A stretch of 55,873 nucleotides of DNA, filler included, from Streblomastix strix (lineage: Eukaryota), in assembly GCA_008636045.1 (NCBI GenBank). It is 3 parts of 3 records of this genome, joined end to end, with 100 filler letters (N's around TTAATTAATTAA, not from the genome) between each part and the next. Parts side by side here need not be neighbours in the genome. Positions count along the whole stretch, not along the records: positions 1 to 18,560 come from SNRW01000595.1; 2 more parts are not named here. The stretch is one strand, 5' to 3'. Of the stretch, positions 1-55,873 are shown in pieces. The notes under the pieces are model-generated. The model was not told the origin of the DNA, did no database searches, and saw only the letters and a list, made by a program, of their open reading frames with translations. Every line of letters begins with the position of its first letter. The first letter of the stretch is position 1. Position numbers and translations under genes: made by a program.

Positions 1-3000
1 GATTAGGAAAACCGAGCAAGAGTTTTGTTCAAATAATAACAGCAGACAAATAAAAAATCTAATAAAACTGAAGATGGGAAATAAAAAGGATTTTTTGCGA
101 GATTGTTTCATATTAAAACTGATGCAGAGAAGAAAGAAGAATAAGATCGAAAAGCAAAAGAAGAAGAAATAAAGAAAAACGAGAAAAATCGTGAATAGAA
201 ACTTAATAACAACGATAATTTGCAGAAAAACCGCGAAAAAGAGATTTCTGATGAGTTAAAAAAAGAAATTGCAGATAAAAAGAAGTTTGAAAAGGAAAAA
301 ATACTTAAAAAAAGAGAAAAATAGAAAAAGAAGCAAAAATTAATAGAAGAACAAAAATTAAAAGAGAAAGATGAGATAAATAAGAAGAATAAAGAAAAAG
401 AGAAAGAAAAAGAATAATTGAAATAGAAATAAAGAAGATAATCAAAAGATAAAACAAAAGGAAAAGAAAATGAGATGAATGAATAAGTGTTTGAAAATGA
501 CGATCAGACGGATTTGAATCAGTTGAATGAGAAAAAATTACAGATTTAATAGAAAATTGAAGAAATCGATAAGTAAGTGAAAGATATTGAAGAAAATCTG
601 AACTATTATTAGAAAAAGCAACAAATAGAGTTAGATTAAAATGATGTAGAATCTGATATACTGGATAGACATGATGGATTAAGTTCAATAGAACAAAAAA
701 TTGATGAGAATAAAATGCAAGTTTAGCAAATTGAAGAAGACGAATCCTAATAAGATAAAAAAGACCAACTTTAATAAGAATTTGATGAACTTCAGAAATA
801 GAAGAGTGACTTAGAAATGTAAATAGACGAATTATTGAGGAAAAAAGAAGATTTTGAAGCTGAATTGATAGAACTGGAAGATGATAAGACCAATTCATAA
901 CTTGAGAAAAATGAATTGGAAGAGCAGAAGAAAAAACTATAGAAAGAATTGGAAGGTATAGAATAGAAAGAAATTGAATTGAAAGAGAAAGAAAAAGATT
1001 AAGAATATAATAATGAAAAATTGAAACAGAAAAAACGTAGTCTAAGTAAACGTCACAGTTCAAGCGGAGATCCATCAAATAGATATCGTGAGAATGACGA
1101 TGATGAAGATGATGATGAAGATGAAGAAGATAAAGAATAAGAAAATAATGAAAAAGATGATGAACGTGAAAAAGAAGGATTAGTTAAGAAATTGATTAAA
1201 AAACTGAATAATAACCAAAATTAAGCAGATCCAGTCGTTGAAGTGCAAGATTCAGACCGTATTTTCACTGAAGATGAAGAAAAAAGAGATAAAAAATAAT
1301 TTAAACAAAGAAAATTGGGGAATTCAACTGAAAGAACTAATAACGAATCAGGAAACGAAGGATAAACAGAAAATGAATAAGAATAAGATCAAGATCAAGA
1401 TCAAGAACAAAATTTCAAGCAAGAATTAAAAACCCGAATAGAAAACGACCCAATAATGCGAGATCTTATCCGTGAAAGAAAGTAAATCTATTAAGAAGCT
1501 GAAGATGAAAAAAATCAAAGAAGAGATGATGAAGAGGAAGAGAGAAAATTGTAACAGTAATAATTGATGAGCGAAGATGAAAAAAGGAATATTGAGATTG
1601 AGAAGTATATTTTGAAAGAGAAGATTGGACCAGATGTGATTATATGTATGATGATTATTGAGTGGGGTGGAATGAATGAATTTAATATTCGAATTGAATC
1701 TGTATTTTAAAGATTTATATTACTTATATTTTATTTATATTTTATATTTATTTATATATTTATTTATTATGTTTGCTTTATTTATATATACACGCACAAG
1801 AAAAACTGACCGACATCATCAATAAACAAGCCATCAGCACCTCCTTACTCGCAGCACCTGCAGGCAACTACACACAGATGCTGAGCTCAATTCCATCATT
1901 TGACCCAAGCCAATCATCTGGGTAAATTGAAAGGTATGATCCGAGTATGACGCAAAGCACCGATGATCTGAAAAATTCGACTATCCATTTGCAGATGATG
2001 CAGTCGACTGCATAATTTAATCAGTAACAAGTTCAGTTTAATCAGTAAATATATGAGCAGTAAGTAGAAGATGCTACTCTGTTGTTAGCTTTGCTTTCAA
2101 AAGTTCCTGAAATCGCAGAATCTGTAATTAGAGAGAATCTCTTCTTTGTTGGATATTCACGTGAAGAGGAACAGCAGTAAAAAAAGAAAGAAGAAGATGA
2201 AGAAAATTAATTCACGAAGAAATATGGAAGAAAATTTAGACCTGCGGAAATGAAGTAATAATATTAGAAATATAAAGTACAGAAAAGATATGAGTAGTTT
2301 TTGTAGAAGCAGAGGTAGCCGAATTTGCTGTTCTACAGTGGGAAGGTTATACCGTTGAGGATGGATATAGGTTTGTGATGGATATATATTTAATTAATAT
2401 ATATTATTGTAAATATTGATAATTGGAATTAAATAGTAATAATTATTTTTTAATTATTACTTTATTTTTATTTTTATTTTTATTTTTATTTATTTTCCTA
2501 TTATTATTTTATCAGGATGCACATTTGCTATTCTTGCATCTACAATTGAAGCAATGGTGAAAGAAAGACCAGACACTGCACTCAAGAATTACAGGTATAT
2601 ATAAATATAGAGAAAATATTTTATTATTAGAAAAATGAATAATGCCAAATTTTTTTATAATTTGATTATTTTTGCTTTATCTTTTTGATATCTATTAGGA
2701 AAATGATTATTTTCCAGTTGTATAACGCTTCTAAGTACCTTAGTCAGCAAATAAAGAAGACTTATATAAGTTTGATTATTTTTATTTATTATAATTTATT
2801 TTTAATTAATTCATTTTTTATTATCCAATTTTCTTTTCCATTAAATTAATATAAATAAATACAGCTTCACCCTTCCAAGAACTCCTTGAATAGAATCCAC
2901 AATATCAGCAACAACAATTAGTCAAGAAACAGATGGATTATCACATTGAAAATGCAGTTGAAAGAAGGAAAGCCAATTTATCACTAAAATTAATCAACTC

Positions 3001-6000
3001 GTGTATTGCAACATGTATTAATAATGATAAGTTGGTTGTGTTTGCTGTGAAGAAGATGGGGGTATACAAATATATTTATTATTTTTATATTATATTAAAG
3101 AAAAAATATGAATTAAATGAATTAAGTTATTATTCAATTCATTTTTCAAATATTTGACTAATTTTTATTATTCCAATTTTATATATTCCCTTTTTCATTC
3201 TATCATCCTTCTTCCAGGTCCACATCTTAGGCGCATCCCGGTCTTTTAATTCCAAAATATTCCAGTCACATCCACTACTTCTATAACATATAATACCCAA
3301 AATATACCGAGAATTGGAATTGCTTCAATACTCGGCATTAATTCCAAATAGATATGCATTGTAAATCTTGGCTAAGAATAAAGAGGCACTTTTCGCTGCT
3401 GGAAGATGGAGAGAAGCGATGGAGTTGGGATATGAAGGTTAATTTTTTAATTAGATTTAGTTTATATATTGAAATATATTAGATTAATATTATATACAAA
3501 TATTGTGGATTTATTTTTAAATTAATTTATTATTTAATCCTTTATATATAATTCATATAAATTTACTTTTAATTTATATTATTTTAAATAGCTGATTCTC
3601 TTTTAGGAGGTAAAGGTCTTCTCCAGTTGAATGTCGAAGAAAGAGCAGCAATTGGACTTCTGAGAAGCCCCGGAACAAATTGGGGGAATAAGTATGAATA
3701 AATAAATAAAAAGAATAATTGAATAAATAAGGAAAATATTTTAGTATTTATTTTAATAATTTTTATTTAATTTAATTTTCATTATTATGTATTTATTATG
3801 TATTTATTATATATTTATTATGTATTTATTATATTTTCCTTATATTCCCTTTATATATTTCAATTTTCCAACACAGCTACGACCCCCAAATCGACAACAA
3901 TGCCGAACTCGATGACACAAACGTTGTCTACTTCAGAAACTACCAAACATTATATAATATAAGAGAACAACTTATCACTCTAACTCAAGAGAAACATCAG
4001 AATAGCTAATAATACCCAAAACCAACCGATCTTGACACTTTCATCATATATGGTAAGTATATTCCATATATACAAGCTATTATGTAGATCTTGCATCTGA
4101 TCGCGCTTTGCAATTATCAATCCTGGGCGAACGCGCTTATTGGCGCAACTTTCGTCGATTTCACGCGCAATATCACACAGGACATGGTCGAGATCGACAA
4201 CTTCAATGTTCTGGATGTATTCAAATATGTATACAGGTACTAACCGACTTTCTTAGATCTATAAAAAAAGGAGGAGGAATATTTAAAGCGGAAATAAGCA
4301 ATGCAGAGAAAATAAGGGAAAGATGGGAACCTATATATTGAGAAGTAGGATATATAGTAATAGCTTTAGAGATAGGAGGATAATTATAGGAATGAGCTGA
4401 GGTTTTAGAATAGATGTGTGGCTGATATGGAATATATATAAAATTTAATTGAAAAAAATATTTTATTTATAATAATTTTATAATATTTATAATTTTAATT
4501 ATAATTTTATAATTTTACTAATTTTTATTATTATTTTCATATTCTTCATATTAATATTCTTTTCCTCCAACAACCCCCCACAGAAGTGGAGCTCTCCCAA
4601 TCTTTAAACAGCCAGATCAGCTTACCAAAGGTATTTGTTGAGCCTTTTGCCTGGACAGCTTCTGAAGTAATGTAAGAATTAGCAGCCAATCAAGAAGAAG
4701 AAGAAGATGAGGAAGAAGAAGAAGAAGATTTGAGAGACGAAAATGAGAAGTCGAAAGGAGGTTTGTGTAGAGTGGGGGGTTGATATGGATGTATTTATGG
4801 GGATAAAAGTAAATATGAATGAAAATTAGTTTATTTTTATTTTAATATTAATACATTTTTGTTATTTATTTTTATTTTTTCCTATTGTTTTTATTATCAT
4901 TTATCCAATTACAGATTCCAAACGTGTTATGTAATTAGGTGATGATGATAATGGTGAAAGATGGACAATGAGAAGAGTATGACAATTAAATAATTAATAA
5001 ATTATTAATTAAAATTATTACAAATTCAATTTTTTATTTTATTTTACTTATAATATTCTGTATTTATTAAATTTAAATTAAATTTACTTATTTAATTAAA
5101 TTCTGTATTTTATTTATTTCTATTATTAAATTATATTAAATTCATTTATTCATTAATATACTTTTATTCATTAATTTACTTTTATGTATCACACATATCA
5201 GGTCCTCATGAAGGAGAGCATCCGCCGTGAGCGACACGCGCGCGAGGAGCAGCTTTTGAAAGACACTGAAAAAATGCTCAAAGAAAACATGAAAAGGCAC
5301 AAAAAAGAGCAGAAAGAAATAAAGCTTGAAAAAAGGAAGTAAAAGAAGAGGGAACGTGAATAAAAAGAGAAAGAAAGAAAATAATAAGAAGAAGAGAAAA
5401 GGAAAATTAAAGGGAATGTTCAATTAAAGGATGATTTTGAAGAAAAGATGGAGGCTAAAAAATTAAAAGGTTTATTTTTTCTTATATTAAAATTAATTAA
5501 TTATTATTGAATAAATTATTAAAATATATTTATAAATAAATAAATAAATGATTAAATAAATAAAAAATTGAATATTTTTACCTATAATAATTTATTCTTT
5601 TAAAAAATATTTATTTTTTTATTATTTATTTATTAATTATTAAAATTTTAGACATAAATTGTTAGAAATGGGAAAAGAAACTTGAAAAAGATGATAAAAA
5701 ACTGGAAAAATAATTGAAATAAAAAGTTATATAAGAAATAATTGTTGCAAAGGTATATTAATATATGATTTGTTAAATTATTAAATAAATAAATAAATAA
5801 TTAAATAAACTATTTATATATTAATTTAAATTTATTTTCTTTTACACATAACTTATTTATATGTCATTTTGTTTAGGTAAATAACTTCATGCTTGCTCTG
5901 AACTATGAATGGAGAAAAATGCAAAGACTTGGTTTGTAAAATATTTTATCTCAAATTATATTATATTATAATAATATTTTATTTCTGTATATTTTTCAAT

Positions 6001-9000
6001 TTATTTATTTATTTATAATAATTATAGGTATTGCTCGTGTCAAATATATTGATTGGAATTCAGATTTAATTACACAATACTCTGCTGTTGATGAACATAA
6101 TAGTGATTTGAGTGGTATGAAATATTAACAAAAAAAATAGATTAAAATTATTTGATAAAATTTTTTTTACTGATTTTTTAATAATAAATTTTTTTATATA
6201 TATTATTTTTCCATATAAATATCTCACTTATTAAACCACACATAATATATATAATATATACTTTTTTTTACTCATCATCAGGCATTCTCGACGACTCCCG
6301 CGAAGAGCGGATCTTAATCGAGAGCGTCAGAAAAGAATCCAAAAACAACAGTTTCCTATAAAAACTTCTCCCATTCCTCAACGATCGAGTCAAAATCGTT
6401 GAAAAAGAAAAAACGAAGGGAAAAGATAAAGTACTATAAAAAGAACTGTAATATGTCAGGTTCAAACCACTCCCCATAATGGAACAGCTAAAAGAACTTG
6501 ATAAGAAATAGAGAAATGATAAATTATAGAGTACGGAATTAATTAACTCTAAATATGTATATTCTTCATTAATCCCATTAAATTTAAAATAGTTTTTATC
6601 TAATCCACCATCTTCGCTTACTTTTGAGGAGAACAAGCTTCCAATTCTGACAGTGCAGCGTGTTGAAATGTTTAATAACACACATATGAATTTAAATATC
6701 AATATAAATCTGAACTATATAATGCCATGCAATATATTCCACAGTGCAAATATAATTCCATACAAGATCCAATCTAAAGATCGATAAGATCTTAGAATTC
6801 AGAACTTCGCTAAAAAATCACAAATCAAGATCTTTGGCAAACTCTTCGGGTATTTTACTTCACACAACTTTAAATGGTATGCAAATCGTTTCAACTTAGA
6901 GGAGAAAGAAAAATTCGAAGATTTTCAAGCTGGTATTGAAGATCCCAATAAAGAAGATGATAACTAAAGGCAGAATCAAAATCGTGAGAATGATGATGAA
7001 GAATAAGATAATAATAATGCATAGATTGTAAGATAACAATAGTATCAAGAAGACGAACAACCTACTATGGATGTTGATTATGAAGATAAAAATAAGCATC
7101 ACTGGTATTACAATCCGAATAATCGGATAGTTCCACACGATTGCGAGATTGTTTTGGGGCATTCAATTGATGATGAATTCACATACACTAGATAGATACT
7201 ATTCTAATAGAAAGCTAAACAATTGGACGAAGAGATAAAAAAAATTGATGAGGAAATCCGCAATAAGAAAATTAATGGAGAATTTACAGATGATCTGGAA
7301 GATAAGCTGGAAATAATCAACGAATAGAAGTAGAAAATTAGTTACTATCAGAAATAAGATAAGTTTGATTTTATCAGAAGAGAACTGGATTATAATCATC
7401 AGAACATGAGAGCAGTGACAGATGATGATCCAATTGCTGGGTCTATTTCATAGTGTGAGATAAATATATAGAGAAATATTGTAAATATTTTTTATTCATT
7501 TATTTTTATATATATTATATAAATATTCGAATTATATGTTATATAAATATTCTAATTATATATTATATTAATACATATAAATTATTATTAAATTTTTATT
7601 ATATAAATATACCAATAATTTTTATTTAATATTCTAATTATTTAATTTTCCTACAACTTTTCTTAATCAGTGCAAAAGGCCGTTCGCTCTCGCTCTCAAT
7701 ACGCAGAGCCATACGCCACTGGATTAACATTCAATCTTCACGCACACAAGAGAAGATTAACAACAATTAACTGGAAATTAGATTACTAGAACCAAAAAGA
7801 AAGAAGGATTAGCCTAAACCATTATAATCGCGAAAAGAGAAAATATTGTAAGAGTATCAGAATTAAATGCCACCTCAGGATAAATTGTAGTAGGGTGGAC
7901 ATATTCCTGGGTAACAGGAGATATAGCAGTATTGGTTGATAGCTATTAAGGTTAGAGGAAAAATAAAATAAAATAAAAAGATAAAATAAAGAATAAATAA
8001 TATATTAATATTAATATTAATATTATTTTATTTTATTTAATAGTATTTTATAATTGATTTTAATTTATTAATAATTTCTTATATAAAATTCTTATTCATT
8101 ATTACTATTATTATTAAATTAGGGTTCAACACCAGCTCCAGATTCTGCTTATCCAAACTTTTCATAACTTTTCCCGAATCATAATTTCTCCGAAACTCCG
8201 CTTTTGTTGCATCAGTTGTCTTTGTTTATGTTGTCTAAGATCCCACAAGTGAGGAAAATGGCTTTGATTGCATTAGGTTTGACAGATATATTCGAATTAT
8301 ATATTAAATTAATATTATATATATTATATTAATGTAATAAATTATATTTTTATATATTTAAATTATTATTATTTTTTATTTCTATTTTATTCATTAATAA
8401 TTATTATTTAGGTTCCTTCCTCTCACATGAAGAGAAAGTAGATGACTGGGTTTATGGACATACAAACAGACCACTCATTGTTGTAATGTTCATTGCAGGT
8501 ATGAAAATAATAAAAAAAGATAAAGCAAGATATTTAATTAATATGACTGTTTAATTCAAATTTATTTATAGATTGTTTATTATTCTAATTTATTTAATTA
8601 TTATCAACTAACTCTTATTATATAATTACATTTCTATTTAAATCATATCCAAACCTTTAACCAGGTTCCCGCATCTGCGAATCCCTCCGTTTATGCCTGG
8701 AACTCTACGGCGATCGTGACCCAGAAACAACCACTCTTATAATTGACTGTATAACAAAGCTAATTTAAGCATATGTTGGAATAGGGAAAAAATCCCTATA
8801 GAAATAATTGGATACGTAAAATATGAGTTTGTAAGGTGGAGATGATGGTTAGAATAATGAGGAGAATAATGGAGGGAATGATGGTGTGTGGAAATTTGAA
8901 TATGAATGAAAAAATAAATTGAAATTTATATTTGAATATACATTTTTTAAAATAATAATATTTATACTAATAATTTATTTCTTTTTCTTTATTTCATATA

Positions 9001-11001
9001 TTATTCACTCATAAATTAATTAACTCATTAATTCATCCATTCAGAGGATATGGACGACGACGAAGTGCAGCGCCTTCGTCAGATCAAGATCGAGAACCAA
9101 GCCGAAGATCTGATGAAGAACAAAGACAAAAATTAATCCAATAGCAAAAAACAGGCAATTTTCTCCAAGAAACAAAAATCTGACAAGAAAAAGAAGGACG
9201 ATTTGGGAAATGTGATTTTTATAGGAATTGATGATGAGGAAGAAGATGAAAATCAAAATAAAGATCAGAATAAGAACAGAAGATTAAAAAATATCAACGA
9301 TTTGAACGCGATGCGTAAAGCGCATGAAACTAGGATTGACCTTAGATATGACAACATCGATTTGAAACTATTAGAGATTGAATCTGGTGGCGATGCTTCA
9401 AAAACTGGCAACTACATGATCCAAGCCGTACAAACATAAACAACATCACAACCAGATAATGCTGAAAGTCCAACCAAGGATAAATAAAAAACAAAAAATA
9501 AGAAAAACAAAAGGAAATAAAAGAAATAAGAAGATAGCTCAAATGAGGATAGTTCAGATGAAGACGATGATGAAGATAGCAGCGACAGTGAAAACAAAAA
9601 GCGGAATCATCAATTAGTGGATTCATCTGGTTTCTTCCTTGAATACGAGTTCAAGATCACTGCTCTTGAGGTTATATTAGCTGAGCCTTTTGCAACTCCA
9701 CTCTGCATTTTCTTGATCTCGTAATATACGACTATTGACAACTGCGAGATTTTGTGTCTGTTGATCAAATTTGCGAAAGAATCGGTGGTCAAAATTGTGT
9801 GCAGGACTCCTGTTGCTTTCACTGTGATGCAGGCGCTGCATTCACCAAAGAGGAAGTTGGTGTGTTTGTGTATTTTGGAAAATATGGAGAATATATAGTG
9901 AATAATTGAAATGGAATAAAATTATCATTATTTTTCTATTTTTATTTAATTATATTAAATAACTCTATTTATTTATTTATTTATTTATTTATTTATTTCT
10001 ATTTCTTATTAATAATTTCTATTTATTTATTATTATTAATTATTATTATAATCATATATATCCAATAAGGCCTGTGATGCACTCTGTCGTATGATCTATG
10101 TAGCCTTATAACTTGATGACCGTGTTGGATGGTTGAATATCGCCATATGCGCCATTAGACCTTTGTTGTTTGACTTCACTGTATGAATTATTAATGAAAT
10201 TAATATATATAATTAAATAATAATATTTATATAATATTAAATTATTTTTATTTATTTTAATTTATTTCTTTCTTATTATATATTTCTTATTATTATCCAT
10301 TAATATTTATTATTATTATTTTACTTATATATACCCAATCCCGTATTCTAAATCCAATTCCCACCCAGTGTGTCGAAGAAGTGTCCTTACTCCTCAAATA
10401 CTACTCAAACCATCAGTTATCCAGATAAATAGAAGAAGATGAATCAAATATCATATAATCATACCACTTCATTGTCCCTGAGATTGATGACCATATTTAC
10501 GATTATGAGGATGAAGTAAAGAAGGAGAAGGCAGGGAATAAGTATTTGTTTATATATTTATATATAATAGTAGTTATATAATATTTTTGTTATATTTAAA
10601 ATTAAAATTAATTTTTTAATTATTTAATTTATATTTTTATACATTTATACATTTATACATTTACTCTTAATTAAATTATTAATCTTGTCTTATATTCATT
10701 TACTCATATATTATCAACCAAACATACTTGCACCCCAGAGAACCGCTCAGCAGCACACGCACCAACATGGGCACATACCGCAGAAGCAGATAACAACAAC
10801 AACAACAATAATAATAAGGCGATGATGAATCGCAGGTTGGAACATACCGCACAAACCGCTCTTAATAACAGAAGATGGCCGACAAAGAGAAACAATTCAT
10901 GAGCAACATACACAGGCAGAATTCGCAGTACTCTGATAATGGAGATGACGAAAAAAGAGACCCTGCATATATTGGGGGAACTTTCAGATCTAGAAATAGA
11001 G

Positions 11002-11039
<38 letters not shown>

Positions 11040-11324
11040 TAATAATATTAATAATAATAGCACTAATAATAACAAGGATAAGGATGGCCAGGATAATAGC
11101 GTGGTGTATAAGGCCCAACTGCATAAGCACCTTCACATAATTAGCATCTATATTAAGACGATTAGAAAAAAAATATATAGAAATAACTATAGCGAGATAA
11201 AGAGAGGTAAGAAAAAGAAGCTAAGAATAAAGCTAAATTGGATGAAGAATTAAAGAAGAAATAACAGGAAAAGGAGAAGAAGATTGCTGAGGAAGCGAGG
11301 AAGAAGAGAAATAGGAGGAAATGA
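1..11324 (+). CDS. Very large multi-exon hypothetical protein (5'-truncated): charged coiled-coil segments, HEAT/ARM/TPR-like helical segments, C-terminal poly-Gln
   Basis: With TAA/TAG=Gln, frame 1 is open from 1 to 1645. The frame was followed by hand through 22 GT-AG introns (e.g. 1646-1800, 4416-4583, 4761-4914, 7951-8122, 10542-10738) with consistent phases to TGA at 11322-11324. Segments such as ALFAAGRWREAMELGYE and LSKIPQVRKMALIALG look helical-repeat-like. No family recognised. Confidence 0.85.
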
Positions 11325-11971
11325 ATGTTAGTAATTGATTGGAAATTGGGGGTTTAGGATTTTGGGTTAAAAATTAGATTGGATGGGAGAAATATTGGAA
11401 ATTAGATTAAAAGGTGTATTTGATAGTAGGGTTGTTTAATTGAGTCTTATGTGTAGGAGGGAATATGTATATTTATTTGTCAATTGAATAATTGGCGAAT
11501 TATTTGCGATTAGGTTGGGGAAAGGTAACTTTTTTTTCGTTTTACTTCTTTTTTATAGACGTAATATATTACTTTTTTATTTGATAATCAATCCATTTGG
11601 CACTGATTAATGTAGATTCATTTCATATAGTATTATCATGCAATTCTATAAAAACTATAATAATTAAGAAAAAAAAATCATTTTTTTATAGTCTGATATT
11701 TTTTATAGTAAATTTTTATTTTTAAATTCAAGTTGTTAGAAGATTTTATGAATTGAAAGTAAAATAAAGTGAATAAAAAGATAAGATTTTGAGAAATAAA
11801 GTAAGTGAAGATGAAAATACATATTAAATAAACCAGCATATAGTAGTAAATCACAGTGAAAGTTTCACTATATTTCTACCCTCTAAGGTAGTTTGCCATG
11901 ATTTAATGCTTATTTCTTCATCATTTCTTTAATTTTATTATAAATTACCCCATGCTATGATATATTTCCTT

Positions 11972-13243
11972 TCACAAAATTACACACCCGTCCTTTTTCA
12001 GGCAAACACTGATAGCATTGTCAAATGCTTCTTTTACACCTAAAATTAATAATATCATTACATAAATAGAATGTTAATATAATTCAATATTATATATTAC
12101 CCATATATATAACTAAATACATAACATGATATATTAACAAAACCTTGATTGTATTTTGCACTGCACTCAACATAGTTTGATGCCCCAATGTCCTTGGCCA
12201 TGTTGTAGCCTTCTTCGACTCTCACAAACTCATGCTGTGTAGTGGGTGTGATCTATTATATATTATATATGAATAAGTTTATATTATTATATAATAATAA
12301 ATTAATAAATATAAAAAATTATCAATTTATTATTATTTAAAATTAAATGAATTTATTATCAAACTGATTTTCTCAGATCTCCTTTAGTTCCAACAAGAAC
12401 TATTTTAGTCTTTGGGCCAAGACTGGAATATTAATTAATATATATGTGTGTGTTTAATAAGTGATTAATTAATTAATAAATATTAGCTTTCGGAATGCAA
12501 ACCGTTTTTTAATGTCTGGTACCCATTTAGATTTCACATTTAGGAAAGTGTCTCTCCTGTTAATGGAGAAGCAGACAATGAAGACATCAGTGTTTTCGTA
12601 TGAAAATGGTCGAATTGCATCGTAATCTTCTTATCCTGAATGATAGAAATAAAAATTAAAAGGAAAATATGGTTTGTATTTTAATTTGAAATTAAATATC
12701 GAACCAGCAGTATCCCACAAAGACAGCAGCACTCTATCACGGCCAACTGGCACTCTGCATGTATAGTTATCAAATACACTACATAGAATAAATGAAAAAT
12801 ATAAAATTAAAAATAAGGCTAGAGTAAATAAAAAGGAAACAAACGCTAAAAGTTGAGTATATCACATGAAAAAGGAGGCAAATAAAATTATTCACAAATA
12901 AATAACAAATAAGATGATATAAATAAGAAATAATTCATATACTTGGAACGTACTCTACAAAGAATTGAGAAATGGAAGGTAAAATAAATAAATATTTAAT
13001 AATCAAATTTACGTGCGTTAGAGTTTACCTTCGGGATATTTATTGTTCGCATATACTATATAAAGTGGAATAATTTAAGAAAATAAATAGAATAATAGAA
13101 AAAAAGTAGCACACCCATCAAAAGACATGTTTTACCGACTGCACCGTCACCGACAATGACAAGTTTTAACTGTTATAAAAATTTGAAAAATGAAATGGAA
13201 TAGCCATAAATAATATGATTACAACCTTTGTTTCAGTAGCCAT
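11972..13243 (-). CDS. Rho/Rac-family small GTPase, 9 exons including a 12-nt exon (12943-12954) and a predicted 1-nt exon (12845)
   Basis: Spliced translation: [43 protein letters not shown]...[31 protein letters not shown]...KWVPDI...[11 protein letters not shown]...YVECSAK...VKEAFDNAI...GCVIL-TGA. Has G1-G5 boxes and a CaaL prenylation box. Confidence 0.96.
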
Positions 13244-13621
13244 TTTTGCTTTATTTGTTATTTTACTTAAAAGTAATTTTTTTTTAAAGTATGAAAATTG
13301 AAAAACGATGCATACAATTGTAAAAATGACAAATATTGAATATTAAATAAATAAAATGATGATTTTATTACTGAATAATTTAAACAATCCATTTATCACC
13401 ATTCGAAAACATTTTTAAATAGAATGATTTTCCAATTAATCTTGCAGTAAAATTTGTTTTATTTTAATAAATAATTATTATAATAAGTATAATTTATTTT
13501 AGTAACAAATGATCAACTGTTGTGATTTGACTGTTTCGTTAATTATATATAAACACTTCGATAAAAAAAATTCGATTTTCTGCTTGAAATTAGTAAAGTT
13601 TCACACGTTGCGATCGTTTCT

Positions 13622-15693
13622 TCATAAGAATAGAATGACAGTGACACGTAATTTTCCATTTTTCACGAAGCCACTTCCTTCTTTCAAACATTATGGTTTG
13701 AGTTTGTACCAAGTTCCCTGATCAGGAGCTAATTGGTTGAATGTATGTTTAATTTCTTTATAAATTATTATAAAATTTTTAAAATATTTATAGAATTAAA
13801 AAAGTAATATGAAAATAAACCTATTACTACTGGATCTTATTTCTCTTAATGAATCAAAATCTGAAACTTGAACTTCTGGCTAAATTCTTCACCATGCTCA
13901 TCAATACTCTTCAGAAATACCAAAAAAGTTATAAATAATAATAAAATAAGTGAATAAGTTTAATATTAAAAATTATATTTTAATCATTTTTATACCTTCA
14001 ATACGAGGAATATTCCTTGTAGTTCTTATTATTAGTAATAACCTTTTTCTATTTTATGTACAAGAAGGATGTTCCTGAGAAAGGTAATATAAATTGAAAA
14101 AAATAATATGAAAATAAATATATTATTGCTCATACCATTTAAAGCCAAACGCATCAAAAGTCTCACTTTCATTGCGATCTGATAATGGATCGATTGAAAT
14201 TGTCAAATCATGTTAAATATTTGCATCACTTGGTTACTTTTGAGATGAATGTTCATTTTGATGAGTTTCATATTAAGAGAAAGGAATTTTCAAATGGCAG
14301 GAATCACATTCGATAAGAGACATATCAGGAGTATTCAATGAAGATTTTGTTTTAGGTTGAACAATTGGAAATGGATAAATTTAGCTCTTTTTATTAATTT
14401 TCTTATCCGATTGAACAATTGGAAATGGAATAATCTAATTCTGTTGATGCTATTAAGCAGTTTTATTTAATTATTATATCACTTCAAATTGTTATTAAAC
14501 TTATTCTTTTTATTGTTATTCATTTCTTAGTTGATCTTCGACTTATTTCATTCGTTCTTCATCTTCAATCTTCTGACGTTCATTCAAATGAGCTCTTTCT
14601 TCTGCTTTAATTTTTTCTTATTCAGCAACTCTAATTTATTCCTATAAATGTCTTATCTGTTCTTAATCCTCATGAACAGTAGTTTCTGAATCAATCTTTT
14701 AATCTTCCTAATCTTCTTCTTCATCTTCTAAAACTGCAAGAATTTATTTTATTGAATTTCTTAATTACCTTGGCGGGTTAAGTAATTTGACTTTATTTAA
14801 ACAAATTCTCAATTTAGATGTTTTCTTTACAGCTTCTGAACTCGTTAGAATCAGTTTTGATACCACTTCCAATATATTCAACAAGATGTTTTATTATATT
14901 TGGGAATGTTATTGAATTGATTATGATTAAGCTGAAGGAAATGCATTATCCAATGCTTGTGCTGATTTGCCAAATATATTAACTTCCAACAAACAAGAAA
15001 TTGTGTGTGGTTGTCTTTTTATCGCATCAAGAAGTGCCTATTTTCCCAAATCAGATATTCTTTCATCCTCATTCTGGTTAAATTAATAATTTAAATTAAA
15101 TTAAAAATAAAAATAAAAATGAGACATACGAATAAAAATTCAATCAATAGTTGAAGAAACGTTTTCCAGTCAACTTATGATTCAGATTCTGTTCCAATCT
15201 GATGAAGTATGTGTAATATTGCATCACAGAGGGTCTATATTATTAAAATATTATAATCTGAATAAAGAAAATTAAAAATGTTTTCATACACGAATTCTTG
15301 GATTATCAGTTTCAAATATCAGTGAAGAAACAGATTAAATAATTCCACTTGAACACAAAATCTCTTTTATTTCGCTATGTTGCACTGAATAAAAGATATA
15401 AAATAATAAATAAAATAATAATAAAATAAATGTCCGTACATCTGAAGGATAATATAACTAGGCTCTCTAATGACTGAATTTTAGCTGCATCGGATATTTC
15501 TGGAAGTAATAAACGATGTGCATGTTGAACAATCTGCGACTTTTTCTGAAATAAAATATTAAATATGATTTATAAATTAAAACTTTGAGATAATCAATAT
15601 TTATACCTCGCCACTAGAAAGAACTTGTATTCTCATTGATTCAGAAGGATTTGTACTGCTTATTCCTCTTAAAGAAATATCAGAATCAGTCAT
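13622..15693 (-). CDS. ARM-like N-terminus + coiled coil + C-terminal MATH (TRAF-like) domain protein
   Basis: ATG at 15693 and phase-consistent GT-AG introns. The C-terminus SETFDAFGFKWNILL...GIFLVL...KFQILI...HTFNQLAPDQG...GFVKNGKLRVTVILFL-TGA matches the MATH beta-sandwich pattern by eye. Confidence 0.75.
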
Positions 15694-16391
15694 CGATTTT
15701 CTAAATATCTTAAATAAGTATAAAAATTATTTATTTTTTAATAAAAAAATTAAATTATAAATATATTAAAATAATAATATAATATAATCAATAAAATAGT
15801 AGTATTAATGTAGTAAAAGTGAATTTAAAATTAATTAACTGAATTCCTGAAATAGATCGGGTATGTTATTTAAAGTTGCATATATAATATATTAAATGAT
15901 GATAATATGCAAAATATATTGAACCATCAGAAAATACCTGATTAAACGCGTTCAAAACGTGTGGCGTAAATTGAATCTCGAAACTTATTCGAACTTTGAT
16001 AATGTATGAGCAGCATCAAAAGGGAATTATATGGTTATATATATAATGATTTTAGTAGTGAAAAATTAGGCGTAAGGTTGTAGCTATGAAAAAACAAGCC
16101 AAATTAAATTATATCAATGTTTAACCTTACATAAGACTTTTTGCTATTCATTTTGCCTCTATTAGTTGAGAAAATATAATTATAATGATTATTGAATTAA
16201 TGAATGTTATAGAAATGTTCGGATAATGCCTTAACAATTGAGAAAATGTCAAATTTTATTTAATTGAATATTCCAATTAATTTCACATCTAGATATTAAA
16301 TCAATTAATTGATTTTTCGCAATTCTATTAATTTTTCAAATATTATTAAATTTATTCATAAATTTGATTCTACGATGATAGTTTTCTATAA

Positions 16392-16733
16392 ATGACTCAG
16401 TTGTTGACTATGAAACTAAATCGTACAACTGGACTCGGAACCCTCACACTCGGGTAATAAACATTGCGATGTGGAGGGAAACCTGGATTCGATTATCCAG
16501 CTGACACAACTATAAATGCCTCTGATCGTAAAGGTACCGTTAAAAGCCGAGAATACGATGCAACTATGCCATATGCAGTCCTCTGGATTGGACAAAGAGG
16601 TGTTTATTTCCACGAATGGCCGAATCTAGAAGCATCGTCAGGATGTATTCATCTGTTGCCAGGCGATGCTTAAACTTTCTATGAACAGTGGATCACGCGT
16701 AAGACGAGAATTGTCTTCTCTTGGACCAATTGA
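16392..16733 (+). CDS. L,D-transpeptidase catalytic (YkuD-like) domain protein, 113 aa, intronless, bacterial type
   Basis: MTQLLTMKLNRTTGLGTLTLGQQTLRCGGKPGFDYPADTTINASDRKGTVKSREYDATMPYAVLWIGQRGVYFHEWPNLEASSGCIHLLPGDAQTFYEQWITRKTRIVFSWTN. The SREY..MPY...FH...S.GCIHL...A..FY pattern is that of small YkuD proteins. Three in-frame TAA codons are read as Gln. Confidence 0.75.
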
Positions 16734-16857
16734 TGGATAAATTCTTTCAATGTGAAAGCTTTTTGACAATTAAAATTATTCGAAATATATTGGACTGTAT
16801 AATAAAATATTGAATAATAACTCACTTTATTAACTTTGCTAAATAAAACTATATTTT

Positions 16858-17458
16858 TATTGTTATTCATTTCTTAATTGATCTTCGACTTGTTTCATTC
16901 GTTCTTCAACTTCAAAGTTCTTACGTTTATTTAAATGAGCTCTTTCTTCTGCCATATTTTTTTCTAATTCAGCAATTCAATTATCTTATCTGTTCAAAAG
17001 TGTTTTAACTCAATTGCATATAAAAAAGATTATGATAAATATGAAGAAACTGCCATTCATACAGAATTAATAGAGGAAATTGAAGAATCTGTCATTCATA
17101 CAGAATTAATAGAAGAAATATTTCCAATTGGTAACATCTTCACGTAAATCAGAAGTAATACATATGAAACTCAGAGCTGATATTGTTTTTGCCATTTATT
17201 ACATCATAATTTCAATGTTTTAATCAAAAAGCTGTTATTGACCAACTTCTCCATATTTTCCTTCCTTTGCATAATTTTAAAGATTCTTTATTAATATTCC
17301 AACATTTCTTTCTAAAACTTCTATGCATAAATCTAGTATTTCATTTTCAATTATTTAATTCTTCATGATCTGAATATTATTTTAGCTGAACTATTTTCAA
17401 TTTTACTTAAGTCTGCTATCTGTAGAGAAGTTGTATTAGCCTAAAATCTTTTATCCAT
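16858..17458 (-). pseudogene. Degenerate chimeric gene fragment: ARM-like family piece plus a diverged copy of the coiled-coil segment of the MATH gene
   Basis: About 16858-16975 is a diverged copy of about 14511-14628. The upstream frame IIENEILDLCIEVLERNVGILIKNL resembles LIDENILKICVDIIVQNGKALVNKL of the gene at 44105-45592. Frames are broken by TGA. A 39-nt tandem duplication lies at about 17052-17120. Confidence 0.45.
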
Positions 17459-17637
17459 CGCAAATAAAAACACAAAATAGCTAATTTTTGGAATATAACT
17501 TACAATTTTCATTAATATAAATCTTCTTATTATAATTAACATATATAAATTTAAAGAGGTTGAAAAAATATTTATTTGATTTCTTACTTTTTATTAGCTC
17601 ATTAATTTTTTTATTTTTATTTTTTTTAGAAAAATCA

Positions 17638-18560
17638 ATGATTTCGCACTCATCTCTTGTTATATTAATTTTATGTACCACTGATGCTTTTGCCAGACTA
17701 ACTTTTCACCCGAAAGTAAACGCTGACTCACTTTCTGAAACATTTGACTGGCGCACCAGGTCAAATGAAACAGGAACCGCATTTACGTCAGTTCTCGATC
17801 AAGAATCTTGTGGCAGGTATATTATTTTATTAATAACTCAATTTATTATATCAGTCATTTATTCATTATAGTTGTTGGGCCTTCTCTACTGTAGATGCTG
17901 CTAGAGTTTGGCTGTAAATAGCAACGAACGGAACAGACGAAGCTGTAAAAGCGCCAATGTCTCCGTAACATTAATTAGATTGTGATAAGCGTAATATAAA
18001 ATATTATGGAGAAAATGTAACATAAGGTATATAATTAATATAATTAATAATTTTATTTATTTTTTATTTAAAGCTGGTTGTGATGGCGGTTTTATTCTCA
18101 CATCATACAGAGGTATTGAATTTTTAAATTACTCATATTTAAATTATATTATTAATATTGAAACTTCCATATTCCACAGAGCTAGCTTGGGAACATGGTA
18201 CATTAGAGAATCAATGTCAGCCATACACTGGAAGATAACAGTCAAAATGCGCAAACAATTGCACAACAACAACTGCAAACTCTAAAATATACAAGAAATG
18301 GTCAAATGGAACAAACTACTATAGACCAATCAACTTCTGGTTATATGATTACAATGCAGACGTCGACTATAGTTCTGTTGGAAAGGCTAACAAAGAGTAC
18401 AATTCGAATACAAATGCATAGTATGTATGGCCATTGGTCAAACCAAGCCACATTACTGATGTTTTTAAGGAGATCATCTACAACTGCGGTCCTTCCAGTG
18501 TAACATTTTATGCATGTGACTCATTGTCATACTATTATTCAGGTTCTGGTGAGAATATAA
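17638..18560 (+). CDS. Papain-family (C1A, cathepsin B-like) cysteine protease, 3'-truncated at contig end
   Basis: Hydrophobic signal peptide, then FDWR, DQESCGS|CWAFS (catalytic Cys motif split by an intron), SPQHQLDCD, GCDGG, CQPY, IIYNCGP. Three GT-AG introns. Confidence 0.9.
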
Positions 18561-18660
18561 NNNNNNNNNNNNNNNNNNNNNNNNNNNNNNNNNNNNNNNN
18601 NNNNTTAATTAATTAANNNNNNNNNNNNNNNNNNNNNNNNNNNNNNNNNNNNNNNNNNNN
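18561..18660. other. Artificial contig linker (N run with TTAATTAATTAA)
   Basis: 100-nt block of Ns around TTAATTAATTAA (18605-18616). Genes on both sides are truncated at it. Confidence 0.97.
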
Positions 18661-19168
18661 AATTCGTGGTGTTGTTATTGCAGCCAAACTTGCGATGATA
18701 CCAATTCGTCTTGGTTATTGGGGTAACAATATTGGATAACCTCATACAGTGGCAATGAAGGTAACAGGGAAATGTGGATCTGTAAGAGTGCGTCTTGTAC
18801 CAGCACCTCGTGGAACAGGATTAGTTGCTGCTCCTGTATCAAAGAAGTTGTTGAGTATTTCTGGTGTCGAAGATGTATTTACTTCCTCATCTGGTAAGAC
18901 CAATACAATGGGTAACTTCATCAAGGCAACCTTCTTTGCATTGTCAGAGACATACAAATATCTGACTCCTGATCTTTGGCCTAAACATGCTTTCCCACAA
19001 ACGCCATACCAGGAGAATTCATAGTGGCTTGCAGATGAAATATATAATAATAATATTGAATTAAAAGATGAATTTTTGTTCGAACAGCGGGAAAAATTGG
19101 GCTTTTATTATTTGTTAATTTTTCACGATACAGAAAGCTTGAGAAACAAATTAATGGAGTAAATATGA
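18661..19168 (+). CDS. RPS2: 40S ribosomal protein S2 (uS5), C-terminal part, 5'-truncated, with a possible C-terminal extension
   Basis: [52 protein letters not shown]...[27 protein letters not shown]...PYQE. First in-frame TGA at 19166-19168. Confidence 0.92.
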
Positions 19169-19660
19169 ACAGAGAACATGAGAAAAATAATTATAATGAT
19201 AGATCTAAAGATAATAGTGCACGGATAAAATACAAGGCTGATCAGACACACAGCCAATATTTTGGAGCATCTGAAATAAGCAGAGGAACCAGGTTCAAGA
19301 ATGTAAGTCATGGAATCATTATATTTGAATTGATTAAGCATATTAGAAAGATCAAAAGTAATAATTGAATGAGCGAAAATTTTTCTTTCTATTTTATTTT
19401 CTTTGTTTTTTCATAAATTTTCTGTTGTTCATTTATTTAATAACAATAAATTTCAAAAATTTTTTGCAGTGAGAATAATAATTTATAATTATTCAATCAC
19501 CTATTTCACTATGCATTGAAATAAATTATTAATTACAAAATTGCTTTTTCCGTAACAAATACAAACACTAATATATTCATATACTAATAATTTTATTTAG
19601 TAATTTTTATTTGATAATCTGTAATTATTTATTTTTATATTTATTTAGTAGAGATAGAGT

Positions 19661-22600
19661 ATGAGGAAAGGTTCACCAAATGTTGTACAAAAATTGTCCA
19701 ACGTGTCTTAAACATAAAAAGATTATATGGACAGTAAGGACAGAACAATTACAGCTTATTCAACCGAGAGAGGAGAATCAACAATAAACAGTGAATAAAG
19801 TCCAAAGAATAGTATAGAATAATAGTTGAACAAAATCTTGTTTGATACTTCCAATCTACGGGGCAGGGTGAGCCCATGCGAAACTAAGGTAATTACTCGC
19901 CCAGAACTGAGAGTGTATATTGATCTTAATGAAAAAGAATAATTAGATACAATAGAGGCAAATATTTCTAAATCAGATAATAAAATTCCTTCATCATTAC
20001 TGAATGAAAATAATCCAATCACTAACAACACCATTAATAATTATTATGCACAACAGAATGGTGATGATAGAAAATATTTCTTTACCAGTATTAATCATCA
20101 AATAACTTAGGGTCGTCTTGCATCAACATCATCAGCAGCTGCTTCAATAGCTTTCAAAAGATTCAAATCTAAAAAGAAATAGAATCCAGATATTATAAAG
20201 TAAAACTATTCAGATAAACATGAAAAGATATAAAGCATGTATTTATCTATTCAATAACATGGTACACGCTAACTTCGTAGGTAAACACCATTCTCAATGA
20301 TATTACGTGAAATGACTTTAAAATAACGTTTAAATGAGTCATCAAACTAATAAACATAATATTAATAAACAACAATTGCTAAACCATCTAATCCAAATGA
20401 GGTATTAAAACAATAAGCCAGATTAAGAATATAACATGAACTATAATCTCAGCTTAGATAATTACAAGGAGTTGGATTCTCAGTTAGATAAATGCAAAGG
20501 GATAATATCCTTGTTAGAAGTTTAGATGGGAAATTAACTCCTTTTAGATAAAACCCATAAGATCTGATCAATAAATTAACAAATAAAATATTTAATGGAT
20601 AAATATAAGATTTAATTGAAATGGAGGATAAAAAGAATGAAATGGAGAAGAAATAAACTAGTTACGAAAAATTAAATGCACTGAATAATAAATAATAAAC
20701 TGATAATATCACAAATGGAATTGGAGTAGATTAAGATAAATAACTTGATACAGAATAAGAATAAGATGCAAACATCAATTCATCTTAAACTTTCATTACA
20801 TAATAATCACAAATACCATAATTTTAATTACCATTACCTAAAGATTAGTATTAATATAATCCATCATCTATATCTCCACAATCATTATTTACAGGATCAT
20901 CTTATTCATAATAATAGACTTATTCTACAAGTAAATCAAATACAGCAGATTAATAACAATAATAGTAACAATAACAATAATTAAAAGAGTAAAAGAAGAT
21001 TATATCTCATAGTTCCAGGGATGGGAAGAGAGAATAGAAACAAAGATCTCAATCATCACATTCCCATATATAGAGTACAAGAAGTCTAAGAAGCTAATGA
21101 AGTATGGATGAGAATTAGGATTAAAATGATACTAATGCTTTATAATTTGAATAGGAGTTGAACAATTATGAAAATATTTAAATTAAAAATGATGAGACAA
21201 GTAACATTAATGTTAATAATAATAGCAACAGCAATAGCACAAAAGATATATATCGAAATTTAGGATTTGATACAATAACTAGAAAGTAATTTAAAGCATT
21301 ACTTAATAACCCAAATGATAACATATTTAAACGTAATTAAAGTAAAGACATGATTGGAAATGAATAATTGAAGAATATTAGTGAAGAAGAAGAAGGAGAA
21401 TTAAAGCCACCAATATAAAATTGGAAAATAGGAACACAATAAGGAAGAAGATTAAGTGGAGTTTCAATTAATAAGAATAAAGATGGATTTATTCCATAAT
21501 TGAATAATAAAAGACCAATTAGAAGAAGTGTAATTGAATCTCCACTGTAATCATTGAAAAGGAAATATTTCTTATAAAATGAAAATAGTTCTGATACGCC
21601 AGATTAAATAATTGCAGATTTAAATTCTGAATTATAAACAATAAGTAATAAGAAATCTTAATTTAATCCTCCTTCTATTTCAATGATCTATAAACCCGAT
21701 CCAATTATGAGTCAAATGTCTGATTAATAATAAGGAAATGAAATAATTAAAGTTAATTCAAATAGTTCACAAAAATCATTGAATAATGAATCAATAAAGA
21801 AATTATCAGAAGTTGATAAAGCTCTGAAGTAATTCAAAGAGAAGAATCTATAGATTTTATAATAAAATTCAGATAGACATCCAATTAGAAGCACAAGTAG
21901 GACATCAGTTGAATATTCTTACACTGATACTAATGATAAAGAGAGACCATATTCACCTGGAGCTCTTTTATAGAAGTTATTATATGATGCAGATATGCTG
22001 AAGAGAATAACAAGGAAGAATGAAAAGAGAAGAAACAAAAGAATGAGACTGAAATTAGGGAAAGAAAAGAGACTTGTAAAGAAGACAGTAATAAGGACCA
22101 TTAAAGTGAAGAAGATCAGAATGGTAAAGAAGAAGAGGATTATTGTAGAGACAATATAAGAAGAAGATGAAACTGAATGGGATGAACAGAAGAATAAGGA
22201 AGTTAAATATGAAGAATATGAAATACCAGAAGAATATGAGGAAGAGATTCAATAAGAAGAAGTGATAGAGGTTGAGGAGGATTAAGAAGATATTGTAGAT
22301 TCAGAAGGGAATAAAATAGATGAAGATAGCGATGATAGAAAGATTAATTAATAGTAATCAACTGAACCATAATATTCAATTGAAGAGTTAATAGCTCGTG
22401 ATCGTGCAGCTAAAACCATTCAGGGATTCATAAGAAGAATATTGGCTAGGAGAAAATGGTTTAAATGGATTCCACATAATGAAATTAAAAGTAGAGTTTT
22501 ATTAAAGAAAATAGTAAAAAACTGGTAATGGTTTACTATTAAATAAATAAGGAAGAAGAATATTGCAATAGTTATGAAGTCAATATATAATACATATGTA

Positions 22601-25600
22601 TAAATTCATTACTTCAGATATTGGAGATTTAAATTTGTGAAATATAAGAAATAGATGTCATTAATAAGTAAGATAATAGTAAGGAAACATTATTTAATTG
22701 TATTGAGAGCTGTAATTGATAGATGGATATAAGTTGCAGGACCAAGAATACTCTTAAAGCGAACATTCAATTCAGTTCGTGTAAAAAGATTCATGTTACG
22801 TCGATAATGCACTCGTCTATTCATATATTGGGCAGCTTGGGCAGAATATAGAAGGAATATAAGATAAAGAGCTATAATGTATTTTAGATAAGAAGAAGGA
22901 TTTATTCCTGTCTTATAATCAAAATGGGCTAATGTTCCATTTTTGGATATATTAAGAAAGAAATACTTCCACAAAGACATAATTGAACGTGTTCTTATGA
23001 GATTCTAGTTTGTAAGAGTTATTCCACCAATATTTGCCAGATGGATAATATTTGTAGTCCAGAGAAGGAGTCGAATAGAAGCAAGAAAGATGGGATAGAA
23101 GAATCAATAGAAACATATATTCTATGCCTGGAAGAAGTGTGTATAGCATCTAATTAGACTCAGAAGGAGGAAAATGGCTGAATAAGCTGAAGAAGAAGAG
23201 TATGATTGAGTGATGAATACATTAGGAGAGGAGTTTAATGCATGGAAATAACACAGATCAGAAATATTCAGAAAATATGAACCATAGATTAGAGACCATT
23301 TGGATGAATTGATGATTGATTTGGCCAAGTTTGAGACAACAATGCAAGGTAAAAGGGATGCAAGAATGAAGGATGTTGATGCATTCATTCGTGAGATGAA
23401 TAGAATACAAAATGCATCTTTGGAACTTGAGTTGAACTCACAAATTAGAAAATCAAATAATCCATAAAGTCTATAATAGCTATTTGCATCTCCTAATGAT
23501 GGAACTATTAATGAAATTGGAGTCAGTATTATTCCAACTGAAGAATAAGGATAATCATCCAAGGAAGAAGAAGAAGAAGACAGAAGATGGTTGTAAGAAT
23601 AAAGAAGAAAGGAGATTATTTAGAAGATATTAAAGAATTAATAGTATTTAATAAAAGGGAAAGAAGATATTAAAGATAAGAATATCAAAGGTATTAATAT
23701 GAGCATATTTGGATTTGAAGATGAAGAAGAGGATGAGGACGAGATTAAACTAAGAAGAAGATTGGAATTGAGAGAATAGAAGAAATTAGAAAGAAAAATG
23801 GAATTATTAGATTTCGGAGATGAGGAAGAAGAAAAAACTAAAAAAGTTTAAAATAAACAATAAAATATTGAAACACAACTTACATCTGATTCAAAATAAG
23901 ATGAATAATAAATAATATAAAAATAAATATAAGAAATTGATCCTTAATTTTAATCCAAAATTTAAAATATTGATGATAAACAAAATTAAGATCGAATAAA
24001 TGCTCTTCTCTAAGAAATTCAATAAAATAAAGGAGAAGAATAAAAGTAATAATCAACACAATAAGATGAATAATAAGAAATAGTTATTCCATCATAAACA
24101 CCTTTATCAATAAAAGAGAGAAGAACTAAACTAAAAGATCTCAAATCTCAATTTTCTCCAACATATACAACTGCACCCCAATTGCCATATGCAGATGAAT
24201 TAGCTAAAATATAGAATGAAATATTCCAAACTAATAGTCCATTTGAACTCTAAAATGAATAATAACAAAACAATTAATAAAAAGAAGATAAACCTCATAA
24301 GATTCTTTCATAATCTGGATCTCTAACTCCAATGCAACCTCCTGTTTTATCCAAATTAGCCAAATCTCAATTCAATATCCCGTATTTCACAACACTGAGT
24401 CCAGCTAATTAATTAAAGTAATAATTATAAGAGTAATAAGAACAACAATAACAACAATTGGAGAAGAATAGGAAGAATAAACATGTTAAAGATGCTGTAG
24501 AAGACTCAATTGATGAATAAGCTGAGATTATCCAGCATTTCTATGATCCAAGTGCTCCTACAGGTGAGAAGAGATATAAACTTCTTAATATGCAGGAAGA
24601 CTATGAAAATGAATTAAATTAATAAGAAGAGAAGATTTAATATTAATAAGAGATGGAGAATAAGTAATTGCTTGAATAATTTGATAATTAATAAATCAAT
24701 CAGAAAGGAATTGATAATCAATATTTAATTGGAGCATAGAAGTTAGGTGGTAAGAAAGGAAGACGTGTTTCTCTTCTATCATAGAAATCAATGGAAAAAT
24801 AATATTTATCTGCTTCAATTGGAACTTTAAGATCAACATCTGGAAAATCTGTATAATAATAGTCAATTAAAGGTTCTTAATAATAATTGATTAAATCAAA
24901 GCCAGAAAAGAAGCAGTTAAATGAAATTATGAAAGAAAAAGCAAATTAAGCTCATTCAGAATAACCAGATGAATAAGACTCAACAAAAACAAATACTTAA
25001 GGTTCAATAGATTCAAAGAAGAAATAGTAATTAAGATCATCAACTGATTAACATCCAAAATAAACATCAAAATCTTCAATATAAAAATAATAATAGACAA
25101 AGAAAGGATAAGAATAACAATAGTAAACCAAATAAGATCATCAATAAACATTAAGATCGCAATAAACTCCAAATCCAAAATAAGGATAATCTATTTAGAG
25201 CAGTAGGAGTATTAAGAGTGTATCAAATCAATCAGCAAAGTTATCAAAAACATAATTAAGTGCAATTAATGAATCTAGGAAACGTTTATCTCTCTAAGAT
25301 ACATATGGATCATCCATATTATAACAAACATTACCAATGCCCATTATATCTGCTCCATAATAAGTAGAGAATCCAATTGTAATACCCAATGAACCAACTG
25401 ATCTTATTTTAGAGGATTCTGTATTGGAAAAGAAGGCAATGAAGAAATTGAATAAAGCAATTTAGTCTCCATCAATGAATTGGGATGAGATAATGTTGAC
25501 TATGAAGAAATTAAGTATAGTTAAGTCTACTGAAGATGAGAAGAGAATGATCAGTAAAATACATGAGAGAGAGAATAATAATTAGAAATAGGAGTAGATG

Positions 25601-26224
25601 GAGTAAATTAATAGAAAAAAAGAGAAGTAATTGGAATCATAGTAATCTGGATTAGTATCAATAGAAACAACTTCATTGAAGGATAAGTTTCCTCGAAATT
25701 CAAGTTCTGTTCTTAGATAAGCATCTCTAGCTACTGTATTCCATAACTAATAAAGAGATTAAAACACATCTCTACCTCCTTTATCTGCTAAATAAGGATA
25801 ATAAAGCACAAATAAACCATAGAAATATTCTTCACTTCTTAATTAGATGCAACTTAATAATAGTAAATGGAAGTTAGTATCAAATACAGTTGCAGCAGCA
25901 AATGAATTTGGAAATACTCAAACAGCTCAATAAGAATAGAATGAATAAATGCGTCTTGTTCGAGAAAGATTATTTAATCAATTTTCTGGTCAGAAATAAT
26001 AACTTGGAAATTTGATGAACGTTGTGAAGAAAATAAAAACATAACAATAAGATTAGGAATAATAGATTGATGAAGAAGAAGAAGATTTAATATATGATGA
26101 TTCAAATAGCCCAAGATATGATGATGAACAGGGTTCTGATGAATATTAAGATTAAAACTATGGGAGTTAATATTAATTTGATGATTATAATTATTAGAAT
26201 CAAAGCAACTAAGATCAAGAATGA
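19661..26224 (+). CDS. Large intronless protein (2187 aa) with an IQ motif and Sfi1-like Trp-periodic repeats in Q/S/N-rich low-complexity sequence
   Basis: Single frame from ATG 19661 to TGA 26222-26224 under TAR=Gln (spot-checked along its length). AAKTIQGFIRRILARRKW near 22410 is followed by LKKIVKNW, QIHYFRYWR, LRAVIDRW, TRLFIYW, NIFYAWKK and EEFNAWK. Confidence 0.8.
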
Positions 26225-26837
26225 TGTTGAAAGTTTTGATTGATTGCACTCCATTTCACTCATTTCATTCACTTCACACCATTTTTATATAGTGTATTAT
26301 TACACTGCTGTATTATATATGTTGAATAAAATAACAATCGTGACTTATTTCCTTCATTCTTTTTTGGGAAAATTGAGAAAATTTGCTCCACGGCTGATAG
26401 TTCAGTTAGAATATAAATAAATTCTGATTTAATAATAATTTAATTTATATGAAAATATTGAAATTAATTAACAGCACGAGCTTAACAAGCAAGCAATTAA
26501 AACGCGCATATAACTCTAGTAATAAATTAAAAAACTGCAATATAATAATATTTTTAGATATAAAATTAGTTATTCTTTCAATTGAAACTATTTAATTTAA
26601 TTTAAATTTATCTTATTCACTTTATTTTATGATTCATGAATTATAAATTTCAATCGCGTGTTATACAAGATCTAGAATATATTTTGTATAATTATTATTT
26701 TAACTTTGCATTAAACAATATATACTACATTATTAAATATATTTAATAATAAATATTAGTTTCAAATAATTATATATTAATCTCAAAATATTTTGTTTTT
26801 TATTTTCCATTTTTTCAAAGTTTTTAAGAACAAACTG

Positions 26838-28851
26838 ATGTCAGACGATATTGAAAATTTAGTGCACGTTAGTGGATTTCCACCAGGTACCGGAAAAGAT
26901 GAAATATTGCGATTTCTTAGCAACTTTGGCGAAATATAGTATGATAAATTTATTTTATTTATAATATTTTTTATTTTTGAAAATGAATTCGCTATAGAAA
27001 TATTGAATTATAATCAGAATCAGGAAGGACATCCACTTCAGCTCTTGTATATTTTAAAACTGCTTCTGGATTGGAAAATGCCATAGATTAGAGTGGAAAG
27101 AAATTCCATAATAAAACAATAACCATTGAAGTTTGGAGAAAGCGAAGAAGATTAGAAGATGAAGAAGAAAAAGAAGATAATAGTGCTAATTTATAATAGA
27201 AATAGAAAAGTAGACTAAAACAAGAGCTTAAAGATGTTCCAGTAATGCTATTTATACTTCAATTTAATATTCTATTAAACTTTTAAATTATCAATCAAGG
27301 TTTCACTTCCACCTTCAGGAGATCTGGAACCACTCAGAAGTATCCGTCTAACATATGTACCCACTTGTATAGACATAGATTAATTCAATAACAATATAAT
27401 ATTTGGAATGAAGAGTTGTGGATTTGGTATTATAGATATAGAGACAGGCAAATTATAAATCATCAAAGGAAGGGAGAATAAAGCTTCTTCAGATCCTGGA
27501 CACTTCAAACCAATTCTCTGTTGTACAACCTGTAGATTAACCACTTCATCATAAACATATCATATCACAGGAAGTGAAGATAGGACCATTAGAGTGTGGG
27601 ATGCACGTTCATAACAGGAAGCTTTGGTATTGACTGGTCATCGTGGAAGTGTTACTGGATTAGTCTGTGCAGGAGGGAGTAATCAAGGGAATTAAATTGT
27701 TGATGAAGAGGAAGAAGGCGAGATCAATACTTAGAATGCTGTGGAAGTGAGTTAGAATATATTACTATCTTGTTCAGAGGATAAAACATTGAAAACGTGG
27801 GATTTAAAAGCGAGTAAATATTTGGACACTTCGTATGATAATTTATTATTATTTATATTTAATTTATAATATATGTATATTAACAATAAGATATGGTCAT
27901 ACATCCTCTGCAAATGCCATAGACTCTCTTAAACCAACTCGATGTGTCACTTCAGGAGATGATCTATCAATTAGAAATTGGGACATATGGGGTGGAACAT
28001 AAACAGTTCATACTGGTATGAATATAATTAATATATTATTGTATTATATAATTATATATACAATTTATATATTATAGGACATACATCTTCAATAGATTGT
28101 GTGAAGCTTCTAGATACAAATAGATTCATTGCAGGATCTCAGGATGGAGCAATTAGTATTTGGACAACTAATAAACGAACTCCTCGATTATTAATACCAG
28201 ATGCACATGCACATACAGTTACTATAACAAGACCATAAATAGTTGATAATATTGAATCTAAATCTGATGGAAAGGAATCTAAACCTATATAATCATTACC
28301 ATCTGAAATATCAGCATCTTAATATTTCACTTCAGTAATTCATCCTCAGAAATCTGAAACATAATAATAATAAATATAATCGTAACCAAATACTCATTCA
28401 GTTGTATAGATTCCAGTTAAACAAGAAAGATAAGCAGAATGGGTTTCATCAATTGCAGTTATTCCCTTTACGAGATTATTTGCATCAGGGTCGTGTGATG
28501 GACAGATTTAATTGTGGAATGTATAAAGAGATAATGCGAGTGAAGTTGCTAATATTGGTCATGTTAATATAACAGGTTTTGTTAATGGAATGACATTTAG
28601 AAAGATAGAAGGAGATGAAAGAACTATTCTTATAGCTGCTGTTGGATAGGAACATAGGTTGGGTAGATGGTTTGTATACTTAATATATAATATCTTAAAA
28701 TTATTCATAAATATTTTATTATTAATTTATTAATAGGAAAAGAATTAAAGAAGCCAGAAACAGTATCAATATATATAGACTTGATCCAAGTGCATCTCAC
28801 TCCATCAATCAAGCATAATCAAATGATTCACTTCACACGGATTCAAATTGA
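26838..28851 (+). CDS. RRP9: U3 snoRNP WD40 protein Rrp9/U3-55K with an N-terminal RRM domain
   Basis: N-terminal VHVSGFPPGTGKDEILRFLSNFGEI...ALVYFKT is RRM-like. WD40 repeats follow: GSEDRTIRVWD, LTGHRGSVTGL, CSEDKTLKTWD, GSQDGAISIW, WVSSIAVIPFTRLFASGSCDG. The Rrp9 hallmark AAVGQEHRLGRW is present with Q encoded by TAG. Five GT-AG introns. Confidence 0.88.
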
Positions 28852-29640
28852 GTTTTTTTATTTATTTTTCAATAATTTTAGATATTTTTTCATGAGTGTT
28901 TTTCTATAAATATTTTATTTATTTATTTATTATTAACATTTTATTATTAAATACAAAGAATTAAATGTTCATTGGCATGAAAAAATTTGTTGTAATATTA
29001 AATGAAGATATTACATGCCGTTCTTTAACATAATTATTCACTGATTCTAAAAACGGGCACTAATAATAAAGATCGTTTATTCCTTTACGCACCTGCGAAC
29101 TTATTCTATGTATATAAATTCTGATTTGGAATAACTATTTTTATTTGATTATATAATTGTAATGAAAATAACAAGAATATTGAAATAAAACGGACACTTT
29201 AATAAAATACACAAATTTCTCCAGTATTCTACTATCAAAAGACAATTTTATATTCTTATTATATATAATTTATTATTATAAATGCTATTAAAACTATTAT
29301 AGATATGTTAAACACGTTAAACTTTCGTTATTTTTTGATTCACATATTATAAATTTCATACGCAATCCTCACGTGCCCTTAGATACATTTTATATATTTG
29401 CTATTCAATTCTTATATATAACGATATTTATTAAATATTTAATGTATTTAAAATAATATTCAAAAACAAATAACTAAGATATTAGACAGATACATTATTT
29501 TCTCCTTATTTTCTCGTTTTTCCCATTTCTAACTTATTTAATTTTTATATCCAAAATAATTTTTATCATTTTAATTGCTGTATGCAAATTATTTATTTCA
29601 TTTTAATTTATTATTTAATTTTCTTAACAAAAGGACTAAA

Positions 29641-31483
29641 ATGAACTCACAAGAAAGTGCTAATAAAGATAACAATGAAACTTATGCCACTTTCTTGAAG
29701 TCAAATCGTCCAATACGGAAATGGAACGTTTGGCCAGGTAAAACATCTTTCTTTTGCAATGCGCATTGTGTCAAAGGGCATGGAAAGGGGCATTTCATAG
29801 GCGCAAATATGGTTCTCTTCATTCCGCCAATCATTTATTTTGCATTATGCTTTGCTCTTGTGAGAGGATATGCGCGTATCGGAATAGAAGTTGCTTTCCC
29901 ACTTTGCGTCGTTGTAGTTTTTATATTAATGTTCAAAACAGCCTTTACTAATCCAGGAATTGTGGAAAGATATTCTACACCATATTTTGTATACGTCTGT
30001 ATGTAATTATTCTTTATATATTATTTTTCTCATTAATACTATGATTCTGTAATTAGAAAAGTTGCATGACCAACCAAAGAATTTACATACATAATAATAG
30101 TTACGATTTTGTTCAACATGTCAGGCTATACGTCCACCGCGTGCCTCTCATTGTCCGAATTGTGATGCTTGTGTTGAACGTCTTGATCACCATTGTTGCG
30201 AAAATTTCCTTTATTCAAACTTATTTACTCTTAATTTATGTTTATTATTATAAATATTGCAGGTCCTTGGGTGGGCAATTGCATTGGAAAGAGGAATTAT
30301 CGATTTTTCTACTTCTTCATTCTTAGTTTAGTTATTTTGGTTTGTTTATTTATTTAAATGGTATAATAATCATTAGTTATGTTATTCGATTTCCATTACA
30401 GGGATTTATTTTTGATTTCTCCACACTATATCCAATTATTGATAGAGCTCGTGGTATGCATATAATTTATAGAAGAAATCATTTTTTTTATCAACATTTT
30501 ATTGCATTTAGATATCTTTTCAAAAGATAGTGAAATATAAAATAAGAAACTTCAAGTAACTAGATGGGTGTTCTGGTATTTATTAATATAATTAATTTAA
30601 TAAATATATTCTTTTATTTATTATATTTATTATATATATTATTTATCCATATAATAAACAGCATAATACTCTTTCTCTTTGCATCAACACTCACTGGACT
30701 ATTTACTGCATTCTTCACATTCCATAATAATCTCATTTCAAAGAATAAGACCACAAGAGAGAAAGTATATACATATATATTATATATAAATACATTAATT
30801 GAATTTCTTTATTAATTATATAAATCAGTTTAACTTACTTCTTGAAACAGAGAATCCATTTGATAAAGGAGTTAGAAGAAATTGTGCTGAAGCTCTTTGT
30901 AGCAACAGATATCCAAAGTATATATAATTAATGTTGAAATGACTTATTTTTATTATTATTATGCACTCTCTTATCATTTATAGAATTGACTTTAATGAAC
31001 CTCTTCCTAATTGGCATCCATTACTGGTCAAAGAATCAAAAGGAAAATTAATAGCAAAAGAAAACCAGGTCAAATTGGATTATTTTAAATTTGACAATGA
31101 AAATGCCTCAATGAAACAGCAAATGTCAGAAAAGAAGCAGAAATATGAAGTTATTGACCAGCCAGATGTAGAAATAAAGAAATCAACTGAGAAGACAAAA
31201 GATATTGACAATGAATAAGTAATGAGTGATAATGAGCAAGATTATGAGGAATATGATGATTTAGAATAAATATAAGGAGATTAGAACGAGAAAGAAGATG
31301 AAGGTGAACATATTAAAGAATCTGTTTCAGTACCTCCTCTCCCTCCTTATGATTATACATATTAGGAAGATATTATGAGGGATGAAGAAATGCATAAATA
31401 ATAGAATTAACCTAAACAATTATAATCTCCTTAATTATAATCCATTTAATAACCTAAGTAAAAGACTAAATAAATAGCTCCTA

Positions 31484-31525
<42 letters not shown>

Positions 31526-32694
31526 GATCTCCTTAATTATAACCCAAATCTTTATAATCTCCTTAGTAATAACCCAAATCTTTATAATCTTCTTAGTAAT
31601 AAACAAAATCATTATAATCTCCATAATTACAAACTTAATCATCATAATCACCGTAATAATAATAATCTAGATCTCTTTAATAATAATCTGGATCATTATA
31701 ATCATTATAATCATTATAATCACCATAATAATCTAAATCTCCTTAATAATAATCTGGATCATTATAATCTTTATAATCTTTATAATCTCCTTAATAATAA
31801 ACTAGATCTTTATAATATCCTTAATAACAATCTAAATCTCCTTTATAATAATCTAAATCATTATAATCTCCTTAATAATAAACTAAATAATAATCTTTAC
31901 AACAATAATAACCAAAAAGACAATCAACACCTTAAAGACAATCATCACCTTAAAGACAATCAACTCCTTAAAGACAATCAACTCCTTAAAGGTAATCAAC
32001 TCCTTAAATGTAATCATCACCTTAAAGACAATCAACTCCTCAAAGGTAATAATCTAATTAATTAGAAAAAATATCAAATCCATTTATGAATGTTTCATCT
32101 AATTAATAACCTACTAAATAACAATCTATTTAATAATAAGGGAATACAAATAATCCATTTATGAATGTTTCATCTACTCAACTGGACTTAGATTAGAATA
32201 AAGTGATGAATGAACCAGATTAACAAAGAAATACAAATTAGAATCAGAATCAGTAATTCAGAAAGAAAAAGAAAAAGAAAGGAAGTAGACCCATTATTGA
32301 TGGATAGGGATCCAATGATGCATATTCATAAGGAATGATATAAGATCGTCCACAACATTCAAATCCAGGTGGAGCTTTGGGATTCTTTGGTATCACAACT
32401 AATGGAATAGATGATAAGGCTCCATTTGGTGGTGCATATGTTGGTAATGGGAAATAAAACAATGCAAATATGTAGAAGAAGAATAAAGAAATTGAAATGA
32501 AGAGAATTTAACCAAAGATTCAAATGAGTGAAGAAGGAAGAGAAATAAAGAAGCCAAATGAGAAGAGAGATTTATTGAAGGATGAAGAAGGTCAGATCAT
32601 TAATGGAGATTAATAGAAACAATAAAATGGAAATAAATAATCGGAATAAGTGAAGAATTAAGAGAGATTTGAGGAGAGAAAAGATTACGAATGA
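29641..32694 (+). CDS. DHHC palmitoyltransferase, Erf2/ZDHHC9-like, with a long Q/S/P-rich C-terminal tail
   Basis: [89 protein letters not shown]. Seven phase-consistent introns. TGA at 32692-32694. Confidence 0.95.
31420..32050 (+). repeat. Coding low-complexity/minisatellite region: (TAA)n poly-Gln, QSP/SLQ units and about 7 copies of an 18-nt QRQS(S/T)P unit
   Basis: Visible tandem units such as taaagacaatcaactcct at about 31915-32050 and a (taa)n run at about 31485-31523. Confidence 0.85.
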
Positions 32695-33000
32695 CAAGGA
32701 AATGTTTTTTATAACGAAAAACCAAATTTAAATCAGTTTCTTATTTAGAAAAAGACATTTCACAGCAATTCACATTGTAATACCCGTCTTTTTTTGGTCT
32801 AAATTAATTTAGTTGTAAAAGTTTTATTTTAATAAAATATAATTTTTAGCGATCAATTATATTATAGTATTTATAGGATTAAAAACTAAACAGATAAATA
32901 AGGATGAGAGATGAAATAATGTGTAGTGGAGAGAGTAGATACCAACTATAAGACAGACAAGTGGAAGTGATCATGATTATCATTTCTTATTTATTTATAT

Positions 33001-34066
33001 TCATTTCTTTCTCTGTTATTAATCCAGACCATATCCACCAACCTTATTAAATAAATAATAAATAATAAACAATTAAATTGTTAATTAAACAGAAACAAAC
33101 TCCGAATTTTCTCTCGGCAGCTTCAAACTCAGAAAATTTGGCTGTATTTTCATTCTTTTATTCACGTTAAATCTTCTGGAATCGTCGATCAAGCCTAAAT
33201 AAATGAAATTACTAATGAATAAATGAAAGAACATAATATTATACCTTGAAATGTCATTCCCTCTTGCTAGTTGTCTTTCTTTACGTTCTTTATCCAATCT
33301 TTTCATCAGATTATTCTTCTCATTGATGTGTTACTATTTGAGTTGATTCAATAAACCAGCTCGTCTTGTTGCATCTTCCTTCTCAAAACTAGCGCGTTCT
33401 TATTCTTCCTGTATTATTAATTATGAGAATGGATAAGAAAAAATAAAAAAAAGTATGTTTTATACCAAAGCATCGGCTTTTACTTTTGCTCTTTGAGCTT
33501 CTGGGAATCTTCAGAAGTAAATACACATTTATTAAGTAAAATTAAACATAATATATAAATTATTATTTCATACTTTTTCAGTTTTGCGAATTCTTTCTCT
33601 GTAGCACGGAGATTGATAAGTTCATTTGATGGTTTGGGTGGTATTGGAATTTCGCGTTGCAAAGCTGCTTCCAGTTCTGCATATTCTTATTCTTGTTAAT
33701 ACTGCAAAACAATAAAAACAAATAAGAGTAAATGGATTTTATTAGAATATATTTTTAATAAAATTCAGGGCAAACATGAAGAACTTCTAATTTGTGCGAG
33801 GCGTTTTCTTCAAATGTGTGCATCTCTTCATTCCACTCACCATCAAATTTATATTACATTGAATTGTACGTACGTCTTAAGGCGTCAGCTTTTCTTCGTT
33901 CTTCTTCTAGTAGTTGGGCGCGCTGTTTTTCCGATAATTTCTTTCTCGCGAGATCCAAACGCTTAGAAGTTTAATCAGCATCATCATATCTCCCTTCTGA
34001 AGCTAGCATGTTAATAGTTGATACCAACTAGTTTATTTCATTGCGTAAATCAGCAATCTCGGCCAT
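33001..34066 (-). CDS. Uncharacterised coiled-coil protein, 6 exons
   Basis: MAEIADLRNEINQL...EGRYDDAD...FDGEWNEEMHTFEE...PKPSNELINLRATEKEFAKLKKFPEAQRAKVKADAL...-TGA at 33001-33003. All introns are GT-AG and in phase. An additional upstream exon cannot be excluded. Confidence 0.8.
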
Positions 34067-35639
34067 GAATAACTGAAATAAATTAAAAAATGTATATAAA
34101 ACAATAAATAGAACCTAAATATTAATATATTTATATAAAATATTGTATGAAATTAATATATATAATATTTAAAAAATGTTTTAACTATGATTTCAAATAG
34201 CATGCAGTTTTATTTTGTAAATTTTGTTTTTATTTGTTTTCCAAGGCAAGAAGGAGATATTCTGGAAATTGAATCATAATATTGTGTTAAAGTGTGTACA
34301 TATATTTTATAAAAGCTGCTAAAATGATTATTTGACCTTTTCTTAAAAACCGTTTTAGCCCTTTTCTTGCTCGAAAAAAAACGTTTTCTTCTAGATTCAA
34401 TATGTTATTTACTATAAAAATATAAATTTTAATTTATTTTTAGAAAAAATCTGAAATTGTTTATAGTTTGAAAGTTAAATATTAGTTCCAGAATTTTATC
34501 TATTGTAAAACATTTCTCGCAGAATCCACATTTGAGACAGGATGTTGGATAATCATATTTGGCCATTATGTCATCATCAATTTCATCTTATTCCTATGAA
34601 ATTAATTAATAATATTATTATTATGAAAATAATTATTATTAAATTTAATAAATTCAAGTTTTATCTTATAATTACGATGTTTATGATTTATTCTAAATTC
34701 ATTCAGTTTTTTATTTTTTTTAACAATAACGCTCTTTTGTATTAATTATTTGAATTTAATGAATTAAATGAAGGTTGAAATAAAATATTCATTATGAATA
34801 TTAATAGAAAATTTGTTTAATATAAATATAACAGCGTTGGCTAAATCAAGATTTTGTTTTTTAATCATATTAAATAATTTAAATATATGAGATTGGTATA
34901 ATTTATCACTATATAATTATCTTTAGAAATAGGAAACAGGTCTACTTTAATCAACATAAATTAATAATATAGGTAAGTGCTAACTTTTCTTTTCATTTTT
35001 GCCAGTTTTTTTGGCATATATTAATCGTTTTTGGCGATTTTTAAATTTTAATGTTATTATAATTAAGATTAATAATGATTAAATCTTAAACATATTTTTA
35101 AATTATAATTTTACGAGATTAATATATTATTTTTCGATTCAAAAGAGGAAGATTTGTTTACTGAAGCATAAAATTTAGAAAATAAAAATTCTGTCGAATC
35201 AATTGAAAATTAAAATCTTTTACAATCGTTTAATTTTTAATTTGTATATCATTTTCTCTTTAATCCTAATCTAAATCTACGTATAAATCATTTTTTTAGA
35301 TTATTGCTTAACATTTTTACTGTCAAATTTGTTAAAATCAATATTTCTTTTGAATACGAATGTACTGAGATCTTTCTGACTGCATTTCATAGAAAATTAA
35401 AATGTTCCTTCAAATGAAAAAGAAAGAAATAATTGTACTAAACTACCAAATTTATGGATGATTTTAACATTTCTGCAATTCTTTTTGTATGAAAACCAAT
35501 AATTATATTGACATCAATTTAACTTATATTTTTAATTTATTTTTAAATAAATCCAAATTAAAATTCTTTGATATCTTCAGAGGATAATTGTTTCTATTTT
35601 GTGACTTCAGTAAACCATATGATCAGAAAATGTATATAA

Positions 35640-35930
35640 AAATATGTATTTTTGCGAAATAACTTGGAAGTACAACAACAATTATTCCGGAAATCCTATA
35701 TATAACTCAATAGTTGTCGTTTCACATGCAGCATCAGTCTGTAGATTTTCAAAAGAACATTCTGAATTTGCATAAGCTGGAAAACTTATTGTTCTTCCAT
35801 CTTACCTATAAGCCTGCGTTGAAGCAGGAGCAATGCTTAGTTGGAAAGATTCTAATTATTATGCTTAGAAAATTGAAGATTAAAATTATTAATCCTATGA
35901 AAGTGATACAAATTCAACAATAATATATAT
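35640..35930 (+). pseudogene. Possible BRCT-like coding fragment
   Basis: The frame VVVSHAASVCRFSKEHSEFAQAGKLIVLPSYLQACVEAGAMLSW resembles the C-terminal half of a BRCT repeat. No clean gene model could be built. Confidence 0.3.
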
Positions 35931-35949
35931 GTACTGCATCACAGACTAC

Positions 35950-36090
35950 TAATTCTACCGCGCTAATTGTACCCATAATCTCCACGCTAAATCACTATCA
36001 AAATTAAGGCATAATTCTGCCGCGCTAATTGTACCCATAATCTCGACGGCTGGCGACTATACCTACAAAACACCATAATCTCCGCGCCAA
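35950..36090. repeat. Short direct repeats (34-nt unit twice plus a partial copy)
   Basis: taattct(a/g)ccgcgctaattgtacccataatctc at 35950 and 36012, and ccataatctccgcgccaa at about 36073. Confidence 0.8.
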
Positions 36091-36187
36091 ATGACAATAC
36101 ATCAAAATGACGTAAATTTTTTACAACTTACAACTATTTTATGCATGATAATTGAAGGCATAAACCTTATGACAAAATAATCCAACA

Positions 36188-36955
36188 TCACTCAATTAAA
36201 TAATGATCAGCACTAATTCCATACATAAATGGAACACAACATCCATTGGATGATACAACCATTTTATTATGAATATCTGTTAGCGCTGATTTTTCCATAC
36301 TAATCATTGACATTACTCCCATTTTAATCTATAAATTATTAGTTGTCAAATTGATGTTACACCCCTCATTCAAGCATTCAATGTAGTCATTTGTTGTTAT
36401 ATTTGCCTTCTACTCACTAACTTCTTTCAACCTATTCACTAATGATACTATGTCATCATTTTATTCATTTCCGTTGAACAAACTATAACATTTAAGTGCG
36501 AGACATACGATATTTTCACCTTATGATTCATTTGTGATACCCATTAATTTCTTTTCTTCAGCAACAGTACAATTGTCCCATGGAAGCCACTCTTTATAGT
36601 GCTAGTCATAGGACCCCTAGTCTTTAATCGCATACTTCAATCCTTATTTATAACCTTCAATTTATGATCCAGAAATAGTTAAATACATTGAATCAGTACA
36701 CATATTACAGAAATGAACTCAATCCATATCAATACATTAATAGAGGAAGTTATATACAAAATTTAGATACCAAAACTTGCTATTGTCTAATATGAATACT
36801 GCTTCTTGAAGTGGTTTATTACACTTGAATTATCTAGGTGACTCACTAACCATATATTATGCTTCTTCAATAACTTCACCATCAGAATTGTATATATCAT
36901 CACTTAATTTCATAGTTGCTTTATAACAATAATTTAATTATTTGATTGAAGCATG
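36188..36955 (-). mobile_element. Decayed C-terminal fragment of a Polinton/Maverick-type protein-primed DNA polymerase B
   Basis: CNKPLQEAVFILDNSKFWYLNFVYNFLYQCIDMD*VHFCNMCTDSMYLTISG...EKKLMGITNESQGENIVCLALKCYSL...KSALTDIHNKMVV. In-frame TGA at 36719-36721, DTDS changed to CTDS, and a frameshift near the 3' end. Confidence 0.78.
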
Positions 36956-37093
36956 TCGAGCATCATTAAAGGATATCAGTAGTAGGCAAAAGAATCCCAC
37001 TGCCCTATGGAATTAAAACTTAAAAATAACGGAAAAACAATAGTGGATATAATCAATCGTAATGAAAAATGAAAATAATTTATGTATGAATTG

Positions 37094-37218
37094 AGTGAAA
37101 AATAAATAATATGAATGATTTACGGATAGGATTTATGGATATGATTTACGGTAATGATTTACGGTTATGGTTTATGTATGAGCAATGGATGAAATATGGA
37201 AAATGAATAGGATTTATG
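37094..37218. repeat. Degenerate minisatellite (ATGATTTACGG / GGATTTATG units) at contig end
   Basis: atgatttacggataggatttatggatatgatttacggtaatgatttacggttatggtttatg is read directly from the sequence. Confidence 0.75.
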
Positions 37219-37318
37219 NNNNNNNNNNNNNNNNNNNNNNNNNNNNNNNNNNNNNNNNNNNNTTAATTAATTAANNNNNNNNNNNNNNNNNNNNNNNNNN
37301 NNNNNNNNNNNNNNNNNN
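37219..37318. other. Artificial contig linker (N run with TTAATTAATTAA)
   Basis: Same 100-nt linker as at 18561-18660. Confidence 0.97.
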
Positions 37319-37444
<126 letters not shown>

Positions 37445-37500
37445 CTTATTATTGTTTCATTTTACTTTTTTAATTTATAATTATTACAATTTATTTTTAG

Positions 37501-37637
37501 ATTATAGATCGTAATGATGTACTCAAGCCTCTTTAGGTATTTAAATTCATAATATTAATAACATATTCTATATTAAATATTCTTTATTCTTAAGATTGAT
37601 CCATATCTTCTTGACAGAGAAGTATCTCATATATCAG
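37501..37637 (+). pseudogene. Two orphan exons resembling the segment preceding an ABC-ATPase signature (ABCE1/RLI-like)
   Basis: AG/GT-bounded exons 37501-37536 and 37595-37637 splice to IIDRNDVLKPLQIDPYLLDREVSHISG. The expected next exon (GGE.QR) was not found. Mirror copy at 55555-55691. Confidence 0.35.
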
Positions 37638-37945
37638 GTATATATCGAATATTATTGCAATTATATTAATTTATATTTATATTCATTATCAAACTATATA
37701 TAACATATTTAATCATAAAGAATAAATAAACTATATCTAAGAAGGATTCGAATTGAGTATAGTTAGCTAATATAATGTTTAAATTTTTGTTAATTTTCTA
37801 TGATAATATGAAATAAATTATAAATTTTCTGAATTTATTACAAAATTTGATTATTTAATAATTTATTGCATAAAATTATTGAAGTTAAATGAATAAAATT
37901 TAGTTAATTAATAATTTTAATTAAAATAATGATAATATTCATTAT

Positions 37946-40286
37946 TCACCAGCTATTTCTGAACAGTAGAGGCTGAACGGATCTTGTTCCTACTATTCTT
38001 AATTAGTTTGATGGTTTAGGTTTGCTTAAAAGAGGAGATATTTTATTTTAAATACTTAAAATTATTTAAAGTGGTTCATTATATTCTATTTCAATAAATT
38101 TATTTTCACCTTATTCGATATATTTTGCTGCTCTAATTTCTCCTTATATTTATTTTAAACATAAGTAGTTCATTTGATCTTCAATACAGAGAATTGATGC
38201 TAATCTTTCTCCTGCTGTTCGTTCATATCTTATAAATTATAATTTTGTATTAATTCCAATTGAATCAATCTCTTATATTGTTTAATTAAGTCCTCAATAG
38301 AATTTATTTCTGATTTCATACTTTTTCTACTAATTTTCCTTTTAAGATACCAGAAATGCTAATCACAATAAGATTTTGAATGTCCAGGAACAGAGAAGGC
38401 TTAAGTTATTTCATATTTCTTTGAAATATTTGAAGATGGAGATAATAATAAATGTTAAAAAATCGATGATCTAAAAGGAGTTCCATTGTCAGAATAGAAG
38501 TATACTTTTTAGAATGGTAGTGGAAAGGTTTGCATTAAGTGCTCAAAACAATCTTTTACAAAAATAGCATCTTTATTCTAACAATAACTAATATAATTAT
38601 ATATCATTTATTTAATTTGTTATTATTATTTATATTATATTATAAATGTTAATAAAGAGACGGATATATATTAATAGAAGTCTGGAGATAATTAAAATCT
38701 TTTAATTCCAAGGCGAAGATTTTCGGAAAAATCAGATAAAATTATGTATTCATTTTAATTTAGATTGTTTAATAAATGTTATTATTATTATCTTTAAATT
38801 ATTTTATCTTCTCTATGTTATATTGCACTAATTAATTATTCATTTTGCTATTGTGTGTTCTAAATATCCTATTCAGAATTCATAAAGGTTTTCATCAATT
38901 AACAAATAATGCAAAGATCAGTTGATCTTTTTGGATATTAGATTCTACCTTTTAACATAATCTTAAATAATGTGAATGATACTGCTGATTTGCCAGTTCG
39001 ATTTACGTAAAGGATGTACAATTCTTCCCTGGTATATATTGAAATTAATACATTATATTTCTCATATTTAGTTGTATTCATTTAATATTTCCTTTTTGGA
39101 TGTAATTATTCATTACTATTTAGATTATTTTAAATATTTGGGGTTAAAATAGAAAACATTGAATTGCTTTACTGTTTCATTTAAATTTAACTTTTGATAT
39201 TTACTACTGTTTCAATTTGATTAATTTAATTATTTTCATTATAAGATTCAGAAGTCTTTAGTTAAGATTTTTATTTATTTAATAACATTGGAGAATAATT
39301 TGGAGTTGATTAATGATAATCCTATTTCACAACGCTTTTATTTGATGGAGGAGTTGCAACAAATGATTCAGGGATTTAATTTTAAATTTATTTTAAGATG
39401 TTAAATTTGATGATATTATATTAAAATTATTTTATTTAGAAGTAGAATTTTATGATTATTTTAAATTTAATTAACTTGTTTATTCATTTACGTTTTACTT
39501 ATATTATTTAGATTATATATTTCTTCTTGCATTTAATAAATTATTATAAATGTTTGTTGATTTTTTTTTATTTCTTTCGTTTATTTTCATTATTTATTCT
39601 TAACTTTTATTAATATCAAAATCTTTATTCATTAAGTTTTAATCAAAATTTTATAATTAATCATTATCATTTAATTCTTAATTATTTTAATCATTATCTT
39701 TAATTACACTTTCATCTTTATCTTTAATCATTTCTTATTAATTTATTTAAACTTCTTATTCATTAAATTAATGTTTCAATATCCAAATAATTATGTTTGA
39801 TAGCTCACAGTATGGCAATATTGTTTAAATTATTTCATTAAATTTTTTTTAATTATAATTACTTTTATGATTAATTTTTGTTTCTTATTATAATTGCCAT
39901 CTCTTTGCATCTCTTATTGTATAAAAGTGCAAATGAAATCCATTTTCATTTAATGTTCTAGTTTTTTATTCTAATTAATATATTAATAGTAGAAATTTTT
40001 ATTTATGTTTTCCATTTAATTCTTTGTAATAATCTGATGCATATTATAAAAATGAATTTTTTTCATTATTAATTTGATTGTTCATATCTTTCTTAATCGA
40101 TTTACCAATTTTAGTGTAGTTAAGAATAAATTGCAACAAAGATTTAGTGTTATTCTTAGTAATTTTGTTTAAAATTTAAATTAATCTTTTAGAAAAATAT
40201 TTTCTAGTACTGAATTTTAATTCTGAAAAGCTTTTATTAGTTGCTTTACCTAATACAAATGTTAGTAGTTTATCTGTTAGAATCAT
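37946..40286 (-). mobile_element. Frameshifted Sola-like DDD transposase (left-arm copy)
   Basis: Reverse complement of 52906-55246. Confidence 0.7.
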
Positions 40287-42538
40287 TTTCTTTTGTTATC
40301 CTATTTAGAATAGTAATAAATTCGCAAATAAAAGTTTTTTTTAAATAAATTTAAAAATAAATGAATTAATTTTAAAAATTTTAAATTTATGATTAACCAA
40401 ATATATAATTTAAATTCTAGTGTAATTATCTTACTTATATTTATGTGAACATTTAATTTGCTATATTATAATTTAATTTTTCAAATTGTATAATTAGAAA
40501 ATTGAATTATTTTGAAATAGTTGAAAACTCTAATATTCAATGTTCAATTTTAATAATACAATAATATTTATAAATGATATTAGTGAATTATATGAAATTT
40601 ATTAATTATTTAAATTATAATAGATTAATAAATTAAATACAATTTTGTTAATTTTGAAATGGAGAAATAAATAAAAAATTTGGGGTTATTTTTATTATAT
40701 TAAAATTCGATTAAATTACCATTAAATTAATATAAATAAAAGTTATTAGACTGTTTTTGCTAGTTACCAAAAATACATGATTTTATGGGAAAGAAAAAAT
40801 CTGACTCCATTTGTGTAAAACTCTGTTTATTTTGATCCAAATATTTTTCTTATTTTACAGTTACAATTTCAAATTGAACTGCTACATTTTCATCGTCTTC
40901 AAACCCAATACATTCTTTTCCTGAGAATCTGTTTCTTTCATTTGAGATCAATACTCCATTTACTTTTACATTGGAATAAAGTTAACAGTCATCTTTCATT
41001 TTTAATCTTGTTTTCTAATCACCTAGAATTTCACTACAAATTTAAATACAAAATTCATCCTTTCTAATTTATACAAGAAGCAAACGAATGAAACAATAAA
41101 AATAATTTATGTAACTGAAAGTTTAAAAAGATGAATGCCATTGATTTTTTTACGATTTCGTGCAATAATTCTTTAGATTATTAAGTATTCCAATTAATAA
41201 TTCTACTATTTGTGGCTGGTTATTCAGATCTTGTTAGTGCATATTATATTCTATTGATTTAGATCACTTAATGTCTTTCTTTTAATAATACTTTTTAGCT
41301 CTTCAATATATTAACATATACGCTCAATTTCTTCCTGCTACTCCTCTAAATGTTTTGATGAATACGTTCTTTTGTTTTTATAAATTTTTTTTGTAATCCA
41401 TAGAATAATTATTAACAGAAAAAATTGGTAAATGAACTATTTTCAACAAATTATTTCATTTATTTTTATGTAATAAAAAATAATGAGATGCAATGGATTT
41501 TAAATGTACATATACCATTGATTAATTAAATAGATTGAATATTTTTAGATATTGTTGTGATGAAAAATAGTTAAAATGAGTTTAATTTAATTATTATGAA
41601 GCTGCGATTTCTCGCTTAAGAATAAATTTGTTTAAAACTGATTATTAATTTGATGATGGAATAATCGGTTTTTATCATGTGTTAAAAACAGAATTTGGGT
41701 TTTATTTACTATAAACTGGAAAATGTTTATTTGATGGTTGATTATTTTTTTTTTATTTTTTTTATTTTGTTTTTTCTAATTTGCTATTAATCAAAATAAA
41801 TAGAAATAAATTTAAATTGAATTAATATTAAGAATGAAATTTATAGAATTAAACAAATATACTGTTTAGTGGATAACAATTAAAAATAAAAAGTAAACTA
41901 AATTTGAATTAAATGAAATAACTTATGTAAAATTATTAAAAATCAACTAAGACCGATATCTTAGACAAGTGCAAAAAACTTTAAAAATTCAAAGTTCATA
42001 ACTCGATTTTACCAATTAACTAAATATAAATTTGCTACGATATGGGCTTTTTCAATCATTATTTAATAATTTTATATAATTATATATTCAATATTATTTA
42101 AAAGTTATTGTGCGAAGTATATTTATAATATTATAAAATGTGGCTAAACAACATTTCAGAACACTAAGTAGATGTTTGTTGACTATATCATTTAATTTAT
42201 ACAACTATTTCTCAAGAAATTTAGTTACTTCAAACTTTATTCGCTTCTTAATAGCTCACTCAAAATATTTCACATAATATCACTTCTTGCAAATGCTACA
42301 AATTACCAAATATAATTTTAACAAGTTTGTAGACAACTTCTGTAGGTGAGTCACTTAAATTTATACAAGTTTCATCATAAACATGATGTTTCCTATCCAG
42401 AAAAATAGATTTTTTTTCTTTTAAAAACGCTCTTTTCTGCCATTTCCACATATTTTATGTTTCTAATAACCTACTTTTTATTCTTTCTCTTATAATTATC
42501 ATATTTATTTTTTTTATTTTTAAAAGAATACGGATAAA

Positions 42539-43222
42539 ATGGAATCCGACTATTTAATCTAAAATGCAGCGAATGCCATAATTTCTTTCACTGATTCATA
42601 CACAAAGATCAAGCAAGGAAAACAAAATGAGTAATAAAAATCGGATTCTATATCTTCTTTGACTGAAATTTCTTCTTGTCTTAAATCAATAAATGATCAA
42701 ATCCGGAATATTAATACGAGTAAATAAGTGATTCAGATTCCGAAGATTCATCAATCACTATCAACACTTTCATTATACAAAGTTGGTAATCACATCGGCT
42801 AAGAAATAGATCGATAGATATTTACAGTCAGAAGTAGCAGTAGAGACTGTCTTAGTTCGATTCGATTCTTTGGAGATGAATAAGTACAATCAGAACTTGT
42901 TAATTAAGGATTTGGAAGAATGATTTGCATTTCATTCTGCACAGCTGGAGGCGTCGGCGAAGAACAGGATGAGGAGATTGAACATGGACTATATCGCATC
43001 TACAGGTTCCTCAAAGATCTACATGAAGGTAGATATTATAGGAAGCATATCTCCCAACCACTTCCATTACTTGTTCGAAATACTGAAGAACAAATAGAAG
43101 AAGAAGGAGCATATGAAGAAATCGAAGCTTAAATGAAAAATAAAGGATATTATGGTGAAATCAAGTGTAGGGCAAACGATGCCAAAGCAGTAACACTTAA
43201 CCACTTCATTATAACAATCTGA
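42539..43222 (+). CDS. Intronless 227-aa hypothetical protein of an ARM-like lineage-expanded family
   Basis: ATG 42539 to TGA 43220-43222 under TAR=Gln. Motifs SFCTAGGVGEEQDEEI and EEQIEEEGAYEEIEAQ. Confidence 0.85.
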
Positions 43223-44104
43223 ATATGACAAGTTTTGCATATTCAGTTTTTTCTATTTTTCATTTTTGAACAACAGTTAGTTATTCATTTCATGCTTAAT
43301 AGTATAATCTATTTTTTAGTAAATTAATTTTATTATAAATATCCAATTATAATTAATCAATATTTTAAGAGATTTTATTTAAATTTCTGATCTGCGCATT
43401 CAACCGAATTCGAAACAATGTTTGTAAGTGATTAATGTAATGATATATAAATACTTGGTTAAATATTGTATAATGAATATATTTATAATTTACCTTTGTT
43501 TGAGAAAACTTCATAGCTAAATATCTCTTTAATTGCTTAATATTTTACTAATTTTTAAATATAATATTATATATACCTAATTTATATATTAATTTCTTAA
43601 GTTAGAACAACAATCAATTTAATTAACTATTATTTTTTTTTCTTTTTTTTCATAAAAGCTGCTTTATTTCTATATACAATTAGTATAATTTTATATAATT
43701 GTTTATTTTTACATAAAATAATATTTTTGATATGATTTTTATATTTAAATTACTCATCTTACATTAATTTATTACTCAAAATATTTATTTTATTTTCTTT
43801 CTTTTTATTTATATTACGATATCAGATTTATAAGGTGTTATGCCTTCTGCTGAATAAGACACTTGATGTAGACGCTAATAAATTATAAGAATATGATTAA
43901 TATTATAAATAATTAACCTATTTTCCTCACTATCATATTTAAAATAATACTTATAATTTAAAACTCTAAATTCTTATATAATTTTATAATTTACATTTGT
44001 TTTATATCAATATTCACAATTTTGCTATTATTAATTTAATATGTACTTTTTATTAAAATAATTTTTATGATAAATCAGATAATTGAATCCAACGTAATTA
44101 CGCG

Positions 44105-45592
44105 ATGTTAAATTTTGAGTCACTTTCTTCTTTTTTGCAGAACAACATAGCTCTTTATAATTCTGAACTGAATATTAGCAAATTTAATTAATACATTGTT
44201 AAACTACAATGTAATTCAATTATTGCGAGTCTTAGAGAATCGTTGGCATATAAACAACATTCACTTCTTAACAATCTTGAAATTATTGCATTTCGAGGAA
44301 TAAAAAATTATTCCGACGATGATAATAACATATATTTGAAGATTTTTTAAGATTCATAATTAATATCTTTTGTTGAACACCAAATACTTAAGAAAGTAGA
44401 CACAAAAAAGAAAAGAAAAAAGAAAATAATGATACCATTTTCAAATATAGACTCCTAACTAGTTTGTATTTATCTATTAATGAAAAAAGAATGTTTAATT
44501 GATGAGAATATCTTAAAAATATGTGTTGATATCATAGTTTAGAATGGAAAAGCACTTGTTAATAAGCTGAAATATATGAATAATAGTCATTCATAAATCA
44601 GTAGTTATACATTGAAGAATGAAATTAAATCGGAATCAGCATTAAAGAGAGGAATAAATATAATCCACAGCATTACATATTTATAATATCAAAACATGGA
44701 ATATTTAGCGAGCACTAGAATCCAGCAGCTGTTTGCACCTTTGATTCATCTGAACTGTCCAATTGTGTTGAATTGTGCAATGAACATACCGTTAAACTTG
44801 TCTCCATTTGTTAATTAATTGAAAGAAGCAGCTTATGGTATAATTTATCGCATTTAATTCAATATTTTATAAATTGAAGACTTCTTAGTTGCTGATCATA
44901 ACATCCTTGCTCATGTTGCATCTACAATCATATCTTTTGCATAGATTTATTTCTCTTAAAATGATTCAAATGTCTAATATACTTTGAATAAACATGTGCA
45001 AACAAATCCATCTGAATTTATGGCATTTTATGCACTTGGACTGCTTTTATTAATACTATGCGATTTAAGATATTAATCTATTGCATTCTCTATTTCTGGA
45101 CTATTCGAATCACTTGAAAAATTAACGAAATACTAACTTTTCATTGATCATAGCTTGTAATAAATCGAAAAACCTCCATTAATTCGATAAAAGAGTCTGA
45201 AATGCTTTTATTACATACTTAAAGACGAGAAATCATTATTTCTGATAAAACAACTATATGAATAAAGATATATTTCTGTTATTATAAGTTCAATTTGTGT
45301 AGGAGGAGGAAGCAAAGAATAACATTGGTGTATTGTTGAAGAAGCAATCAGCCAGTTATATCAGAATCTTACTCACTTATATAATAATTATGAACCATCA
45401 AATAAGCATGATTTGTAATTATTAAAAAGAATAGGAGAGTCAATTGAGATTGAGGGTGGAATGGAAGAGATCGATTCTCTTTTATTCATCTAAGAAGATT
45501 GGATTGTTTATGAAGAAAGAATTGGATTAACGAAGAACATATTATTGAATGCTTTTAAAAATAACTAATAATACAAATTTGAATAATATTGA
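44105..45592 (+). CDS. 495-aa hypothetical protein, divergent member of the same ARM-like family (5' end uncertain)
   Basis: Open frame from ATG 44105 to TGA 45590-45592. The C-terminal SICVGGGSKEQ and ESIEIEGGMEEIDS parallel the motifs of 42539-43222. Confidence 0.75.
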
Positions 45593-46551
45593 TAATTAAA
45601 TGATGTAGAAAAAGAAACTGAAATTTGAGTTGAACAGAAAATGAAAAATCCATCAAACAAAACCAATAAAGATGATTTGTAAATCACAATATTTTAAAAC
45701 TATAAAAGTGACGATCAATAAAATCAATTTTTTCTTTTAATATAAAAATAAGACTTTTTGTTTATTGTTATAGCATGTATTCAGAGTTTTGACTGTGAAG
45801 CGCATCGCATTAAGATTGTTTACACAAAATTGTAAGACAATCTTCTTTCACTCGAGTGCTCAATTCAATTCTAACAACATGCAGTTCAAGGAACTTTTTT
45901 CCAATTGTTGAAAGAAGTAAATCTTCCCACAGTTTCACTAGATATTTCTTCTCTCCGAGGCAGTGCAGATTTACATAGTTTCCAAGTTTATCTACAGTTG
46001 CGATATTCGCGTGAAGCTTGGCACAACAACGAAAAAATTACTGTATGAATAATGAGGTAAAATAAATAAATAAGCATATATCCAGAAGTTTTCAACATAC
46101 TCGAAGGTGCTGAGTATCTTCTGTGGTGAGAGACAAACATCTTTGCCAGTCAAATCTTGTGTTTAGTTTTCGTTCTTCTGGTCAAAGAAGAAACTTCATG
46201 ATGTGTTCAAAACATTCTGCATTAACTGCATATATTAAATTAAAATATCTATATAAATTTTTTTTTGTTGAATTGAGTAAAATCACTTTTTTTTTAATTA
46301 GCGATTAGTAAGGAAATAAATGGATAGAAGATATATTAATTAAAACGAATTATATATTTTTGATTTTATATAGTGGCTTAAATAATAAATTTAATAAATT
46401 TATAAAATATGGTGTACGCTTTTAAGGCTAATAAATGAATAATTAAAATTGTGCTTTTATATCAGCTTAAAAATATGTAAACGTTATAATTTCAGATAAT
46501 TATACATACATAATTATAATAACTTAGGTTTAAAGCAATAATACATTTTAG

Positions 46552-47508
46552 ATGGCGTGTTATCAAGGTTCCAAATTTATTACCGATTTCGATAATAATG
46601 AATCAAAATATGCTGAAATTAGTTTTAATAAAATTTAAACTTAATTAAATATGAATTAATAAAGCATTCAAACGATTTAATAATCTGCGAGGTAGAAAAT
46701 CCCATCGAAATCATTAGGAAAATTGATAATTTTTTATCCGTTCATACACTTTGAATGTGTGCGTTGAATCTTTAGCAATCAAATGAAGTAGAAAACAATT
46801 AACACTTTGAAATTCACGATCAAGAGGATGTTGATGGAGATCTGCAAATCATAACTTAATCTTCGTATCCATTTATTTCCTTACTAATCGCTAATTAAAA
46901 AAAAAGTGATTTTACTCAATTCAACAAAAAAAAATTTATATAGATATTTTAATTTAATATATGCAGTTAATGCAGAATGTTTTGAACACATCATGAAGTT
47001 TCTTCTTTGACCAGAAGAACGAAAACTAAACACAAGATTTGACTGGCAAAGATGTTTGTCTCTCACCACAGAAGATACTCAGCACCTTCGAGTATGTTGA
47101 AAACTTCTGGATATATGCTTATTTATTTATTTTACCTCATTATTCATACAGTAATTTTTTCGTTGTTGTGCCAAGCTTCACGCGAATATCGCAACTGTAG
47201 ATAAACTTGGAAACTATGTAAATCTGCACTGCCTCGGAGAGAAGAAATATCTAGTGAAACTGTGGGAAGATTTACTTCTTTCAACAATTGGAAAAAAGTT
47301 CCTTGAACTGCATGTTGTTAGAATTGAATTGAGCACTCGAGTGAAAGAAGATTGTCTTACAATTTTGTGTAAACAATCTTAATGCGATGCGCTTCACAGT
47401 CAAAACTCTGAATACATGCTATAACAATAAACAAAAAGTCTTATTTTTATATTAAAAGAAAAAATTGATTTTATTGATCGTCACTTTTATAGTTTTAAAA
47501 TATTGTGA
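46552..47508 (+). pseudogene. Degenerate intron-containing gene running from the palindrome spacer into the right arm
   Basis: Coding-like frames in the spacer, a GT donor at 46865-46866, an AG acceptor near 46966 and a second intron at about 47092-47151. In-frame TGA codons prevent a clean model. Confidence 0.35.
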
Positions 47509-47599
47509 TTTACAAATCATCTTTATTGGTTTTGTTTGATGGATTTTTCATTTTCTGTTCAACTCAAATTTCAGTTTCTTTTTCTACATCATTTAATTA

Positions 47600-49087
47600 T
47601 CAATATTATTCAAATTTGTATTATTAGTTATTTTTAAAAGCATTCAATAATATGTTCTTCGTTAATCCAATTCTTTCTTCATAAACAATCCAATCTTCTT
47701 AGATGAATAAAAGAGAATCGATCTCTTCCATTCCACCCTCAATCTCAATTGACTCTCCTATTCTTTTTAATAATTACAAATCATGCTTATTTGATGGTTC
47801 ATAATTATTATATAAGTGAGTAAGATTCTGATATAACTGGCTGATTGCTTCTTCAACAATACACCAATGTTATTCTTTGCTTCCTCCTCCTACACAAATT
47901 GAACTTATAATAACAGAAATATATCTTTATTCATATAGTTGTTTTATCAGAAATAATGATTTCTCGTCTTTAAGTATGTAATAAAAGCATTTCAGACTCT
48001 TTTATCGAATTAATGGAGGTTTTTCGATTTATTACAAGCTATGATCAATGAAAAGTTAGTATTTCGTTAATTTTTCAAGTGATTCGAATAGTCCAGAAAT
48101 AGAGAATGCAATAGATTAATATCTTAAATCGCATAGTATTAATAAAAGCAGTCCAAGTGCATAAAATGCCATAAATTCAGATGGATTTGTTTGCACATGT
48201 TTATTCAAAGTATATTAGACATTTGAATCATTTTAAGAGAAATAAATCTATGCAAAAGATATGATTGTAGATGCAACATGAGCAAGGATGTTATGATCAG
48301 CAACTAAGAAGTCTTCAATTTATAAAATATTGAATTAAATGCGATAAATTATACCATAAGCTGCTTCTTTCAATTAATTAACAAATGGAGACAAGTTTAA
48401 CGGTATGTTCATTGCACAATTCAACACAATTGGACAGTTCAGATGAATCAAAGGTGCAAACAGCTGCTGGATTCTAGTGCTCGCTAAATATTCCATGTTT
48501 TGATATTATAAATATGTAATGCTGTGGATTATATTTATTCCTCTCTTTAATGCTGATTCCGATTTAATTTCATTCTTCAATGTATAACTACTGATTTATG
48601 AATGACTATTATTCATATATTTCAGCTTATTAACAAGTGCTTTTCCATTCTAAACTATGATATCAACACATATTTTTAAGATATTCTCATCAATTAAACA
48701 TTCTTTTTTCATTAATAGATAAATACAAACTAGTTAGGAGTCTATATTTGAAAATGGTATCATTATTTTCTTTTTTCTTTTCTTTTTTGTGTCTACTTTC
48801 TTAAGTATTTGGTGTTCAACAAAAGATATTAATTATGAATCTTAAAAAATCTTCAAATATATGTTATTATCATCGTCGGAATAATTTTTTATTCCTCGAA
48901 ATGCAATAATTTCAAGATTGTTAAGAAGTGAATGTTGTTTATATGCCAACGATTCTCTAAGACTCGCAATAATTGAATTACATTGTAGTTTAACAATGTA
49001 TTAATTAAATTTGCTAATATTCAGTTCAGAATTATAAAGAGCTATGTTGTTCTGCAAAAAAGAAGAAAGTGACTCAAAATTTAACAT
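47600..49087 (-). CDS. Mirror copy of 44105-45592
   Basis: Reverse complement within the inverted duplication. Confidence 0.7.
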
Positions 49088-49969
49088 CGCGTAATTACGT
49101 TGGATTCAATTATCTGATTTATCATAAAAATTATTTTAATAAAAAGTACATATTAAATTAATAATAGCAAAATTGTGAATATTGATATAAAACAAATGTA
49201 AATTATAAAATTATATAAGAATTTAGAGTTTTAAATTATAAGTATTATTTTAAATATGATAGTGAGGAAAATAGGTTAATTATTTATAATATTAATCATA
49301 TTCTTATAATTTATTAGCGTCTACATCAAGTGTCTTATTCAGCAGAAGGCATAACACCTTATAAATCTGATATCGTAATATAAATAAAAAGAAAGAAAAT
49401 AAAATAAATATTTTGAGTAATAAATTAATGTAAGATGAGTAATTTAAATATAAAAATCATATCAAAAATATTATTTTATGTAAAAATAAACAATTATATA
49501 AAATTATACTAATTGTATATAGAAATAAAGCAGCTTTTATGAAAAAAAAGAAAAAAAAATAATAGTTAATTAAATTGATTGTTGTTCTAACTTAAGAAAT
49601 TAATATATAAATTAGGTATATATAATATTATATTTAAAAATTAGTAAAATATTAAGCAATTAAAGAGATATTTAGCTATGAAGTTTTCTCAAACAAAGGT
49701 AAATTATAAATATATTCATTATACAATATTTAACCAAGTATTTATATATCATTACATTAATCACTTACAAACATTGTTTCGAATTCGGTTGAATGCGCAG
49801 ATCAGAAATTTAAATAAAATCTCTTAAAATATTGATTAATTATAATTGGATATTTATAATAAAATTAATTTACTAAAAAATAGATTATACTATTAAGCAT
49901 GAAATGAATAACTAACTGTTGTTCAAAAATGAAAAATAGAAAAAACTGAATATGCAAAACTTGTCATAT

Positions 49970-50653
49970 TCAGATTGTTATAATGAAGTGGTTAAGTGTT
50001 ACTGCTTTGGCATCGTTTGCCCTACACTTGATTTCACCATAATATCCTTTATTTTTCATTTAAGCTTCGATTTCTTCATATGCTCCTTCTTCTTCTATTT
50101 GTTCTTCAGTATTTCGAACAAGTAATGGAAGTGGTTGGGAGATATGCTTCCTATAATATCTACCTTCATGTAGATCTTTGAGGAACCTGTAGATGCGATA
50201 TAGTCCATGTTCAATCTCCTCATCCTGTTCTTCGCCGACGCCTCCAGCTGTGCAGAATGAAATGCAAATCATTCTTCCAAATCCTTAATTAACAAGTTCT
50301 GATTGTACTTATTCATCTCCAAAGAATCGAATCGAACTAAGACAGTCTCTACTGCTACTTCTGACTGTAAATATCTATCGATCTATTTCTTAGCCGATGT
50401 GATTACCAACTTTGTATAATGAAAGTGTTGATAGTGATTGATGAATCTTCGGAATCTGAATCACTTATTTACTCGTATTAATATTCCGGATTTGATCATT
50501 TATTGATTTAAGACAAGAAGAAATTTCAGTCAAAGAAGATATAGAATCCGATTTTTATTACTCATTTTGTTTTCCTTGCTTGATCTTTGTGTATGAATCA
50601 GTGAAAGAAATTATGGCATTCGCTGCATTTTAGATTAAATAGTCGGATTCCAT
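49970..50653 (-). CDS. Mirror copy of 42539-43222
   Basis: Reverse complement within the inverted duplication. The ORF track shows the identical peptide. Confidence 0.8.
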
Positions 50654-52905
50654 TTTATCCGTATTCTTTTAAAAATAAAAAAAATAAATATGATAATTAT
50701 AAGAGAAAGAATAAAAAGTAGGTTATTAGAAACATAAAATATGTGGAAATGGCAGAAAAGAGCGTTTTTAAAAGAAAAAAAATCTATTTTTCTGGATAGG
50801 AAACATCATGTTTATGATGAAACTTGTATAAATTTAAGTGACTCACCTACAGAAGTTGTCTACAAACTTGTTAAAATTATATTTGGTAATTTGTAGCATT
50901 TGCAAGAAGTGATATTATGTGAAATATTTTGAGTGAGCTATTAAGAAGCGAATAAAGTTTGAAGTAACTAAATTTCTTGAGAAATAGTTGTATAAATTAA
51001 ATGATATAGTCAACAAACATCTACTTAGTGTTCTGAAATGTTGTTTAGCCACATTTTATAATATTATAAATATACTTCGCACAATAACTTTTAAATAATA
51101 TTGAATATATAATTATATAAAATTATTAAATAATGATTGAAAAAGCCCATATCGTAGCAAATTTATATTTAGTTAATTGGTAAAATCGAGTTATGAACTT
51201 TGAATTTTTAAAGTTTTTTGCACTTGTCTAAGATATCGGTCTTAGTTGATTTTTAATAATTTTACATAAGTTATTTCATTTAATTCAAATTTAGTTTACT
51301 TTTTATTTTTAATTGTTATCCACTAAACAGTATATTTGTTTAATTCTATAAATTTCATTCTTAATATTAATTCAATTTAAATTTATTTCTATTTATTTTG
51401 ATTAATAGCAAATTAGAAAAAACAAAATAAAAAAAATAAAAAAAAAATAATCAACCATCAAATAAACATTTTCCAGTTTATAGTAAATAAAACCCAAATT
51501 CTGTTTTTAACACATGATAAAAACCGATTATTCCATCATCAAATTAATAATCAGTTTTAAACAAATTTATTCTTAAGCGAGAAATCGCAGCTTCATAATA
51601 ATTAAATTAAACTCATTTTAACTATTTTTCATCACAACAATATCTAAAAATATTCAATCTATTTAATTAATCAATGGTATATGTACATTTAAAATCCATT
51701 GCATCTCATTATTTTTTATTACATAAAAATAAATGAAATAATTTGTTGAAAATAGTTCATTTACCAATTTTTTCTGTTAATAATTATTCTATGGATTACA
51801 AAAAAAATTTATAAAAACAAAAGAACGTATTCATCAAAACATTTAGAGGAGTAGCAGGAAGAAATTGAGCGTATATGTTAATATATTGAAGAGCTAAAAA
51901 GTATTATTAAAAGAAAGACATTAAGTGATCTAAATCAATAGAATATAATATGCACTAACAAGATCTGAATAACCAGCCACAAATAGTAGAATTATTAATT
52001 GGAATACTTAATAATCTAAAGAATTATTGCACGAAATCGTAAAAAAATCAATGGCATTCATCTTTTTAAACTTTCAGTTACATAAATTATTTTTATTGTT
52101 TCATTCGTTTGCTTCTTGTATAAATTAGAAAGGATGAATTTTGTATTTAAATTTGTAGTGAAATTCTAGGTGATTAGAAAACAAGATTAAAAATGAAAGA
52201 TGACTGTTAACTTTATTCCAATGTAAAAGTAAATGGAGTATTGATCTCAAATGAAAGAAACAGATTCTCAGGAAAAGAATGTATTGGGTTTGAAGACGAT
52301 GAAAATGTAGCAGTTCAATTTGAAATTGTAACTGTAAAATAAGAAAAATATTTGGATCAAAATAAACAGAGTTTTACACAAATGGAGTCAGATTTTTTCT
52401 TTCCCATAAAATCATGTATTTTTGGTAACTAGCAAAAACAGTCTAATAACTTTTATTTATATTAATTTAATGGTAATTTAATCGAATTTTAATATAATAA
52501 AAATAACCCCAAATTTTTTATTTATTTCTCCATTTCAAAATTAACAAAATTGTATTTAATTTATTAATCTATTATAATTTAAATAATTAATAAATTTCAT
52601 ATAATTCACTAATATCATTTATAAATATTATTGTATTATTAAAATTGAACATTGAATATTAGAGTTTTCAACTATTTCAAAATAATTCAATTTTCTAATT
52701 ATACAATTTGAAAAATTAAATTATAATATAGCAAATTAAATGTTCACATAAATATAAGTAAGATAATTACACTAGAATTTAAATTATATATTTGGTTAAT
52801 CATAAATTTAAAATTTTTAAAATTAATTCATTTATTTTTAAATTTATTTAAAAAAAACTTTTATTTGCGAATTTATTACTATTCTAAATAGGATAACAAA
52901 AGAAA

Positions 52906-55246
52906 ATGATTCTAACAGATAAACTACTAACATTTGTATTAGGTAAAGCAACTAATAAAAGCTTTTCAGAATTAAAATTCAGTACTAGAAAATATTTTTC
53001 TAAAAGATTAATTTAAATTTTAAACAAAATTACTAAGAATAACACTAAATCTTTGTTGCAATTTATTCTTAACTACACTAAAATTGGTAAATCGATTAAG
53101 AAAGATATGAACAATCAAATTAATAATGAAAAAAATTCATTTTTATAATATGCATCAGATTATTACAAAGAATTAAATGGAAAACATAAATAAAAATTTC
53201 TACTATTAATATATTAATTAGAATAAAAAACTAGAACATTAAATGAAAATGGATTTCATTTGCACTTTTATACAATAAGAGATGCAAAGAGATGGCAATT
53301 ATAATAAGAAACAAAAATTAATCATAAAAGTAATTATAATTAAAAAAAATTTAATGAAATAATTTAAACAATATTGCCATACTGTGAGCTATCAAACATA
53401 ATTATTTGGATATTGAAACATTAATTTAATGAATAAGAAGTTTAAATAAATTAATAAGAAATGATTAAAGATAAAGATGAAAGTGTAATTAAAGATAATG
53501 ATTAAAATAATTAAGAATTAAATGATAATGATTAATTATAAAATTTTGATTAAAACTTAATGAATAAAGATTTTGATATTAATAAAAGTTAAGAATAAAT
53601 AATGAAAATAAACGAAAGAAATAAAAAAAAATCAACAAACATTTATAATAATTTATTAAATGCAAGAAGAAATATATAATCTAAATAATATAAGTAAAAC
53701 GTAAATGAATAAACAAGTTAATTAAATTTAAAATAATCATAAAATTCTACTTCTAAATAAAATAATTTTAATATAATATCATCAAATTTAACATCTTAAA
53801 ATAAATTTAAAATTAAATCCCTGAATCATTTGTTGCAACTCCTCCATCAAATAAAAGCGTTGTGAAATAGGATTATCATTAATCAACTCCAAATTATTCT
53901 CCAATGTTATTAAATAAATAAAAATCTTAACTAAAGACTTCTGAATCTTATAATGAAAATAATTAAATTAATCAAATTGAAACAGTAGTAAATATCAAAA
54001 GTTAAATTTAAATGAAACAGTAAAGCAATTCAATGTTTTCTATTTTAACCCCAAATATTTAAAATAATCTAAATAGTAATGAATAATTACATCCAAAAAG
54101 GAAATATTAAATGAATACAACTAAATATGAGAAATATAATGTATTAATTTCAATATATACCAGGGAAGAATTGTACATCCTTTACGTAAATCGAACTGGC
54201 AAATCAGCAGTATCATTCACATTATTTAAGATTATGTTAAAAGGTAGAATCTAATATCCAAAAAGATCAACTGATCTTTGCATTATTTGTTAATTGATGA
54301 AAACCTTTATGAATTCTGAATAGGATATTTAGAACACACAATAGCAAAATGAATAATTAATTAGTGCAATATAACATAGAGAAGATAAAATAATTTAAAG
54401 ATAATAATAATAACATTTATTAAACAATCTAAATTAAAATGAATACATAATTTTATCTGATTTTTCCGAAAATCTTCGCCTTGGAATTAAAAGATTTTAA
54501 TTATCTCCAGACTTCTATTAATATATATCCGTCTCTTTATTAACATTTATAATATAATATAAATAATAATAACAAATTAAATAAATGATATATAATTATA
54601 TTAGTTATTGTTAGAATAAAGATGCTATTTTTGTAAAAGATTGTTTTGAGCACTTAATGCAAACCTTTCCACTACCATTCTAAAAAGTATACTTCTATTC
54701 TGACAATGGAACTCCTTTTAGATCATCGATTTTTTAACATTTATTATTATCTCCATCTTCAAATATTTCAAAGAAATATGAAATAACTTAAGCCTTCTCT
54801 GTTCCTGGACATTCAAAATCTTATTGTGATTAGCATTTCTGGTATCTTAAAAGGAAAATTAGTAGAAAAAGTATGAAATCAGAAATAAATTCTATTGAGG
54901 ACTTAATTAAACAATATAAGAGATTGATTCAATTGGAATTAATACAAAATTATAATTTATAAGATATGAACGAACAGCAGGAGAAAGATTAGCATCAATT
55001 CTCTGTATTGAAGATCAAATGAACTACTTATGTTTAAAATAAATATAAGGAGAAATTAGAGCAGCAAAATATATCGAATAAGGTGAAAATAAATTTATTG
55101 AAATAGAATATAATGAACCACTTTAAATAATTTTAAGTATTTAAAATAAAATATCTCCTCTTTTAAGCAAACCTAAACCATCAAACTAATTAAGAATAGT
55201 AGGAACAAGATCCGTTCAGCCTCTACTGTTCAGAAATAGCTGGTGA
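52906..55246 (+). mobile_element. Frameshifted Sola-like DDD transposase (right-arm copy)
   Basis: TDLCIIC, IILSDFSENL (D at 54459), VYFYSDNGTPFRS (D at 54702) and FSVPGHSKSYCDQHF (D at 54828). Apparent frameshifts near 53800 and 54900. Confidence 0.7.
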
Positions 55247-55747
55247 ATAATGAATATTATCATTATTTTAATTAAAATTATTAATTAACTAAATTTTATT
55301 CATTTAACTTCAATAATTTTATGCAATAAATTATTAAATAATCAAATTTTGTAATAAATTCAGAAAATTTATAATTTATTTCATATTATCATAGAAAATT
55401 AACAAAAATTTAAACATTATATTAGCTAACTATACTCAATTCGAATCCTTCTTAGATATAGTTTATTTATTCTTTATGATTAAATATGTTATATATAGTT
55501 TGATAATGAATATAAATATAAATTAATATAATTGCAATAATATTCGATATATACCTGATATATGAGATACTTCTCTGTCAAGAAGATATGGATCAATCTT
55601 AAGAATAAAGAATATTTAATATAGAATATGTTATTAATATTATGAATTTAAATACCTAAAGAGGCTTGAGTACATCATTACGATCTATAATCTAAAAATA
55701 AATTGTAATAATTATAAATTAAAAAAGTAAAATGAAACAATAATAAG

Positions 55748-55873
<126 letters not shown>

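Follow-up and report, generated by a model that had tools for sequence, protein, structure and literature searches.

A Rho-family gene of Streblomastix strix, a protist of the termite gut, raises the question of how its messenger RNA obtains the middle base of the switch-I Thr codon. In Rho GTPases this Thr coordinates Mg2+. The two exons that contribute to the codon are separated by a gap of 164 nt and are not in compatible phase. The earlier note on this DNA had proposed that the codon is completed by an exon of a single nucleotide. We examined the proposal in the window, i.e. the whole stretch of DNA that was analysed (55,873 nt). N-linkers at 18561-18660 and 37219-37318 join three separate contigs in the window. 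The contig of the Rho gene covers 1-18560 and genes past that position are thus not its true neighbours. Inspection by eye showed an intron-containing gene at about 17640-18560 on the plus strand, which we take to be a papain-like protease (CWAFS motif) truncated by the contig end, and at approximately 18661-19040 (plus strand) presumably the last part of a gene for a uS5-like ribosomal protein. A stretch of ~100 nt is present twice in diverged form, at about 14510-14610 and 16860-16955 (also by eye). The third segment (37319-55873) is a near-perfect inverted repeat with arms of 9,014 nt that agree at 99.99%; it most likely reflects an artefactual fold-back in amplification or assembly.

The Rho gene lies on the minus strand and comprises 10 exons between 13243 and 11972 (Table 1), which form a single open frame under NCBI code 6. 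TAA and TAG are read as Gln, which together with the name of the record supports an oxymonad source, and one TAA sits on the conserved Gln of GQEDY. All marks of the Rho family are present in the spliced model and align with the homologues: the P-loop, switch I (YxPTVFDNY), WDTAGQE, TKxD, CSA and the CaaX end. For exon 7 the best relatives in the PDB were Cdc42 (E 3e-13) and Rac1 (6e-12), and the homologue lists likewise contain Cdc42, Rac and Rho proteins. Judged by its sequence, the gene is that of an intact Rho-family GTPase of S. strix, for which GTP and Mg2+ binding and hydrolysis are predicted. Introns 4 and 5 have complete GT..AG ends and GC contents of 0.21 and 0.20, respectively; the other seven introns of the gene measure 56-112 nt.

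Table 1. Exons of the Rho gene and the introns on either side of exon 5. A slash marks a splice junction here and in the text; X2 is a spliced contig and P0002 a public protein model.
Feature	Position	Strand	Description	Basis
Exon 1	13226..13243	minus	18 nt coding, ATG at 13243	Model; within contig X2, where the 56-nt intron 1 is absent
Exon 2	13115..13169	minus	55 nt, P-loop GDGAVGKT	Model and X2
Exon 3	13029..13055	minus	27 nt	Model and X2; synonymous X2 change at 13054
Exon 4	12943..12954	minus	12 nt, last base A opens the switch-I Thr codon	Same 12 letters in X2, in the gap between exons 3 and 6
Intron 4	12846..12942	minus	97 nt, phase 1, GTATAT..TAG	Model; none at 5/5 genomic Rho loci with the phase-2 intron; likely gained later
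Exon 5	12845..12845	minus	One nucleotide C, middle base of A/C/T	Sole 3n+1 AG..GT segment; C in X2
Intron 5	12779..12844	minus	66 nt, phase 2, GTTTGT..TAG	Model; position common to distant eukaryotes
Exon 6	12705..12778	minus	74 nt, T + VFDNY...WDTAG	Model and X2
Exon 7	12503..12635	minus	133 nt, switch II onward, TAA read as Gln	Model and X2
Exon 8	12365..12422	minus	58 nt, GTKGD	Model; loose end of X2 enters exon 8; fits P0002
Exon 9	12144..12252	minus	109 nt	Model; fits P0002
Exon 10	11972..12039	minus	68 nt to TGA, CaaX end CVIL	Model; fits P0002

The boundaries that had been claimed for exon 4, the C, both introns and the start of exon 6 agree with Table 1 to the base, and the mismatch is real: exon 4 ends in phase 1 at a GT and exon 6 requires phase 2. 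Two internal AGs (12847 and 12820) occur in the gap and yield five segments between an AG and a GT or GC, with lengths of 1, 5, 26, 63 and 36 nt. Frame repair by the AG-C-GT at 12845 holds, as the 1-nt segment is the only one of the five with a length of 3n+1. The sequence at this position is TAG-C-GT, so that a single base separates the canonical acceptor AG from the canonical donor GT. With the C the open frame reaches 184 aa; if the C is left out it runs into a stop at codon 96. The donor of intron 5 (GTTTGT) shares five of six bases with the GTATG(T) consensus described for S. strix (PMC1501061). A gap of 164 nt does not in itself speak for two introns, since S. strix introns range from 46 to 229 nt (PMC1501061, Table 2).

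We compared the motif to 20,000 shuffles of the gap. A YAG-C-GT leaving both introns with ~40 nt or more appeared in 0.55% of the mononucleotide and 0.66% of the dinucleotide shuffles, an AG-N-GT with any base in 5-6%, and any YAG-(1, 4, 7 or 10 nt)-GT in about 15%. The other seven introns of the gene (554 nt) contained no YAG-..-GT motif of the kind tested. At these chance rates the motif taken alone is suggestive, and it is the spliced contig, in which exactly a C is found, that decides. Other arrangements of the gap were rejected. Behind the internal AG at 12820 there is a C but no donor, and nested routes through this AG give none either. The intron ends do not match a U12 or AT-AC intron, and M. 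exilis is described as having no minor spliceosome (PMC6759080). A stwintron does not fit, as both introns have full GT..AG ends in the DNA and the intervening base is kept in the product. A scan of the window for further exons of 1-3 nt returned four candidates, YAG-N(2-3)-GT motifs within intron-like sequence, at 8572 (plus), 23885 (minus), 39072 (plus) and 43277 (plus); its filter missed 12845 itself, and we give the scan no weight.

Three sequencing runs were compared with the gene (X1, X2 and X3), none of them on record as RNA. The contig comparison spanned 12505-13250, so that the structure of exons 8-10 is taken from the model and from P0002. For X2 we obtained one contig of 806 nt with a depth of 44.3, which covers the exon bins and not a single intron bin. 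Intron 1 (56 nt) and intron 6 (69 nt) are skipped exactly, and intron 2 is skipped next to a single substitution. The contig also jumps from 12778 (exon 6) to 13029 (exon 3), with 13 letters in between that spell, in minus-strand orientation, all 12 bases of exon 4 and then a C. The predicted junction of exon 4, C and exon 6 is therefore present in this assembled contig of a run not on record as RNA; neither of the junctions that would speak against it, one encoding Ser and one shifting the frame, was seen there. In the DNA of the window the C is contiguous with neither neighbouring exon, and the other X2 junctions are GT-AG with no inserted letters. The contig extends upstream of the ATG, and at its other side a loose end goes into exon 8. 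Relative to the window we counted four other letters in the piece of exon 7, three in the piece of exon 6 and one at 13054; all three differences that could be placed in frame are synonymous. With ~8 differing exon positions X2 is not the allele of the window and stems from another allele or strain. As a single contig it reports the main splice form and is silent on intermediates. For X1 we found a contig of 3,029 nt (depth 12.5) in which all 746 compared bases are identical to the window, with 0 other letters and 0 gaps. This DNA contig has no extra base at either exon edge, though it may be the source of the window and hence is not independent. X3 placed 0 contigs on 12505-13250.

It had also been predicted that gene finders would mis-model the gene, and the public model bears this out. 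Exon 7 matches the putative RhoA of S. strix (P0002, KAA6400239.1) at 100%, and P0002 is the gene of the window spliced from a GT 16 nt into intron 3 directly to exon 6, with exons 4 and 5 skipped. This mis-splice turns EYVP into GKLQR and destroys switch I. The 90% cluster of P0002 has one member, so that protein collection holds no corrected version. Among 208 homologues, 204 carry P-T-[VI]-F-[DE]; the four that do not are three oxymonad genome models (P0002, P0003 and P0026) and an insect protein, which has A-T. P0003 is an S. strix paralogue (62% identical) that reads YVPSIVFDNY, and extending exon 4 of the window by 4 nt into intron 4 yields the identical YVPSIVFDNY. As the letters of P0003 match the run-on of exon 4, a phase-1 donor and a phase-2 acceptor like those of the window are likely present in the paralogue too; from the shape of these model errors it likely shares the one-base exon. 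P0026 (Blattamonas RhoA) has 20 extra residues, Y to S, after the Thr, an insertion in the protein model that would fit a retained phase-2 intron of 60 nt. Two M. exilis models and a Trimastix protein are normal at switch I.

A tree of 30 rows (26 picked from the 208 homologues and four spliced models) joined the protein of the window and P0003 as sisters (99/93), within a group of oxymonads that also contains P0025, P0026 and P0121 (89/86). This group can be set beside the oxymonad Rac1 orthogroup q2003829 (PMC10703272), which lists MONOS_13320 (Rac1a), MONOS_16771, one Blattamonas and two Streblomastix genes. The q2003829 rows that we found in supplementary file 3 of that paper contain no remark on exon structure.

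The data show that exons 4 and 6 differ in phase, that the gap offers one AG-C-GT, that a spliced contig contains the C and that the public model is wrong. We put the probability that the C of the spliced copy comes from a one-base exon at 12845, and that the Thr codon A/C/T is built from three exons, at about 0.92. The X2 allele differs at ~8 exon positions and its genomic copy was not seen, so the expressed allele might carry a C at the edge of exon 4 (CCAAC/GT) and one intron of 164 nt, while the copy in the window lost the base through mutation or assembly error and its AG-C-GT arose by chance. The homologues do read exactly CCAAC/GT, the window is of draft quality, with linkers of N and one contig that folds back on itself, and an intron of 164 nt lies within the S. 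strix range (PMC1501061). However, X1 equals the window base for base, the remainder of the gene is intact, the model of the paralogue has the same phase mismatch, and a coincidence of 0.6% would have to supply the correct base. We regard a lost base as improbable.

A contig gives the product and not the origin of its C, which could in principle have been inserted by RNA editing after removal of one 164-nt intron, or have arisen by non-canonical splicing and a subsequent base change. We give this very little weight: a canonical AG-C-GT already supplies the correct base, the remaining X2 junctions are free of inserted letters, and we know of no case of C insertion in nuclear transcripts. The run type of X2 is unrecorded, and an intronless DNA copy (a retrocopy or a paralogue) would be uninformative on the splicing of the gene in the window. 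We consider this just as far-fetched as editing, as the introns are missing at their exact boundaries, bases upstream of the ATG are included, no intron bin is covered, as should be the case for transcript contigs, and a retrocopy would itself derive from an mRNA with the C.

We then compared the one-base exon with Rho genes of other eukaryotes. Metagenome contigs were scanned by a pattern for a phase-2 acceptor in the Thr codon, which selects for that intron and cannot give its frequency: of the 40 loci obtained, 33 were chance matches and seven were Rho genes, five of them genomic (three distinct genes) and two intronless. The two intronless genes read Ser-V-F-D-N-Y, and none of the 40 loci was an oxymonad locus. 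All five genomic loci read CCA AC/GT..AG/N: an intron separates the second from the third base of the Thr codon, the first and second bases are uninterrupted, and the AG-N-GT one-base exon is absent from all five of these non-oxymonad loci. One of them (L007, modelled to 119 aa) groups with Naegleria and Willaertia proteins (99/99), and another (L033) shares the phase-1 intron in the glycine of DTAG. In L028, a Rho gene of another eukaryote, a 5-nt exon (CCAAC, 866-870) lies between introns of 36 and 33 nt in the same switch-I loop. Intron 2 of the window (13114-13056) follows the first base of a Val codon and is spliced in X2; the corresponding intron in L007 (789-827) and L015 stands just before that codon. 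The positions in the window and in the heterolobosean-like gene are thus one base apart, a candidate intron shift.

Intron 5 is present at all five loci, none of which has intron 4. Distant eukaryotes thus have intron 5 as well, and of the two introns the fourth was likely added. Many ancient introns have been reported for S. strix (PMC1501061). The one-base exon likely arose by gain of intron 4 one base upstream of the old intron 5, a polarity that rests on three genes, which are few for telling gain from loss. This gain likely preceded the split of the two Streblomastix paralogues. A wider scenario is speculative and we would not bet on it: the exon may be old and conserved in the Rac1 clade of oxymonads, in Blattamonas as well as in the two Streblomastix paralogues, stemming from an intron that landed one base upstream of an intron common to heteroloboseans and other eukaryotes. 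It would then represent the two-intron intermediate of a one-base shift with no coding change, and intron 2 a finished shift.

For the one-base exon at 12845 we propose that the major spliceosome removes the 97-nt and the 66-nt GT-AG introns successively by intron definition. An acceptor and a donor one base apart cannot be co-occupied across the exon, so that each short AT-rich intron would be defined across itself and removed in turn. Removing intron 4 first would create a 13-nt exon ending in CCAAC/GT, as in the homologues. On account of transcription order and of this restored context we lean slightly towards an order in which intron 4 would leave before intron 5. In the potato invertase case cited in PMC4674806 it is the downstream intron that is removed first, so the Rho gene may follow either order. 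Whichever intron leaves first, its removal would consume one of the two sites that skipping needs. Inclusion of exon 5 is likely constitutive, because skipping would shift the frame to the early stop. Skipped transcripts would bear this premature stop, and UPF1 has been reported in S. strix (PMC1501061).

One-nucleotide exons had been called extremely rare in the earlier note. They are rare, but they have already been described in plants and fungi (APC11, VPS55 and CYP621A), and the Rho exon is a further case of these known spliceosomal exons. It resembles that of Arabidopsis APC11 (Guo and Liu 2015, PMC4674806), which is also internal, frame-essential, flanked by canonical GT-AG introns and unannotated, and for which the authors prefer a model of intron definition in which one intron is spliced out after the other. 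However, the APC11 exon was proven by mutating the base, whereas the Rho exon is known from a spliced contig, belongs to another gene and supergroup and comes after exons of 27 and 12 nt. The 1-nt microexons of plant APC11 and VPS55 (Yu et al. 2022, PMC8831610) are likewise absent from reference annotations, resulting in wrong proteins. They are conserved across land plants at the DNA level, whereas conservation of the Rho exon is inferred from protein models, with indirect signs in the errors of two of them (P0003 and P0026); the VPS55 microexon is alternatively spliced in some lineages (PMC8831610). In Fusarium CYP621A (Nelson and Syed 2026, PMC12940212) the exon also provides the middle base of a conserved codon, a phase-1/phase-2 mismatch was the clue and there is transcript support. 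That case rests on 20 or more aligned orthologues and 18 reads, and concerns a fungal P450 rather than a metamonad Rho GTPase. Stwintrons (Fekete et al. 2017, PMC5587772) share the two splicing reactions at one spot and have been offered as an explanation of orthologous introns that differ in position by one base. Their inner intron, however, splits a donor, branch point or acceptor with no exon base in between, whereas the Rho gene keeps one base. A one-base exon in placozoan mitochondria is reportedly described in PMC5436844. Among the matches listed by our search, whose scope excluded most subscription papers, we found no report of a one-base exon from an oxymonad or at this Rho codon, and no mention of a one-base exon in the available parts of PMC10703272, PMC8767320 and PMC6759080. 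The Rho exon is likely the first metamonad case of a spliceosomal one-base exon.

In public models the effector loop is wrong for one Streblomastix gene of the Rac1 clade (P0002) and looks mis-spliced exactly at the switch-I Thr for its paralogue (P0003) and for the Blattamonas gene (P0026); all three models resemble degenerate GTPases. Land plants and Fusarium are the only sources from which we found reports of transcript-supported one-base exons, and the addition of a metamonad suggests that the major spliceosome is generally able to splice them. The origin of the exon can also be read from its flanking introns, as one is common to distant eukaryotes and the other is not, so that intron gain beside an existing intron and one-base shifts become testable on oxymonad genomes.

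Follow-up and report, generated by a model that had tools for sequence, protein, structure and literature searches.

YkuD-fold enzymes, which form a thioester when their His-activated Cys attacks the L,D bond linking residue 3 of a tetrapeptide stem to D-Ala4, are treated as bacterial. A short gene of this kind in the genome of the oxymonad Streblomastix strix, read in a first-pass annotation as a bacterial-type L,D-transpeptidase gene naturalised in a eukaryote, raises the question of whether it truly belongs to its host, where it came from, and what such an enzyme would do there. The window analysed, a stretch of 55,873 nucleotides, is made up of three contigs joined by linkers (N44-TTAATTAATTAA-N44, at 18561-18660 and 37219-37318). 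The gene lies on contig 1 (1-18560) and, because the contigs are separate, genes beyond 18560 are not its neighbours. Its features, and those of the genes around it, are collected in Table 1.

Table 1. The YkuD-fold gene of Streblomastix strix and its surroundings on contig 1 (positions in the window)
Feature	Position	Strand	Remarks
Rho-type small GTPase gene	12376..13243 (low coordinate approximate)	-	AG-ended spliceosomal introns; TAA at conserved Gln of GQEDY
Upstream host gene, multi-exon	13625..15693	-	matches P0140 (labelled Streblomastix strix, weak MATH domain)
YkuD-fold cysteine peptidase domain gene (protein P0001)	16392..16733	+	intronless, 113 aa, stand-alone, table 6, TGA stop
In-frame TAA pair, Gln22 and Gln23	16455..16460	+	relatives here mostly Gly, Lys
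Predicted catalytic His74 codon CAC	16611..16613	+	invariant, 26/26 aligned relatives
Predicted nucleophile Cys85 codon TGT, in S-S-G-C-I-H	16644..16646	+	invariant, 26/26 aligned relatives
Third in-frame TAA, Gln94	16671..16673	+	relatives here mostly Lys
Broken duplicate of the upstream host gene family	16854..17500 (end approximate)	-	stops, frame changes

The open reading frame was confirmed to be intact, and it contains the stretch FHEWPNLEASSGCIHL quoted in the first-pass annotation. It is open only if TAA is read as Gln, at codons 22, 23 and 94 (translation table 6). To our knowledge no prokaryote or phage reads TAA as a sense codon, and the need for three such readings assigns the gene to a code-6 eukaryote, whatever the status of the contig join. 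Two of the three TAA codons fall at positions where relatives mostly have Lys and, TAA being one base from AAA, they are likely to have arisen inside a code-6 host. The same code is found independently on the contig in the Rho-type GTPase gene, 3-4 kb from the YkuD-fold gene, and the reading of TAR as Gln in Streblomastix has been described in the literature (PMC13002328, excerpt). The earlier view that the gene is written in the host code, and is not simple bacterial contamination, is thus borne out.

Base composition is less informative. At 43.6% GC, against 27.1% for contig 1, the frame is indeed richer in GC than its flanks, and it ranks first among 904 windows of 342 bp (mean 26.2%, s.d. 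5.5); but a host fragment of the ribosomal-S5/uS5 family on contig 2 reaches 41.6%, so that high GC content says little about origin and is a weak marker of transfer. The GC3 value of 0.36 lies inside the range of host reading frames (0.19-0.42). Around the gene, no target-site duplication or terminal repeat was found beyond short AT-rich chance matches, and no paralogue was found elsewhere in the three-contig window.

The gene had also been described as flanked by intron-containing genes, which is correct for the multi-exon gene upstream but not for the immediate downstream neighbour, a broken duplicate whose segment 16854-16982 shows an 89% DNA match to 14507-14636 in the upstream gene. Two tandem 39-nt copies, 92% alike, lie within this duplicate at 17042-17119. 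Beyond it, an intron-containing gene on the plus strand (17638-18560) is truncated at the contig end; its scanned exons gave no Pfam match, and by eye it resembles what we take to be a papain-family (cathepsin B-like) protease. The broken state of the downstream neighbour might be held to favour an assembly chimera or a silent relic, as might a 9,015-bp inverted duplication on contig 3 (37319-55873; 37319-46332 against 46859-55873, 99.99% identity), which is likely to be a product of fold-back amplification or an assembly artefact and is a sign that amplification artefacts occur in this assembly. At the 5' edge of the frame, no contig among the matches listed from one run bridges by at least 31 bases; the low cover of 16440-16586 in run X1 counts neither for nor against. 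On the other side, the frame requires TAA to be Gln three times over, its conserved columns are intact, and one run contig from a termite gut metagenome, covered to much the same depth as the pieces next to it, joins 200 bases of the frame to 60 bases of the AT-rich 3' flank; this run may be the source sample, which would make the bridge at the 3' edge not independent. Taken together, a chimera or a relic is very improbable.

Assignment of the protein to the YkuD family was upheld by several methods. It scores above the Pfam cut-off for YkuD (PF03734; 25.8 bits against 23.4, E 1.8e-5), and a Pfam scan at E up to 1 returned besides this only a sub-threshold match to BfiI_DBD, with none to DUF2778; there was no NCBIfam match. 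Structure prediction with AF2, from an 11-row alignment, gave a model of pLDDT 94.9 with the YkuD fold, in which a single domain begins at residue 1. In a Foldseek search with this model the matches listed were LD-transpeptidases alone, many of them carbapenem adducts, and the ESM Atlas likewise pointed to YkuD (0.96). A structure search of 48,161 chains placed 4xvo first (Z 13.2, rmsd 2.0 over 103 residues); the top 20 rows were all of YkuD fold, and the first unrelated row had Z 3.8.

The predicted catalytic residues His74 and Cys85 are kept, in register with solved enzymes and, by profile alignment, with the mycobacterial LD-transpeptidases. Ser82 is also present, Gly84 is invariant in 26/26 aligned relatives, and all 26 members of the alignment (A2) match YkuD. 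A pattern H-X7-S-x-G-C is common to 28/28 clade proteins, in the Streblomastix protein taking the form H-X7-S-S-G-C-I with a gap of 10 residues between His74 and Cys85. The Ser that replaces His of the canonical HGC motif, singled out in the first-pass annotation, is real but not peculiar to this host: it is the commonest state at that position among the 28 clade proteins (Ser 10, His 9, Ala 7, Lys 1, Met 1). The protein retains 29/30 columns conserved at 90% or above, 30/36 of those conserved at 60-90% and 17/46 variable columns, and its leave-one-out profile score of 170 bits sits within the clade range of 123-182, so that the gene looks to be under constraint as judged from these alignments. 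By profile, fold and site it is a member of the YkuD superfamily, lying outside the canonical spacing and export features, and by profile it is not a Tlde1.

The absence of an evident signal peptide was likewise confirmed by a hydropathy screen: the N-terminus has no hydrophobic stretch (best 9-residue value in the first 30 residues, 0.9), and the same screen found a signal peptide in 0/28 clade proteins. This invites the suggestion that the enzyme is a repurposed cytosolic cysteine peptidase or transferase, acting not on peptidoglycan but on a peptide of the host or on some small metabolite that bears a D-amino acid. The very short loop, the occurrence of the protein in protists of different diet, and the His that follows C-h in 28/28 clade proteins, against Asn in 5bmq, would all be in keeping with such a role. 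But the YkuD-fold matches are all wall-acting enzymes, and the CIH motif is shared by bacterial relatives in the subfamily (81/98 motif-bearing non-clade rows), some of them fused to wall-lytic domains; we consider a cytosolic role of this kind unlikely.

The protein proved to have close relatives. A first search gave 12 candidates and, among these, 11 proteins that are 51-79% identical to it. The best full-length match (P0002, 68%) is listed in EukProt under the chrysophyte Epipyxis; this is a transcriptome-type record and could stem from a culture contaminant. A representative search added to the picture with 91 proteins. Of 138 proteins, 30 were set aside as partial and 2 more as duplicates; in a quick tree of the other 106, by domain, the Streblomastix protein fell in a group of 32 rows (SH-aLRT 95). 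The same group comprised 19 rows in a tree of 44 rows, a chosen subset from which P0063 and P0064, both on long branches, were omitted (SH-aLRT 95.6, UFBoot 100), and received 93 in another quick tree. Proteins of this clade are about 110-120 residues long and have no signal peptide.

Only three of the 19 rows have a known origin, and all three are protist: the oxymonad, Epipyxis, and the sole locus returned by a metagenome scan. The last (L001) is a contig of 2,473 bases and 22% GC, with eight copies of CCCCAAT at one end and the complementary repeat at the opposite end, and it encodes an intronless homologue of 111 residues with a GC3 of 0.14. This repeat is the telomere of rumen ciliates (10.1101/2022.01.05.474053; PMC6211341; both in excerpt), and its presence at both ends makes it very likely that the contig is a ciliate nanochromosome. 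The same telomere-capped contig carries, on the minus strand at 1001-1273, a fragment of a DegT/DnrJ/EryC1/StrS aminotransferase. The scan yielded this single locus despite several clade members from JGI and so was not exhaustive.

The remaining 16 of the 19 rows are unlabelled metagenome proteins. One of them, P0016, has a GC-rich-looking composition (GARP/FYMINK 1.89), and bacterial members of the clade may exist. Named bacteria, namely Microcystis and a Bradyrhizobium plasmid, lie outside the clade, with 78-86 bits on the clade profile. Within it, the group containing Epipyxis has support of 85/64, and the three protist rows are not grouped to the exclusion of others. With this branching, a single origin followed by spread from protist to protist and several uptakes from an unsampled bacterial group are both compatible with the tree.

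Several individual sequences deserve mention. P0011 (JGI, 67 residues) is 79% identical to the Streblomastix protein and ends directly before the conserved Gln of WIGQRG; it may be a second code-6 copy clipped by a standard-code gene caller, or may simply have met a contig end. By eye, P0028, P0058, P0122, P0124 and P0125-P0134 show frame changes, AT-rich-looking tails or mid-domain starts, which could be spliceosomal introns, and hence eukaryotic hosts, or sequencing errors. P0064 and P0138, from a source labelled 'merc' that is presumably a marine eukaryote catalogue, stand outside the clade on long branches and possibly represent a separate eukaryotic acquisition.

A donor was sought widely. 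Among 185,579 species genomes of GTDB no true clade member was detected, with scan patterns that match just 18/28 clade proteins; the sole hit (L002, Bacteroidales) was another frame of an unrelated 576-aa gene, in a genome without a profile match. The Bacteroidota, to which the ectosymbionts belong, gave no donor among 401 sampled genomes, 67 of which had a distant LD-transpeptidase match (best 44.8 bits). Phage records yielded 0/50,697 and plasmids one distant hit in 72,556. A single-sequence scan found no viral relatives, and 15 viral-contig loci at 30-33% identity over part of the query were set aside, having no clade-profile score at E 1e-3. Among the papers listed by literature searches, titles and the beginnings of abstracts disclosed no eukaryotic YkuD enzyme, and supplementary tables of lateral gene transfer may already list the gene; neither 'YkuD' nor 'transpeptidase' occurs in the excerpts of PMC12612818 and PMC13198582.

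These results bear on a different history for the same enzyme, in which the gene belongs to an unsequenced bacterial lineage and was taken up independently by the oxymonad and the rumen ciliate, Epipyxis being contamination. Such a history draws on the 16/19 rows without known origin, some of them on contigs of 10-63 kb, on the presence of Microcystis and Bradyrhizobium in the wider family, and on the failure of the protist rows to group exclusively. It is opposed by the empty or distant outcome of the genome, phage, plasmid and Bacteroidota searches and by the wholly protist identity of the rows of known origin, and we regard it as doubtful. An ultimately bacterial origin of the gene is nevertheless likely, and to that extent the idea of a naturalised bacterial gene survives; what does not is a one-off uptake from a bacterial donor, given that protists supply the nearest relatives whose origin is known.

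In the wider family the domain often stands at the end of longer proteins, fused forms having been seen only through the representative search. Recognised partner domains were found in 3/33 longer relatives (eCIS_core, Amidase_2 and a sub-threshold NlpC/P60), the other 30 having no recognised lytic or effector partner, and to judge from these domain architectures the three are a weak pointer to attack and not upkeep. Many bacterial-type relatives among P0030-P0086 are 220-260 residues long, with an N-terminal region of about 100 residues without a Pfam match. The Bradyrhizobium copy (L018:5548-6261) is plasmid-borne; a very large hypothetical gene precedes it, and IS elements lie nearby.

While the gene, its code, its fold, its conserved site and the clade are matters of observation, the activity can only be proposed. 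Our working proposal, on which we remain evenly divided, is that a host-encoded minimal YkuD enzyme, from a clade protist in so far as origins are known, acts by LD-carboxypeptidase and D-amino-acid exchange chemistry to trim bacterial peptidoglycan peptides and not to cross-link them. Once activated by His74, Cys85 would attack the stem peptide at the link from residue 3 to D-Ala4 and give the thioester. Since the protein has no anchoring or wall-binding domain, and has a short His-Cys loop like that of Tlde1a, the acceptor for this thioester would mostly be water or a free D-amino acid, leaving tripeptides. Given the lack of a signal peptide throughout the clade, the substrate would most probably be wall fragments of engulfed, dying or attached bacteria, or else would be reached by a non-classical route. 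The source of the gene would be a patchy, effector-like bacterial subfamily, and several lineages of protists that eat or host bacteria would later have handed the gene on among themselves or retained it. The trimming reading is plausible; against it speak a fold nearer to that of cross-linking enzymes than to that of Tlde1a, and the difficulty of seeing how a cytosolic protein would gain access to peptidoglycan.

Two other roles had to be weighed against trimming. The first is that of a true cross-linking LD-transpeptidase that shapes or supports the walls of the host's ectosymbionts. The best fold matches are cross-linking enzymes, and Streblomastix is covered in ectosymbiotic bacteria (PMC13002328; PMC2717939; both in excerpt); but the protein has neither a signal peptide nor a wall-binding domain, its motif spacing falls outside the canonical range, and the relatives in a chrysophyte record and on a rumen-ciliate contig imply a role not specific to this symbiosis, all of which makes cross-linking improbable. 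The second, put forward in the first-pass annotation, is the binding of beta-lactams, the active Cys serving as a sink for carbapenem-type compounds and so protecting the cell or its symbionts. The many carbapenem adducts among the fold matches could be cited in its favour, but acylation by carbapenems is a general property of the fold and not evidence of role, and nothing at the locus points that way; we know of no beta-lactam target in eukaryotes. This suggestion found no specific support, and its probability is minimal.

Returning to the trimming enzyme, we extend the proposal only tentatively to a protist-borne family of minimal LD-peptidases, derived from a bacterial effector-like subfamily and present across metamonads, ciliates and stramenopiles, that would provide eukaryotes with a D-amino-acid-directed cysteine peptidase for paring down or weakening the walls of symbionts and prey, with no need of classical secretion. 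Its spread would possibly have been by protist-to-protist transfer. The point of interest is the clade shared among protists; the gene itself is real and is of the YkuD superfamily. The wall-degrading toolkits of protists described in the literature, in the portions consulted, consist of lysozymes, NlpC/P60 peptidases and amino-sugar enzymes. A signal-less YkuD protein of about 110 residues in an oxymonad, on a rumen-ciliate chromosome and in a chrysophyte record would, if true, extend that toolkit by a new class of enzyme, and the clade would be a clean test case for gene sharing between protists. The protein is close to the smallest form of the YkuD fold and easy to express, and it would reveal the activity of the bare domain; in Streblomastix it gives a testable way into the host's treatment of its covering of bacteria.

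Among known systems, the actinobacterial LD-transpeptidases are the closest in structure. LdtMt1/2/3, 4xvo (M. smegmatis) and 5bmq (Stackebrandtia) match the fold with Z 11.6-13.2 and rmsd 2.0-2.6 over 102-105 residues, nearer than Tlde1a (Z 7.8) or Csd6/Pgp2 (Z 9.5), and have His...S-x-G-C in register. They share only about 20% identity with the Streblomastix protein, which has no Ig-like domain, LysM, lipoprotein anchor or signal peptide. Canonical LD-transpeptidases have 14-17 residues between His and Ser where it has 7, and it differs further in that its clade varies at the His of HGC and that it is probably encoded by a eukaryotic nuclear gene. The gap in 5bmq is also short, so the spacing does not exclude activity.

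The T6SS effector Tlde1a/Tae5 (DUF2778) resembles it in being a stand-alone YkuD-fold protein with the motif Ser and a short gap between His and Cys (9 residues against 10), where canonical enzymes conform to HX14-17[S/T]HGC (10.1101/2020.02.18.954545, excerpt). Tlde1a is an LD-carboxypeptidase with D-amino-acid exchange, and its toxicity was seen in tests in which it carried a periplasmic signal (10.1101/2020.02.18.954545; PMC9638812; both in excerpt). It is 13% identical, the Streblomastix protein lacks a DUF2778 match, and the difference in length (172 residues against 113) would leave no room for the capping insert of Tlde1a. Nor is there a secretion system or immunity gene beside the locus, the neighbours being eukaryotic host genes. 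Csd6, Pgp2 and Bd1075 are alike in fold (Z 9.5-9.9) and in the proposed reaction, but are only 11-13% identical; the Streblomastix protein has no NTF2-like accessory domain and is not a periplasmic shape enzyme.

Compared by description, the Tox-LD-peptidase of polymorphic toxins (PMC3482391, excerpt) is a C-terminal LD-peptidase module, and one relative of the Streblomastix protein has eCIS_core; RHS repeats and an immunity gene are absent here. The NlpC/P60 enzymes of Trichomonas vaginalis (PMC6299479, excerpt) have an unrelated, papain-like fold, are secreted, with signal peptides inferred, and have demonstrated activity, whereas the Streblomastix protein is known from sequence and model. 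They are nonetheless bacteria-derived cysteine peptidases of a wall-acting family in another metamonad, and so provide a protist precedent for acquired wall hydrolases.
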